Below are positions 1 through 64,000 of a stretch of DNA of 64,000 bases, one piece after another. This DNA is from Albugo candida. Lineage: Eukaryota. Within the stretch, counting starts at the first letter, position 1. The number at the start of each line of letters is the position of its first letter. The stretch is taken from the NCBI GenBank assembly GCA_040437565.1, contig JBDOQK010000010.1, forward strand, positions 496,001 to 560,000, given 5' to 3'. The notes under the pieces were generated by a model, which had not been told where the DNA came from, ran no database searches, and saw only the letters and a list, made by a program, of their open reading frames with translations. The translations under genes and the position numbers were made by a program.

Positions 1-3000
1 GCTTCCCAGTAAGCTGTTCATTTTCCAGATGCGTATTGTGAATATGAATGGTTTTTGTCACCCCATTCAAGTACCAGTACACATATACAAACGTAGACCG
101 TTCATTAGGTCCTCTGGGTGGTAAAGTGAAGCTATGCGTTTGATTTGGATGGTCAATCGCAATTTCCAACTGCAGGTCTGGTACAGGAATGGCCGAAAAG
201 GATAATAAAATCTTTCTTTCAAGTGGATGCAGAAAATAAGCTTCGTCCCATCCAAAACACAAGCTATCGCCCGACGCAAGGGTCTGACGCACACCTCGAT
301 TGTACTCGCAAATTGTCCTCCTTCCATCCTCAGAAGCCGGGCTAAGCTCGCCCGCTCCACCAGCAAATTTCTGTTGTATATAGAGAGTTACGTCATTCAC
401 TGAATTGATGATACGATACAAGGGATACTGATCGCTTTCTTCGCTGGTTAAAAGCACGGAAACCTGACCCGAATCTTCCGCACGCACTTCTACACGAATC
501 ACATGAACTTTGTTTGAATTAAGACTCGTGAGTTTGATTGCGGCCTCTCCAATGTCGTGTAAGGAGAATTGACCGCTCCATCGCCACGTTTCAGGGGAAC
601 TATCAAGAGATTTCAATCCGTTTGCTCCAGATAGTTTTAGAAGACGAACACAAAAGTCTGTTGGGATAGCGCTTGAGTTCCAATGAAATGGTGTACAAGA
701 ATGACAAGGAATAAGTGTCCCCGTACAAGCCGCCTGATTAGGCGTGTCGGCGAGACTGAAAAAGCTGGGGATATCTTGTCGACCACTTCGGATTCCTTGT
801 GATGAGCAGCACAGCAATTCATGATCCGTGTGATTTGCGAAAATGTATCGTTCATAAAACGTGACATTTGTCATGCCCCATGTGTCGACTTGTTCGAGCC
901 GGACGGTGAGATCCTTCCACAGCTGATTCGATTCATCAAGAACTCTCAGGCTCTTTGAGAAGCCGCCAATAGCAGCCTCCATGTTGACCTGCGAGTTGCT
1001 AAACTGAGAAGCACGAAGGCTGTTTTCCATTCCCACATTGAGAAGATTCGTCGATGACACGTAGTAAGCGCTTGAATGTGTATTACTGGCTTCCTGGTCA
1101 GAATTGAGATCATCTTTCAATGAGGCAGCATTATGTGCTTCCATTTCACGCGTCCAACCGCTTATACTCATTCTTTTCTCCATTCCGACATCGCGGGTAG
1201 AGCGTTGTGGATTTTTAAATGCATTTAATTTTGCATGCAAGAATTCTAATCGTGGAGTGTCACAGAACTTGATGTTTTGATGATGATCCGTATCCTCGAC
1301 GGTCTTCGGCTTACTCGTGATTCTGTTTTGCATCCCAAAAGTGGATGTCGCCAAATTATACATTGATTTGACTGCCACTCCTACTGCTGCTTGTGGTGAT
1401 TTCATCCGATTTATATCACATGGCTCGAATCGAAGGGGAAGATCTACTGTCTCATTACGTATTACAAACCTGGGCTGAATGATCACTTTTTGCGTTGTAT
1501 TAGAGCCCGGGGACCGAGTGGGTTGAATCACGTTTAAGGTCGCTGCACGCATGCAGAAATCCTGCACGGTACACAGCGTTTGTTTGGAATGACTCGTGGG
1601 TATTGTGGCTGTGGTAGGAGCTGATGCTCGAGTCGACAATCCTGAAGGCTGTTGCTTTTCATTGGTAGTGTTTTGTAAGCGTGACAGTGGTGACGAAAGA
1701 AAATTCGCAGCCGCTGTAAATGCGGATAAAGTAATTGGATGATCGAGCTCGGTAGAGAGTAGGAATAACTTGCTCCAACTGTCACCAGTGATAGAAATTG
1801 AGCAAAACGTTTCTTCGGTAAGGGACGAATATGTCAAATTGAGCTTTCTCTGTGGCCCTACCTTCTCCGAAGAAACAAGGTGAAAGCATCCTCGATCTTG
1901 CCCGGTAGATGATTTCAGTTTCTTGTAGACAAAGACCACCACGTAAATGGTCACTGGGCACTTATTCTCGAAACTCACTGGAGCCTGAAGTCGGATGGAA
2001 GTGAAGTGATTATCAGAGCCTGGAGATAGTGCGGGGAATGTTTGTGTGATATACTTGAGGTAAAATCCATTAGCTTTACAGCTTTGGCTCTGGTGAAGGG
2101 GCTTTGTGCCGTCCAGAATCCTTTGACATTGACAAGTATAATCGGATAGCATTAAAGGAGACGTAATACTGCTTTCAAGTACCATCTTTGATTTACTGCT
2201 AAGGAAAATCTCATTGCTCCAGCGATGTTTTTCTGTGTCTTGATTTGAAGCGCTGTAAGGACGCGTTACGAGCCGGATAGCGTCAGACGTACTGGTAAAC
2301 AAAGTGACTGGAATTCCGCGAAATCCGTGTGGTTCTATAACCCCGATGTCGAGTACCGGGTTTGTTCGATCGACAATGACTCCAAAAGATAAAGGACTAT
2401 CTGTATCATTATATACTCGGGCAGTCGAAGAAACAATGATATTTCTGTACCCCAAAGTCGTCGAGATCTCGAGAAGCACTTGGATCGGCTTCACCGACAA
2501 TTTCACAAGCGAACACTCAGTATTTTCAGGTGATGTCATCGTCTTCACTTGCGTAGGACGCAAGGTATACACATAGCTTCCTACACTCTGTACATTAACA
2601 TTCGTCATGGGTAACCAGGATTCATCTTCCCCAAGACTAAAAGTGAATGCGTGATCACGTGTCTTGGTTGGATGCATGGCAGTAGGAAGCTTGAGCGGAA
2701 CTTTTTTCCCAGGAAGAAGTACTTCTTTGGCAAAAGACGAGTGTCGACTTTCTCTTTCGTAACTAAGTACTCGTGAACGACCTAGATATCCCTCCTGACT
2801 ATTGCCATTACCAAGAAAAAATGTAATTGGAATACCACAATCATTCTCAAAGTAGAATCCGGATGAGATGACACTTGCGGTCGGAATGTGAGTATCTTCG
2901 ATCTTTTGGGTTGATGCGAGATGCTCAGCACTTTGCTTGAATTGTTGTATTTTTTTGAGTATTTTGCACATGGTATCAAGCAGAAAAGGAGAAAAGTTGA

Positions 3001-6000
3001 TATTCAGTGGATGGAGCTCACTTCCATCGAAATTGATGGAGACCGTAATTTTTCCCGCTTGTGGTTTTAGCTCTGGCTTCTCATAAGGGTCGTTTATCGA
3101 TATATGTAAAGCTAGACTGAACATCCATGGTTCCATAATGGGCTCCCACGCTCCCAAAACAGAATTGAATCCCCAAATACTCATCCCTTCTTCTTCTTCC
3201 AATTCATGAAATCCTTCAAGAGAATCAGTGAAATAAAGAAAAAGCTTGATGCTGGTCGCAGCCAGCGTTTCTTTTGACGACTTTATTGTCCCAGCTGACC
3301 CCATAGCATCTCCTTTTTCGATTCCAGGAGATGAATGGGTAAAGATCTCAGCGTCTTGGTGTATGCATTCCAATACCATATTGATCTTGCTAATGTAACA
3401 TCGAACCATCGGAATGAAATACTCTCCGATATCGCAGACGTAGGAAAAGCTTGCGTTGTCCATTGCGATGATAAAAGATAATGCTGGCGAAGAAGTATGC
3501 GTCAGCTGCCTGTCCAATGATGTATGTTGTTTCAGATACTTAGTTTTGAAGATATTGGCCGCGAGAACAAGCATCAGCAAGTCAAGATGACACACAATGA
3601 CATTCACATTCGTAAGGGCGACAGAAACTTTGCATAGAGGTGCAGGGCTTGATTGGTTTGTTACATCGACATCAAGGGTGATGTCTTGACACAAGAAGCG
3701 AGCAGTATCAGGTAATGATTCGTCTGATGTATCTTCTTGCTTCGAGGATGAAAGATGTCCTAAATCGTCATTTCTCTCATGTGGAGGCCATTGTCGCGAT
3801 ATCTCCATCGATACTTTTCTTCCAAATATCTGCACATTGCTACACGAAGTTGCTGAGGTACAAAATCGCACGATGAAGCATCCCGAAATAATCAAGTGAA
3901 GGGCCTGGTCCTCCTCTTCTTCGCTGTCATTATCACTATCCTCCCGTTGATCAATTTGATTAGCTATGATTTCTGAGCTATGTCTAATCGGGAACGTTCC
4001 AGCTTGCGACTTGATATGCCTAGATAAAAGGATGTGCATGATTCCTGTTGTCATTGAAAAGTTGATGGGGCTCGTCGGAATGATCTCACGAAACAGAAAT
4101 TCTGTCTGATTTAAGACCGGTAACAAAGCTGTGATAAATGAAAGAAACATTGGAGTGATCGCAACGGCACTGATATGGGTTTTGATTTCTAACGACGAAC
4201 TACATTCGGAGGGGTTGGGCACTCCTGTGTTCAATGTCAAGCTAAGTGCATCAAATATGTTTTCCGACTCCGACTTGGCAACGAAAATATCGGCACATAG
4301 CAGGAACGCCATTTCCTCATCGTCTTGTGAGCAGCGAGTTTTTGTCAACATTTTTTCCAGGCCATCAGCACCCACATCATCCGTGAATGACGCTAGTAGC
4401 CATATTTGCGAATTACTGCATGTCAACTGATATTCCTGACGTAAAGTCGAGTATCCATGCAGCTTCAATTTGACGTCTGCAAAATCGAACTCACTGATAA
4501 CTCGGCGTCTTCCATCAATATTAGACACATCTCCAAGATGACTCGAATAAGGTTCTAGTAGTCTGAAGCAAAAATCTCCGAACACAATCTCAACATTGTG
4601 AGTCAGAAAATCATCTGTAGTTGGGATCTGGGATGGTAATAAACTCACGACTGAAAAGTTCTCCTCAACCAAGCATACAAATAATTGAATTTGAGCATCA
4701 TCGAGGCAAATCACGATAGGATCGGCTTCGTGTTGCTCAATGTTACTGTTGTGCTCCACCAATGAGTCTTCATTATGATGCATGGAATCTAGTTCTGATG
4801 GACTTGTAGCCACGCGAATTTGCAACTGAAATACATCTTTGCATGTTTGCTGAAGCTCCGACAATACTTGATTATTCACATGTTCCTCTTGGTCAGACGA
4901 AAAAGAGCTGCAAATTTTTGGAAGTTTAAGAAGACGATTTGCTTGTACACTAGGCTGCGTGATCTCTCTCGTCGTATCAATGGCCTCGTCAAAAGAAGCT
5001 ACAGCATCTGTATGTGGTCGATTGAGGACTGGAACGTAACTCAGTATATCAATATCGCTTAGTTCTAAGCGATACTGCTGCTTGTTTGCCATTCTGCAGT
5101 TCCGTTCGCTGGATAAATGAGCATGAGCTACATCAATTTGCAATTTCTCTGGTTTTCGTTTCCTTTCGAAGGCACTAGAAAGAGCCCCACGTGGAATATC
5201 AATTTCGATTTGATGGATTGAAATTCCGACTTGAACATTATTGTCGTCAATGTTACTTGTTCTTGGGGAAGAATGGGAGGTTGTTGCATTATCAAAAATT
5301 ACCACTTGTTCATGTAAATGATCGAAAAGTGTACAAATATGTCCATGGATGTAATGTACTCGTAAGTTTGATGCACTCATATTGATATGGTTTCTGAGAT
5401 CACTGATATTATCGATAGGATGAGCAGGTGCATGATATTGCATTTTTGCTACTGTTTTGTCAACTTGGATTAGTGTATACGTCTCGTGGTCAATTGCTGC
5501 ACAAGTTGTAGATGATTCTGGCCTTGCAATATCTAGAACTTGATTGTGCTTGTCAATGACGTGGTGATAAGACTCTAGAATAAGCGAATTGTCAATGTTG
5601 AATTCTGCAATCATACAATCGACTGAATCACGTGTAATCATGCCATGTATATCACACACAGATAATCTGAACGATAACTTTTGTAAAGTATCACCTGCTG
5701 GTTGTAAATTAAGCAGACATTCTGCAATGTCAATGTTCAAAATGATTTTCCCCAAAAGATATTCCAATGGCTTCCGCTTGGTCAAGGAATTCGTGTCTGT
5801 ATTGCGAATACTCGGAATGTCGTTTGCGCAATCTGATTGACACAAATATGACTGAAAGAAATCAAATACTAACATATGATCCCAGTGTCCGATAACACGA
5901 TTTACTCGTAGCATGATTTTGATCGGACTGAGTGTCGAGTTTACAAGAATGGAAGCTTGCTCCATCTCGATCAGCACAGATGTAATCTCTTGTGATGAAT

Positions 6001-9000
6001 CACTTGATTCTTGTTTTGTTCCACCCGGGAGATCCTCATATTTCATATCTTGTAGGTTCTCCATAAACGCCCTTACGAGAGATGGCTTATGCTTAGATCT
6101 TTTGGCTACTTGACTGGTTTGAATAGCTTCTGTTACAACCTGCTTACAGATCAGAAAGTGTTCAAATCGTAAATGAACGGAGGTGGGTAGCGACGCCCCC
6201 TTTATTTCCAAATTGATGTGCTGGATCTGAAATAAAAGATTCACTATTTTCGCATTGTGAGCAAGAAAGACACCTTCCAGTACGACATAAATATCTGGAA
6301 TAACCACTTTGATACAAATGTTCTCTTCAGCTGTTTCACAAGCGGTTTTTGTAGCATTAGGTTGCTTATGTTGAGCTCCGATGCCTGACGAAATTGCGCG
6401 TTCTTTTTTCAATGAAGACTCGCTTGTTGAATTCGAGTGAGATTCGCAAGACTGACTAGAATCCTTCCAAGAATTGGATGCTTGCAGTATCTGATAGTAC
6501 TGCTCTCTCGATAATGCGAGAAAAATTGGTGGTAGGGTACATGTCACGAAATATTTGAGTGATCGATGGAGCTGCCTTATGACAGCCAATTCCAGTAAAA
6601 ATTTGGTTTTCTTTAAGACAACTGATCTGCTCCGCTTATCAATCGACAAGAGCCTATTGGTGACGGACCATAAATCGTTTTCGTTTTCTTCCTTGTGTAT
6701 TGTAAATTTTGAAGGTGACATTGCGGTGTGTAGAGAGCTCATAAAAAACATCTGCACAGTCTTGATTGAAAATACGAAATTGTCGGGTATGTCCTTATTA
6801 TATATATGCAAATCGTAAAAGCACATTTCGACTATGGGAGAAACCATATTGCTGAGCACCAAGACTTCGATTCTAGAGAGGTTAACGCTGAACTCAAGCC
6901 TTCTCACCGTACTCTTATCCGATACCGTGCGTGCAAGGGATTCATGCTGTGCTGGTTGCGCCTTGATAATGGTGTTTTTCATCCAGGATGATGATAAAGT
7001 GAGGACTTCACTAGCGTTTTCTTTCAAAATTGGTACTGCTTGCTTCACATGAGCTGAGAAGTAGCTTTCTAGCCTTCTGATCACGTTCATGTTGTATATC
7101 ATTCGAATTGGACGCATTGAAAAACTTAAAATGAGTTTAGATTGAGAGGATTCAATTGCCAATTTGAAAAGAGTCTTCGCCTCATCTTTATCATCTTCCG
7201 CAGGAAGTGCGTACATGAGTGGCTGAACCACACGAGATGTATTCTTCAGTGGAACTTCTTGTATGGTTTCTGTCCTAGGAATGTATTCAATTATCTGCGA
7301 TCTGTGAATGTTGAATGTGACGCGATAGGCATCTCTTCGCTGGAGATGTGCTATGACCAATTCACTGAATTCTAAACGGATAAACTCTCGAGTATTGTTT
7401 GCAAGTGTCGGCGTTTTCTGATCCAAGACAGAGACTAGAGAGAGTGTCATGCTTGAAACTAACGCATCCATAGTAAATAACAAATCTTCACGCTTCGCAA
7501 TCATGCTTGGATGTTTGGTGCTTGCACGTATCATATGATCAGCTACCGTTATGTAAATCGCAATACGTTCATTCAAATCCATTTGAGACCTGTAATCGAA
7601 ATCTATATCGACACTTTCCTTGCTGCTATCTGTTTTCCCATGACCCTTCCATTTTGACCTCCAATTAGAAATCTTCTTTCCGGAATTTTGACGAGAGTCT
7701 TCCAATCTAAATTCTTCTCTAGAACATAAGCGAAAAAAGACTATCGTCTCAACATCGAGCTCGTCCTCAAGATCCAGTAGTTGATTACGTATGCACATGA
7801 TGGTTTCTGGAACAGATTTTCCCATTGCAGCCCGAAAAACCTTTTTTTGCAAAGTTATATACTGTTTCCGAGCAAACCAAAGCTTGATGAATAAGTTCCA
7901 AGTGCATTTTCGACGAGTTGTGCCTAAAACAGATGCATTGCCTAAATCAAGTCCAATTGTACTTTTCGAGTGCGACGGTAATGAATAAAATATACCGGCA
8001 CCGAAGAAAGCGTATTGCCACCACAATTTCGCATGGCCTTTGGCGCCTCCTTGTGGTCGCTTTCGGCGAATATGGATTCTTTTCAAAAAAATTTCATGCG
8101 CTGAAACGAAGTTAACTAGACATACAAGGTCATTACACTGGGAAGGACTAAGTGAAGCTCGGATAGATCCAATTTCGGTCGAAAATTGAAAACGAGGTAT
8201 GGTGAAGTAAGTAGTTTCGTCGTGATTGATGGTCAGCTTGATTGTAAGATGTATGGGGTGGAAAATATGATGTCCGTGATAGTGGTCCGAAGTTGACATT
8301 GGTGATATCAATTTGGCATTCCTGGTTGCGAGAAGCTCTGGTACGGACATTCCATTGATACAATAAATAGCTCCGCTTTTCACTTCTAAACATTTATGTA
8401 AAAAGGGTGTGTGGGACTGCGCTCTATCAACAAATGTAACGTGTCCATTAGCGTTAGTCGTTTGCACGACGACACTCTCAACAACACATCCAAATGCCAT
8501 AGCGCCAGAAGAAATTGCCGCATGAATGTCTTCGAATCTGAAATGAATGTTTCGTAATTCAAGACTCACGTTATCGATGACATTGTGCATGATCTTATCC
8601 CGAAATCCCCAGTTAGCTGTTGCATCAGCTGTATTATTGTGTGTCCCTCCATTGGTATTCAATAGAGCAGTTGTACCATCGTTCTTTGTCTTTTCTAAGA
8701 TCTCTCTGACGCGAATTTCCTGTTGCTTTGCCCAACGGCGACGTGCTTCATACTTTTCCGATATCTCCTGTTGTTTTTCTAATGAGGAAGATTCTCCTCC
8801 ATGAGAAGGCTCTGCCAAAATGAATATATCTTCCATGACAATTTTCACAGCTCTCTCTCTCAATCGTTTCCAGGGAACCTTTATCTTCAAGCTTCCAACT
8901 GAGGCTTGAATGATTTGCATAGGAAATTGAAGTTTGTCCAGAGCACGTACGTTCAGTTTTAGATCGTGAAACTCAACTTTACCGCTAAATATTCCAATCT

Positions 9001-9079
9001 TCATATTGTCAACATCGATTCCTTCAATCCATTCGGACACGTACTCGGCCAGAACTGCTTCTATAAGCTTCTCGAACAT
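1..9079 (-). CDS. VPS13: VPS13-family bridge-like lipid transfer protein, 3' end beyond the window (>=3026 aa)
   Basis: ATG at 9079 reads MFEKLIEAVLAEYVSEWIEGIDVDNMKIGIFSGKVEFHDLKLNVRALDKLQFPMQIIQASVGSLKIKVPWKRL (chorein-N). Near 400-900 the same frame reads FYERYIFANHT...WRWSGQFSL...IRVEV...YPLYRIIN (VAB/SHR-BD repeats). The ORF track lists no ORF in this frame, consistent with no stop before the window edge. Confidence 0.95.
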   Translation of the reverse strand, partial: MFEKLIEAVLAEYVSEWIEGIDVDNMKIGIFSGKVEFHDLKLNVRALDKLQFPMQIIQASVGSLKIKVPWKRLRERAVKIVMEDIFILAEPSHGGESSSLEKQQEISEKYEARRRWAKQQEIRVREILEKTKNDGTTALLNTNGGTHNNTADATANWGFRDKIMHNVIDNVSLELRNIHFRFEDIHAAISSGAMAFGCVVESVVVQTTNANGHVTFVDRAQSHTPFLHKCLEVKSGAIYCINGMSVPELLATRNAKLISPMSTSDHYHGHHIFHPIHLTIKLTINHDETTYFTIPRFQFSTEIGSIRASLSPSQCNDLVCLVNFVSAHEIFLKRIHIRRKRPQGGAKGHAKLWWQYAFFGAGIFYSLPSHSKSTIGLDLGNASVLGTTRRKCTWNLFIKLWFARKQYITLQKKVFRAAMGKSVPETIMCIRNQLLDLEDELDVETIVFFRLCSREEFRLEDSRQNSGKKISNWRSKWKGHGKTDSSKESVDIDFDYRSQMDLNERIAIYITVADHMIRASTKHPSMIAKREDLLFTMDALVSSMTLSLVSVLDQKTPTLANNTREFIRLEFSELVIAHLQRRDAYRVTFNIHRSQIIEYIPRTETIQEVPLKNTSRVVQPLMYALPAEDDKDEAKTLFKLAIESSQSKLILSFSMRPIRMIYNMNVIRRLESYFSAHVKQAVPILKENASEVLTLSSSWMKNTIIKAQPAQHESLARTVSDKSTVRRLEFSVNLSRIEVLVLSNMVSPIVEMCFYDLHIYNKDIPDNFVFSIKTVQMFFMSSLHTAMSPSKFTIHKEENENDLWSVTNRLLSIDKRSRSVVLKKTKFLLELAVIRQLHRSLKYFVTCTLPPIFLALSREQYYQILQASNSWKDSSQSCESHSNSTSESSLKKERAISSGIGAQHKQPNATKTACETAEENICIKVVIPDIYVVLEGVFLAHNAKIVNLLFQIQHINLEIKGASLPTSVHLRFEHFLICKQVVTEAIQTSQVAKRSKHKPSLVRAFMENLQDMKYEDLPGGTKQESSDSSQEITSVLIEMEQASILVNSTLSPIKIMLRVNRVIGHWDHMLVFDFFQSYLCQSDCANDIPSIRNTDTNSLTKRKPLEYLLGKIILNIDIAECLLNLQPAGDTLQKLSFRLSVCDIHGMITRDSVDCMIAEFNIDNSLILESYHHVIDKHNQVLDIARPESSTTCAAIDHETYTLIQVDKTVAKMQYHAPAHPIDNISDLRNHINMSASNLRVHYIHGHICTLFDHLHEQVVIFDNATTSHSSPRTSNIDDNNVQVGISIHQIEIDIPRGALSSAFERKRKPEKLQIDVAHAHLSSERNCRMANKQQYRLELSDIDILSYVPVLNRPHTDAVASFDEAIDTTREITQPSVQANRLLKLPKICSSFSSDQEEHVNNQVLSELQQTCKDVFQLQIRVATSPSELDSMHHNEDSLVEHNSNIEQHEADPIVICLDDAQIQLFVCLVEENFSVVSLLPSQIPTTDDFLTHNVEIVFGDFCFRLLEPYSSHLGDVSNIDGRRRVISEFDFADVKLKLHGYSTLRQEYQLTCSNSQIWLLASFTDDVGADGLEKMLTKTRCSQDDEEMAFLLCADIFVAKSESENIFDALSLTLNTGVPNPSECSSSLEIKTHISAVAITPMFLSFITALLPVLNQTEFLFREIIPTSPINFSMTTGIMHILLSRHIKSQAGTFPIRHSSEIIANQIDQREDSDNDSEEEEDQALHLIISGCFIVRFCTSATSCSNVQIFGRKVSMEISRQWPPHERNDDLGHLSSSKQEDTSDESLPDTARFLCQDITLDVDVTNQSSPAPLCKVSVALTNVNVIVCHLDLLMLVLAANIFKTKYLKQHTSLDRQLTHTSSPALSFIIAMDNASFSYVCDIGEYFIPMVRCYISKINMVLECIHQDAEIFTHSSPGIEKGDAMGSAGTIKSSKETLAATSIKLFLYFTDSLEGFHELEEEEGMSIWGFNSVLGAWEPIMEPWMFSLALHISINDPYEKPELKPQAGKITVSINFDGSELHPLNINFSPFLLDTMCKILKKIQQFKQSAEHLASTQKIEDTHIPTASVISSGFYFENDCGIPITFFLGNGNSQEGYLGRSRVLSYERESRHSSFAKEVLLPGKKVPLKLPTAMHPTKTRDHAFTFSLGEDESWLPMTNVNVQSVGSYVYTLRPTQVKTMTSPENTECSLVKLSVKPIQVLLEISTTLGYRNIIVSSTARVYNDTDSPLSFGVIVDRTNPVLDIGVIEPHGFRGIPVTLFTSTSDAIRLVTRPYSASNQDTEKHRWSNEIFLSSKSKMVLESSITSPLMLSDYTCQCQRILDGTKPLHQSQSCKANGFYLKYITQTFPALSPGSDNHFTSIRLQAPVSFENKCPVTIYVVVFVYKKLKSSTGQDRGCFHLVSSEKVGPQRKLNLTYSSLTEETFCSISITGDSWSKLFLLSTELDHPITLSAFTAAANFLSSPLSRLQNTTNEKQQPSGLSTRASAPTTATIPTSHSKQTLCTVQDFCMRAATLNVIQPTRSPGSNTTQKVIIQPRFVIRNETVDLPLRFEPCDINRMKSPQAAVGVAVKSMYNLATSTFGMQNRITSKPKTVEDTDHHQNIKFCDTPRLEFLHAKLNAFKNPQRSTRDVGMEKRMSISGWTREMEAHNAASLKDDLNSDQEASNTHSSAYYVSSTNLLNVGMENSLRASQFSNSQVNMEAAIGGFSKSLRVLDESNQLWKDLTVRLEQVDTWGMTNVTFYERYIFANHTDHELLCCSSQGIRSGRQDIPSFFSLADTPNQAACTGTLIPCHSCTPFHWNSSAIPTDFCVRLLKLSGANGLKSLDSSPETWRWSGQFSLHDIGEAAIKLTSLNSNKVHVIRVEVRAEDSGQVSVLLTSEESDQYPLYRIINSVNDVTLYIQQKFAGGAGELSPASEDGRRTICEYNRGVRQTLASGDSLCFGWDEAYFLHPLERKILLSFSAIPVPDLQLEIAIDHPNQTHSFTLPPRGPNERSTFVYVYWYLNGVTKTIHIHNTHLENEQLTGK

Positions 9080-9734
9080 CTCAGATTTTGAATATTGCTT
9101 CTAGCTGTGCAATTTTAGCACTATGACAGAAGCACAACTAATAACGACTAATGTCTCTTCAAGATTGATCAATTCTATCGTGAAAGTACGTTCGGACATG
9201 CGACGAACCTTGTCCAAGTACGCTATCAAACATGCTGCAAGAAGCCGAGCCTTATCAGGGAACTAGAGCGTTCGTAAGTAAGGTTTACTTTGGGTATATG
9301 CCTTTTGCGTCGAGATAGATAATGTACACAGGGTTGAGCGCGATAGCTTTAGAAATTGAAGTAGTACAATTGTGCTGGAACTGAATTGACTTGTATGTAC
9401 AATCATGTTAGCTCATGACCGCTACATATTTGAACGTATGAAAGCCTCATATTGAATATAGAAGCGCTTACGAAGTTAAAGAAGGTTCAGCCACAAGTTC
9501 AGCACCATCCGAGCATATGTGGCGACTACAAGTCCCGGGAAGCGGCGTACTGTTTTTAAGTTTGATATTTCGATATGATCTCAGCGGAAGATTAGGTTCA
9601 AAGACTGGGTATAGGACGCTACCACGGTTGAGAACCTTATAAAATATTAGTTTTAGTACTTCGTGATTTGCTGCACTGGTGGTAAAGCTCCAGGATCGTT
9701 GTCAGGCCCGTCAAGTGACGTTCGAAATCGGTAT

Positions 9735-10531
9735 TTAGGAGTCTTCGAATTGATCAGGATTCAGTACACCAATGCTAGCCAACCTCTTTGCCAACTACAT
9801 TTTTAAGTTAGGTAAGTCAGTAAGGGTGGAAAGTCAATGGCTGGGGAATGTGTACTCCTTCATACCGCGAAGGTGGAAAACTTGTCAGCTTCAAGCGCAC
9901 GGAGCGAGTCTTTTGATGCAGAAGGATCATCAACCAAACCTTCGAATCCCACAATTCGCTCCGGGAACGCCACACCATTACGAAAGCCAAGAATTGTTGG
10001 TAAAACTCGAATATTCAGTCTTTCGACGAAAAATGGTGCCTTCTCAGCATTAATTTTCAAGAATTTACATTCTATATGCTTTGACGATAGTTGACCGAGA
10101 TGCTGATCCATGATTTTGCACCTCTCAAACTCGTTATGATAAAAGTGAACGACGACAAGCTCACTGGAAGTAACGTTGGGAAGAAATTCATCTTGTGTTA
10201 TTTCCTGATATTCTCCGTGGCCCTTAGATAATAATTGTTGTTTACGAATATGTTCAGCCTTGAGCTGCTCTATCCTTTTTTCTCTGAGTTCTCGAAGCTC
10301 TCTATCGTCCTCGTCAGAAAAATCCTGTTCGGCATCTAACGCTGCTTTTATAACTCTTGTTGCAGTCGGCTGTGTCACAATTTCTTTGGCATCCGACACC
10401 GGATGTTGATACTCTGTGGAATTATCATTGCTGTGGATATCTTGTAGATCATGCATTGCTTCAAGTAAGCGACTGGATGCTTCCACATGAGCCTCAGCGT
10501 TGAAGAAGCCGCCTCCAAACTTTGAAGCCAT
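9735..10531 (-). CDS. TXNDC9: Phosducin-like protein 3 / thioredoxin domain-containing 9; exons 9866-10531 and 9735-9794
   Basis: LREKRIEQLK...GHGEYQEI...VVVHFYHNEFERCKIMDQHL...KFLKINAEKAPFFVERLNIRVLPT...RIVGFE. GT-AG intron 9795-9865 gives the C-terminus LAKRLASIGVLNPDQFEDS*. Confidence 0.9.
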
Positions 10532-11537
10532 TCAGGACGAATATACTGATGTGATGCCAATGTTAGGACTTTCAAGGTACCGAGTCCATCATGAAAACAT
10601 AGCCCATATTAAACCAATCAGACCGTGAGAATCTTTGTGGCCAGTCACCAATCCACAAGATATCACCGCGCAATGCCGAAAGTACAGTATTCTACTGTAC
10701 AGAGTCCCGCATACTTAACCAGAATGGTCGGTTAGGAATATCTCAACAAAATGCAGTCAGCACGTTACGCTATTACACTTACTTCCGTATGTTCCGAGAG
10801 AGTCCTGGTAATGGATCATTCTCACTTGAAAGCCTTCTGAGCGGCACTGTTTTTATCATGGAGTGCCGGACCGATTTCGTACAGCTTGTACGTGATTTGC
10901 TAGAACGCCTATCGTGGGCCTGAACAGGATCTACATCAGCTGATTTATAGCATAAATGACCACATTTGTTTCGACAACCTCAACGCTGTTGATGTAACAA
11001 GTTTGCTTGGAGAATCTATGGTGATATTCGTACATCCGCGAACCTAACCAACAACTCCGTCGACTCACCCTTCACCCCCGCCGTCTGCTCTTGACGCTTA
11101 TAAGGTCGCCATATGTACTGACTTTTGTGTATCATCGGTGCAGCGCCGTATGGAAAGTTAACATGACGATTAGCTATAGCGATGAAGTGATCTGAGAAAA
11201 TGTTTACAAGATCTTATATACTTCTGAAGGAGCTCGCTTGTAATCAACTGTTTTCAACATGCATAAAAAGACCTGCCGGTGAAACGTAAATTCATATTCT
11301 ATTCAGAGCGATTCGCGCTCACCTTTTTTTTCAATGTTGTCGCCTTTTGCCACAAAGTGCATGAATGCAATCAATCGCCCTGCACAATATTGTTAATATC
11401 ATTTGATCGGAGATCGATGAAATGACTGGAGCTGAACAGCCCAGCTTGATGGTATGCTTTATCAAGAATGAACAATTGATTGTTGAGTACTTCCTACGTT
11501 GTAGATGCCAGTTGTCAGCAGTATTATCCTGTTAGTA

Positions 11538-21967: not shown

Positions 21968-24445
21968 ATGCGGTATCGTAATCGTAGCAACCATACTTCT
22001 GAAGGAAAGACTTTGCTCCCTACAACGACAGCGCCGAAAAGTAAATCGTTAGCATCTTCCTGTATAGCGTTTTCGAATGATAAGACACCAGCTAGTTCCA
22101 ATGAATTACAAAATCAACCAAGGCGAAGAAAAACTACCGCTTCGTACTTAAAGCATTCACCGAATAACACACAATCATCAAACAGTGTCGATAAAATCAA
22201 AATCAGAACGAAACGGCGAAGTTTGCTGAAATTAACGCCAATTGAAGCGATTGATTTGACGCCGGCTGAAAATGGTCGGACTCGCAATGTATATTGTACA
22301 TTGGTATTACTCGACTCGGAACTTCGCGAGATTCGCGGAGAAAAGTATCGTACCCCTCCACTTCGTCAAGTTACTCCAGTATGGAGTCCACTGAAAGCTA
22401 CAATGGTTCGATCGGTTGAAAGTGGAGTGGAGAGTTATCAACCTATTGGAATTGGTGCTGCGGCTGTGGCAGAAGAGTACACTTTTGGCACTGTTGTTAA
22501 TATACGAAAAGCCAAATATTTACTCATAAAATGCAAAGATAAAGGACGTATGGAGACCGATGATTTAGGTCGTCTTCTATTGAGTTTAGACGATATATTG
22601 AGTGGATCAGACACAGAAAATGAACGAATTGCATGGTATGATCTTCAATTAGGTCACGGAGGTAGACTGAAGCAAGTGCAGGGCAAAGTGCGGATTGCTA
22701 CGCGAACAGTGCGTGAGCCAAGTTTGTACCAGCTTTGGGCCTGTGCCGAGCAATTGCGAAAAGAAGTACCTAGTCGCGATAGAAGTTTGTATCTGAAGCC
22801 TCATCCGTGTGTTATTACGGGGAAAGAAGCCACTGAGTGGATGCTTTGTCATGGTCCTAAACGGCCCATGGATGGTGGTATATCATGCTCTACCGAAGAA
22901 GAAGCCATTTTGTTAGGCTCTTGTCTATTAAGACGAGGTATTCTTGTCCATGTGACCGGAAGTGGAGATTCTCAGCGATTTATCAACAGCGGATGGCGTT
23001 ATTATCGTTTTGCGGTGCATCATCTGGATCCAAATAAACAGCGTGATGCCAATAAGCTCAAGACGCTTATTTTGTCTGGTAAGGCTGAAGAAGAAGATGA
23101 AGAAGCAGAAGATTCGCTCTCAATGGTCACGGCCGGAATGCATGTACCAATGGAAAATGAATCAAAGAAGAGTGGACAGTCACTTTCCTCGATGCGTCAC
23201 AAATCATCCGATGCGATGTCTTCGAAACCAAAACGAAGCCTTTCAAAGTCCAACGGATCCAAATCTTCTCGCTCGAACTCGACAGGTACTACTGCCGTTC
23301 GAAAAGCGAGTTTAGAAGCTGACCGGGCTCAGAGTACCAACAAAGCTGATCGAGGTAAATCCAAGTCAAAGCTTCGAATTGAAGATTTTGAGCTATTGAA
23401 AGTACTGGGTACGGGCACCTTTGGTCGAGTATTATCCGCGCGTGGACCCGACGGACAAGTGTATGCGATCAAAATTATCAGTAAGATCGGTCTTGAGAAC
23501 TCCCATCGTCGGAATGCCAAAATTGAACGCGATATCTTGAAACAAGTGGATCATCCTTTCGTTGCGTCACTGCAATTCGCATTCCAGAACGAAGACAAGT
23601 TGTACCTTGGTATGGAATTTTTTAACGGTGGAGATTTGCGACATCATTTAACGTCAGAAGCGGTATCTCCAGCCGTTCCTGGAATAGTTAATACAACACA
23701 ACGATTCACAGAGTCTCGCATCCAGTTATATGCTGCAGAGCTCGTCGCTGGCTTGGCTCATCTCCACTCTATGGAAATCATATACCGTGATCTGAAACCT
23801 GAAAACATTATAATCGCGAAAGATGGTCATATTGTTTTGGTAGATTTTGGGCTTTCCAAATTTGATTCTCAGCGGATCAAGGCTCACTCACTAGCGGGAT
23901 CACCAGAATATATCGCTCCTGAAGTGCTTGCGGTCGCCACTACTACATCATCCGAGACGAAATCCAAAGAGCACAATCAAATTGGTTATGACAAATCTTG
24001 TGACTGGTGGAGTTTGGGTATTCTGATATTTGAAATGTTTGTGGGAAGAACTCCTTTCAAAGATGAAAATACCGCCATTATGTATCGAAATATTCGCGAA
24101 GGCCAACTATTCCTCCCACCGGCTCTACCGGATAGCGCACGCTCCCTACTCATCGGGCTTCTTGAGCGTGATGCATCGAAGCGTCTGGGAGCAAACGAAA
24201 CTGTTCCGTTTTCGATTATGAGGCACTCATTTTTTCAAAATATTGACTGGGACGCCCTCCAGCGTAAGGAAATCGAGCCGGAGTGGGTGCCGGATATAAT
24301 CGATGATGCTGACGCCAAGTATATCGACAATGAGTTTGTCAATCAGCTTCCAGTGGACACGCCCGAGTGGAGAATGCTCGATTCAGTCGACCGGGAGCGC
24401 GAGTACCTTCCAGATTTTACTTTTCAGCCAAAGCAAATGCTTTAA
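21968..24445 (+). CDS. AGC-family Ser/Thr kinase (PKB/SGK/S6K-like) with N-terminal C2 and DEP domains
   Basis: C2: LKLTPIEAIDL...VYCTL...LLIKCKDKGRMETDDLGRLLLSL...WYDL. DEP: VITGKEATEWML...EEAILLGSCLLRRGILVHV...F...YYRF. Kinase: GTGTFG, YRDLKPEN, DFG, GSPEYIAPE, DWWSLG. AGC tail PVDTP...DFTF. Confidence 0.92.
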   Translation: MRYRNRSNHTSEGKTLLPTTTAPKSKSLASSCIAFSNDKTPASSNELQNQPRRRKTTASYLKHSPNNTQSSNSVDKIKIRTKRRSLLKLTPIEAIDLTPAENGRTRNVYCTLVLLDSELREIRGEKYRTPPLRQVTPVWSPLKATMVRSVESGVESYQPIGIGAAAVAEEYTFGTVVNIRKAKYLLIKCKDKGRMETDDLGRLLLSLDDILSGSDTENERIAWYDLQLGHGGRLKQVQGKVRIATRTVREPSLYQLWACAEQLRKEVPSRDRSLYLKPHPCVITGKEATEWMLCHGPKRPMDGGISCSTEEEAILLGSCLLRRGILVHVTGSGDSQRFINSGWRYYRFAVHHLDPNKQRDANKLKTLILSGKAEEEDEEAEDSLSMVTAGMHVPMENESKKSGQSLSSMRHKSSDAMSSKPKRSLSKSNGSKSSRSNSTGTTAVRKASLEADRAQSTNKADRGKSKSKLRIEDFELLKVLGTGTFGRVLSARGPDGQVYAIKIISKIGLENSHRRNAKIERDILKQVDHPFVASLQFAFQNEDKLYLGMEFFNGGDLRHHLTSEAVSPAVPGIVNTTQRFTESRIQLYAAELVAGLAHLHSMEIIYRDLKPENIIIAKDGHIVLVDFGLSKFDSQRIKAHSLAGSPEYIAPEVLAVATTTSSETKSKEHNQIGYDKSCDWWSLGILIFEMFVGRTPFKDENTAIMYRNIREGQLFLPPALPDSARSLLIGLLERDASKRLGANETVPFSIMRHSFFQNIDWDALQRKEIEPEWVPDIIDDADAKYIDNEFVNQLPVDTPEWRMLDSVDREREYLPDFTFQPKQML

Positions 24446-24904
24446 ATTTAGCGATTAACAAAAGGGTTGTACCATGAATTTCATCAGTAACATCGAATAT
24501 AGCAAAGTATATTACACAATTAAACTCTCTAAGCTTTCCTTTGCAATAGAACAGTTGAAGATTGCAGCAGGAAGCTGTGCGGCTTCGTCTTTGGTATAAC
24601 AAGATGAAGGGACTGCGGCACATGCACACCAAGCGCATTTGTTATCAATGCAAGTTTCTGGAGTTTTGAGACCGTGACAATCGAGATTCTGTAGCACTCC
24701 ATATTGCAAGCTGTTAGTGATTGGTTCCGGGATGTACACCAGTGTGGAGTCACGCTCTCTCATATGTCCATTAGTCGCTACCAGCGTGTAAAGTTGCGCT
24801 GCACACAAGGCTTCGATTCCTCGGATAATTCGCATAGACGTTCAATTTTTGAAATTTACTATAAATGACTGTTATAAACAGATATATAATTCGACGCTGC
24901 CTCA

Positions 24905-27289
24905 TTAGTGAAGTTCACTCACGTCTATAAGTCCTCCCGGAGCGAACTTACCAGATACAAAATCTTTGTTGCTTCGGACTGACAATCGGTTTTCGTCGAT
25001 AAGATAAACAGTAGATTCGCCATCGAAATCTGATTCTGTAAATGCAATTTGTGACGATAGCAGGCTTTCACTCAATTCATTTATACTTTCGGGGTACTCA
25101 TGGTCACAGTGATTGCGACTATGATGTGCTCCATGCAAGCGACCGGAAGCTGGGCCACTATTCACATCATCATCGACTCCATAGCTTTGATCTAAATCCC
25201 AGTCATCGTCTGCTTCCACTGAGGTCTCGTGCATTGTTTGCGGGAGATAAGTACGTTTTCCTAAAGCGCGCTTTTCGGAGCCTAGCATTATCGGCATTCG
25301 ATCGTGACGGTACGGCTTGTTTACTTTGCCGGGGTATACATCATCATCTTCCGTGATCTGAGACGCCAAAAGCGGCAGCTGCGACTCCATAAGAGGGACT
25401 CTGTCCGAAGTAGNNNNNNNNNNNNNNNNNNNNNNNNNNNNNNNNNNNNNNNNNNNNNNNNNNNNNNNNNNNNNNNNNNNNNNNNNNNNNNNNNNNNNNN
25501 NNNNNNNNNNNNNTGGGCCACTATTCACATCATCATCGACTCCATAGCTTTGATCTAAATCCCAGTCATCGTCTGCTTCCACTGAGGTCTCGTGCATTGT
25601 TTGCGGGAGATAAGTACGTTTTCCTAAAGCGCGCTTTTCGGAGCCTAGCATTATCGGCATTCGATCGTGACGGTACGGCTTGTTTACTTTGCCGGGGTAT
25701 ACATCATCATCTTCCGTGATCTGAGACGCCAAAAGCGGCAGCTGCGACTCCATAAGAGGGACTCTGTCCGAAGTAGTCGAACTCGTTTCGTCTGTAGATA
25801 TTGTAGGTATGCTAAATGCTTTCATCATATTCACCGGTCGATGCACCATAACAGGGTCCGAATCTGTTTCTAGATCTTGTTTTTTCATTTGTACGCAATC
25901 TCTTCTAGAGTCAGGAGAGGATGCGCCATACCCTGCCCATAAAAGTCGATCTCGACCGCGTAAATGATGACTCATATACCGAGATTGTTTACTCTTTTTG
26001 GGTGAAAGTTGCTCGAGGCCTTTCGCTGTCAATCCTTGTTGGCAAGGTCGCATATCAGCTTCTATGAGTGACTTTCCCAAACATGAATAATCAAAATGGC
26101 CATCCGATTGGTCTAATCCACTCAAGGATCGACGAGTACGCGGTCGAAAGCTGGATGGGCTGAAGGCAGGTGACGAGGATTGAGTTAATCGCAATTCCTC
26201 TGCCGATGTTACCATTCCCTCCGGACAGCTTGACTCTGTACTGCAATTGACACAAATGCGCACTTTAATAGACGATCGACTTCTGCTCATAGACGTACTG
26301 GTACTTCGATCCGTAACATGTGAGAGGTTGAATTTTTGGTTACAATCGGAGCAAACAACTTCTCCACATGTACGACATCGCATTTTTCGTGTCAAAAATC
26401 GAAATCGTACTTGACAGATGCGACAGTGATTACGTTCGTGTTTTGGTACGAGTTCGAGTTCTTGTAAAATACGACGTCGACCAACGCGTTCTTGTTGTAG
26501 GAATGTGCTGACATGAGCGAGTAAACTCACACGCCGGCGGCAGAAATAAAAGTAGAGCGAGCGAGGAAGCCGAAGATTTCCTTTGAGATTTACTTGAACA
26601 GTGTGAATGAGTTCGACATAGCCTTTATCCTCGCACTCTACACACACGTAGCCCATGTTATACATGCTTCCTCGCACCAATCCTGTCTCGCGAGTGATCT
26701 CTGGACAGCACGACAGTTTGATTGAGTGCATGGACCGGACCCACCCGCGACATCCAGTATAATCGGTGAAAAGGTCCTGACATTCTAACGTACAGAAATC
26801 TCTATTCCGAACCCATGACGTTGGCACTTCAATAGCGGTCCATTGAACAGTAATCTGATGCATCCTAGCGTCCACTGTTGGAGGTACTAATGTGTAGAGC
26901 ACTCTGCTTTCTATAATGTCGTCCGAACATAAGTGCGCATATCGCCGAGTTTTGTCAGTTGTTGTTGTGTCGAAGAAGGCTGCAACTTCCTCCAGTGTGG
27001 CATGAATTTTGATTGCACCAGAGACGTACTGTATTTCGTCACTCGATCGCTCGTCCGATTGAGTGGTGCTGAAATTCTCTCTGCGCTCTTTCCCACGAAA
27101 AATTTGTACTCCTTTATGCGAGCCGGCGGGAATCCATTGAACTGGACCTGATGTATTCCGAATTACTTCAATCAAGGATCGAGCGGAATTTTTGGCTTGT
27201 ACGATGAGGTAGTCGTGTTCCGCGTCTACGAGAGGTGGGCAGTCGAAACGATCCTGAGGTATCATAGAGCGAGTGTTCCTCGGTTGCAT
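24905..27289 (-). CDS. START-like + FYVE-type zinc finger protein (~673 aa after collapsing the gap duplication)
   Basis: RNRDFCTLEC...GWVRSMHSIKLSCCP...GLVRGSMY; CRICQVRF...CRTCGEVVCSDC...RICVNC. Confidence 0.85.
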   Translation of the reverse strand: MQPRNTRSMIPQDRFDCPPLVDAEHDYLIVQAKNSARSLIEVIRNTSGPVQWIPAGSHKGVQIFRGKERRENFSTTQSDERSSDEIQYVSGAIKIHATLEEVAAFFDTTTTDKTRRYAHLCSDDIIESRVLYTLVPPTVDARMHQITVQWTAIEVPTSWVRNRDFCTLECQDLFTDYTGCRGWVRSMHSIKLSCCPEITRETGLVRGSMYNMGYVCVECEDKGYVELIHTVQVNLKGNLRLPRSLYFYFCRRRVSLLAHVSTFLQQERVGRRRILQELELVPKHERNHCRICQVRFRFLTRKMRCRTCGEVVCSDCNQKFNLSHVTDRSTSTSMSRSRSSIKVRICVNCSTESSCPEGMVTSAEELRLTQSSSPAFSPSSFRPRTRRSLSGLDQSDGHFDYSCLGKSLIEADMRPCQQGLTAKGLEQLSPKKSKQSRYMSHHLRGRDRLLWAGYGASSPDSRRDCVQMKKQDLETDSDPVMVHRPVNMMKAFSIPTISTDETSSTTSDRVPLMESQLPLLASQITEDDDVYPGKVNKPYRHDRMPIMLGSEKRALGKRTYLPQTMHETSVEADDDWDLDQSYGVDDDVNSGPXXXXXXXXXXXXXXXXXXXXXXXXXXXXXXXXXXTSDRVPLMESQLPLLASQITEDDDVYPGKVNKPYRHDRMPIMLGSEKRALGKRTYLPQTMHETSVEADDDWDLDQSYGVDDDVNSGPASGRLHGAHHSRNHCDHEYPESINELSESLLSSQIAFTESDFDGESTVYLIDENRLSVRSNKDFVSGKFAPGGLIDVSELH

Positions 27290-27379
27290 TGTATTTGATC
27301 TCACTATAGCCTTCAATAGCTTGTACTGAGTGTGATTGACACCGTGGCAGTGTGTGAAATAATAAAAAATAAGTCACTC

Positions 27380-28372
27380 ACTGAGTGAGAACATGGAAGT
27401 CGGTAAGAATTGGCCACTTTTAACATTACACATTCCAGGGGTACAAATTATGCGTTACTACTCGCATTCGTATGAGTAAAAGTTGAGAGACCCCCAAGAA
27501 TATCAGGAAAGATTACCTAATGTGTTGCCACCTAGTCGAGAAGACTCACACGTGTTTATGGGACAGCTGTGTACGATTGGCTCCTACATTATGATTGTCT
27601 CAAGGCTACTACAACTACCGCACAAAAGTACCTTTCCGTGACACGTGTGGCTCAGATCTGTTATTTGTGAGGCAATAGGGAACAATCCCATCGCGTCTCA
27701 ATTGAAATCGTAATGTGAATACAAGCCGATTCTATTTGAATTATACTGGAGGGATTTCTCAGATCTCAGAACTTTTTTCTCAGAAATATGGGATTTGACG
27801 GTCTACAAAGAGTGCTCTTTCGCAGCCATTACGATAGTGAAAGCGCGATGGCACCACTAATTCACTCACGATCTGAAACCGTTCAGCCTTCAGACCGTAT
27901 CTAGCTGGAAAAGGGGGTGGAAAGCGATTTGTACATCATACTCGATGCACTAAGTACGAACCCGATTATGTTTCCCATCTGCGCGAGTAGGGTTTCAACT
28001 CCTCTATAACAATACGGTATAGTTAAGCAGGTCTGCAGAATGCACTCTCAGGCAACAAATGTAAACAAATGTAGAGCCAGTGTGTACATCAGAACGGCGG
28101 TGTGAGTAGAGCTTGTACCACAAAACGTGATACCCTGTCGAAAACATATAGTGGAGCTGTCATGTCTCATTATGAATCCGAGTAAACTTACATCATCAGT
28201 ATGATTTAGATTATTGTTTCACGCATTGATTTATTCGTCGATCAAATACAACACAACGCAACAATTTATGAAGTGGTATAATAAATCTCAATCCAACGTT
28301 TCTGTACTGTTGCGTCGCCACTGCCTGCCCCTTTTGTAATAAAATGTGCCTGAGTGTGCTTTATCACTCAGT
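27380..28372. promoter_or_regulatory. Divergent promoter region with an identical initiator-like 9-mer TCACTCAGT facing each START-FYVE gene
   Basis: TCACTCAGT on + at 28364-28372 and on - at 27380-27388; resembles the oomycete INR (TCAYTY). Confidence 0.4.
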
Positions 28373-28408
28373 TTTTATTTCTATCTAAATTACTAGTCTA
28401 GCGGCATC

Positions 28409-31400
28409 ATGGTAAGTACTCAATCCGCTCGTCTGAAAGCACAATCTGAGGACCTATTGAGTGAGAGAAAGACAAGCTTAGAGGGCGTCGAGTCACCCAT
28501 CCACTCACATGTTCTTCAAGGCAACGTTCTGCCTGGGCAAATGCCACGATCCAGCGCCCCTCAAAGTCCGCATCAACCTGTCGATGTCTATCACCAAGAT
28601 ATTGTCATTCCGTTTGCTGATCAAAATCAGGAAATCCCAGATCAACCTCGGAACACAACTACTCCATCGTCTAATTATCGCACTCAAAGTATGCCATCTC
28701 AGATAAGTCTTCACCATGTACCTGCTCGAACGAAACGAGGAGTGAAGGCTAAGTCGCAGCTTCCATTCCACCGCCATCCTGATTTTTTCAAATGTCCTGC
28801 ATTAACGCATCCCATGAAGCTTTATCTCGTACAAAAAGCCAACGAAACCGCCAATTTACTTATTCGAGATTCCCTACAACATAATCCGAACTCGAGTATG
28901 GTGTGGCAGGAGTATACAGTCGTTGATGGTGTACCTGTATACCGCGGCTATGATCGCGGCCAAGGCGGAACCACCACAGTTTTGGGTGCTCCAATCAAGC
29001 ACAGAAATCATCAAGTATCCGAGCATGCACACCAATGCGAGGATAATCCGGTTCCTGGCTTTTCTGAGACGTCAGCATGCTGTCATGATCCCTTAGAACG
29101 GAATATATGCTGTCTACGCAGCGTCACCGATGTCAATGCGAGCTTGGAGGAATTTGCACTATTATTTCAGTCGGACGCGCGCAGTCCTTCCGCACTACCA
29201 AAATACAATTCCAAATTGAAGAAACGCTATTCGTTTCACGGAATCAAGTCAAAAACACGACTTCATCATAGCTATACAACGAGTTCGCGCGAGTGCGATC
29301 TCGCCACAATGACCAAAGAGCATGAATTATTATTTAATGGCGATGTTTTAGATACTGAGACTCTATATTCTCTCGTTCAACCTTCGTACAACCATCCCAG
29401 GCGCATGGTCGCAATTCGCTGGGCCCTCATCCAATCTGCCTCAAAATTTGTACGCAATCGCGATTTTTGCTTTGTTGAGGTATGAAAATGTGTTTTCTCC
29501 ACATTTTCTCGCGTCTAATTGTTTTTCTCAAACTGTAGTGTCAGAAGGAATTCCGCGATGGAAACGGACGTCGTGGTTGGGTTCGAAGCGTTCATTCAGT
29601 CCGATTATCGTGTTGCCCATCCTTTGAGGCTTCTCACAATATCGTCCGTGGAAGTTTGTATCGGTGTGGACTTATTGCCATTCAATCAGCAACGAATCCG
29701 AATGTGCTCGAGACAACGTATACAATGGAAATGGATCTCAAAGGTCGAATGCCCGAGAAAATATTACGCTCGTTCTTGTGTCATCGAATGGCATCGATTG
29801 GTAAAGTGAACAAATTGCTTCAACGGCAGCGGTTGAGCTCTTCTCCCCTCCTCGGTGACTTGGATATACCCGCCCGTCAAAACAAACCCACGTGTCATCT
29901 ATGCTTTCGACTTTTTCGAGTATTAAGAGTGAGGCGATACGTTTGCAGACGATGTGGTGAGTTTATTTGTTCCAACTGTAGTGACGACTGGCTATTGGAA
30001 ATTCCAGTGATTGGTCTTAAGCGTGTTCGTGTGTGTACCTACTGCTCTGCTGATGCTCGTACTCTTCATATTCGGGGACCAAAGTGCGAACAAGAGCGAG
30101 GAGAAGATTATCTACGGCGACCATTTGCCTACTCAAAAGCTCAAAGTCTCGGCTCGTATCATCATGAAAATGATGGACAAACGGAACGAGGATCGATTCA
30201 TTCGCATGAGGATCAATACCCAAATATTCCAATTTCACGATACTCGGAATTGTTTGTGTTTGACGAAGCTGATGAACGACCTCGTTATCGCCAATCGATC
30301 ACTCCACGACAAAGTTCTCAATATCCTTCCGACTCGGAAATACACAGATCAAGTCGTATTGATCGTCGAGGCGATATCTTTGATCATCGCCGAATTTCAG
30401 TTCGATATCCTACCGACCTTGAAAGTACTAACTCATTGCGACGCCTCCAGTCAGACGAAACTCATCGGCGGCCTATGAGTGCTAGAAGGTACAGACGTCC
30501 TAATTCGGAGCAATTCAGTCGAAACGATGTCCGTTCAATTCAAGAGCGTCATACGTTGGATTGTGAGCCGATGAAAACAAAATCACGTGTGATAGATCGA
30601 CGCGCGCAAAATCTGTCCATTGATCGAGCCCCAACGTGTTCGCAAAGAGAGGCAAGATTTTCAAGGCAAAGTACTTTGCAAGGACCCATCGAGGCTGCAC
30701 CATCACATGAAAACCAGACAGAAAAGGTCTGTCCGGCCGCATCGAAAACTCTGAATCATAGGCGGGAGGCTGATAGCGGTAAATCTTTAGAGCAGGAAAT
30801 CGACAGCTCAATAGCTTTGGCCAGTTCTGAGCTTTTTGAGTATACAGAAGGTGAAAATGGGGAATGGATTGCGAAGAAGAAGCTATCACACATGAGCCTC
30901 ACTGATCGGACAAAATCCCGAATTGTGACGCCCCAAGACGCTTATTCTCAAACTCAAAATTCCCTGGGAGATCATTTGAATGAATTGATCAATCATGAAA
31001 ATTTGGAAGCATCTCAGGTGGGCGAGGACAATGCTCCTTTCAGCCGCACGATTGTAGAACCAGAACACTTACACTTGCCGATTTTGGACTCTCAGTCCTC
31101 TCAGTGCTCCAATGACATTATGGAGCTTGAAGATTGCCCNNNNNNNNNNNNNNNNNNNNNNNNNNNNNNNNNNNNNNNNNNNNNNNNNNNNNNNNNNNNN
31201 NNNNNNNNNNNNNNNNNNNNNNNNNNNNNNNNNNNNNNNGGCCGCATCGAAAACTCTGAATCATAGGCGGGAGGCTGATAGCGGTAAATCTTTAGAGCAG
31301 GAAATCGACAGCTCAATAGCTTTGGCCAGTTCTGAGCTTTTTGAGTATACAGAAGGTGAAAATGGGGAATGGATTGCGAAGAAGAAGCTATCACACATGA

Positions 31401-31891
31401 GCCTCACTGATCGGACAAAATCCCGAATTGTGACGCCCCAAGACGCTTATTCTCAAACTCAAAATTCCCTGGGAGATCATTTGAATGAATTGATCAATCA
31501 TGAAAATTTGGAAGCATCTCAGGTGGGCGAGGACAATGCTCCTTTCAGCCGCACGATTGTAGAACCAGAACACTTACACTTGCCGATTTTGGACTCTCAG
31601 TCCTCTCAGTGCTCCAATGACATTATGGAGCTTGAAGATTGCCCGGACTGCGGTACAAAGTTTCAGCAGGTTTTGCGTGACGGAATGCTTCGAGACGTTT
31701 GTTTTTGCCCAATTGGTAGGGAAAATGACAGAAGGTCTCAGTCTCGAACCGCAAGCAATCGAGAACTTTTTGAGCCGAATTTGGAGCCTCGTGTCCCGGG
31801 GATGGCGTCCGGAAAGCCCTGTCCGATCCTATCGAGCCCTGTAAGCACGACGAGCACATTGAGCAACTCGGAAATGCCCAGTCGCGAGTGA
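28409..31891 (+). CDS. START-like + FYVE-type zinc finger protein, intron 29480-29538, long low-complexity tail
   Basis: RNRDFCFVE|CQKEFRDGNGRRGWVRSVHSVRLSCCP; CHLCFRLF...CRRCGEFICSNC...RVCTYC. The apparent frameshift at the 31140-31239 gap is removed by collapsing the 405-bp duplicate. Confidence 0.85.
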
Positions 31892-32143
31892 TAGAAATTG
31901 CAACGCTCATTTGCATATGATTTACAAAATTAATAGATTTGGGACTTTCATACTTACAATAAGACTTTTTAAAGTAATACACTGTGAGTTCATATACTGA
32001 TNNNNNNNNNNNNNNNNNNNNNNNNNNNNNNNNNNNNNNNNNNNNNNNNNNNNNNNNNNNNNNNNNNNNNNNNNNNNNNNNNNNNNNNNNNNNNNNNNNN
32101 NTTTAAAGTAATACACTGTGAGTTCATATACTGATACACCACA

Positions 32144-33326
32144 ATGGAAGAAGAGCAGGATCGACTTGAGCGCGCGTATTTACGAAATTTGGAGTACATC
32201 GAAAGGTAGGTAAGGCACAACTGCTGCAGAGCGTTAACATTTTCCTCGGTGAACTCATTTTTGTATCGTTAGTCTTGATAAGAAGCGCGAGAGCACTGTC
32301 AACGAGTTGGGTGCATCGAAACCCGGGGCCTCCAAGAATCGAAGCATCTACGTTACTGGTCTCACTACGTACGTCGCGTGCAAACAACTTGGTACGATGA
32401 TGCTCCAGAATACAGATGCATTACCTGAGAATGTGTACGGTGGAAAGAGGGTCTTTGTGCCAAAATTGGAAGAGTGAAGCGTATAAAATTTTACAAATGC
32501 GAGCGTGGGCGGCTCAAAGTAAGTCCTAATCAGATAAAATCGACTTTGTCGTGTTCCAGACGCATAACTGTGGCAAGTGCAATAGGGAGATGCTCTCGTG
32601 ACGTTTCTTTCGCATAGTGTTATGGAAAAAGCGATCGAAAAAGTGAGAGACACTTATAAGTGGATTCGGGGCTTTTCTCTTATGTTTCTATTGCAGCTCG
32701 ATCATTTCGAGATTAAACCCGGTGTAGTGATCACGTAGGTGAGGAGAAAGAATCATATGCACAACATCACTATTTCTGCTTTAGAGCGTCCGCTGCTGAC
32801 TTTGCAAAGCGTAAAGCCCAGAAGGATGAAACCACGACTGAGAAGAACGATACTCGACCTCATCTATCGACACCTGAAGCCCCCGTCGAAGCAAACAATG
32901 AAGCAAATTCGACCGAAATTGAACACATTGAGTCGATCGATACAGGTGATAGGAGTCCACTCCCACAGACAGTTGTTTTAATGAATGCATGGGATCCCTC
33001 CAAAAAGCAAAAGGATGTGACATTATATTTCAACGAGCTGGAAGGAGATATTCATTCCGAGTGTAGCAAATGTGGCAAAGTAGAACATGTAAAGACATAG
33101 CACATAAGATTTGCAGCGCCACTAACAGCTGACATCCTAGGTGCATATTGTCGCGAATGGGTCGATTCGGGTCCAATTTAGCGCGTTGGACGATGCGAAA
33201 AAGTGTCTCCAAGTTATGGATAAGCGATGGTTTGATGGACGGCAAATACAAGCAGTGCTTGATCCATCTCAGCCAGCGGACGAAGAAGATATAAAACTCG
33301 AAGAATTTTTAGCTTCCATCGATTAG
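32144..33326 (+). CDS. HTATSF1: Tat-SF1/Cus2-like splicing factor (RRM + UHM), about 7 exons
   Basis: SIYVTGL...KIGRVKRIKFYKCERGRLK|GDALVTFL; TVVLMNAWDP...ELEGDIHSECSKCGKVEH|VHIV...AKKCLQVMDKRWFDGRQIQA. Confidence 0.8.
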
Positions 33327-34167
33327 AGTACTTGTGGTGCCAAACAATCTTCCACGTCAAAATCTTAAATTTCAGTGTACATTTTGTGAGCCATAATACA
33401 TGTCCAAATTGGCGAGGCACACGCATGGGTCTGCTTAAGCTATCCATTCTGGCGATCAGCTTGAGATCCAGTGGACCCAAGTCGACGAATTCAATTGACA
33501 CTTGGATTTGCTTTGCTCGCGGAAACTTATCTGTACTTTGCAAAACCCATTTTTGGGATCTGTTTTCCTGTCCCCCACTCAAAAACGGTGTACATNNNNN
33601 NNNNNNNNNNNNNNNNNNNNNNNNNNNNNNNNNNNNNNNNNNNNNNNNNNNNNNNNNNNNNNNNNNNNNNNNNNNNNNNNNNNNNNNNNNNNNNNTTCCG
33701 AGTGTAGCAAATGTGGCAAAGTAGAACATGTAAAGACATAGCACATAAGATTTGCAGCGCCACTAACAGCTGACATCCTAGGTGCATATTGTCGCGAATG
33801 GGTCGATTCGGGTCCAATTTAGCGCGTTGGACGATGCGAAAAAGTGTCTCCAAGTTATGGATAAGCGATGGTTTGATGGACGGCAAATACAAGCAGTGCT
33901 TGATCCATCTCAGCCAGCGGACGAAGAAGATATAAAACTCGAAGAATTTTTAGCTTCCATCGATTAGAGTACTTGTGGTGCCAAACAATCTTCCACGTCA
34001 AAATCTTAAATTTCAGTGTACATTTTGTGAGCCATAATACATGTCCAAATTGGCGAGGCACACGCATGGGTCTGCTTAAGCTATCCATTCTGGCGATCAG
34101 CTTGAGATCCAGTGGACCCAAGTCGACGAATTCAATTGACACTTGGATTTGCTTTGCTCGCGGAAAC

Positions 34168-35531
34168 TTATCTGTACTTTGCAAAACCCATTTTTGGGAT
34201 CTGTTTTCCTGTCCCCCACTCAAAAACGGTGTACATTATACGGAAAAAGACCTGGCCAAATACCCACGTCTTCCGATCGGTTTGTGGCGACAATGCCAAG
34301 ACGCAATAATTGCCTGAGCGAAACATATAATCATCGCTTGTGAGGTTCACTATCGCTTCTCCAAACTGAAATCTCAGCGTGGGAAGTTTTTCATTGTAAC
34401 AGAGAGCGACATACCGTCCATTGAGAAACGCAAAAGAGAAGCCTTCACGATCCAATGCCAGTATAATTGTGTTCAATTCCATTTTCGGGACCATGATCCC
34501 GGCTCTAGCTGGATTGAATTGTGCGATCATAAGATGATTGTCCAAGATAGCTTCATGATCAAGCTTGACTTGACTGAATTCGATCGTCCATGGCTCATCG
34601 GTGTCACATACTGCGACATATGACAACGCCCCATGAATCGGATCGACCTCTCCGATAACGAGTTCGCCGTACGATTCGTTGTATATGTAAAATGAATAGA
34701 CGTTCAACGTGTATTGCCTGGATTTCAAGAAGTGGTAGAAGGGTGTGTCGTACATATTCAGATTGGTTGTGGTCTTGTACCCAGATCCGAGTACTCCTTG
34801 ATACTGATCNNNNNNNNNNNNNNNNNNNNNNNNNNNNNNNNNNNNNNNNNNNNNNNNNNNNNNNNNNNNNNNNNNNNNNNNNNNNNNNNNNNNNNNNNNN
34901 NNNNNNNNNACGATTCGTTGTATATGTAAAATGAATAGACGTTCAACGTGTATTGCCTGGATTTCAAGAAGTGGTAGAAGGGTGTGTCGTACATATTCAG
35001 ATTGGTTGTGGTCTTGTACCCAGATCCGAGTACTCCTTGATACTGATCGCGTTTCATAGAGTCTAATGGTGCGCCAGCGCTAGCGATTATGATTTTTTCA
35101 TTTCGGGCTTGCATTTTCCCCAATTGTAAATCATCTCTTGCATAATATCCGTCAATCTGAATGTTATTTTCGCCAGGGATCGAAACGTACGAAGTCCACC
35201 ATCTCCGACGAAAAAGGTTTTGATCGTAAAATTTCTGGGGAATCCAAAATACAGTCGAGTCAGTAACGACTTTTATACGAAAATCTCGGCTTGTTTCAAT
35301 AGTCAGAGGGTTTGCAGGCTTACCAACCGAAATAGTGAGCAAATAATGCTGGGAGGACCAGTACACGTTTGCGTTCATTGCAAATTCCGACAGCGAATTC
35401 CCTGTGGAAATGTTTCCTTGTCCGACTATAGAGATTGGTATACGCTCGACAGTGGTCATCGGTGAATTAATGCTTTGATCGCGAAAGCCCGGAAGGACCG
35501 AAAAGCCGATAAGCGTTGAAAGAATAGTCAT
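34168..35531 (-). CDS. Pepsin-fold (A1) aspartic protease homologue, predicted catalytically dead (~374 aa after collapsing the gap duplication)
   Basis: YLLTISVGKP, GYYARDDLQLG, YQGVLG, GELVIGEVD, LPTLRFQFG, WVFGQVFFRIMYTVF...MGFA. Both DTG motifs degenerate. Hydrophobic N-terminus. Confidence 0.82.
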
Positions 35532-35958
35532 AATAACTGGTTCTTACTTTTCCGCTTATTGATCTCTCCACTTTCTCCAATGAGAAATAGCAATTTGACG
35601 ACAGAGAAAAAGTCGTACTTGCGCTTCCATAATTCCATAGAATGTGGAAAAAAGTAGCACTATGCAGCATATCTGATCAAATGCCCATTCTAAAGTGCTT
35701 GCGGGCAGCCATCGTTGTCTGACGCTCTTTTTTATTTTTTTTGGATAAGGTCAGAGCGCCTCGGCGTATCCTGAGCCACAGCAAAGTAGCCTTAAACATG
35801 CTCCTGCATTTGAGGAGTCTGCCGTGTATTTCCTTTACAAATCAAATGGACGTGTGATGATACAGCGTCCAGCGTTGTGTCCATTTCATTTTTTATATTT
35901 GTATTTTTACCATTATACTGCAAAAGCCTCGAATGAGGTGACGTCCGATGCGACGAAT

Positions 35959-38550
35959 TTACCAAGATGAAGCGCTCTGAGTGTATCGCAGCACACCATT
36001 CTTTTTCGTATGCTTAGTAACGACTCTTATTCGTCCTTCCACACTTTGTAACAACAAAAATAAAACTTTCTTGTCGGCAGATACCATCACATTGGACGCT
36101 GAGAGATCTTGTAATATCCGCGCATGTAATTTTTCGTCGAAAATGACTGCTTCTTCGGTCAAAACGCTCTGTAACAGTAACACCGTCTGCGAGTAAGCTT
36201 TGTAGGCCGTATCCCATTGCCCCAAAACTTCCTTCATCGCACCTTCCTTGCCCAGTTGAATCACGTGGGCATAGATAATACCGTCAGGACGAAGAACCAC
36301 ATTGGAACAGCTCTTGATGCATTCCGGACTACTTGATCGTATAAACTTCCGACAACGATCAGCTCGATCAATGCAAATTGCCAATTGTTCCATTAGATAC
36401 GCAATCGTCACTTTGCGACTGGGTAAGCTCCAATGGTTGGCCAAAGCGGACCAAGGTTGGGAAGACTGGCGTCTTACTATCTCAGGATCTTGATGCATAT
36501 ACGTAATTGCATTCTTGATGAGCCGCAAACACTTGATGTATAATGATAGAGCTTCCCCGGAAGAAAGAAATCGTTCCCTTTCCAAAACTGCGTGTGAGGA
36601 GGATCCATCGTCCGAGTTATCCCATCGCCCCGATGCTGCGGGATCATTTGTGCTGGCAGGAGCTTGGCGAGATGCCGGTGCATCGCTACTTCGTGAGGAT
36701 GCCGATGACGATTCCGGGCTCATTGAGAAAATTGAGATAGCGTTCAGTGAGTGGTGTTGTTGCTCGGTGCTCGAGATGGGCTCCAACGAAACGATCTGTT
36801 CATGGAGCTGTAGGGATAGAAACCACATTTTTTCAGCCAGAGTTGCAACAGCTTGGATACGATGTATGGTGGCATCCACAGTTTGTTGAGCAAGCCTGGG
36901 AGTAGCTGAGTGCATGGCTGTTTCGGCTTCAGAGGTTGTGATAGTAGAACTCACAATTGCGTCCTGTGAGGTCGATGCGTTTCCAGCAACAGAGGTTCTC
37001 GGAGATGAAGGCTTCAAGCCGTCCCTTCGTATAGACGTACTTGCCAGCTTTCCTTGTTTGCTACTCTCTACCAAGACGTATTCTTCGCTGCTGTCAAGGA
37101 TGTGATTTTCCGTTCGAAATGGCGGACAACTGGTATAATGTTTTGCCAAAGCATGTGGATCATGCAGAGGTACTGAAATTCCTTTCGTACTTATGTCAAT
37201 ACCACGATTAGTCCCACTGTTTCTGCTCAACGTTTGGTTTGTGATATTTTTGAATGGATTGATCCGTGGGCTTGGAATGACTCCTCCATCGGGACTTCGT
37301 TGTGGGCTCAACTTTGGACTATTCCCATTGATTTTACTAAAGAAACGATTTGAAGATGTGAGTCGTTGAACCGTGTTGGACTTCAAGCACATCGGCTGAG
37401 ATCGTGGAGTACTTTCCGCGTTGTCTTCCTGTCGCTGCATTGTTCGGTTGTCTTGTGCGTTCTTAGTCACGGTTTGCAAGAGTTCATTGTTAATATTCAG
37501 TGACATATGCGAGCCTGCAGAACTCAGCGGCTGTGCATTGGACAATCTCGGCAGACTTTTATCAGCCAAATCTGCTTCCAGTTGTTGTCGATCCTCAGCG
37601 TGAATATTCGGAGCTGTTACAGGAAGCGAATGCAACGTGACATCACGGCTTTCAGTGGCGTTTTCTTTTATTCCAAGATCGTAATCATTCGTGCTATCTC
37701 CCTCCACGACCAGGTTCACAAAAGGATGCTGGAAAAATTCTTCAAAGCCGGTGCGTGTCAAAGGGCTTCTCTGAAGGAGGCCTTTCAATAGGTCGATGCA
37801 AGGCTCTGAGAATGCTGCGGAAGGAGGAAATCGTAGCTCTGTGCGCTCAATATTCGCTAACAATTGTACATGATTTGCACCTCCAAACGGCGGTCTCCCG
37901 ACAAGCACTTCATACAAAATAGTTCCAATCGACCATAAATCCGCTTTGGCGTCATATTTCTGAAATTTGAGAATTTCTGGGGCCATATACAAAGGCGAAC
38001 CACAAAGAGTTTCTGCCATCGAGGTCGTTGTCAAATGACGTGCGAAACCAAAATCTGCAATTTTAAGAGTAGCGTTGGGCGAAAACTCACTCAATAACAG
38101 ATTTTGTGGCTTTAAATCTCGATGCACCCAGTGATGTTGCCATAAGCAGTACATTCCTTTGGCGAGCTCATGAAGAAAATGCTGAGCAATGTTTTCCGGC
38201 AGTGCGGTCGATCCCCGGTCATCGCTGTCCTTTGGCTGGTTGTATCGCTTCATAAATTGCTGTAAATCGCCTCCAGCGCAATATTCCAACATCAAATAAA
38301 TGTGCTTTTCGGTCTTTTTGATATCATGCAATTTCACGATATTCGGATGATTAATTTGACGCATTATAGCGATCTCAGACTCTAAGTTCTCTAATAATTT
38401 CTTATTTAGTTTTTGTAGACTTAGTGCTTTTATGGCAACAGGTAGCTTTGTTAGTTTGTGATATCCTTTATACACTACCGCAAAGGAGCCACTACCAATC
38501 TTACTGGTGACTACATAGTCCCCAATGGAGCCACTCGACCCTCGCGACAT
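35959..38550 (-). CDS. ATG1: ATG1/ULK autophagy kinase
   Basis: IGSGSFAVVYKG, LENLESEIAIM, HRDLKPQNLLL, KIADFGFAR, MAETLCGSPLYMAPEIL...KYDAKADLWS; AIM-like EEYVLV; C-terminal MIT-like helices (EALSLYIKCL...). Confidence 0.95.
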   Translation of the reverse strand: MSRGSSGSIGDYVVTSKIGSGSFAVVYKGYHKLTKLPVAIKALSLQKLNKKLLENLESEIAIMRQINHPNIVKLHDIKKTEKHIYLMLEYCAGGDLQQFMKRYNQPKDSDDRGSTALPENIAQHFLHELAKGMYCLWQHHWVHRDLKPQNLLLSEFSPNATLKIADFGFARHLTTTSMAETLCGSPLYMAPEILKFQKYDAKADLWSIGTILYEVLVGRPPFGGANHVQLLANIERTELRFPPSAAFSEPCIDLLKGLLQRSPLTRTGFEEFFQHPFVNLVVEGDSTNDYDLGIKENATESRDVTLHSLPVTAPNIHAEDRQQLEADLADKSLPRLSNAQPLSSAGSHMSLNINNELLQTVTKNAQDNRTMQRQEDNAESTPRSQPMCLKSNTVQRLTSSNRFFSKINGNSPKLSPQRSPDGGVIPSPRINPFKNITNQTLSRNSGTNRGIDISTKGISVPLHDPHALAKHYTSCPPFRTENHILDSSEEYVLVESSKQGKLASTSIRRDGLKPSSPRTSVAGNASTSQDAIVSSTITTSEAETAMHSATPRLAQQTVDATIHRIQAVATLAEKMWFLSLQLHEQIVSLEPISSTEQQHHSLNAISIFSMSPESSSASSRSSDAPASRQAPASTNDPAASGRWDNSDDGSSSHAVLERERFLSSGEALSLYIKCLRLIKNAITYMHQDPEIVRRQSSQPWSALANHWSLPSRKVTIAYLMEQLAICIDRADRCRKFIRSSSPECIKSCSNVVLRPDGIIYAHVIQLGKEGAMKEVLGQWDTAYKAYSQTVLLLQSVLTEEAVIFDEKLHARILQDLSASNVMVSADKKVLFLLLQSVEGRIRVVTKHTKKNGVLRYTQSASSW

Positions 38551-38858
38551 TACGAATGAGCAATCAATATCAAAGTGATTTCTTCAAAAGTCACGCCTTT
38601 GCGTTTTTCTCTAATCTCTAAGTACTGAAGTATCGGTACACAGTCCGGTTAAATATTGATTGAGAGACTATGATCTCAAGAGCTTCGCGGAGTAGCAGAA
38701 ACAGACAATTTGACTTGACGTTCATATGCGAACTTTATTTGGTGGAAGAGCTTACTGCATGTATCTGTATTCGTTGTCGTGTAAGAGATGGTGTAACGTC
38801 GTTGTTTGGCTCGTTGAAGCAGGTCCAAGGCGAAATTAGTTTATTTTAGTCATGTGAG

Positions 38859-39532
38859 CTACAGTTGATCCGGCGTTACTGGATGGAGCAATGGGATGAT
38901 CGACCTTTTTTGCTTATCTCTAGGAAGAGCCTTCCGCATATCTGCAAAGTGTGAGTACGTGAAGCAAGTTGATTCGAATACCTTACCGAATGCATCTTCA
39001 GTATCCGAAATACTGGAATAATATCCGAGCACACGACGATAAACTGAGTATCCAAACTTTTCATACATGCTGATAGCAACAATATTGGAGACACGGACGA
39101 ATAGATCAACAAAGTATCCATCGTATGTTTCAACTGTCACATTTTCCAAATGCTCCATCAACTGCTTGGCAAGTCCGAGTCGGCGATACTCTGGCGCCAC
39201 TGTCACAGCTGTTACATGTCCATGCCAGTTCTGTCCTACGCCTTCAGCTTTTCCCATTACTACGCACGACTAGTTGGTGTATAGACTCCAAGTACTCTAA
39301 GAACACCTACTGTAACCCATGATGTTGTTATTGGGGTCTTCCTGAACCAGAAAATAATCGGGCCATTTGGCCAAGTATTGAAGGTAAAAAGCCATGTTGT
39401 ACTATAATAAGTAAGTGAGCGTTTTCATGCCAGCTTAGGAGATCGTATACGTACAGTTTCCGTCAAAACATCCAAATTGACATTGTTAAAGCGCAAAAGA
39501 TCGTCACAGCAGAATTTTCGCGTCGAAGTCAT
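38859..39532 (-). CDS. NAA20: NatB N-terminal acetyltransferase catalytic subunit, 4 exons
   Basis: MTSTRKFCCDDLLRFNNVNLDVLTET|YNMAFYLQYLAKWPDYF...MGKAEG...WHGHVTAVTVAPEYRRLGLA...FVDLFVRVSN...EDAF|DMRKAL. Confidence 0.95.
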
Positions 39533-39694
39533 TTTCGTTGGGTACAGCAGTACACCTGAAACTTTATACCGAACGTAAGGCGGGGTGATGAAAGAAATTT
39601 ATATCTGACAGGTGCTTTTAATGAAGCGTTATCTTGCACTATCACCGACTTTTGGGCTTACTGAAGCGCTGAAACACTGCTTGATATTTGTATT

Positions 39695-40453
39695 ATGACA
39701 CATCAAGAGACGTTGCTTAAGCAGCGACTTCCATGCGGCTCCCAATACCTTTCAAGCATTCAGAGATTCACTGAGAGTCCGACTGCGAGTTCTGATAATA
39801 AAACACTCGACAGCGACGCAAGTGTACACGGAGAGGATATCGATACTTGCCTGTACGGATCTGTTGTTGGAATAGAGCAGCTGATGAAGCTAGGGAGGAA
39901 AAGGAGCACGGAAGCAGATCCTATTCGTCCGTCATGTAAAGGATTTACATCTTCATTGTCTCCTTGTGCATTCAACGCAATAAGACGATACTCTTACGGT
40001 AGTAATCAGACAACTGATACGGCAGAATCCGTCAAGTCGGAAGGATACTGCGAAGAATGTGATAGAACTGAAGCAAAGCAACACTGCGAGGAATGTGGAA
40101 TGAAATTCTGCTTTGAATGTGATGCACACTGGCATCGTAAGGGTAGACTCCGGTATCATAATCGGACTTTGCTAAATTCTGCACTCTCGTCGCAAAAGAG
40201 TTACGCTCCAATGACTCTATGTGAGCCATTTGTTGAAGATAAAGAACCTATACAATGGGCCGTGCAAGATGTCATCACGTGGTTGCGATCACTGGACCTC
40301 GACATCTTTTTGCCAGAAGTCGAGAAATTTAAAATTGATGGGGTCTTTCTGTTATCGAACCGAATGGATGCATTTCTCAACAGTACGTCCCAGAAAATGC
40401 GTGGAGAGAAAAGAAAGTTTGCAAGAGAGATTCTAAAGCTGAAAAGAAGGTGA
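39695..40453 (+). CDS. B-box zinc finger + SAM domain protein
   Basis: CEECDRTEAKQHCEECGMKFCFECDAHWHRKGRLRYHNR (B-box); WAVQDVITWLRSLDLDIFLPEVEKFKIDGVFLL (SAM). Confidence 0.8.
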   Translation: MTHQETLLKQRLPCGSQYLSSIQRFTESPTASSDNKTLDSDASVHGEDIDTCLYGSVVGIEQLMKLGRKRSTEADPIRPSCKGFTSSLSPCAFNAIRRYSYGSNQTTDTAESVKSEGYCEECDRTEAKQHCEECGMKFCFECDAHWHRKGRLRYHNRTLLNSALSSQKSYAPMTLCEPFVEDKEPIQWAVQDVITWLRSLDLDIFLPEVEKFKIDGVFLLSNRMDAFLNSTSQKMRGEKRKFAREILKLKRR

Positions 40454-41051
40454 TCGTACAAGAAACCACTGCATTATTTGAATGTAGAATGCGATTCGGG
40501 ATGGTAGAATGTTACCCAACACAGAAGTCAACACTTGTAAATCGCAGCGACAATTTATAATTGTCAAAGTAATTATCAATTTTTGCCAGATCAAATGAAA
40601 GTTTTTCGCTAAATGAAGCAGAGGCCCATCAGAGTTGACAGTGTATCACGTTATCATATTAATTGGTTTTAAGGTCGCAATTCGTCAATGGTTTGTATGG
40701 TGGCATTACATGTCCTGCTCGACTGGATATGTAATCTATCGTTAAACCCAGCAGCATCACCTATGAATAAAGCAACGATAGGGGTAATCACCAGCATATT
40801 ATCAAGATGCATTTTATGACTGTAGCGATCGTCCTTTTGGATTACGCGACGACTATAAAGTACTATAGCATCGGAGATCGTGCTGTCTCTTTTTCATCAC
40901 AGGACCGAGACCAAACAAACGGAATTTCTACTAGAAAATCGCCCTTTCTGAATCATGCAAACGTGCTGATAATCATCATTGTCAGAAGCCCAATAGTAGA
41001 ATCAATCTAAAAACCATTCACCTCGCATAATCGACTCGACTCACTTGCATA

Positions 41052-42374
41052 ATGTCTGCAGTCTCTACCCATCAAGCCCCAATTTATATTGCTACAAAGT
41101 GCCTTTCAATCGATGAAGAGTCTCATACAAACCATTCTGTTTCACTTCCATGGCCACCAAAGACGAATGAGGAGATAGAAAGCTTACTTGTGTACGGAAA
41201 CCAATTTGTGGATCACGCGATATATCAAGAGGAAGAATGTAAGACATCGGACACGTATACCCAAGGTCCACAAGCCTTTTCTTCCAACAAGTATTACTCC
41301 CCAACAAGCTACGAAGAGGATATATTCCCTTCGTCCGCATACACTTTCGAAAGCTTGCATAAGCGTTTGCAGTACTCGATTCTGCGGAAGAAGGAAAAAC
41401 TGATTGAAATGCTTCACTCCCATCTTCGAACACAGTCGTTCCAGCAAAGACCTCGTTCTATCGTAGCAAATATATCTTCTCAAGATGAATCTATACCATC
41501 TGTCGATGATTTAGCAGAAAACAAGACGCAAGCCCTGCGACCGCTAACGAACAAGGTGACAAAAGTTGTTCTTGCAGCTGCTTCGTTCCGAGCAACTCCG
41601 TCCTCGGGACGGACCGCTGATTCAGCAATCATCATGGATGATAGAACATTTCTTCGGTTTGAGGCGCACGGCTACAAGCTCACGAAGCAGCATTTGCTTG
41701 ATACAGTTCACCATTTGTGCACCTTGCACAATGCAATCAAATCGCTTGGAGCTAGTGCACAGATTCTGCTGGATGCGACCAATGTAGGAAAAGGTGAAAA
41801 CAATCTGGGGACTCGTCTGTCGCATCTTATACACGATCATGATTCTGTGATGGTGAGATTGAGCTCATTAATCTCAATAGGGACCGCAGTGATGATTTGT
41901 GCTACACTTAGAGAGGCTTAAGGGACGAACTGGCACCTCAGACTCAACGCAAGGTCAAGTTATTGGATCGATTCCGATATCAAATAAAGAAGCGCAACAA
42001 TCTCAGAGTAGATCTTCTCTCACAACGGCGAAAAGTACCTTTTTCTTTTGCTTGAGCAGCGAACTAAAACCTACTTTTTCAGATTTTACAGCTGCAATCC
42101 CATGCGATGAGAAAAGAAGAAAACGACAGCGATATCAGCAGAATGGATTTCTTGCAAGAAAAAGTGAGATGTTGAGTGTGTATACGCATAGCTCTTACGA
42201 TTACTGTGATGCTGATAGTTTCATCAGAGAAGAAGGGAGCTCGAACAACGAACTCTCGCCATCGAGCAAGTTTTTCAAATGCAATCCGATTTGGACGCCT
42301 ATATTGTGTATCCAGAAATCAAGGCGGTTCATGAAATGCTGCTTCGGATTTTTGCGAAGCATTCAAAGACTTGA
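41052..42374 (+). CDS. Hypothetical coiled-coil protein, possibly BAR-like, 4 predicted exons
   Basis: Long ORF plus three GT-AG introns gives ...DELAPQTQRKVKLLDRFRYQIKKRNNLRVDLLSQRRK|ILQLQ...|RRRELEQRTLAIEQVF...SKT*, reminiscent of BAR helices 2-3. Confidence 0.45.
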
Positions 42375-42541
42375 CTTATTTCCCACTATCCCGATAACAA
42401 TTTTTTCAGTATTGTGACGCGCCTTAATTGTCTCACGTTCCATCCGTCACAAACTGCCTTATGCGAATACTGAAATAGCAGACAACACCATAAGTTATGC
42501 TTTCTGCCAATCATAACTGCATTAAAGCAATCAAAGCCGTC

Positions 42542-43824
42542 ATGTTAGTGGAGGCTATCAAACGCACTTTGATTCTATCGAAATCATGCAGGATAGCTAC
42601 TTTTCAATCACTATTTACCACTTGTGGGAGAACACTTCAATTAATGGAGCGAAAGAAGGTTACCGCGACGGATCTCCGCGTTTTGAAGCTTAGAGGAAAA
42701 CCAATTACAATGATTACAGCATACGATTATCCATCCGCCGTGCACGTCGATCTTGCGGGGTTTGATGTTCTTCTTGTCGGGGATTCGTTAGGTATGGTTG
42801 AACTGGTAATGCGAACAAAGGCTTTGAATTCTGCTTTCGACTGATCGTGTTTTATTCAGGGAATGAGCACGACACTGCCCGTTACTCTGGACGATATGAT
42901 ACACCATTGCAAGGCTGTGAAACGGTAACGAGAACAGCATTAAATTTATGAGCAAACACATTCTATATATCATATTTGGTAGCGGCGCCACACGACCGCT
43001 AATTCTCGTGGATTTGCCTTTTGGAACGTGTGAAGGCTCACCTTTTGAAGCTCTTTCAAACGCTCAAAGACTACTGAAGGTGATATTGTGGCCCTCAAGT
43101 CAATGTAGCTTTATAATACGACGACGACTTTGGTGTAGGAAGGCGGTGCAGATTGCGTCAAAATCGAAGGAGGTCAGGAACGAGCAAAGACGAGTGAGAA
43201 ACATCAAGATGTCGCCTGAGATGATCGTATTAAGATACATTTTGCGCAGTCAGAACAATTGTAGATGCGGGAATTGCGGTTGTGGGACATGTTGGACTTC
43301 GTCCGCAGCACATCAGTGTCATGGGTGGGTTCCGAGCACAAGGGCGAACAGCTGAACAAGCTGAGAAAATCATTGAGGATGCTATTGCTATTGAAAAAGC
43401 CGGTGCTTTCGCTCTTGTGATTGAATGTGTACCATCAACAGTAGCGAAACACATCACCGACATTCTAGAGATTCCAACTATCGGGATAGGAGCAGGACCG
43501 CATACATGCGGCCAAGTGCTAGTTTTCCATGATCTATTGGGAATGCTGCAACACCCTCATCACGCTCAATTCGTTCCAAAGTTTTGCAAGCGATACGCTG
43601 ACGTAGGACAAGCAATTCGAAAAGGTTTGGAAAATTATCGTGACGACGTGGAAAATCGTACTTTTCCGAGCGAGCAGTACACTCCCTATAAAATGACACA
43701 AGAAGAAGAAGAAAAACTGCAACTTCGTGTGTCAGAACGATTTGAGCCGCGTAAAAAGAACGCAGCTGCACCATCCAGCGATGACAAAACAATGCAATCA
43801 GAACCGCCCATCAAATTGTACTGA
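42542..43824 (+). CDS. panB: 3-methyl-2-oxobutanoate (ketopantoate) hydroxymethyltransferase with probable mitochondrial presequence, multi-exon
   Basis: [49 protein letters not shown]...[19 protein letters not shown]. Confidence 0.95.
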
Positions 43825-44478
43825 AGGTTATCCACCACTCGCTGATTCGGCACAGAGTCTACGCGGCCTTTGGAGCGATGGTTGCATCTATCCTTATTGT
43901 TCTGCCGATATGTGTGCTTGCGCATATGATGTACGCATCCTTCTTCATTGAATGAAAAATCCGCTCAAACAAACCTCAGTATCTTTCGAGAAAATAGTCT
44001 CTTTCAAAATAATTCGAATAAAATTCCACCCGTTGATGCTTCCCAGTTTCTCCGAACTAGACTAATAAAAAACAGATCGCATTCAAGGTCTTGACCGTTT
44101 TTGTGCAGCTTAGAAACAAAGGTGTATGTCAAGATACTGCACTCTATGAGCCCCTTACCAATAGCTAACATCTGTTTTGTGCAATCTTTAAGCATGTCGT
44201 CTATCACTTCGGGCCGTGATGACACTTTGTTTTACTTTGTTGGCTGCTTGGCGGTACTATAGTATAAAGTGCTGTCGGCTTTGCCTGGTCTATCGCAAGC
44301 ATTTATTGAGCCATTTTCGACTTTAATTCCTAAAATAACACCATATCAGTTTTATCCATGCACTCGATGGTATATATAAGCCTACTGCCTGCTCGAAAGT
44401 TGCGCTCTTATACAACAAGTTTGGCCACATTACTCAAGCCTTCGAAACCCAATTATATGATGGCAAAAGTACTGTATT

Positions 44479-45766
44479 ATGGGCCGTCATCGCACGCACC
44501 GTAAGAATATAAAAAAGCGCAAAAATCGACGGTTTTATGCGCAGCTGTACGCGTCCTGGGTGGAAAAGGTAAGTGGGATTGTGATCACATAAAGTCATTG
44601 ATGAAGGATACTATGTCAACGTTCCAAGCAATCTGAGAATCAATGGGAAATAGAGCAAATGCAGAGCGAAGAAATCAGCCAACGAGTACATGAAAAGTGG
44701 ATACGCGAGACAACGAAGAGTCAATATCTAAGCCGTCAAAAGCGGAAATCGACTCAGCGCCTACACCGCAGAAAAAGCGGCTGTTCTGTTGGCGTGAGAG
44801 CAAATGTAAAAGAAGTGAATGGTCGTAATATCACTGCGTCAGCAATTGCACCGAGTCGTGCTGGACACATCACTAATGAGTACAGTAGCAATCAAATTGA
44901 TATTCTGCTAGTAAGCGAATCTCTCCATCATCTCAAGAAAAGAGACTTATTTGATTATCGATACTTTAGATTCAAGAAATTCAAAAGAGAGCCTATAAAG
45001 CGATGCAGGATGCAACGGTTCGTGCATACTTGAGCTGCTTTGAGGGCATTGATATGATGCGGACCCTTTGGAAATCAAGGTTCCACGAAGAATACCAGCG
45101 ATACCATGTCCGTTTTACACTCGGACAGGTTGTTGTCCTTTTGGAAAGCATCGGTGCAACCGATCTCATCAAACACCCAGATCAAGTAAATTCCTGCTGC
45201 TTAAGGTACCCTCAAGCGCCACAATTTTTTTCCGATTGTAAACTTGCTCGTATTAGCATTTTTGTATGGATGTTTTACTTGTGGAAGCGAGAGATACCGA
45301 GCTGATGTATGACTTAAGTCTATATTTGTCACAGATTGCTTCAATTGTGCGTATGGAGGTACATGTGCTTCATCGAAACTAGTTCATAGCGTTTCCTGAC
45401 TTCTTACAAAATTTTTAACAGTTGGTGCAGAACCTTGCAAGTCATCTACGCGGTAATGTCTACATCGAATTCGAGTCGGAAGAGGGAGCCAAACAGGCTT
45501 GGCAATCACTCCGTGTGCGTTACTACAAAGGGCGCATTCTTGATCCCGAACTGGTGCCGATGGTCGATTGGCCAGCTAGTGTGTGTGGTGCTTTTATGCA
45601 AGGAGCATGTACACGAGCAAATGAGAATTGCAACTACTTACATCTGTACCATTGCAAGCGAACGAGTATTACACTGAAAAAGCGAAAAGCAGAAAAAGGA
45701 GAATGTTTTGAAGATATTTTGCAATACTTTGAGCAGCCTTCGAGCACAAATGCACAAAAGGGATAG
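44479..45766 (+). CDS. ZRSR2: U2AF35-related protein (CCCH-UHM-CCCH), multi-exon
   Basis: Basic N-terminal extension; CPFYTRTGCCPFGKHRCNRSH; NLASHLRGNVYIEF...RYYKGRIL...WPASVCGAFMQGACTRANENCNYLH. Middle exon boundaries uncertain. Confidence 0.8.
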
Positions 45767-46140
45767 CATTGAACGTATAATGCCTCATTGGCATTATTCA
45801 CACTAAGCTATCATGATATCCGATAAAATCCACCGAGCCAGTACACATATCAACTCAGTGCGCTTGGCTTATAGAGTACAATATTTCAGGTAGCCTTCCG
45901 ATGATTTGATAGCCTGTAAGCAAATCGAAGAGTTCTGGATCGTACAATCTCATGGTATCATATGAAAAGTGCTGGCACAGAGGGTACAGGTCGAGAGCTG
46001 CCATCTTACAACGTCTTTTGCGGTGCTCTGTATGATTTCATCGATGTCAATGCTTCCAAATTCTTAACGAGGAGTCACAATGTCGTAGAACATCATCATA
46101 TGATCTCACATTGACTGTGCTAGATGGCAAGCTCAATTCT

Positions 46141-49100
46141 CTAAGACTCGCGTCTCATCCATTTTTGAAATGTCTCGTAAGTCCATAAGGATATGCCGAC
46201 AGAAGGAACAACTCGAATCGTATTCACGACAAACCCCCGATACAAATTGAATGGATTCCAGCGAAATTTCCACCGCTGTGATGTCTGATCTCCCGGCTTG
46301 ACCGCATGTGATGAAGTATCAATAGATCTGAGAAAGCAATTCCATGTCGAATGATACTGTGGAAAATGAGTCTCTGGATGCCAATTTCCAGCAACTTGCA
46401 GTCTTCGTCGCATGAGATCAAACGGATATGCGTACGCTTGTGCGACAACTGCGGCTGTCATTGCACAAAGAATCTGACCGCGGCCATTCGGTCGATTTTC
46501 TGGTTCATCTGTAGGATCTTTTCCTTGAGAGATATCATTGTGATATTGCAGAAAAACTGGTCGCCAAAACTCATAAGTCACATAATAACTCCCGAAATAA
46601 ACGAATGCTCCAAGATTCGAAGCGGTTGAACCGTGGAAAAAGCCTCGGAAGTTTTCTTTTGCGTAAAGGCTTTTGACAATTTTTTTGATTGGCGTCATAG
46701 AAGAGCTCTGCACACTCATTCTCGTACGCAAAGTATCTAATGGGAGGCACAAAGTATTCACAACAATTCCAATGAGGCCACATGCGAGAAAGTTTGTGTC
46801 GAGCCCAATGAAGGATATAAGTCGCTCGTGGCTGCTGATTTGCTTATCTCCATTTCTAGAAGATGGCACTGGGATTATACGTTGACCTAACGTATCGTAC
46901 ATGGTGCTTGTAAGGAATAACTTCATTGGCAACGCCGGTAACAACCACAGACAATGAGTGAGATTTCCGGCAAAAAGGCCTGTGTCATTCACGTCAACTC
47001 AAGCTCCAAACATTTGTGAATGTCATCTTACCTCGCCATCGATTCAGCCTGTACATTTGGAGCAGCCCTCGTACGATACCTCTCTGTGCGAAATCGTAAT
47101 GCAAGCTTGAAGCGGCACCTTTGAGCGTCGATATCTGTTTCAAGATCTTTAATCGGTCCAAAGGAGCACAGATTGTCCTAGCAACAATACCGGCAAAAAT
47201 GGCACCAGCTATGCCCAGAAAGCACGATAAAGCTTGTGTACGTTGTAACCTCATGATACCAGTTTCGTCTTCATCTTTTTCAAGTGCTGGCTTCAAATAC
47301 TCCCAGTCTGTACCACTGGGGCTATGCCGGCTTGTTAAGCTCCATCCTGTTTCAAAATCGTGCAACATCTTTGATACTTTTGCTTTGATTGTTGAGTTTT
47401 GTGCTCCAGTGGATGAATATTGATGCCGATGAGGAAGTTTTTGGATCTGGACGACGTTCCAGAGCTGACGCAAATCGATCAAATCTGACTGCAGAGTGTC
47501 CAAGAAGGCCAGAAACTCCTTTCTAGCTTCTGATATTCCCAAGTTTTTGTTTCGGCTTCTCGACTGTGATTGCTCGTGCAAAATTCTCGTGATACCACGC
47601 ACCAAATCCTCGTAGGTGACATAGTGATTTCCCAAGCTGGCCATGGCTACTTCCGTCTCAGCTGGGAAATTAAGGGAAAATAAATCTCGATAGAATGAGA
47701 GTCGAGCACTGTCGGTCAAAGAATTGCCACTCTGTTGACATCCCGCTCTTTGCCAGATCATCATAGCCTTGGTCAAATCTTTTAGCTTCACATTGCAGTG
47801 ACTTCCTCCAGTTGGGTACGCACCAGTATCCAGATCTTGGCTGCTGCTGTGCAATGCACGGAAGGCTGCTTCCGGCAATAACTGATCCACTTGGGCGCTG
47901 CTTAACGCGATATGAAAGTGAGCAAACTGTGAAAAATTCACCAAACCGGATGAATCTCGAAGTAATAGAGCCAACGCGAGCTGGATTGCTCGTTTATTTC
48001 TTTCCTTGTCACAATTTGCTTCATCTATCAGATTTTCTTTCCGGTTCTCCAAGGTTTCGTATTCGCTCGTTGTTGCTGGCCAAGAGGTGAGCAATCTTTC
48101 AAGATCTGCCCGAATCATAAAATGCTCTTCTCTTTGGCTAGTGAGGCTCTGATTCGATGTTTTTGAAGCTTCTGAGGTCGTCGGACGTCGAATGCTGCTC
48201 GCACGCTTAAAGAGCTCGTACAAAGAAGCCGATCCGCTACGTGTGATAGTGACAAAAGAAGCTCGATCCATACACCAGACTTTTGTATCCTGTAAAGCTG
48301 TGACCGTAGCCCCCCTCCTGCTATTGTACAATAAAGCTGCTTCACCAAATGTGCTACCTCGTTTTAGGGTACTATCGACGAAAGAAGCTGCCGTCGATGC
48401 AGCCCGATCATCGTTTTGGTCAATCAGAGTTTGTGCTTGAAAGAGTTGTGGGGGTTTGCTGCGAGTTACTAGACATTCTCCATTCTCGATAAGATAGAAG
48501 TAATCACCAACATCTCCTTGTTGCAAAATTCTACTCCCAGCAAGATAGTTTAGCGGGAAGCACTTTCGTACCGCTAAAGCCTTTGTTCGAGCGTCCAAAG
48601 ACTCAAATAACGGATGTTTGGATACTGTTTCCATTAGAAAACGATATTCTTGAACCGAATATTGGCTGGATGGATGGGCCTGAATAGCTTCTTGAAAAGC
48701 TGCTTTGTCTAGCTTCCACAGCACAGCCGTTTTTTTCTCAGCCGGCTTGGTCGATAGCTCCATTTCCGGCATTACACGCACTGTCGCACGTCTCGGTGTG
48801 TCATAAATTAGCGCTGACATCCCAAATGCACTGGACGGGCCATTCGTGCCTACAACCACGTATTCAGGCTCGCTCGCTAGAGGGATCGACTGCCACAGTT
48901 CCTTGGGCAACACCGTATTCTGTTCCAAATGACGTTGAGATTGCGATTCTTCATCTGTTCTACCATCTTCGAGTTTTTGCAGTGCTGAATCCCTGTAATT
49001 CACTAAAACTTCGCACTCTCCTTCTTCTATGATATAAAACCCATCGCCTTCCATTCCTTGATAAAAAACGACCTCGCCTGGATCTAGTTCGACACGTCGA

Positions 49101-50149
49101 AATTTTTTGACCAGTTGCTGTAACTCCATGATATCTCTATTATGGAATAGAGGATGGCGCTTAAGAGCGTGAAGAATCACTTCAGAGGCTAGAAGATCGT
49201 TGTTTCTTTGGCTCGAGGCTTCACAGCTCTGTTCGCGTCGTTGATACTCAATCGCATTAGAGCGTAGCTCTTGACGAAAAGAAAGCTCAGGTAGTAGCGT
49301 CGTCGTCTGCTGTAACTTCACATAGTGTGACTCATCGGTGGAAGAAAAATGCTTGGGTGCATACAAATGAGCTGACGGATACGGTAACAAAATTCCTAAA
49401 TGCTGATACAACGCAGCAATCAACTGTGAGCAAAAGACTTTATGATGACGCTCAATAGGAGATATGGCTTCTTCACTTTCCTTTCTAGAGTTTTTATGAG
49501 GATATAGAGTCTCTAAGCGCTGCATTATCTCTTGTGCCTTCATCTGAGTACTTTGCATTTCTTTAGAGAGATTGTTCCTTTCAAATAACGTCATATTGGA
49601 ACGATGATCCATTTCGCATTGAAACTGTTTGATCGCCTTTTTGAGATTTACTAGTTCGTTAAACAGTGCTTCATGCTGCATCCGTGTACGTCGTTGGTAG
49701 CCTGCATTCACAAAACGCTCCAAACGATCCTCATATTTGCTGTCTTGAACGAGCTGGACGAATTGGTGAGCAGCCTTTTGGAATTCTGAAGTACGATGAA
49801 CTTGCAAGCGCCGAATGGAAATTTCGTTCGCGCGTGACCGAAGAATCCGATCCTCAAGTGGTCGGAGTTTGACGCCACTGAGAGTAGCTTCCAGTAAATG
49901 AAGCTCGGAAACGTTTTTCTCCGACTCTGCTGATGCCGGGACGCGAACAATGACCCCAATATGGTCCCAGTCCGTATTTCCAAAGAGTTTGGCACATGTG
50001 CATATAATTCCGCCGTATAGATCCATTTGAAAGCAGGGCCGGTTGAACAAAACAATATCCCCAGTGTCGATTTTGGCGTTTTCGATAAGCGATTGCAAAA
50101 GCTTCTTATCCGTCTCTGCGTCATATTGCGACTTTGTTAAGGGCTTCAT
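46141..50149 (-). CDS. Fusion: permuted NlpC/P60 papain-like domain + 2 cNMP-binding domains + EF-hand-like motif + mitochondrial carrier (~1318 aa; intron 46980-47031)
   Basis: TGDIVLF...WDHIGV...LLEAT...KYE...VFCSQLIAALYQHLGIL; FGMSALIYDTPRRATV and FGEAALLYNSRRGATV; DSSGLVNFSQF; three carrier signatures PLDRLK, PLDTLR, PFDLMR. A 52-nt GT-AG intron joins the two ORFs in frame (WRG|LFAGN). Confidence 0.88.
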
Positions 50150-50781
50150 TGGAATCCTTTGGTAGCGCCGATTTTGCGGTGGCAGAGCTATAAATTAGAC
50201 AAGAGGCCGACTATGGTAACCGAAAAGGACCAGTACGATGCTTTGCGTGCCACGCGACCGAAAATCATTAAAACATCAAAAGTAATTACCCAGGAGTGCT
50301 ACAGCATTCGGGAGCATTGCGATCAATATTCTCATGTGATTAGGTAGCTACAATAGCGGAGACTTGAGCTATAAATGCGTTTTTTGTAGTCGTGACATTC
50401 GACGACTATCATCCGCGACTTCCTTTTAAGATAGATTAGCTCATGTAGGGTAATTATCAAGATAGTGAATTTGCATTCTACAGCCTATTGTCATCTCGAA
50501 TAGCAATGCAGTCGGATCAGTCTGAGCTATACGGTAGACTAACGTCTGCATGCCCGCACTACCTCGATCTCGTTGTTTGAGCTCACGTGCGCTTTGTATA
50601 ACGTGATATCAATAAAATCGGCACGAGCAATTCAGTTTGCAGATGCTAGGCTCTAATCTACTCGATAAACTTGTGAATTGACAGCAAAGAGAGAAAATTC
50701 CAGTGCTTAGCAAGGTATTCCGACGCGAATTGTAGCTTAGATTCGGTAATTTCGAACAAATATCAAGTACGACTGGTTGAT

Positions 50782-53089
50782 ATGGGAGACATGCACATGA
50801 CAAGTGATCCCAAGCAGCTCCTTTTGAAAACACTTGAGCAGTACAATTGGTTAGCTGCTATTATACGATTCTTATAATACTTGACTAAATTTGTCTATGG
50901 GAGTAGCATGCCTGTAGGTGCGGCCCAAAGAAATCAGAATTTGTGTGATTTTGTTCTCGAATTCGAAACAGTTGTGATCATCACAGCAAAATTATTAAGC
51001 ATCATTTCATTTCAATCAAGAAGATCACATTATTTGCCACATTCACATCGTAATATACTGGAAGTCACACAATGTTTGGTCAAATCCGAGCATAAAGATG
51101 CATACACTTTGCCTACGTCAGTGGCGGCTCGTCATCGATTGGGAGCAGAACTGGCGCAACTGATTAAGGTTTGGGGGAATCAGAAGGAAACATAGACATG
51201 AACCTCCTTGCTCAGAATGCTTTATTTTGCAGGAAATAGGATACACCGGAGAGTGCGGATACAATCACTTTCTTTATCCAAATGAAAAAGAGACTTTTGA
51301 GCTTTTTTCTTGGCTGGTAGGACAAGTCAATCCATCTGCCGAATCGTATGGAAGCGACGCGACAAATCAGGAAAATACGCTTGAGCGCACAGCGCCAGGC
51401 CACAAAATGCTTACCTCTCTTGGCTTACAATTTAGTAAACAGGAGATGCCGGAAGAAGGTTTTTTGTCTGGAAATTCCATAAAGATCTGTCTACAATCTT
51501 GGAAGAAGCAAAAAACATTATACGCGTGGCCGAATACACAGATCCCAGCTTTACATGGATATCAGAAGCTTGCATCGAGAACAGGTTTTTTGCCAAGGAC
51601 GTCATGGCACAAGGGTACCATTTGCTCTAAAATTTTCGATCAAGATGGCGCACCACCCGATCTTTTTGATGGGTTACCGCTTGAAGCATGCAGAATTACT
51701 TCACTTAGTGAAACATTGATGCTGAACACGAATAGCAGCGGTCCATTAGAAAATGTTTTGTTATCTGAAAACCTGATCTCTTATGGGTCAGATGAAGAAA
51801 TAATGAGTTGTATAGAGGCACACAAATCTTCGCACGACACAATGTCTTCAGATCATGATCCGAAGGAAGAAGTGTCTGACGAGAAAGTTTTTTTTACCGA
51901 CACAATTCAGGATTTCAAATCAATAGACGTCGACCATCCATCATTGAGTGCTACACAGGAACACGTGCCTCGAGATTGTAGCTTGGTAGTATGCGGACTT
52001 GAGGTACCAGCTTACCTTACATCCTCCACACGTATGATAAACGCGGTATTGGGTTTCTAGGTCGATCCTGCGCAAACGATGATGGACAGGATGAGACTGG
52101 CACAATCACAGTCTAACAGCATGGAAGAAGTCGGCGACACATTGCAAGAAGAGGAGAAACAGATCGAAATAATAAAGGAACGAATCGCAGAAATACAGCG
52201 TTCTGGACACACATTACAGAGAGAAGTTTCACAATATCGTAAACTTGTGAAAATGATAGTCGACCCTGAGAGCAACATTGGAAGTCTGAAAGTACTACGC
52301 GACCGAACTGAGTCACAACTGTTCACTTTTACCAAAGAATGGGAGCAACATCAGGAAAGGTTATCGGAGAAAGAGACAGTGTTGGAGATAAAGCGACAAG
52401 ATCACCAGAGAGATCATAATCACCTTATTATGTGCCTCAAGCGAGTACGACGAGAGCTAAAGCAAGCCAAATTAGTGCTGCAAGAGAAGACAAAAGCATT
52501 ACAGGAAGTAGAAGATATTTATCAGCACTTCCCGAAGACGAAATTGACACGAAAGGGATACATCAATGGAATTCTCGAAGTGATCAAACAGATTCACAAG
52601 CAAAAGCAAGAAATTTTGAATATTATACAAGATATACGCTCGGTACAAAAACAGCTCAACCTACAAGCTGAAAAGCTCAAACGAGTAGAAACAATGGGTG
52701 ACGAAAAACTATTTCGAGTAGCGCTGACTTCCTTGGATTCTGCTCAGCCAAATCCATTCACATCAGCTACCACCTCTTCGACCGTTGTATCTCTTTTATT
52801 TCCTTCGGCTTCTTCCGACAAACCCTCTATCGAATTAGGCAACAAAAGCCTACTCATTGAAAATTACAGAAAATTCACTGAGATACGTCAATTGTATGAG
52901 GAGCTTTTTTGCCTAATAGATCGCATTGGTAAAGCTGAAGATGGATCAAGAGGTCTCAGAAATTGGGTATCTCAGGCAGAAAGCAGGGATTCGGGCCGTT
53001 TTTTGCAGCACATTACTAACGATATTGCGAGCATCAGAAAAGAAAACGAGGAGCTACTAAGAACGTGCAGCGAATCGCCAGTCCTGTAA
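50782..53089 (+). CDS. CCDC22: Coiled-coil domain-containing protein 22 (CCC/Commander complex), multi-exon
   Basis: LPTSVAARHRLGAELAQLIK|EIGYTGECGYNHFLYPNE; RKGYINGILEVIKQIHKQKQEILNIIQDIRSVQKQLN...DEKLFR. Confidence 0.88.
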
Positions 53090-53200
53090 CCAGCGATCCG
53101 AACTGGTGGTTTTGTGTGCAATATAACATTGCGTCACGATACATCGCTTTATTATTTACTTGGTATTTGGCACAAATGACGCATATATCACTATTTGCAC

Positions 53201-54109
53201 TCAATGAGCAACGTGAACTCGAGCTAGGTGATGCTTTGTAGAATGCTGAGATATGTTAAGATGTTCTTTGGGCCTAGATCCATTCCTGCCCGTGTTATTG
53301 CCTGACTTTCCGAAGCTACCAAAACGAACAACAACGGGACGAGGAGCTTCTCGTAGACGATGCAGCACCTTGGAGAGCCCCAAACCATTCAATTCCTGTC
53401 CATTAACGGCCAAAATGAGTGTTCCATTCTGGATTTCAGGATACTGACTCGCCTCTGAGTTCTTCAGGCATTCTCGTACGATAGCGAATTGCTTCCTTTC
53501 ATCGACACCAAGCTTCATTCCAATCGATTGCTGCTCGAAAACAATATCGAAAACAGCTTCAAGTCCATCCATTACCTTCCGATTTGTCATCATGATCGGA
53601 CTGGTGGTCAGTTCAGGAAGATGTTGTGGCAAGATATTTCTACCATTGCCATAATTTACCGAGTCGGTATTTTGGTTGGCAGCATCACTGTGCCCATAAC
53701 CGCGTGTTGTCCTTCTGCTCGGTCGACCTACGGCCGGATCGTCGTAATCATGTTCTGGTAGAAAATCAAGACTTTTTCTCATATCAACTTGATCTTTACG
53801 ATGAGGTTGATTGTCGCGTGAAGAAGTTCGACTATATTTTCGTCTTCCGGATTTCGGCGACAGGTAACTGGTGGTATCTTGTGTAGCTTCATCGATTGGA
53901 TAAGAGGTGCATCGATTGCGCGTGCTCGAGCTCGAGGCCTCTATTTCTATTTCCGGATTTACTTCGCAGTGCTCCTGCTTTTCTTGCTTATCTTTCCCAC
54001 GATATGATCCCAGTATATACGATTTCAACAGATCGAGGAAAGCTTCTTGTGGGCTATCATCACTTTCTTTGCGCGGATGGGCCTCATCATGATCGTCTTG
54101 CCACGACAT
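53201..54109 (-). CDS. Low-complexity protein with a C-terminal PDZ-like domain
   Basis: FDIVFEQQSIGMKL...AIVREC...IQNGTLILAVNGQELNGLGLSKVLHRLREAPRPVVVRF. Start uncertain (54109 or 54232). The copy at 55065-55885 is a gap artefact. Confidence 0.75.
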   Translation of the reverse strand: MSWQDDHDEAHPRKESDDSPQEAFLDLLKSYILGSYRGKDKQEKQEHCEVNPEIEIEASSSSTRNRCTSYPIDEATQDTTSYLSPKSGRRKYSRTSSRDNQPHRKDQVDMRKSLDFLPEHDYDDPAVGRPSRRTTRGYGHSDAANQNTDSVNYGNGRNILPQHLPELTTSPIMMTNRKVMDGLEAVFDIVFEQQSIGMKLGVDERKQFAIVRECLKNSEASQYPEIQNGTLILAVNGQELNGLGLSKVLHRLREAPRPVVVRFGSFGKSGNNTGRNGSRPKEHLNISQHSTKHHLARVHVAH

Positions 54110-56513
54110 ATCGTGCTCCTTGCCTCCAACGATGGCAAACGCGTACAACTGTTGGAAAAATAAGGTATCTGTCCCTTTCTCCGCAAAAATAGCCGGGTAA
54201 AATACGGGAGCGGCACGTAGCCAACTGAACATCTCACTAGAAAGTAACAAGTACTACAATCAGTATGAGGTGGCGTATAAGGAGAAGTGAAATCTAAACT
54301 ACTTTCGAGATGAATTGAGCTGAGTTCGGGCTTCAATCACGTCCATGGATTGCGCACTTTTACCTATCGACTGGAATAAATCGACCACTAAGCATAGAGA
54401 GTTGAGAATACATTTGAACGAATACTACGCCAAGACAAAACAGACCTTGCGCTCGAGTGCGATTATATAAAACCTGTAGTGGTTCACAGTCTTTAATTTG
54501 AAATGGGGAACGCTGCTGTTGCTGAATAGCGGTCGCTTGTTCAAGAAGCCAGTCGGCTTTTTGAGATGAGTCGCACGTAATATCGTGCGTTCGGGTCCGT
54601 ACAAAGAGACTATGAATAGTACATTACATACAGAGGAAATGATGATGTATACTGTTAAGTGATAGGAAGACAGCGCCGACGCATTGTACCGCACGGTTAT
54701 AGCCTCTCCCATTGTTACTAGATCGAAGCTGAACGGAATGATTCGAGAAAACTTGCAAAAAAAAGTACTCGGTCATATTTCATATATTAGCAATATGCGC
54801 AACAAAACACAGCTGCATATCATTTTACACAGCTCTGCACACAACGCTACATTACATAAGGCCAATTGTATTCTAATTCTACGCGCAAAGCATTGTGTGT
54901 AGGCATTTGAGTATGTCACCATTGGCTTCGCGTAGCTTGCGCTCCGCTTGTTGAGTAGTAATTTNNNNNNNNNNNNNNNNNNNNNNNNNNNNNNNNNNNN
55001 NNNNNNNNNNNNNNNNNNNNNNNNNNNNNNNNNNNNNNNNNNNNNNNNNNNNNNNNNNNNNNNNTGGATTTCAGGATACTGACTCGCCTCTGAGTTCTTC
55101 AGGCATTCTCGTACGATAGCGAATTGCTTCCTTTCATCGACACCAAGCTTCATTCCAATCGATTGCTGCTCGAAAACAATATCGAAAACAGCTTCAAGTC
55201 CATCCATTACCTTCCGATTTGTCATCATGATCGGACTGGTGGTCAGTTCAGGAAGATGTTGTGGCAAGATATTTCTACCATTGCCATAATTTACCGAGTC
55301 GGTATTTTGGTTGGCAGCATCACTGTGCCCATAACCGCGTGTTGTCCTTCTGCTCGGTCGACCTACGGCCGGATCGTCGTAATCATGTTCTGGTAGAAAA
55401 TCAAGACTTTTTCTCATATCAACTTGATCTTTACGATGAGGTTGATTGTCGCGTGAAGAAGTTCGACTATATTTTCGTCTTCCGGATTTCGGCGACAGGT
55501 AACTGGTGGTATCTTGTGTAGCTTCATCGATTGGATAAGAGGTGCATCGATTGCGCGTGCTCGAGCTCGAGGCCTCTATTTCTATTTCCGGATTTACTTC
55601 GCAGTGCTCCTGCTTTTCTTGCTTATCTTTCCCACGATATGATCCCAGTATATACGATTTCAACAGATCGAGGAAAGCTTCTTGTGGGCTATCATCACTT
55701 TCTTTGCGCGGATGGGCCTCATCATGATCGTCTTGCCACGACATATCGTGCTCCTTGCCTCCAACGATGGCAAACGCGTACAACTGTTGGAAAAATAAGG
55801 TATCTGTCCCTTTCTCCGCAAAAATAGCCGGGTAAAATACGGGAGCGGCACGTAGCCAACTGAACATCTCACTAGAAAGTAACAAGTACTACAATCAGTA
55901 TGAGGTGGCGTATAAGGAGAAGTGAAATCTAAACTACTTTCGAGATGAATTGAGCTGAGTTCGGGCTTCAATCACGTCCATGGATTGCGCACTTTTACCT
56001 ATCGACTGGAATAAATCGACCACTAAGCATAGAGAGTTGAGAATACATTTGAACGAATACTACGCCAAGACAAAACAGACCTTGCGCTCGAGTGCGATTA
56101 TATAAAACCTGTAGTGGTTCACAGTCTTTAATTTGAAATGGGGAACGCTGCTGTTGCTGAATAGCGGTCGCTTGTTCAAGAAGCCAGTCGGCTTTTTGAG
56201 ATGAGTCGCACGTAATATCGTGCGTTCGGGTCCGTACAAAGAGACTATGAATAGTACATTACATACAGAGGAAATGATGATGTATACTGTTAAGTGATAG
56301 GAAGACAGCGCCGACGCATTGTACCGCACGGTTATAGCCTCTCCCATTGTTACTAGATCGAAGCTGAACGGAATGATTCGAGAAAACTTGCAAAAAAAAG
56401 TACTCGGTCATATTTCATATATTAGCAATATGCGCAACAAAACACAGCTGCATATCATTTTACACAGCTCTGCACACAACGCTACATTACATAAGGCCAA
56501 TTGTATTCTAATT

Positions 56514-57000
56514 CTACGCGCAAAGCATTGTGTGTAGGCATTTGAGTATGTCACCATTGGCTTCGCGTAGCTTGCGCTCCGCTTGTTGAGTAGTAATTTC
56601 CATTTCGCGGGAAATGAAGACGATATCATCTTTTTTTACTTTTACGGCTTCGAGCTCGGCCTCCCTAGAATCGTTTCGCTCCGAATGAATGATGACACAT
56701 ATCTCAAGCATTTGTCACGTACCGTTTTCGATCTGCCTCTTTGTCAGCTTCTTCCTGCTTTTGTAAATCCATGAAAGCCTCCTTCATTTTGTTTTCATCT
56801 AGTTGCTTATCTTCGATTACATCCGTTAACTTTTCCAGCGCATTCGAAGCTTCAGCCTCACTTTTGGTTGTTGTTTCTTGCAGTTTGTGCTCAGATTCCC
56901 CATCGTCAGATGCACAACATTTCTCATTTCTGTGAGTGTGATGCGAATGGGTATGATGTGATTCAGCGGAATCGGATCCGGTGGCTGCCTTTGTGTTCAT
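56514..57000 (-). CDS. HYPK: Huntingtin-interacting protein K (NatA cofactor); exons 56723-57000 and 56514-56664
   Basis: ALEKLTDVIEDKQLD...R|EAELEAVKVKKDDIVFISREMEITTQQAERKLREANGDI. Confidence 0.9.
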
Positions 57001-57048
57001 TATTCGCCTTTTTTCAAGTACCTTTGCCACATTAATTTAGCGTCTTCA

Positions 57049-57072
57049 ACCTCTTGACCTCTTGACCTCTTG
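57049..57072. repeat. 8-bp tandem repeat acctcttg x3 in the 225-bp divergent promoter
   Basis: Directly visible. Confidence 0.85.
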
Positions 57073-57225
57073 CCTATGTCTACATCGCTTAGTTGAAGCA
57101 TTTGGTGCTTCGTTTTGTACCAAGTGGCGTGCTCATTGTCGACTCCCTATTTTGCGCACTTGAAATCTACCATTTAAGCGTGAATTTGTATATAATTATC
57201 GTTGAGGCTACTCGTAATTATCATC

Positions 57226-59425
57226 ATGAAGGACGACCTTCCCGACGTCGCTTCACCGAATCATTTTCATCAGGCTGAGGCCCCAAAGCAAGATCTCCGA
57301 GGTTGACTGAATGCATAATACGCACACTGCGCTTCTCATTCGAAAATGTAGTCGTACTACAAATCTTACTCTGTTCGTTGGACTCAATAGGTGGACAGAG
57401 AGAACAACTATTTGCTCAGGGTAAGAATCGTGCATTCTCCTAGCCGAACCTCATATAAAATCTTTGCTACGAAGTGAACCGGGATATCGCGCTATTTTCC
57501 CGGGTACTCTCGTTCTTGCAAGTGGAGCAATTACTGATCTGGGCTTCTTCATTCAGGATTATCTCCCAGTAATCATCAAAGTGTTAGGACGAACACTTGG
57601 TCAACATGGCTTTGCGGAATCCTCTCGTGGCCTTTGTGACTTTGTCAAGCTTCTTGGAGATGTTGGCAGTAACCAAACAGATCCAGGTATCTTGCAAGAA
57701 CTAATTGCTTTACGCAAAGTGTTGACACCCACCGGAAAATGGGTTGCAAATGATCGCGAGTTGGAAGATAAGAAAGAGCACACTAGGAAAGAGGAATTAC
57801 CGGACCATTTATTTGAAACAGTAGAAGATAATATACGAAATGAACTCACACAAGACACGCATGTCAATTCGGATAAGGCGGCAGCCCAGAACGTAACTCC
57901 CGTGATCGTGTCATCACCACCACGGAAGCTAGTTGTGTCCAAAGGAGATCGAGTGAGGCTTGAGGTTCGGGCGAAACATACAAGGTCTTGCCAATGGTTT
58001 TGCAATGGAAAGGTGGTGTGTCAGGACTTGAGGGAGAAGGCGATGCGGCGACAACCAAACGCTCTGATTATTCCTTCGTTCGGCAAGCATCTGATCGGTG
58101 ATTACACTTGTCGCTGCAGCAACGGTAAAAGCTACAGCGAAACAACATCTTGCCATGTAACATTGGCAAAATTTCATGCAACACAAGTAGCGACTCTCAA
58201 TTTAAGTGGACAGCCGCATTGCGATCTGATGATGGTCTCCCTGTACCCGTCTCGTGGTGCCAATTGTGTTCCTATCAAAGCAATAGCTCTCTGTCTACGT
58301 GGCTCACTTTGCTTTTATGAGCAGAATGATTTTTCAAAATTACATTGGCTCACCGTTAACGAACACTCAAAAGTCGATACGATCGAAAGGCTGCGATGCA
58401 TTTCACTGGATGAGAATTCGAATCTCATGATACTCGCAAAAAGCTCTGAAATCATTCTCACCTCACTTGAGCTTCTCCGACCAAACAGCTGCCACTCAGA
58501 AAAAGATATCTCGGAAGAAGATCGATCCTCTTCGACAGTATGCGTGAATGTTTTGAGACATGTTGCTCTCAGGCCTTCCTGCCCAGAGAGTTCCAGCAAT
58601 GATCTACGCACAAATTCCATCCAATTCGTGCAATTTATTGCCCGAGGAAATTTTATCCTTGTTTCGGACATGTATGGCACGATCTTGATTTATTCTGTCG
58701 ACAAGATCTTGAAATCCATAGAAACTGCATGTATCCATCAAATCCATTTTTCTAATCAGAAAGTGTGTGGTTTGCATGGAAGTGCACACGCACCATTATT
58801 CACAGTTTGTTTCGATGGTACGAACCAAGTCAAGGTGTTTGAGATACGTAAACGAAGGAATTTCTCGGATATCAATCCGAATCAATACTCTTTGATGCTT
58901 TGCCAAAAAATTCAGCTTAAGCTGAACGCGACTTCTGCTTTTCTGGATGACTACGGTTTCCACATTGCAGTGGAAGAATACAGCTGCCTCAAATCATGGC
59001 TATCCATCCACAGTCTTCGCAAACGACCAATGCAAGGTTCATCAGCCATATGCGGTAGCCGAAAGAGGATTTTTGCTCATGACGGTAGAATCTCAACAAT
59101 AAAATGGCTGACGCAGTGGAGCGGATGGGTCGATTTGCTGGTATCTGCCGGATGCTCGGACGGATATGTTAGATTCTGGGATTTTGAACGGAATACGTGT
59201 TTGTATCAATTCAATCTTCACGAGCGAGGAATTTCAAGGTTTCAAGTTCGAACTGATGGACTGTTTTATTGTTTGCTATACAAAGAAAATCAGGTGACAT
59301 TGATTCGGCTAAAAGCTTGGAAAAAGTTGCACAAAACGCGGTTGAGGCAAAAGTACGACACAGCTGCGAAAACGATTCATCAAGTATGGAAAGGATTTTG
59401 CGTAAGACGGCAGATTCGACCATGA
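57226..59425 (+). CDS. Protein-C10 domain + immunoglobulin I-set-like domain + WD40 propeller + IQ motif (~680 aa); exons 57226-57301, 57352-57420, 57475-57503, 57557-59425
   Basis: Three GT-AG introns of 50-54 nt keep frame. Ig: PVIVSSPP..VVSKGDRVRLEVRA...QWFCNG...LII...GDYTCRCSN. WD40: AHDGRISTIKW...SAGCSDGYVRFWD. IQ: AAKTIHQVWKGFCVRR. Confidence 0.78.
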
Positions 59426-59652
59426 AAGGAGATATTTCTACTTTAAATACCCATCATTTCAGGTAATCTAAGACATAGACACAATGGAGGTTGAGGCAAT
59501 CAACAGCGCTTTTCAAAACTTTATAACTCTTTGAATACTCGACACATTGCCGCGGCTTTTCGATCTTGGTATATCAAAAACACCCCTCTCATAAGCCTCA
59601 AAAACGATGGCCTTATCGAAATTTGCATTGATTACCGAAGACAGCGATGCCC

Positions 59653-60620
59653 CTAACACGGCCTCGAAAGTCTAATCACCTTCAAATGAACGGTAGGTGA
59701 AAACGCGAAAGCACCTTCAACGACGATCTTATACTGGTATTTACAGACTTTGATATCGCTACTAGACTTCCTATGCTTTGTGCTCTCATGGTTGTGATTT
59801 CCCTTGACGGGCGAGATATATGTACTGGGAGTTCCGTGACAGTGTATTACCTGCATCGTTGAACCACTAGTACACTCCATTGCACCAAACTGGTGATAAC
59901 AACTTTGGTAACGGAATCATGATGTATGATAATTATCGTTCCCACTTGAAGCATCTTTTTCTAGAATGGAAAGGTCTGTTTTACAAGACCATGCAACAAG
60001 CACTCGGACACTACCTTCACAACTCACACATATTAAGGCATTAAGGTCGTTACTTTGCCAGGTTTTGGGATAGTCCAGTCCAATAAATTCGGCAAGACAT
60101 CTTGTGAACACCGCATACCATCAGAAGCCTGCGCACAAGGTATGGAATAATATCTTGTGACATTCGTAGGTCTGACGCGACACTAATGCTAGAACATTTC
60201 GCATATGGTAATAATGTATTAGTGATTCTGAATGAGGTCGCTGTACAACACGGCTTTGTAGTTGCTTTTTTTCCAATTCTGATACTTAAGCGTTTTTATC
60301 AAAAAAGAAGCGCTTCTTGTGCTACCATTGATAGCTTGATCATTTTACGAAATTAGGTGTGGTCTTTGATACATTGGGCAGGTTGGGCGTGAAGAAGCAC
60401 AGCTTTTATTCACTTTTTGCTACAAGGCAATATGCTCTCAAGCATAACCGGAGGTTCTTTTGGACTCAGTGTTGAGTTTGCTTGCTCTCAAAGACAATCC
60501 ATTCAAAAAGTCAATGTCAAGAATCCGTTAAACTCGACCATCACGCTGTACTGGCCAGGGATCTTTTCCAGATAGCATGGTGAATAATAAAAATGACGAA
60601 GCCCGATTACAGAAGCCCAT
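59653..60620 (-). pseudogene. Possible CCG-like secreted protein pseudogene
   Basis: Hydrophobic start MGFCNRASSFLLFTML; F*MDCL*EQA at ~60479-60508 and FTRCLAEFIG at 60079-60108 look like mutated CxxCxxxxxG motifs; many stops. Confidence 0.3.
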
Positions 60621-62713
60621 TGTTAGCTTCACGGATGTGTCGCTAGAATGGGCAGCCTGCACTTGTTTGTGTCCTTTTATGATCTGATCAGTGCTATTGT
60701 TCCGTCCTGTATTTTCATGACATGAGAAGATTCTCTCGTATAATTATTATTTTAGAAATCTCTCAAAAGAGTGGAGCCACAATATTCGAGTCGGTATTGA
60801 TGGAACGAGGTCGTTTATTGCCTGGCTGGTGCTTTTTTCGGATAGTGATGATCTTACAGATCCGTTCGACCAAGTGAGGTATCATTTCACAATTACATCA
60901 ATGACTTTCCTTGACCAGCAAACAAGTATGCCGTCGTAATTCTCAATCATAAGATGCGAATTCTGAATACATTAATACTAAAACGTAATACAGAGCTTCA
61001 CGAGAATTCTACTCACCATGGCGTCGCGAACCCCCCTATCTTTGGTTATTTTTGGAAGAAGTGATCCGTCTTTATCTACGTTGGGTTACAACACTACGTC
61101 GCTGGTGTGATGTCTTTTTTTGGTAGAGTGTTGTTCAAAATCTCCTCTTCATATTTCTCGTTACCGAGTTCTTCACCCATCACCATACACCTAATCTGCT
61201 TTTGAAGCCACCATGGGCTGCTGTAGTTGAATGTTGTGAGAATTGGGCTAGAGACAGGATTTGAATGGAATCGTATCGCCACTTCACGTTTGGTGAGAGA
61301 ATAGTTGACTTCATACACTGAGTGATAAATATCACAACTTTGACAGCGGACATTTGCGTGCATTCTACCCATCAGAAGTTGCTGGAGGCGAAGGTGATCC
61401 TTCACGCCGACTGAAAATCATCGAGACTCAACATGTGCTGTACGCGACACCAGGCGAGCATACCACATAATCATATGTATTCCAGTCATCTGCTACTGCT
61501 AAAGGCGACATGCAGCAAATGAAGCATTATCTTCACCCAGTCATGATACATCAAGCCCGCTGGTGATCGACCAAGGGAGAGAACAGTGTGCGCAGGCTGT
61601 AAAATGCCTTGCAAGACGCATCAGGGAAAAGCGCTGACTTTGATGTAGCCGATTTGTACGTACGTTTAGGTCTAAACTATGGTGCGAGACCCAATACCGA
61701 CTAGATGTGCTTCTTTTGTTTTCCTCAGTTACTACACTTGCTTGCTTCGAACCCATATCAGATAAAGCAAGCTTCGCTTTGGGAAAAATTGTGCTGGTCG
61801 AGAAATGCGTGATTTTTACTTGAATGGCTTCAACAACCTCCATTGTACATGCATACATAGTTCTATATAGTTGGAGAACTGGATTAGCCAATCAGATAGG
61901 TGAACCAGGATTCTTTAATTGAAAATCTCCCTTTTCATTTTTTATTAAGGCTCCGCCAACAAATATCTTCCTCTGCTTCCTCCTGCCGGCGTTACAACTG
62001 GTAGCACTTGTTGGTCCCATGAATCAAATGTCGTTGGTCGTCCGGAAGGAGTTTTTCTTACGCGCTGTTTAGCGTCAACGCATTGGGAAAGCCGTTCGCC
62101 GAGTGTTTGTCGTTTGCTCCGGCTCTATTTGGTTGATTTTTTTTTGTTTTTGTTGGGTTATCATGACTTCATTGAGCCCCCAAGGACTTCTCAATTTACC
62201 GGATACTAAGTAACCCGCTAATTTAGTAAAAAAAACCTCGAAAAAACAACTTTTTTCAACTCTTTCCTCTCGAAAACAATGGTTCAAGTCGACATATCGA
62301 GACAACCCAGGGTGCTAGCGTCCACTTGTAGTGACGTGGCAACCCTCATGAGTCATCTTGTTTTGGGTGATTGCATGTTTGTAGATGAGTCATCACCCCT
62401 GTGTGATGACGTGGAAAGTACCCCCACCCCCAGTGTGACGGTACAGGGTAATACATGTACTACCGGTGTCGGATGTGGTAGCGGTCGTACATGCGGTACT
62501 GTCGTTGCCTCGTCACAGGGTGACCAAAAGGCAACTGCAACTGTGGACGACACTAACAGTCCTACTCTTGCTGACCTTATCAAGTCACAGGAGTCCTTGC
62601 GTAAGGACCAGGCNNNNNNNNNNNNNNNNNNNNNNNNNNNNNNNNNNNNNNNNNNNNNNNNNNNNNNNNNNNNNNNNNNNNNNNNNNNNNNNNNNNNNNN
62701 NNNNNNNNNNNNN

Positions 62714-63739
62714 TCACGGGAGAGATCGGACGCACTGGATTCAGAACGAGTTCGAACTTTTATGGCTACATCACGGCATCTTCGAAAACGTGTATTACCA
62801 ATTTTCGAGGATTTACAGTTTCGTCTAGCCTTCCGAATGCTGCCAGTTCGATCTCGTTTCTGGTTCCTGAAGGATTTTCTGCCCGACTCATATTGTGCAC
62901 GCAGCCTTCGTCTGGGGCAGTGGAATCCGATCAACATCTCTTTTTAGATTGCGATCACACGGCACAGTTATGGAGGGAGTTACTCCCTAGTTGGAATCAG
63001 TTTTTCTCCTCTCGACCACGTTGGACGCATATTGAATGTGCAATCGTATCAACACTACGGTCGGATTGGAAAGACTATTTCGACATTATCTCCGATTTAT
63101 GGCTTGCATTGCAAGCGGTGACAATGCACTTCGTATGGACAGATCGGAATCGTCTTTTGTTCGATCAGCGATCAGCGATCAGCAACTCCGACAGTTCCAG
63201 CACTTTCCGTCATTTACACCACGTTTAGTGCGCACGTTCGGTACTTTCGAAGACAATGTTACGATCAAGACGAACGCAGTCGCCTTGCAAAGGTGCTGGA
63301 TCAACTCGTAAAGCAAGGATCATTTGGTGGATTTTTCAGAAGTCGAAGATCATTACTGCGGGTACGGCACAGGCGAGTGGAAAGGCAAGTGCAACTCGGG
63401 TCCTAGTCCTAGTTGGATGGCATTGTTCAGCATAGTGTGGCGCACACCACTTTGCACAGCACGGTACTTTTGGACCATACTACAATACACGGTAGTTTTG
63501 GACCAGTTTTTCACAACTTTTTACAACTTTCAACATTTATCCGTTACACGATGGATACAATCTCGTACTGTAGTGGTGAACGCTACCGCACTGCAGGACT
63601 AGCAACGAGGAACATATTGTCATCTCTCACAGGTATTTCACGAAACGTTTTTTATATGTATATATGTTATTTAAGATAGCCTAGGCAACTAGAGAAGTCA
63701 GTTTAGTCTAATTCTAGTAATATAGACACCTTCAACTGA
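62714..63739 (+). mobile_element. Non-LTR retrotransposon (L1/Tx1-like) relic: ORF2 C-terminus with zf-RVT region plus 3' UTR
   Basis: DLQFRLAFRMLPVRSRF...C...GAVESDQHLFLDCDHTAQLW...HFVWTDRNRLLFD. Frameshifts near 62890 and at a cgatcag x3 expansion (~63162-63183); stop near 63406. The ORF at 62279-62613 before the gap may belong to the element. Confidence 0.85.
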
Positions 63740-63950
63740 TATCCCGACAGCTTTTTTTTATTACATTTTTATTTTTCGTATTAAATTACATCATGCCTAC
63801 TTTTATTATTACTCCCACAACTTTTTTGGGACAATAATTAATGGGTATTGATATCCCGACAACTTCTTTTTAAATAACATTTATTTTTAATTTAGATTAC
63901 GTCATGCCTACTTGAATTATTACTCCCAAACTTCTCTGAAAAATAAGTAA
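63737..63950. repeat. Two diverged ~112-bp AT-rich direct repeats
   Basis: tgatatcccgaca...ttac.tcatgcctactt..attattactccca starts at 63737 and at 63849. Confidence 0.85.
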
Positions 63951-64000
63951 GTTCACATTTATAACTAGTAGAAGTCATTTACGTCTAAGGCTAATCTGGT

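Follow-up and report, generated by a model that had tools for sequence, protein, structure and literature searches.

An SLC25 carrier joined on one polypeptide to a YiiX-type thiol enzyme and predicted cyclic-nucleotide sensors in Albugo candida and other eukaryotes

In the reviews consulted, the mitochondrial carriers described with a regulatory head are the ATP-Mg/Pi and aspartate/glutamate carriers, whose heads are EF-hand domains that bind Ca2+ (PMC12410006, PMC6283063); the head of APC, the ATP-Mg/Pi carrier, is described as acting through an amphipathic "locking pin" helix (PMC5369052, PMC6283063). Permuted NlpC/P60 enzymes are reported to have lipid-directed activity (PMC12994826, PMC7387801, PMC3142127). 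Their solved relatives are said there to hold a fatty acid in a hydrophobic S1 pocket (PMC3142127, PMC12994826), and in one of them, Escherichia coli YiiX, the residues H49, E64, Y115, and C128 have been designated catalytic (PMC3142127). Here we describe a gene of Albugo candida in which a carrier and an enzyme of these kinds are encoded on one chain, with a pair of cyclic nucleotide-binding (CNB) domains between them. The original prediction for this locus knew of no characterized example, and the literature that we searched likewise gave no description of this fusion, whose enzyme part is a Peptidase_C92 (C92) domain.

The gene occupies positions 50149 to 46141 on the minus strand of the window, by which we mean the whole 64,000-nucleotide stretch analyzed, and consists of two exons coding for 1318 amino acids. 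Its features are as follows.

47032..50149, minus strand: exon 1, codons 1-1039 and the first base of codon 1040 (open reading frame, Pfam, RNA contigs).
46980..47031, minus strand: intron of 52 nt, GT..AG, within carrier repeat 1.
46141..46979, minus strand: exon 2, the remaining carrier, residues 1040-1318, with the stop codon at 46141-46143.
49265..50077, minus strand: permuted NlpC/P60 domain (YiiX/YaeF, Peptidase_C92), residues 25-295 (Pfam, hhalign, structural model, Foldseek, VIA).
49961-49963, 49889-49891, 49733-49735, and 49430-49432, minus strand: codons of His63, Glu87, Tyr139, and Cys240, respectively.
49454..49699, minus strand: helical hairpin insert, residues 151-232, between Tyr139 and Cys240.
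48650..49183, minus strand: cNMP-binding domain A, residues 323-500, with the cassette Arg kept and the Glu replaced by Met444.
48200..48649, minus strand: cNMP-binding domain B, residues 501-650, with the canonical cassette FGE603 ... R611 R612 G A T.
47435..48004, minus strand: degenerate EF-hand-derived domain and long helix, residues 716-905 (hhalign chain, model, VIA).
46144..47239, minus strand: SLC25 carrier of three repeats, residues 971-1318, the span including the intron.

Two stop-to-stop frames of the minus strand contribute to the gene, one of 1066 amino acids (46994..50194) and one of 285 (46141..46998), and the earliest in-frame ATG lies at 50149. Splice signals (GT at 47031/47030, AG at 46981/46980) delimit the intron, and joining the exons by script gave 3957 nt and 1318 amino acids with a single, terminal stop. 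A public A. candida protein (P0003) has the same length, with 20 substitutions and no indels. Exon 1 alone holds, in one open frame, everything from the C92 domain through the CNB pair and the EF-like domain to the first helices of the carrier. Two of the four RNA runs, both from one study (X1 and X2), yielded one contig apiece, of 5295 and 5286 nt, which covers the entire coding sequence and lacks exactly the 52 nt of the intron; assembled contigs alone cannot establish a single RNA molecule. The intron is retained in a further RNA contig (X9, 46815..47222), and run X5 has no coverage at the site. The claim of one gene and one polypeptide was thus borne out at the intron where it was to be checked, with continuous spliced contigs in place of separate messages for the carrier and the N-terminal part. 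The gene is real, spliced, and transcribed, with a product of 1318 amino acids.

The original prediction had also proposed a search of oomycete and other stramenopile proteomes, and fused orthologs proved abundant. Fifty-four of the 62 protein matches are relatives beyond the CNB part, all the named ones being from oomycetes, and the architecture is present in every oomycete genus sampled. Eight of the nine non-oomycete matches scanned contain C92, cNMP, and Mito_carr domains, the ninth being a fragment of a 1083-aa protein. Non-oomycete members come from the red algae Cyanidium, Galdieria, and Rhodosorus, the basal streptophytes Chlorokybus and Mesostigma, and a cercozoan, with Papus also among their names. 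The sequence searches returned no members from animals or land plants. Most members, including that of Albugo, carry the CNB pair and the EF-hand domain between the enzyme and the carrier, and there are also minimal members with enzyme and carrier only. Judged from these comparisons, the fusion is an old and widely spread eukaryotic family, unnamed in databases and extending beyond both the stramenopiles and this genome, and its core is an SLC25 carrier from the adenine-nucleotide group with a YiiX-type thiol enzyme N-terminal to it in one polypeptide. Between Peronosporomycetes and Saprolegniales, identity reaches 58% for the second CNB domain (CNB-B) and 53-60% for the C92 core, and falls to 40% for the carrier, the least conserved folded module apart from the EF-like one.

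Among the families named in the original prediction, Pfam matched cNMP_binding and Mito_carr, placed Peptidase_C92 slightly under its cut-off (25.0 bits in Albugo against a gathering threshold of 27), and did not match the EF-hand. The algal members score 29.9-45.7 bits for C92, and PF05708 is annotated in most orthologs. Aligned to E. coli YiiX with hhalign (Prob 93%, E 3.5e-7), the domain places H63, E87, Y139, and C240 on H49, E64, Y115, and C128. The four residues are invariant in all 32 oomycete orthologs, are retained in 16 of 17 aligned C92-bearing sequences across lineages, and also occur in the minimal enzyme-carrier forms P0107 and P0089. In Foldseek, the domain model (pLDDT, 83) matched 3kw0 and 2if6 in the first six rows, at E 5.7e-4 to 3.4e-3 and prob 1.00, with E 0.24 at row 7. 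Superposition with VIA gave Z 14.8 on 3kw0_A (rmsd 2.8 Å, 162 aligned residues) and Z 14.4 on 2if6_B (2.6 Å, 147 residues), both alignments covering model residues ~16-293. The His-bearing and Cys-bearing halves fit YiiX and Bacillus cereus BcPPNE alike, as would be expected of a juxtaposed H63 and C240, and the proposal of a permuted NlpC/P60 domain with an intact His-Glu-Tyr-Cys set agrees with the alignment, the fold, and the conservation. Where a coiled-coil insert of ~75 amino acids had been suggested, the model shows a helical hairpin of ~80 residues (helices 154-182 and 188-215), which is common to all C92-bearing members.

The CNB pair is matched by the Pfam cNMP_binding family (5.7e-25, three stretches) and, in a profile comparison with the PDB, by PKA RI-alpha across both domains (1e-43); further comparisons with PKA regulatory subunits (PKA-R) and PKG across both domains gave 1.9e-24 to 2.7e-23. 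Site B keeps FGE603 and R611/R612 without exception in 32 oomycetes, and almost every other member has its full cassette. At site A the cassette Glu is missing, replaced by Met in Albugo and by Leu, Met, Phe, Thr, or Val in the algal members. The two PKA-R/PKG-like domains first proposed stand, site B being canonical and site A incomplete. We found no PKA-R inhibitor-site motif in the linker at residues 296-322, which has 0 of 27 columns invariant, 11-13% identity, and no common basic motif. The PKA-R docking/dimerization domain is not present, the N terminus being the C92 enzyme.

An EF-hand-like loop had been noted between the sensors and the carrier, and the EF-hand origin appears correct, but it applies to a whole domain in which every loop lacks the canonical ligand pattern. 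Pfam found no EF-hand in Albugo residues 660-960, no EF-hand accession occurs among the 54 oomycete relatives, and none of six oomycete sequences has a canonical EF loop. The oomycete middle region aligns with that of the non-oomycete members (hhalign Prob 96.8%, E 2e-10), which in turn aligns with the APC N-terminal domain (Prob 98.3%, E 2.4e-14); the direct profile comparison of the oomycete region with the APC EF-hand domains was not significant (Prob 0.8%). Foldseek had no match to the EF-like model, its best E being 0.21, and in a wide VIA search at least 29 of the best 50 rows were EF-hand proteins by title, including the APC regulatory domain 4zcu, with a Z of 7.8 that is below the tool's trust level for helical models. 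By this chain through the non-oomycete members, the Albugo region is homologous to the regulatory domain of the ATP-Mg/Pi carrier. A long helix, a candidate counterpart of the locking pin, is modeled with confidence at residues 870-903 (model residues 159-192); it has an unremarkable hydrophobic moment and bears the invariant W897, which MAFFT pairs with a Trp of three APC-type proteins. The suggested Ca2+ regulation is unlikely in oomycetes, where the domain looks like a degenerate remnant of that of the APC. As the Ca2+ ligands have been lost there, a cyclic nucleotide would be the likelier input.

The carrier is matched by Mito_carr (3.6e-30, three stretches in exon 2, with helix 1 in exon 1), and of solved structures the ADP/ATP carrier is the nearest to it (6e-39), the profile aligning to residues 3-292 of the bovine AAC1 chain. 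The PxDxxK/R motif is found in all three repeats (PLDRLK, PLDTLR, and PFDLMR), with P996/R999/K1001, P1119/D1121/R1124, and P1225/D1227 invariant in 32 orthologs and R1230 present in at least 90%. The cytoplasmic network motif [FY][DE]xx[RK] is complete in one repeat of three in Albugo (YEFWR in helix 4; YDTLG in helix 2 and YETFQ in helix 6). Contact point III still has R/K, and contact point II its G-A/V pair and Tyr; the RRR triplet at residues 1230-1232 persists as well, as does R991, the counterpart of AAC K22 in the alignment. Contact point I, an Arg in the ADP/ATP carrier, is Trp in Albugo (W1051), Phytophthora, Globisporangium, and Lagenidium, Lys in Saprolegniales, and Arg in most algal members. 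Of the short relatives of the Cyanidium member, the top 120 carry no functionally specific names other than ADNT1 (37-40% identity), SCaMC/SLC25A24, and "SLC25 23/24/25/41," apart from P0307, named a thiamine carrier in UniRef; the remainder had generic names. The carriers of the fused proteins group in a single clade, with SH-aLRT 98 in one tree and 92/96 in another, inside an adenine-nucleotide group with 100/100 support that also holds APC, ADNT1, and the CNB-EF carriers. This clade is separate from that of APC and not nested within it, and the branch order among the groups lacks resolution. The tree support agrees with the placement first proposed, among ATP-Mg/Pi and related adenine-nucleotide carriers; the substrate itself is less certain with the basic residue at contact point I lost, and it may differ, or transport may be impaired, in the Trp-bearing lineages.

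We lean towards reading the protein as a nucleotide carrier of an uncharacterized family with a cNMP-gated head and an acyl-directed enzyme, the functions being predicted by analogy. The head of ~960 residues would sit on the side of the membrane that faces the cytosol or the intermembrane space, and from there would gate nucleotide exchange much as the EF-hand head of the APC does via its locking pin. In oomycetes the controlling signal would most likely be a cyclic nucleotide at site B, the most conserved module. The Cys-His-Glu(+Tyr) enzyme would most likely form an acyl-thioester intermediate and, by analogy with its relatives, hydrolyze or transfer fatty-acyl groups on a membrane lipid or a lipidated protein beside the carrier; lipid-directed catalysis by the C92 domain is our inference from these relatives. 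Since the enzyme and carrier are fused even without the sensors, the enzyme's task probably has a direct link to the carrier or to the lipids around it. Separately, we observe that a head of 960 residues would exceed the usual size for import into the intermembrane space, which counts against the overall explanation.

Other readings of the protein have to be set against this one. That annotation or assembly has wrongly united adjacent genes is extremely improbable: contigs by themselves leave room for this, but an unbroken frame of 1039 codons from Met1 reaches into the carrier, the intron lies within a carrier repeat and its removal restores a conserved motif, and the same module order recurs in distant lineages as well as in over 50 proteins of oomycetes. 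The original prediction had also entertained a self-processing enzyme, here a cysteine protease that severs the head from the carrier. The intact catalytic set and the existence of amidases and peptidases among NlpC/P60 enzymes speak for it; nevertheless, the linkers whose cutting would release the modules are the least conserved parts (11-24% identity, with 0, 1, and 0 invariant columns in the three linkers) and no conserved cleavage site was seen in them, while the solved relatives are described as binding fatty acid in the S1 pocket (PMC3142127, PMC12994826). Self-processing thus found no support, and we regard it as very improbable.

The incomplete site A of Albugo and the algae could instead mean that the cNMP-like domains bind neither cAMP nor cGMP but some other ligand, or nothing, and serve as a fixed structural or allosteric scaffold with no cyclic-nucleotide control; a precedent is the CNB pair of Trypanosoma PKA, reported to bind nucleosides rather than cAMP (PMC6440977). 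We think this quite unlikely, given that site B is the most conserved module, strongly resembles the cAMP/cGMP-binding domains of PKA-R and PKG, and keeps the complete Phe-Gly-Glu ... Arg cassette in 32/32 oomycetes and nearly all other members. At least in the Albugo/Phytophthora/Pythium lineage, the carrier might also be transport-dead, a six-helix anchor for a cNMP-regulated lipid-modifying enzyme. The Trp in place of Arg/Lys at contact point I, the incomplete cytoplasmic network, the carrier's lower conservation compared with the C92 core and CNB-B, and the long Albugo carrier branch (1.68 versus a median of 0.57) fit such an anchor, but the three PxDxxK/R motifs, the RRR triplet, R991, and contact points II and III are kept, 30 carrier columns are invariant across oomycetes, and Saprolegniales have Lys at contact point I, so we hold it to be unlikely.

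Returning to the gated nucleotide carrier, a bolder version of it, which we put forward as doubtful speculation, has a cyclic nucleotide in place of Ca2+ acting directly as the gating signal, which would be a first for an SLC25 carrier; the protein's own thiol acyl-hydrolase/transferase would remodel the annular lipid of the carrier or deacylate a nucleotide-type substrate at the carrier mouth, and the design would be an ancient eukaryotic one, with losses in animals, fungi, and land plants. If so, the substrate could be an acylated one, such as acyl-CoA or acyl-adenylate, and detection of a second messenger, processing of a lipid-linked substrate, and transport of its nucleotide moiety across an organelle membrane would all fall to one polypeptide. 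Conservation of a family that unites such a carrier with cNMP sensors and an intact thiol enzyme suggests another, unexplored route coupling signaling to organelle nucleotide pools, and the poorly understood eukaryotic YiiX-type enzymes gain a concrete physical partner. As the family is in all the oomycete plant and animal pathogens sampled and none was returned from animals or land plants, it offers a tractable subject for work on oomycete energy metabolism. Nature provides forms for comparing the modules (enzyme and carrier; sensors, EF-hands, and carrier; all four), and canonical versus degenerate EF-hands are a further natural contrast.

Compared with described enzymes, the N-terminal domain shares its fold with E. 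coli YiiX (2if6) and B. cereus BcPPNE (3kw0), at Z 14.4-14.8, and the order and alignment of the His, Glu, Tyr, and Cys residues match those of YiiX. It differs from both in the ~80-residue hairpin between Tyr and Cys and in being eukaryotic and fused to a membrane carrier. LRAT, HRASLS (PLAAT), and the T6SS effector Tox-Act1, whose permuted Cys-His chemistry is described as acting on membrane fatty-acyl linkages (PMC12994826, PMC7387801), may be a model for its action, although they belong to other families of the superfamily and no sequence or fold match to them was seen here. PKA RI-alpha and PKG likewise have two consecutive CNB domains, matched across both, but the fused protein lacks the dimerization/docking domain and a conserved inhibitor-site motif, and a kinase partner is not implied. 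The ATP-Mg/Pi carriers (APC/SCaMC; SLC25A23, A24, and A25) fall in the same 100/100 adenine-nucleotide group and also have an EF-hand-type domain followed by a helix directly N-terminal of the carrier, and JGI labels fragments of relatives "SLC25 23/24/25/41"; in contrast to them, the fused protein has ~650 extra N-terminal residues (C92 and two CNB domains), its oomycete EF loops are without canonical Ca2+ ligands, and contact point I is Trp in Albugo. Plant ADNT1, described as an AMP/ATP exchanger (PMC7408384), belongs to this group too and, of the short carriers with names, is one of those nearest the Cyanidium member, but it has no regulatory head. Finally, uncharacterized proteins such as P0096 of Chromosphaera perkinsii, and also P0093, P0106, and P0109, lack C92 and group apart by their carrier domains, in a clade of their own (97/95); they have canonical EF loops and share with the fused protein the same order of two CNB domains, EF-hand, and carrier.

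The enzyme, sensor and carrier modules at window 50149..46141 (minus strand) belong to a single two-exon gene, and the original prediction of one gene with an intron at 46980-47031 held when compared with public sequencing runs. The stop-to-stop frames on the minus strand span 1066 aa (46994..50194) and then 285 aa (46141..46998), with the ATG at 50149 as the first in frame. At the junction, exon 1 ends in CGA TGG CGA G, the 52-nt intron starts with GTAAGA (GT at 47031/47030) and closes with ACACAG (AG at 46981/46980), and exon 2 continues with GC CTT TTT; the computed join gives 3957 nt and a 1318-aa protein with a single terminal stop. Four runs were compared across 45600..50700. X1 and X2, from the same study, each gave one contig (5295 and 5286 nt) covering the entire CDS and omitting exactly these 52 nt (CT..AC on the plus strand). 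As these contigs are devoid of the intron, we read X1 and X2 as RNA-derived, the run type being otherwise only a guess. An X9 contig across 46815..47222 retains the intron, and X5 has no coverage at this point. Exon 1 alone is one open frame from Met1 to residue 1039 and encodes everything from the enzyme and the two sensors through the middle domain to the first helices of the carrier, so the fusion is independent of the splice.

The protein P0003, deposited for Albugo candida, is of equal length and 99% identical, with 20 substitutions in 1318 residues and no indel, which indicates that the window comes from a different isolate of the same species. Within the gene stretch, 2 bases separate the X1 and X2 contigs from the window, and more separate those of X5; public data evidently include several isolates or races. 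Many related oomycete proteins from Logan (P0006, P0007, P0010, P0011, and similar ones) end at ca. 1000 aa (~990-1050 aa) and have no Mito_carr in the precomputed Pfam annotation. They look like exon 1 alone, called without splicing, which suggests that the intron position within carrier repeat 1 is widely shared.

The surroundings of the gene are as follows.

Features flanking the carrier gene
43234-43824 (+), ORF matching ketopantoate hydroxymethyltransferase in its C-terminal part (Pantoate_transf, 1.6e-56, profile positions 122-259 of 259); it is probably a single exon of a gene in the pantothenate pathway
44970-45766 (+), ORF pieces of the convergent gene directly downstream
51164-53089 (+), upstream, two adjoining ORFs that match CCDC22 (N domain 1.2e-8, coiled-coil region 1.7e-31)
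53201-54253 (-), upstream, ORF with a PDZ domain (2.5e-5)

By eye, the convergent gene looks like a U2AF small-subunit-type protein, with an RRM-like stretch between CCCH zinc fingers; for two of its ORF pieces, no Pfam family matched at E <= 0.001. The X1 and X2 contigs pass from the carrier gene into this region, so the 3' ends of the two genes abut or overlap. The contigs start at about window 50207 and 50198, with an uncovered stretch upstream, and run past the stop codon into the neighbor; they define neither the transcript start nor the 3' end. No tRNA or Rfam family was found in the 64-kb window, and the neighboring genes gave no functional hint.

A Pfam search of the two exon translations matched the cyclic nucleotide-binding (CNB) domains (cNMP_binding, 5.7e-25, three stretches) and the carrier (Mito_carr, 3.6e-30, three stretches in exon 2 and an extra one at 980-1016 in exon 1). 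Peptidase_C92 (residues 50-133) reached 25.0 bits, below the family cutoff of 27, and no EF-hand was matched within residues 660-960. The sole EF-hand row (0.13) is located in the helical insert of the C92 domain and was dismissed as noise.

The architecture is not restricted to Albugo. Named oomycete matches come from Albugo, Phytophthora, Peronospora, Hyaloperonospora, Bremia, Plasmopara, Peronosclerospora, Pythium, Globisporangium, Lagenidium, Aphanomyces, Saprolegnia, Achlya, and Thraustotheca. An exhaustive search (24,968 proteins at E <= 0.001, 140 of them at E <= 1e-30) yielded proteins with 30-35% identity whose N termini match as well. C92, cNMP, and Mito_carr domains are all present in eight of the nine non-oomycete proteins scanned; the remaining one, P0088, is a fragment, and a 1083-aa Rhodosorus protein belongs to its cluster. 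Named members are Cyanidium caldarium, Galdieria yellowstonensis, Rhodosorus marinus, Chlorokybus atmophyticus, Mesostigma viride, and the cercozoan Papus ankaliazontas. The original prediction knew of no characterized example; we found no description of the fusion in the texts searched, but the wide distribution softens the claim of uniqueness and at the same time strengthens the case for a functional design.

Several variant forms were also found. P0093, P0096 (from the ichthyosporean Chromosphaera perkinsii), P0106, and P0109 combine CNB domains, EF-hands, and a carrier without the enzyme, with two cNMP stretches in all of them except P0106, which has one, and their carriers form a separate clade. 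P0096 means that cNMP sensors on carriers of the ATP-Mg/Pi type (APC, or SCaMC) are found in a relative of animals too. The metagenome proteins P0107 (589 aa), P0089 (592 aa), and P0103 (872 aa) are minimal forms that have enzyme and carrier and no cNMP match in Pfam. The catalytic tetrad is complete in P0107 and P0089, while P0103 has Asp for Glu; P0107 starts with Met, and ca. 35 residues connect its enzyme to the carrier. Last, P0189 (1158 aa) has one cNMP domain and two canonical EF loops, and its C92 domain has substitutions at all four catalytic positions (H to D, E to C, Y to C, and C to S), making it a natural "dead-enzyme" form.

The N-terminal domain is homologous to YiiX (2if6), and its catalytic residues are intact. 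W61, D62, H63, E87, Y139, F239, C240, S241, and Q242 are invariant in the 32 aligned oomycete orthologues. The catalytic residues of YiiX named by Xu et al. (PMC3142127) are H49, E64, Y115, and C128, positions that we confirmed in the E. coli K-12 yiiX sequence. A profile of 16 family N termini matched YiiX across the His, Glu, and Tyr part (E 2.8e-5), and with the insert columns omitted, one profile alignment (Prob 93%, E 3.5e-7) spans all four positions, pairing H63 with H49, E87 with E64, Y139 with Y115, and C240 with C128. The N-terminal 300 aa alone gave only a chance match to a ribosomal protein (E 0.94) in a phmmer search against PDB. Of 17 aligned C92-bearing sequences, 16 retain the tetrad; the helical insert is present in all 17. 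The nearest clusters to the N terminus in the Atlas feature search, a lead only, were C92-like ones of Nucleocytoviricota and bacteria (0.92-0.93); viral contigs scanned with the single N-terminal domain sequence gave no relative.

An AlphaFold2 model of residues 1-300 (28 aligned sequences, mean pLDDT 83.0, pTM 0.73) places His63 at the start of strand 63-70, Glu87 within strand 82-89, and Cys240 at the start of helix 240-250, with residues 154-182 and 188-215 forming a helical hairpin. The top six Foldseek rows against PDB were BcPPNE (3kw0) and YiiX (E 5.7e-4 to 3.4e-3, prob 1.00), after which E rises to 0.24. VIA-align matched 3kw0_A (Z 14.8, rmsd 2.8 A, 162/189 aligned, model range 16..292) and 2if6_B (Z 14.4, rmsd 2.6 A, 147/180 aligned, model range 25..293), while its remaining rows (Z <= 10.3) cover only the hairpin 151-231. 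As the first two matches span both halves, the His-bearing and Cys-bearing halves are predicted to assemble as in the solved enzymes, which bears out the expected juxtaposition of H63 and C240 at the level of the fold rather than as a Cys-His distance.

The two sensors are homologous to those of cyclic nucleotide-dependent kinases. The family profile matched PKA RI-alpha over both CNB domains at ~3e-43 and PKG at 4e-42, and with the Albugo region alone the values were 1.9e-24 for Plasmodium PKG and 2.7e-23 for RI-alpha. The cassette of site B is intact, with F601, G602, E603, R611, R612, G613, and A614 invariant in the 32 oomycete orthologues. Site A retains F442, G443, R453, R454, A455, and T456, and its Glu position is variable: Phytophthora and Globisporangium have Glu, Lagenidium and the Saprolegniales have Asp, both Albugo isolates have Met, and the algal members have Leu, Met, Phe, Thr, or Val. 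We rejected the identity of a PKA regulatory subunit, as the linker preceding CNB-A is among the least conserved stretches (none of its 27 columns invariant, 11-13% identity) and no inhibitor-type motif common to the members was seen in it.

The carrier has all three Px[DE]xx[KR] motifs, which are conserved, and the family profile matched the bovine ADP/ATP carrier 1okc at 6e-39 and UCP2 at 3e-20. The Albugo carrier, used in a word-based search, retrieved just nine short proteins at 24-26% identity, together with its own fragment, so the less divergent Cyanidium member was used as the query. Function-specific labels in the 120 best short relatives of the Cyanidium carrier were ADNT1 (the plant adenine nucleotide transporter), SCaMC-1/2, SLC25A24, and the JGI label "SLC25 23/24/25/41," with P0307 named a thiamine carrier in UniRef and the other names generic; ADP/ATP or CoA carrier names were absent from these 120. 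For the Saprolegnia orthologue, the best carrier-only matches among 1.84 billion representatives were seven proteins of ~470-490 aa, all with EF-hands and three carrier repeats. Six of the seven are stand-alone APC-type proteins; P0217 was rejected as such, being an N-truncated fragment of a fused member.

The fused carriers share a common origin. In a quick tree of 39 rows, all 14 C92-bearing rows and the P0217 fragment form one clade (SH-aLRT 98). In a more careful tree of 37 rows, with the two longest branches (P0116 and P0086) omitted, the clade of fused members has a support of 92/96 and is nested in a 100/100 group with ADNT1, APC, and CNB-EF carriers, as compared with an SLC25A42-named outgroup plus two unnamed rows. 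The branch order inside this adenine nucleotide group is not settled by the tree, and the Albugo branch is three times the median length. Using the alignment to 1okc, together with the constant spacing of the G-N...P motif, we read the substrate site in AAC1 numbering, which agrees with the coordinates of that alignment.

Substrate-site residues of bovine AAC1 and their counterparts
K22: R991 in Albugo, invariant
R79 (contact point I): W1051 in Albugo, Trp also in Phytophthora, Globisporangium, and Lagenidium; Lys in Saprolegnia and Aphanomyces; Arg in most algal members
G182-I183 and Y186: G-A and Tyr in Albugo
R234-236: R1230-1232 in Albugo
R279: R1295 in Albugo, Lys in other oomycetes

Mainly because contact point I is Trp, a plain ATP-Mg/Pi specificity seems open to doubt.

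The region between sensors and carrier had been predicted to hold an EF-hand-like loop. The whole domain is EF-hand derived, but the canonical 12-residue loop pattern is absent from all six oomycete sequences inspected, and none of 54 oomycete relatives has an EF-hand Pfam accession. Six of the nine non-oomycete members scanned do have EF-hand matches (E <= 0.01), and a canonical loop at the second EF position is found in Galdieria, Rhodosorus, P0077, P0079, P0084, and P0189. By profile comparison, the oomycete middle (700-905) matches the non-oomycete one (Prob 96.8%, E 2e-10), which in turn matches the N-domain of the seven EF-hand and carrier proteins (Prob 98.3%, E 2.4e-14), extending past the last EF-hand. 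Compared directly by hhalign, the oomycete middle and the APC EF-hand N-domain gave a nonsignificant Prob of 0.8%.

A model of residues 712-965 (37 sequences, pLDDT 80.0, pTM 0.73) has helix-loop-helix units followed by a long helix at model residues 159-192. Foldseek found no match to it (best E 0.21). The VIA wide search gave calcineurin B fusions (Z 7.8 and 7.3), GCAP-3 (Z 7.0, 139/165 aligned), calaxin, CIB2, troponin C, CBL2, the APC regulatory domain 4zcu (Z 4.1), and the citrin N-domain (Z 3.9). At least 29 of its best 50 rows are EF-hand proteins by title; as even the best Z (7.8) is below the trust level of the tool, these rows were used only for the consistency of their titles. The nearest clusters in the Atlas feature search, again a lead only, were EF-hand ones (0.76-0.85). 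From the profile chain through the non-oomycete members, the EF-hand-titled rows, and the noncanonical oomycete loops, we conclude that this is an APC-type EF-hand domain whose Ca2+ ligands were lost in oomycetes. The long helix bears W897, which is invariant in oomycete orthologues and which MAFFT aligns with a Trp after the last EF-hand in three APC-type proteins. This is suggestive, and no more, of a counterpart of the APC "locking pin" helix (PMC5369052); the hydrophobic moment of the helix is unremarkable.

We estimated constraint as the identity between Peronosporomycetes and Saprolegniales.

Identity per module
CNB-B: 58%
C92 core: 53-60%
CNB-A: 46%
Carrier: 40%
C92 insert: 35%
EF-like domain: 27%
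Linkers: 13-22%

With the highest identities, the enzyme and site B are the most constrained parts. By analogy with APC (PMC5369052 and PMC6283063), the head would lie on the outer face of the membrane and gate the carrier. As the Ca2+ ligands are lost in oomycetes, a cyclic nucleotide at site B would be the likely input there. The enzyme would act on a fatty-acyl linkage, given what three papers describe: YiiX crystallized with a fatty acid bound in its hydrophobic S1 pocket (PMC3142127), Tox-Act1 is a phospholipase (PMC12994826), and YiiX is the closest predicted homologue of LnsA, a protein required for the N-acylation of lipoproteins (PMC7387801). Enzyme and carrier would be the functional pair, since both remain joined where the sensors are absent. 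Carriers of this superfamily are known outside mitochondria too (PMC7408384), and a 960-residue head would be easier to fit on a cytosol-facing membrane.

No description of a cNMP-carrier or C92-carrier fusion was found in the main texts searched. Relevant portions of the carrier reviews PMC6283063 and PMC12410006 describe none, nor do those of the main text of a P. sojae multidomain survey (PMC2705460), whose supplementary list of 273 proteins may include the protein. Members are labeled in databases as "hypothetical," "cyclic nucleotide-binding domain-containing," or "mitochondrial carrier." As they are already deposited under such generic labels, we rate the protein as a carrier of the APC type whose regulatory and catalytic head is new, and not as a new category.

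Follow-up and report, generated by a model that had tools for sequence, protein, structure and literature searches.

The plus-strand gene at positions 57226-59425 of the 64,000-nucleotide stretch of Albugo candida DNA analysed here (the window; contig JBDOQK010000010.1, positions 496,001 to 560,000) is a real gene, encoding a cytoplasmic, multi-domain protein that belongs to a family known to date from oomycetes. From N- to C-terminus, the family combines a five-helix C10 bundle, a linker helix, an I-set immunoglobulin (Ig) domain without a disulfide, a seven-bladed propeller and an IQ-type helix, an order that is conserved among its members, with the individual folds as predicted by structural models. 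We are highly confident of this architecture and of the family membership; taken as a whole, the reading of the locus as a four-exon gene for a scaffold protein of this family is the best explanation available, and a reasonably probable one.

Domain architecture and its conservation

The product of the large terminal exon (exon 4) is identical over its entire length to A. candida ABG067_002119 (NCBI protein P0002; 100% identity), and shares 58-59% identity with an A. laibachii protein. NCBI's own model of the A. candida gene encodes 685 amino acids, vs. 680 for the four-exon model. The features of the locus are as follows:

57226-57301 (+), exon 1, containing the ATG start; 25 codons plus one base, hydrophilic
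57302-57351 (+), putative intron 1 of the four-exon model; 50 nt, GT...TAG
57352-57420 (+), exon 2 of the four-exon model; 23 codons, open frame, GT-AG borders
57421-57474 (+), intron 2 of the four-exon model; 54 nt, GTAAGA...AAG
57475-57503 (+), mini-exon 3a; 29 nt, ..NRDIALFSR, start of C10 helix 3
57504-57556 (+), intron 3 of the four-exon model; 53 nt, GTACTC...pyrimidine-rich...CAG
57528-57556 (+), mini-exon 3b, the alternative to 3a; 29 nt, ..ITDLGFFIQ, running in frame directly into exon 4
57557-59425 (+), exon 4; one open frame of 622 codons plus a TGA stop at 59423-59425
57560-57733 (+), Protein-C10 helices 3-5, forming the C-terminal half of the domain; Pfam P_C10 profile positions 44-99, three helices in the predicted model
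57737-57835 (+), linker helix; helix 61-93 in the Albugo model, helix 111-163 in the Pythium orthologue
57899-58165 (+), I-set Ig domain without the B-strand Cys; Pfam I-set, family profile vs. titin, model strands 116-203
58184-59308 (+), seven-bladed WD40-type beta-propeller; predicted models, Foldseek, partial Pfam propeller matches
59318-59416 (+), C-terminal helix; helix 588-620 in the Albugo model, directly after the last blade
59375-59416 (+), IQ-like core, I-H-x3-K-G-x3-R-x2-I, within the C-terminal helix

A HMMER scan of 1.84 billion representative sequences recovered collinear relatives of 590-736 amino acids, in which the similarity begins in the C10 half and extends through the C-terminal helix. 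Those members that carry a name (many do not) are all oomycetes, namely Phytophthora spp., Pythium oligandrum and Nothophytophthora, and the domain order is conserved in all three genera. No counterpart of the Ig-propeller-IQ portion was found beyond the family in these 1.84 billion representatives, which returned just generic WD40 and Ig matches; the fusion therefore names no specific C10 partner in animals. A metagenome locus (L001) considered as a further orthologue was rejected, as it matches 48 residues of a single protein (P0171) and other members with E 0.59 at best.

The first-pass annotation of this DNA, made from the sequence alone, had read the domains as C10, I-set Ig, WD40 and a terminal IQ-like helix; this reading was right, and every module is clearer in the orthologues. 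Its description of the C10 domain as ‘hidden’, by contrast, does not hold: PF14974 is among the precomputed Pfam domains of NCBI's 685-amino acid model, and several of the Phytophthora and Pythium relatives are automatically named ‘Protein C10’ in UniRef. Because the architecture is conserved and its relatives already bear this name, the fusion was not hidden from the databases. A literature search found no paper on a C10-Ig-WD40-IQ fusion, and the family, although already in databases across the water moulds, seems not to have been the subject of a study.

Against the Pfam P_C10 profile (PF14974; length 103, gathering cut-off 27 bits), the exon-4 product alone scores 18.6 bits (E 0.002) over profile positions 44-99, a restriction to the C-terminal half that is expected if the N-terminal half is encoded in upstream exons. 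The C10 domain proposed in the first-pass annotation is supported in its C-terminal half, at a score below the cut-off, but not in exon 2, for which no significant homology was found. Among 19 relatives scanned, P_C10 was detected in 13 at E up to 0.01 and reached 27 bits in 10, with a best score of 55.1 bits over profile positions 6-87. The predicted model of the Pythium orthologue contains five helices (residues 6-20, 23-36, 40-60, 68-87 and 95-106; mean pLDDT 84.7 over residues 6-106), and an ESM Atlas model of this region superimposes on a chordate ‘protein C10’ cluster with a TM score of 0.81 over 103 residues. In the Albugo model, the three C10 helices (3-5) are predicted with low confidence (pLDDT 53-65), and helices 1-2 depend on the predicted exon 2. 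Human C12orf57 has been described as a five-helix bundle (PMC13478489). A word-limited search for a stand-alone C10 among shorter proteins, using the Pythium C10 region as query, yielded none among 189 candidates at E up to 0.001, a result that, given the word limit, is no proof that oomycetes lack one. In other oomycetes, a long, coiled-coil-like linker helix follows the bundle; its Albugo counterpart is shorter and divergent.

The Ig domain is recognized by Pfam I-set (PF07679) at 25.2 bits (cut-off 23.7), over residues 119-202 (approximately nucleotides 57911-58162) and profile positions 4-89 of 90; Pfam Ig_3 scores 26.4 bits on the exon-4 product (cut-off 30). Comparison of the family profile with known structures yields E 3e-26 for titin (3b43_A) and E 1e-17 for contactin-4. 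The I-set-like domain had been placed at approximately 57899-58160, in agreement with these coordinates, and the features by which it was recognized (a Trp and a G-x-Y-x-C retained, the B-strand Cys replaced) extend across the family alignment, in which the F-strand Gly and Cys and the C-strand Trp are invariant, the Tyr is nearly so, and the B-strand Cys is absent from all 24 aligned rows. Loss of this Cys is known for cytoplasmic Ig domains.

The propeller comprises 27 strands in the predicted Albugo model and 28 in that of Pythium, arranged in seven groups. A Foldseek comparison of the whole Albugo model with the PDB produced at least 500 matches with E of 0.001 or lower, of which the strongest has E approximately 5e-12; those listed are all generic WD40 propellers (E about 1e-11), and none represents a specific relative or touches the C10 or Ig parts. 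Pfam likewise reports partial matches of the exon-4 product to several WD40-type propeller families. The WD40 repeat profile itself (PF00400) exceeds its cut-off in most orthologues (e.g. 42.7 bits in P0011). The WD40 region reported in the first pass accordingly stands as a seven-bladed predicted fold, but not at the level of the repeat model, which scores 13.3 bits in Albugo against a cut-off of 27; the Albugo propeller is established by predicted fold, not by repeat profile.

Splicing at the 5' end

The structure of the gene upstream of exon 4 was examined by scoring 290 open GT-AG splice models against a profile of the orthologues. The first-pass annotation had proposed three introns of 50, 54 and 53 nt; all three have GT-AG borders and keep the phase, and the resulting 680-amino acid product contains exactly the peptide that had been quoted. 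This four-exon model ranks third (57.4 bits, a score attained once when the 33 upstream residues were shuffled 1000 times), and is accompanied by a one-intron alternative within 2 bits of it (55.4 bits, rank 12); the NCBI model ranks 79 (51.1 bits), and exon 4 alone scores 48.1 bits. Both of the models that outscore the four-exon model also use intron 2, and keep no more of exon 2 than its final 6 or 7 codons.

Mini-exon 3a is individually significant on the orthologue profile (its score was reached in 1 of 1000 shuffles) and agrees with the D-[VIL]-[AG]-L motif that precedes Y-[LV]-P in the family, whereas the contribution of exon 2 is not significant (reached by 72 of 1000 shuffles). Pfam searches at E up to 10 returned no families for exon 2 alone, its surrounding open frame or the mini-exon 3a frame; hhalign found no match between the exon-2 frame and the family alignment (probability 0.14); and semi-global pairwise alignments of the candidate N-termini with 11 orthologues were uninformative (z -1.1 to 1.2; exon 2, z = -0.1). 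By similarity to the orthologues, the four-exon model restores the start of helix 3; we infer that it also restores helices 1-2, which exon 2 would encode. The start codon and first donor (GT at 57302) are common to the four-exon and NCBI models, and no signal-peptide-like stretch was seen among the exon 1 residues. The acceptor of intron 2 in the four-exon model is AAG; splice acceptors are usually YAG.

Twelve sequencing runs containing this DNA were identified, none of them on record as RNA. Of four that were compared with 57100-59600, one gave no match and the other three gave four short contigs (57902-58142, 58362-58617, 59099-59347 and 59214-59364); all fall inside exon 4, with no differing letters and no joints, leaving 57100-57855 uncovered. 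An intron survey of the window provided two usable cases, a likely 58-nt intron (GTACGT...TAG) in a HYPK-like neighbouring gene and a likely ∼127-nt intron (42806-42932, GTAATG...GAG, the best fit) in a ketopantoate hydroxymethyltransferase gene, too few for a choice between splice models. The available text of the A. candida genome papers was found to contain no intron-length figures for this species; PMC13585763 names four runs that were used in annotation.

On the basis of the sequence comparisons, we slightly favour the four-exon model as the most likely structure. The one-intron alternative would keep exons 1 and 2 and remove a 107-nt intron (57421-57527, GTAAGA...GAG), so that mini-exon 3b is coding and mini-exon 3a intronic, with protein length and domains unchanged. 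Consistent with this structure, the peptide encoded by mini-exon 3b conforms to the helix-3 motif as it appears in Phytophthora (D-L-G-[LF]...; score reached in 8 of 1000 shuffles), the independent P_C10 match gains ∼10 bits (from 18.6 to 28.7) when 57528-57556 is read through, and the likely ketopantoate hydroxymethyltransferase intron, of similar length and with a GAG acceptor, suggests that such introns may occur in this genome. Its score is nevertheless slightly lower than that of the four-exon model, its own GAG acceptor compares unfavourably with the pyrimidine-rich tract and CAG of intron 3, and the four-exon introns are uniform in length and close to that of the HYPK-like gene; we consider the one-intron alternative rather unlikely.

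The NCBI model shares the donor of intron 1, but uses an acceptor at 57442-57443 and continues as coding sequence through what would be intron 3 (including mini-exon 3b), which, were it correct, would leave Albugo with a truncated or degenerate C10 domain lacking helices 1-2. This model is open, with GT-AG borders and a TAG acceptor, and scores 24.7 bits with P_C10; the genomic read-through piece 57443-57733, part of which is intron under the four-exon model, scores 28.7 bits, above the cut-off. Its low rank on the orthologue profile argues against it, however, as do the 28 residues that precede the motif, a Pro/Gly-rich segment that aligns with the orthologues less well than its own shuffled versions do (z = -1.1), and the presence of helices 1-2 in all orthologues with complete N-termini. 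It is improbable that the NCBI model is correct, and the deposited gene is probably mis-spliced at its 5' end. Least likely of all is a mutually exclusive use of the two mini-exons, producing isoforms with distinct first turns of helix 3: they are equal in length and phase, and each fits the family motif above chance, but 8.9% of the 29-mer pairs drawn from the region as controls are at least as similar as the two mini-exons (11 of 29 DNA positions identical), and there is thus no sign of a duplication, and the mini-exon 3b model requires a weak GAG acceptor.

The C-terminal helix and a possible scaffold role

The segment containing the IQ-like core is helical in both predicted models (Albugo and Pythium). 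In 23 of the 25 family members, a strict IQ consensus ([FILV]Qxxx[RK]Gxxx[RK]xx[FILVWY]) lies no more than 70 residues from the C-terminus; the exceptions are the two Albugo proteins. Among 2000 shuffled proteins, 5 contain it at any position. In A. candida the Gln is replaced by His, and in A. laibachii by Arg (I-R-x3-K-G-x3-R-x2-I); the rest of the consensus (hydrophobic, K-G, R, hydrophobic) is intact in both. Pfam IQ (PF00612) finds no match in the last 46 Albugo residues at E up to 10 and none in the corresponding Pythium piece, and scores 14.7 bits (E 0.028; cut-off 20.3) on a piece from P. ramorum. Of the terminal IQ motif described in the first-pass annotation, a C-terminal helix with an IQ-like core therefore survives, but its Gln and a Pfam IQ match do not.

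We propose that the whole protein may act as a scaffold, in which the Ig domain and propeller would offer binding surfaces and the C10 bundle would serve as a protein-protein interaction module, as has been reported for human C12ORF57 and CAMK4, and predicted for C12ORF57 and ANKRD50. The terminal helix may bring in calmodulin, or a light chain resembling it, and so link the assembly to calcium. For the family, calmodulin or light-chain binding is slightly less likely than not. This step is least certain in Albugo, because the IQ Gln has been replaced and the linker has diverged; as the Gln is lost and Pfam finds no IQ match, calmodulin binding by the Albugo protein can only be inferred, and is doubtful.

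It is also quite possible that, in Albugo at least, calmodulin does not bind the C-terminal helix, which would instead have a structural or dimerizing function or bind another partner; the protein would then be a calcium-independent WD40/Ig adaptor. The missing Pfam match in Albugo and the sub-threshold match in Phytophthora, the loss of the Gln from both Albugo species, and a conserved Trp-Lys-Gly core, followed by a basic stretch that could serve another interaction, are all compatible with such a role; the strict consensus in 23 of 25 members, rare among shuffled sequences, and the consensus positions still retained in Albugo weigh on the side of calmodulin.

C10/C12orf57 is a conserved protein, whose loss causes a human neurodevelopmental syndrome (Temtamy syndrome). 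Its molecular role is just starting to be described: according to a 2025 preprint (PMC11838199), the human protein binds CAMK4, a calmodulin-dependent kinase, and modulates it, and this binding drops on deletion of a regulatory segment beside the calmodulin-binding segment; a complex of C12ORF57 with ANKRD50 has been predicted (PMC13478489). The suggestion in the first pass that the fusion partners could hint at C10 function is reasonable in this light, and fits the CAMK4 preprint (PMC11838199), but it identifies no specific animal partner. A bolder interpretation, which we regard as speculative and not very likely, is that the fusion is a ‘Rosetta stone’, identifying C10 as an ancient adaptor of calmodulin-regulated assemblies, with the mini-exons at 57475-57503 and 57528-57556 perhaps alternative and varying helix 3. 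The C10 bundle, sharing a chain with an IQ helix and a propeller/Ig platform, would then act on, or adjoining, a calmodulin-binding helix, an arrangement that mirrors the report on C12ORF57 and CAMK4.

A conserved fusion of C10, Ig, WD40 and IQ-type modules provides testable hypotheses on the company that C10 keeps, in organisms amenable to loss-of-function genetics; were the ‘Rosetta stone’ interpretation true, a tractable microbe could be used to study the molecular function of the Temtamy syndrome gene. The value of the fusion is limited in that its architecture was already visible in public domain annotation, and that its non-C10 part has no counterpart found beyond the family. The deposited A. 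candida and A. laibachii models, the latter of which begins within the C10 domain, probably need correction at their 5' ends.

Comparison with known systems

The closest known sequences are the oomycete ‘Protein C10’ entries (Phytophthora infestans, P. sojae, Pythium oligandrum), which are collinear with the Albugo protein over its whole length, at 23-26% identity to the exon-4 product. In contrast to these relatives, the Albugo protein lacks the conserved ‘ENAKKARLRAKK...GLDPS’ linker, the N-terminal zinc-ribbon-like segment and the IQ glutamine, and its propeller has extra loops.

Oomycete orthologues share the helical-bundle domain of Protein C10/C12orf57/GRCC10 (PF14974). Whereas the animal form is a stand-alone protein (about 126 amino acids according to PMC11838199; 112-127 in the ESM Atlas C10 clusters), in oomycetes the bundle forms the N-terminal part of a larger protein (620-740 amino acids), and is preceded in Phytophthora by a CxxC...CxxC segment. 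The C-terminus resembles IQ-motif calmodulin-binding helices (PF00612) in that 23 of 25 members carry the consensus, but the family has a single motif, below the Pfam cut-off, in which the Gln has become His or Arg in Albugo.

With WD40 scaffolds (WDR5, LST8, PWP2, G-beta), the family shares a seven-bladed predicted fold and profile matches at E 1e-17 to 1e-21; the oomycete propeller nevertheless shows no specific orthology to any of them, and its repeats have diverged in Albugo to the point of scoring below the cut-off of the Pfam WD40 repeat model. The Ig domain matches the profile of titin-type I-set domains and keeps their core Trp and Tyr-x-Cys. It differs from them in occurring as a single domain rather than in an array, in the absence of the B-strand Cys from every member, and in its host, an oomycete rather than an animal. 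Among eukaryotes other than animals, this family is one of the more clear-cut instances of a cytoplasmic protein carrying a titin-like I-set Ig domain.

Oomycete relatives and the C10 domain

The open frame at 57557-59422 encodes 622 amino acids and is 100% identical to a hypothetical protein of Albugo candida (ABG067_002119), with an uncharacterised A. laibachii protein at 58% identity; because of these Albugo matches, the window can be assigned to oomycete nuclear DNA. A HMMER scan of 1.84 billion representatives returned 151 proteins at E <= 0.001, the best dozen or so being collinear relatives of 590-736 amino acids that match from the C10 half through the terminal helix, and the remainder generic WD40 or Ig proteins. 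Family members named by a word-indexed profile search come from many Phytophthora species, Pythium oligandrum and Nothophytophthora (nine rows are nameless).

The Pfam domain P_C10 was matched at E <= 0.01 in 13 of the 19 relatives scanned, and 10 of them reached the cut-off of 27 bits; scores went up to 55.1 bits over profile positions 6-87 (P0010), with 44.4 bits over positions 2-99 in P0013. The six relatives that P_C10 did not match are fragments or models truncated at the N-terminus. The predicted structure of the Pythium orthologue (mean pLDDT 84.7) opens with five helices at residues 6-106, followed by a long helix at 111-163; an Ig domain and seven blades built from 28 strands come next, and residues 617-651 form a terminal helix. 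In the ESM Atlas model, the first 110 residues of this orthologue align at TM 0.81 to a ‘protein C10’ cluster of chordates, and PMC13478489 describes human C12orf57 as a bundle of five helices. For the family as such the C10 assignment is secure, and the Albugo gene is a member by collinear homology. The fusion is not ‘hidden’, as had been claimed: it is already visible in public automatic annotation, and UniRef has auto-named several members ‘Protein C10’. A full-text literature search, with most subscription journals outside its coverage, found no paper on an oomycete C10 fusion, and a word-limited search found no stand-alone C10 in oomycetes. This multi-domain form of the C10 family, represented in Albugo by a divergent member, is apparently undescribed in print.

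Orthologues from Phytophthora, Nothophytophthora and some unnamed sources (P0155-P0161, P0006, P0025 and P0013) carry a zinc-ribbon-like CxxCGSR...CxxCG segment N-terminal to the C10 bundle, whereas the Albugo and Pythium oligandrum proteins lack it.

Domain architecture of the Albugo protein

Domain matches and predicted structure cover the product of exon 4 (57557-59425), from the C-terminal half of C10 onwards. Pfam matched I-set (25.2 bits, cut-off 23.7), Ig_3 (26.4 bits, cut-off 30), P_C10 over profile positions 44-99 of 103 only (18.6 bits, E 0.002, cut-off 27), the WD40 repeat (13.3 bits, cut-off 27) and, in many partial matches, WD40-type propeller families. A 24-sequence family alignment yielded a predicted structure with mean pLDDT 71.8 and pTM 0.64.

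Predicted structure of the Albugo exon-4 product
Residues 3-56: three helices
Residues 61-93: linker helix
Residues 116-203: beta sandwich
Residues 210-584: 27 strands in seven groups
Residues 588-620: terminal helix

This domain order is conserved in the named oomycetes. Foldseek against the PDB matched the Albugo model to WD40 propellers (E about 1e-11), and the family profile matched PWP2, LST8 and WDR5 in its propeller part and titin (E 3e-26) and contactin-4 (1e-17) in its Ig part. The Ig domain is as first read, with the Trp and G-x-Y-x-C kept and the B-strand Cys missing: across the 24-row alignment the Trp and the Gly and Cys of G-x-Y-x-C are invariant, and the B-strand Cys is present in no row. 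By eye, the N-terminus is hydrophilic, without a signal-peptide-like stretch, and the protein is likely cytoplasmic.

In 23 of 25 family members the strict IQ consensus falls within the C-terminal 70 residues, as against only 5 of 2000 shuffled proteins that contain it at any position. The exceptions are the two Albugo proteins, in which His or Arg takes the place of Gln; the other consensus positions (hydrophobic, Lys-Gly, Arg, hydrophobic) are retained. The Pfam IQ model matched neither Albugo (exon-4 product) nor Pythium, and reached 14.7 bits in P. ramorum (cut-off 20.3). ‘IQ-like helix’ is a fair description; the terminal IQ motif initially annotated is weaker in Albugo, which has lost the Gln and gives no Pfam match.

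Alternative 5′ structures of the gene

The four-exon model of the first-pass annotation was rebuilt by script from the sequence.

Exons of the four-exon model
57226-57301, plus strand: exon 1
57352-57420, plus strand: exon 2
57475-57503, plus strand: mini-exon 3a
57557-59425, plus strand: exon 4

Its three introns (50, 54 and 53 nt) all start with GT, end with AG and preserve phase, and the spliced product has the 680 amino acids claimed, including the quoted peptide. NCBI's model (685 amino acids) shares its start and first donor, uses an acceptor at 57442-57443 and then reads through, without exon 2 and the mini-exon; the A. laibachii model begins at an internal Met within the C10 domain. 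An HMM based on the N-terminal parts of 11 orthologues was used to score all open, in-frame GT-AG models of the stretch 57226-57600 that have at most three introns, each of 35-200 nt (17 donors, 21 acceptors and 107 candidate introns, giving 290 models).

Orthologue-HMM scores of 5′ gene models
Four-exon model: 57.4 bits, rank 3 of 290
One-intron alternative (introns 57302-57351 and 57421-57527): 55.4 bits, rank 12 of 290
NCBI's model: 51.1 bits, rank 79 of 290
Exon 4 alone: 48.1 bits, unranked

The two higher-ranking models have the same introns 2 and 3 as the four-exon model and omit most of exon 2. When all 33 upstream residues were shuffled, the four-exon score was reached by 1 of 1000 shuffles, as against 12 for the one-intron alternative and 13 for NCBI's model. 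When the parts were shuffled separately, support was strong for mini-exon 3a (1 of 1000) and lacking for exon 2 (72 and 80 of 1000). By itself, exon 2 gave no Pfam or hhalign match and z = -0.1 in pairwise alignments. Its open frame, good borders and helix-compatible hydrophobic pattern, together with the helices 1-2 found at its place in every complete orthologue, favour it indirectly.

We consider the four-exon structure somewhat better than an even bet. Its strongest competitor, in which 57421-57527 is an intron and 57528-57556 (mini-exon 3b) is coding, is distinctly less probable. The 3b peptide fits the Phytophthora form of the C10 motif and is supported as well (8 of 1000 shuffles), and when this stretch is read through, the score on Pfam P_C10, an independent profile, climbs from 18.6 to 28.7 bits; on the orthologue HMM this model scores slightly below the four-exon model (55.4 against 57.4 bits). 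NCBI's 5′ structure is improbable at 51.1 bits and rank 79, its Pro- and Gly-rich 28 residues at the place of exon 2 scoring below shuffles (z = -1.1); mixtures of these structures take up what probability remains. Splice signals do not decide the choice: intron 3 of the four-exon model has a textbook pyrimidine tract and CAG, its intron 2 ends in AAG, and the acceptor of the one-intron alternative ends in GAG.

Mini-exons 3a and 3b (plus strand) are both 29 nt, equal in phase and 24 nt apart, and either peptide (..NRDIALFSR and ..ITDLGFFIQ, respectively) fits the same C10 helix-3 motif. Under the four-exon model 3b lies inside intron 3, and one of the two has to be intron sequence, barring alternative use of both; whichever model holds, it is mildly surprising that the other stretch is a look-alike. 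Their DNA identity is 11/29, a level reached by 8.9% of control pairs, and hence gives no sign of duplication.

Elsewhere in the window, a small survey of genes provided only two usable introns.

Introns elsewhere in the window
42806-42932, plus strand: 127 nt, GTAATG...GAG, best placement of the first ketopantoate hydroxymethyltransferase intron
56665-56722, minus strand: about 58 nt, GTACGT...TAG, likely intron of the HYPK-like neighbour, joining two open frames

Other features of the window
2-9100, minus strand: uninterrupted open frame of 3033 codons, reaching the window edge
18009-19091 and 19582-20664: same four open frames repeated, offset 1573 nt, suggesting tandem duplication (about 1.6 kb)
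21848-24442, plus strand: large intron-free frame, DEP and protein kinase
About 34800-35000: run of N within an aspartyl-protease gene, which has two open frames covering overlapping Pfam coordinates; an assembly gap, making the gene model unreadable across it
35962-38583, minus strand: large intron-free frame, protein kinase
42494-43821, plus strand: ketopantoate hydroxymethyltransferase gene in three open frames (profile 1-51, 71-104, 122-259)
46997-50194, minus strand: large intron-free frame, two cyclic-nucleotide-binding stretches
51164-53086, plus strand: CCDC22-like gene, N-terminal and coiled-coil domains; its one in-frame stop (52058-52060) implies a short intron ending at that TAG (candidates 57-96 nt)
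53204-54336 and 54776-55971, minus strand: adjacent gene-sized frames with the same overlapping small-frame pattern, suggesting tandem paralogues; PDZ match (25 bits) in the former
56514-57036, minus strand: HYPK-like divergent neighbour, with a UBA_HYPK match (59.5 bits) in its second open frame; start codon only about 190 nt from that of the C10 fusion gene

A possible scaffold and the function of C10

The protein may act as a cytoplasmic scaffold, in which the propeller and Ig domain would serve as platforms, the C10 bundle as a protein-binding module, and the terminal IQ-type helix as a recruiter of calmodulin or a related light chain; the label ‘calmodulin-linked’ is putative. C10 as a binding module is supported from animals: C12ORF57 is reported to bind CAMK4 and to modulate the activity of this kinase, binding having fallen on deletion of a regulatory segment that adjoins the calmodulin-binding segment (PMC11838199, preprint), and a C12orf57-ANKRD50 complex is predicted (PMC13478489). 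The presence of C10 and a calmodulin-type helix on one chain in oomycetes is consistent, purely as guilt by association, with a role of C10 in a calmodulin pathway.
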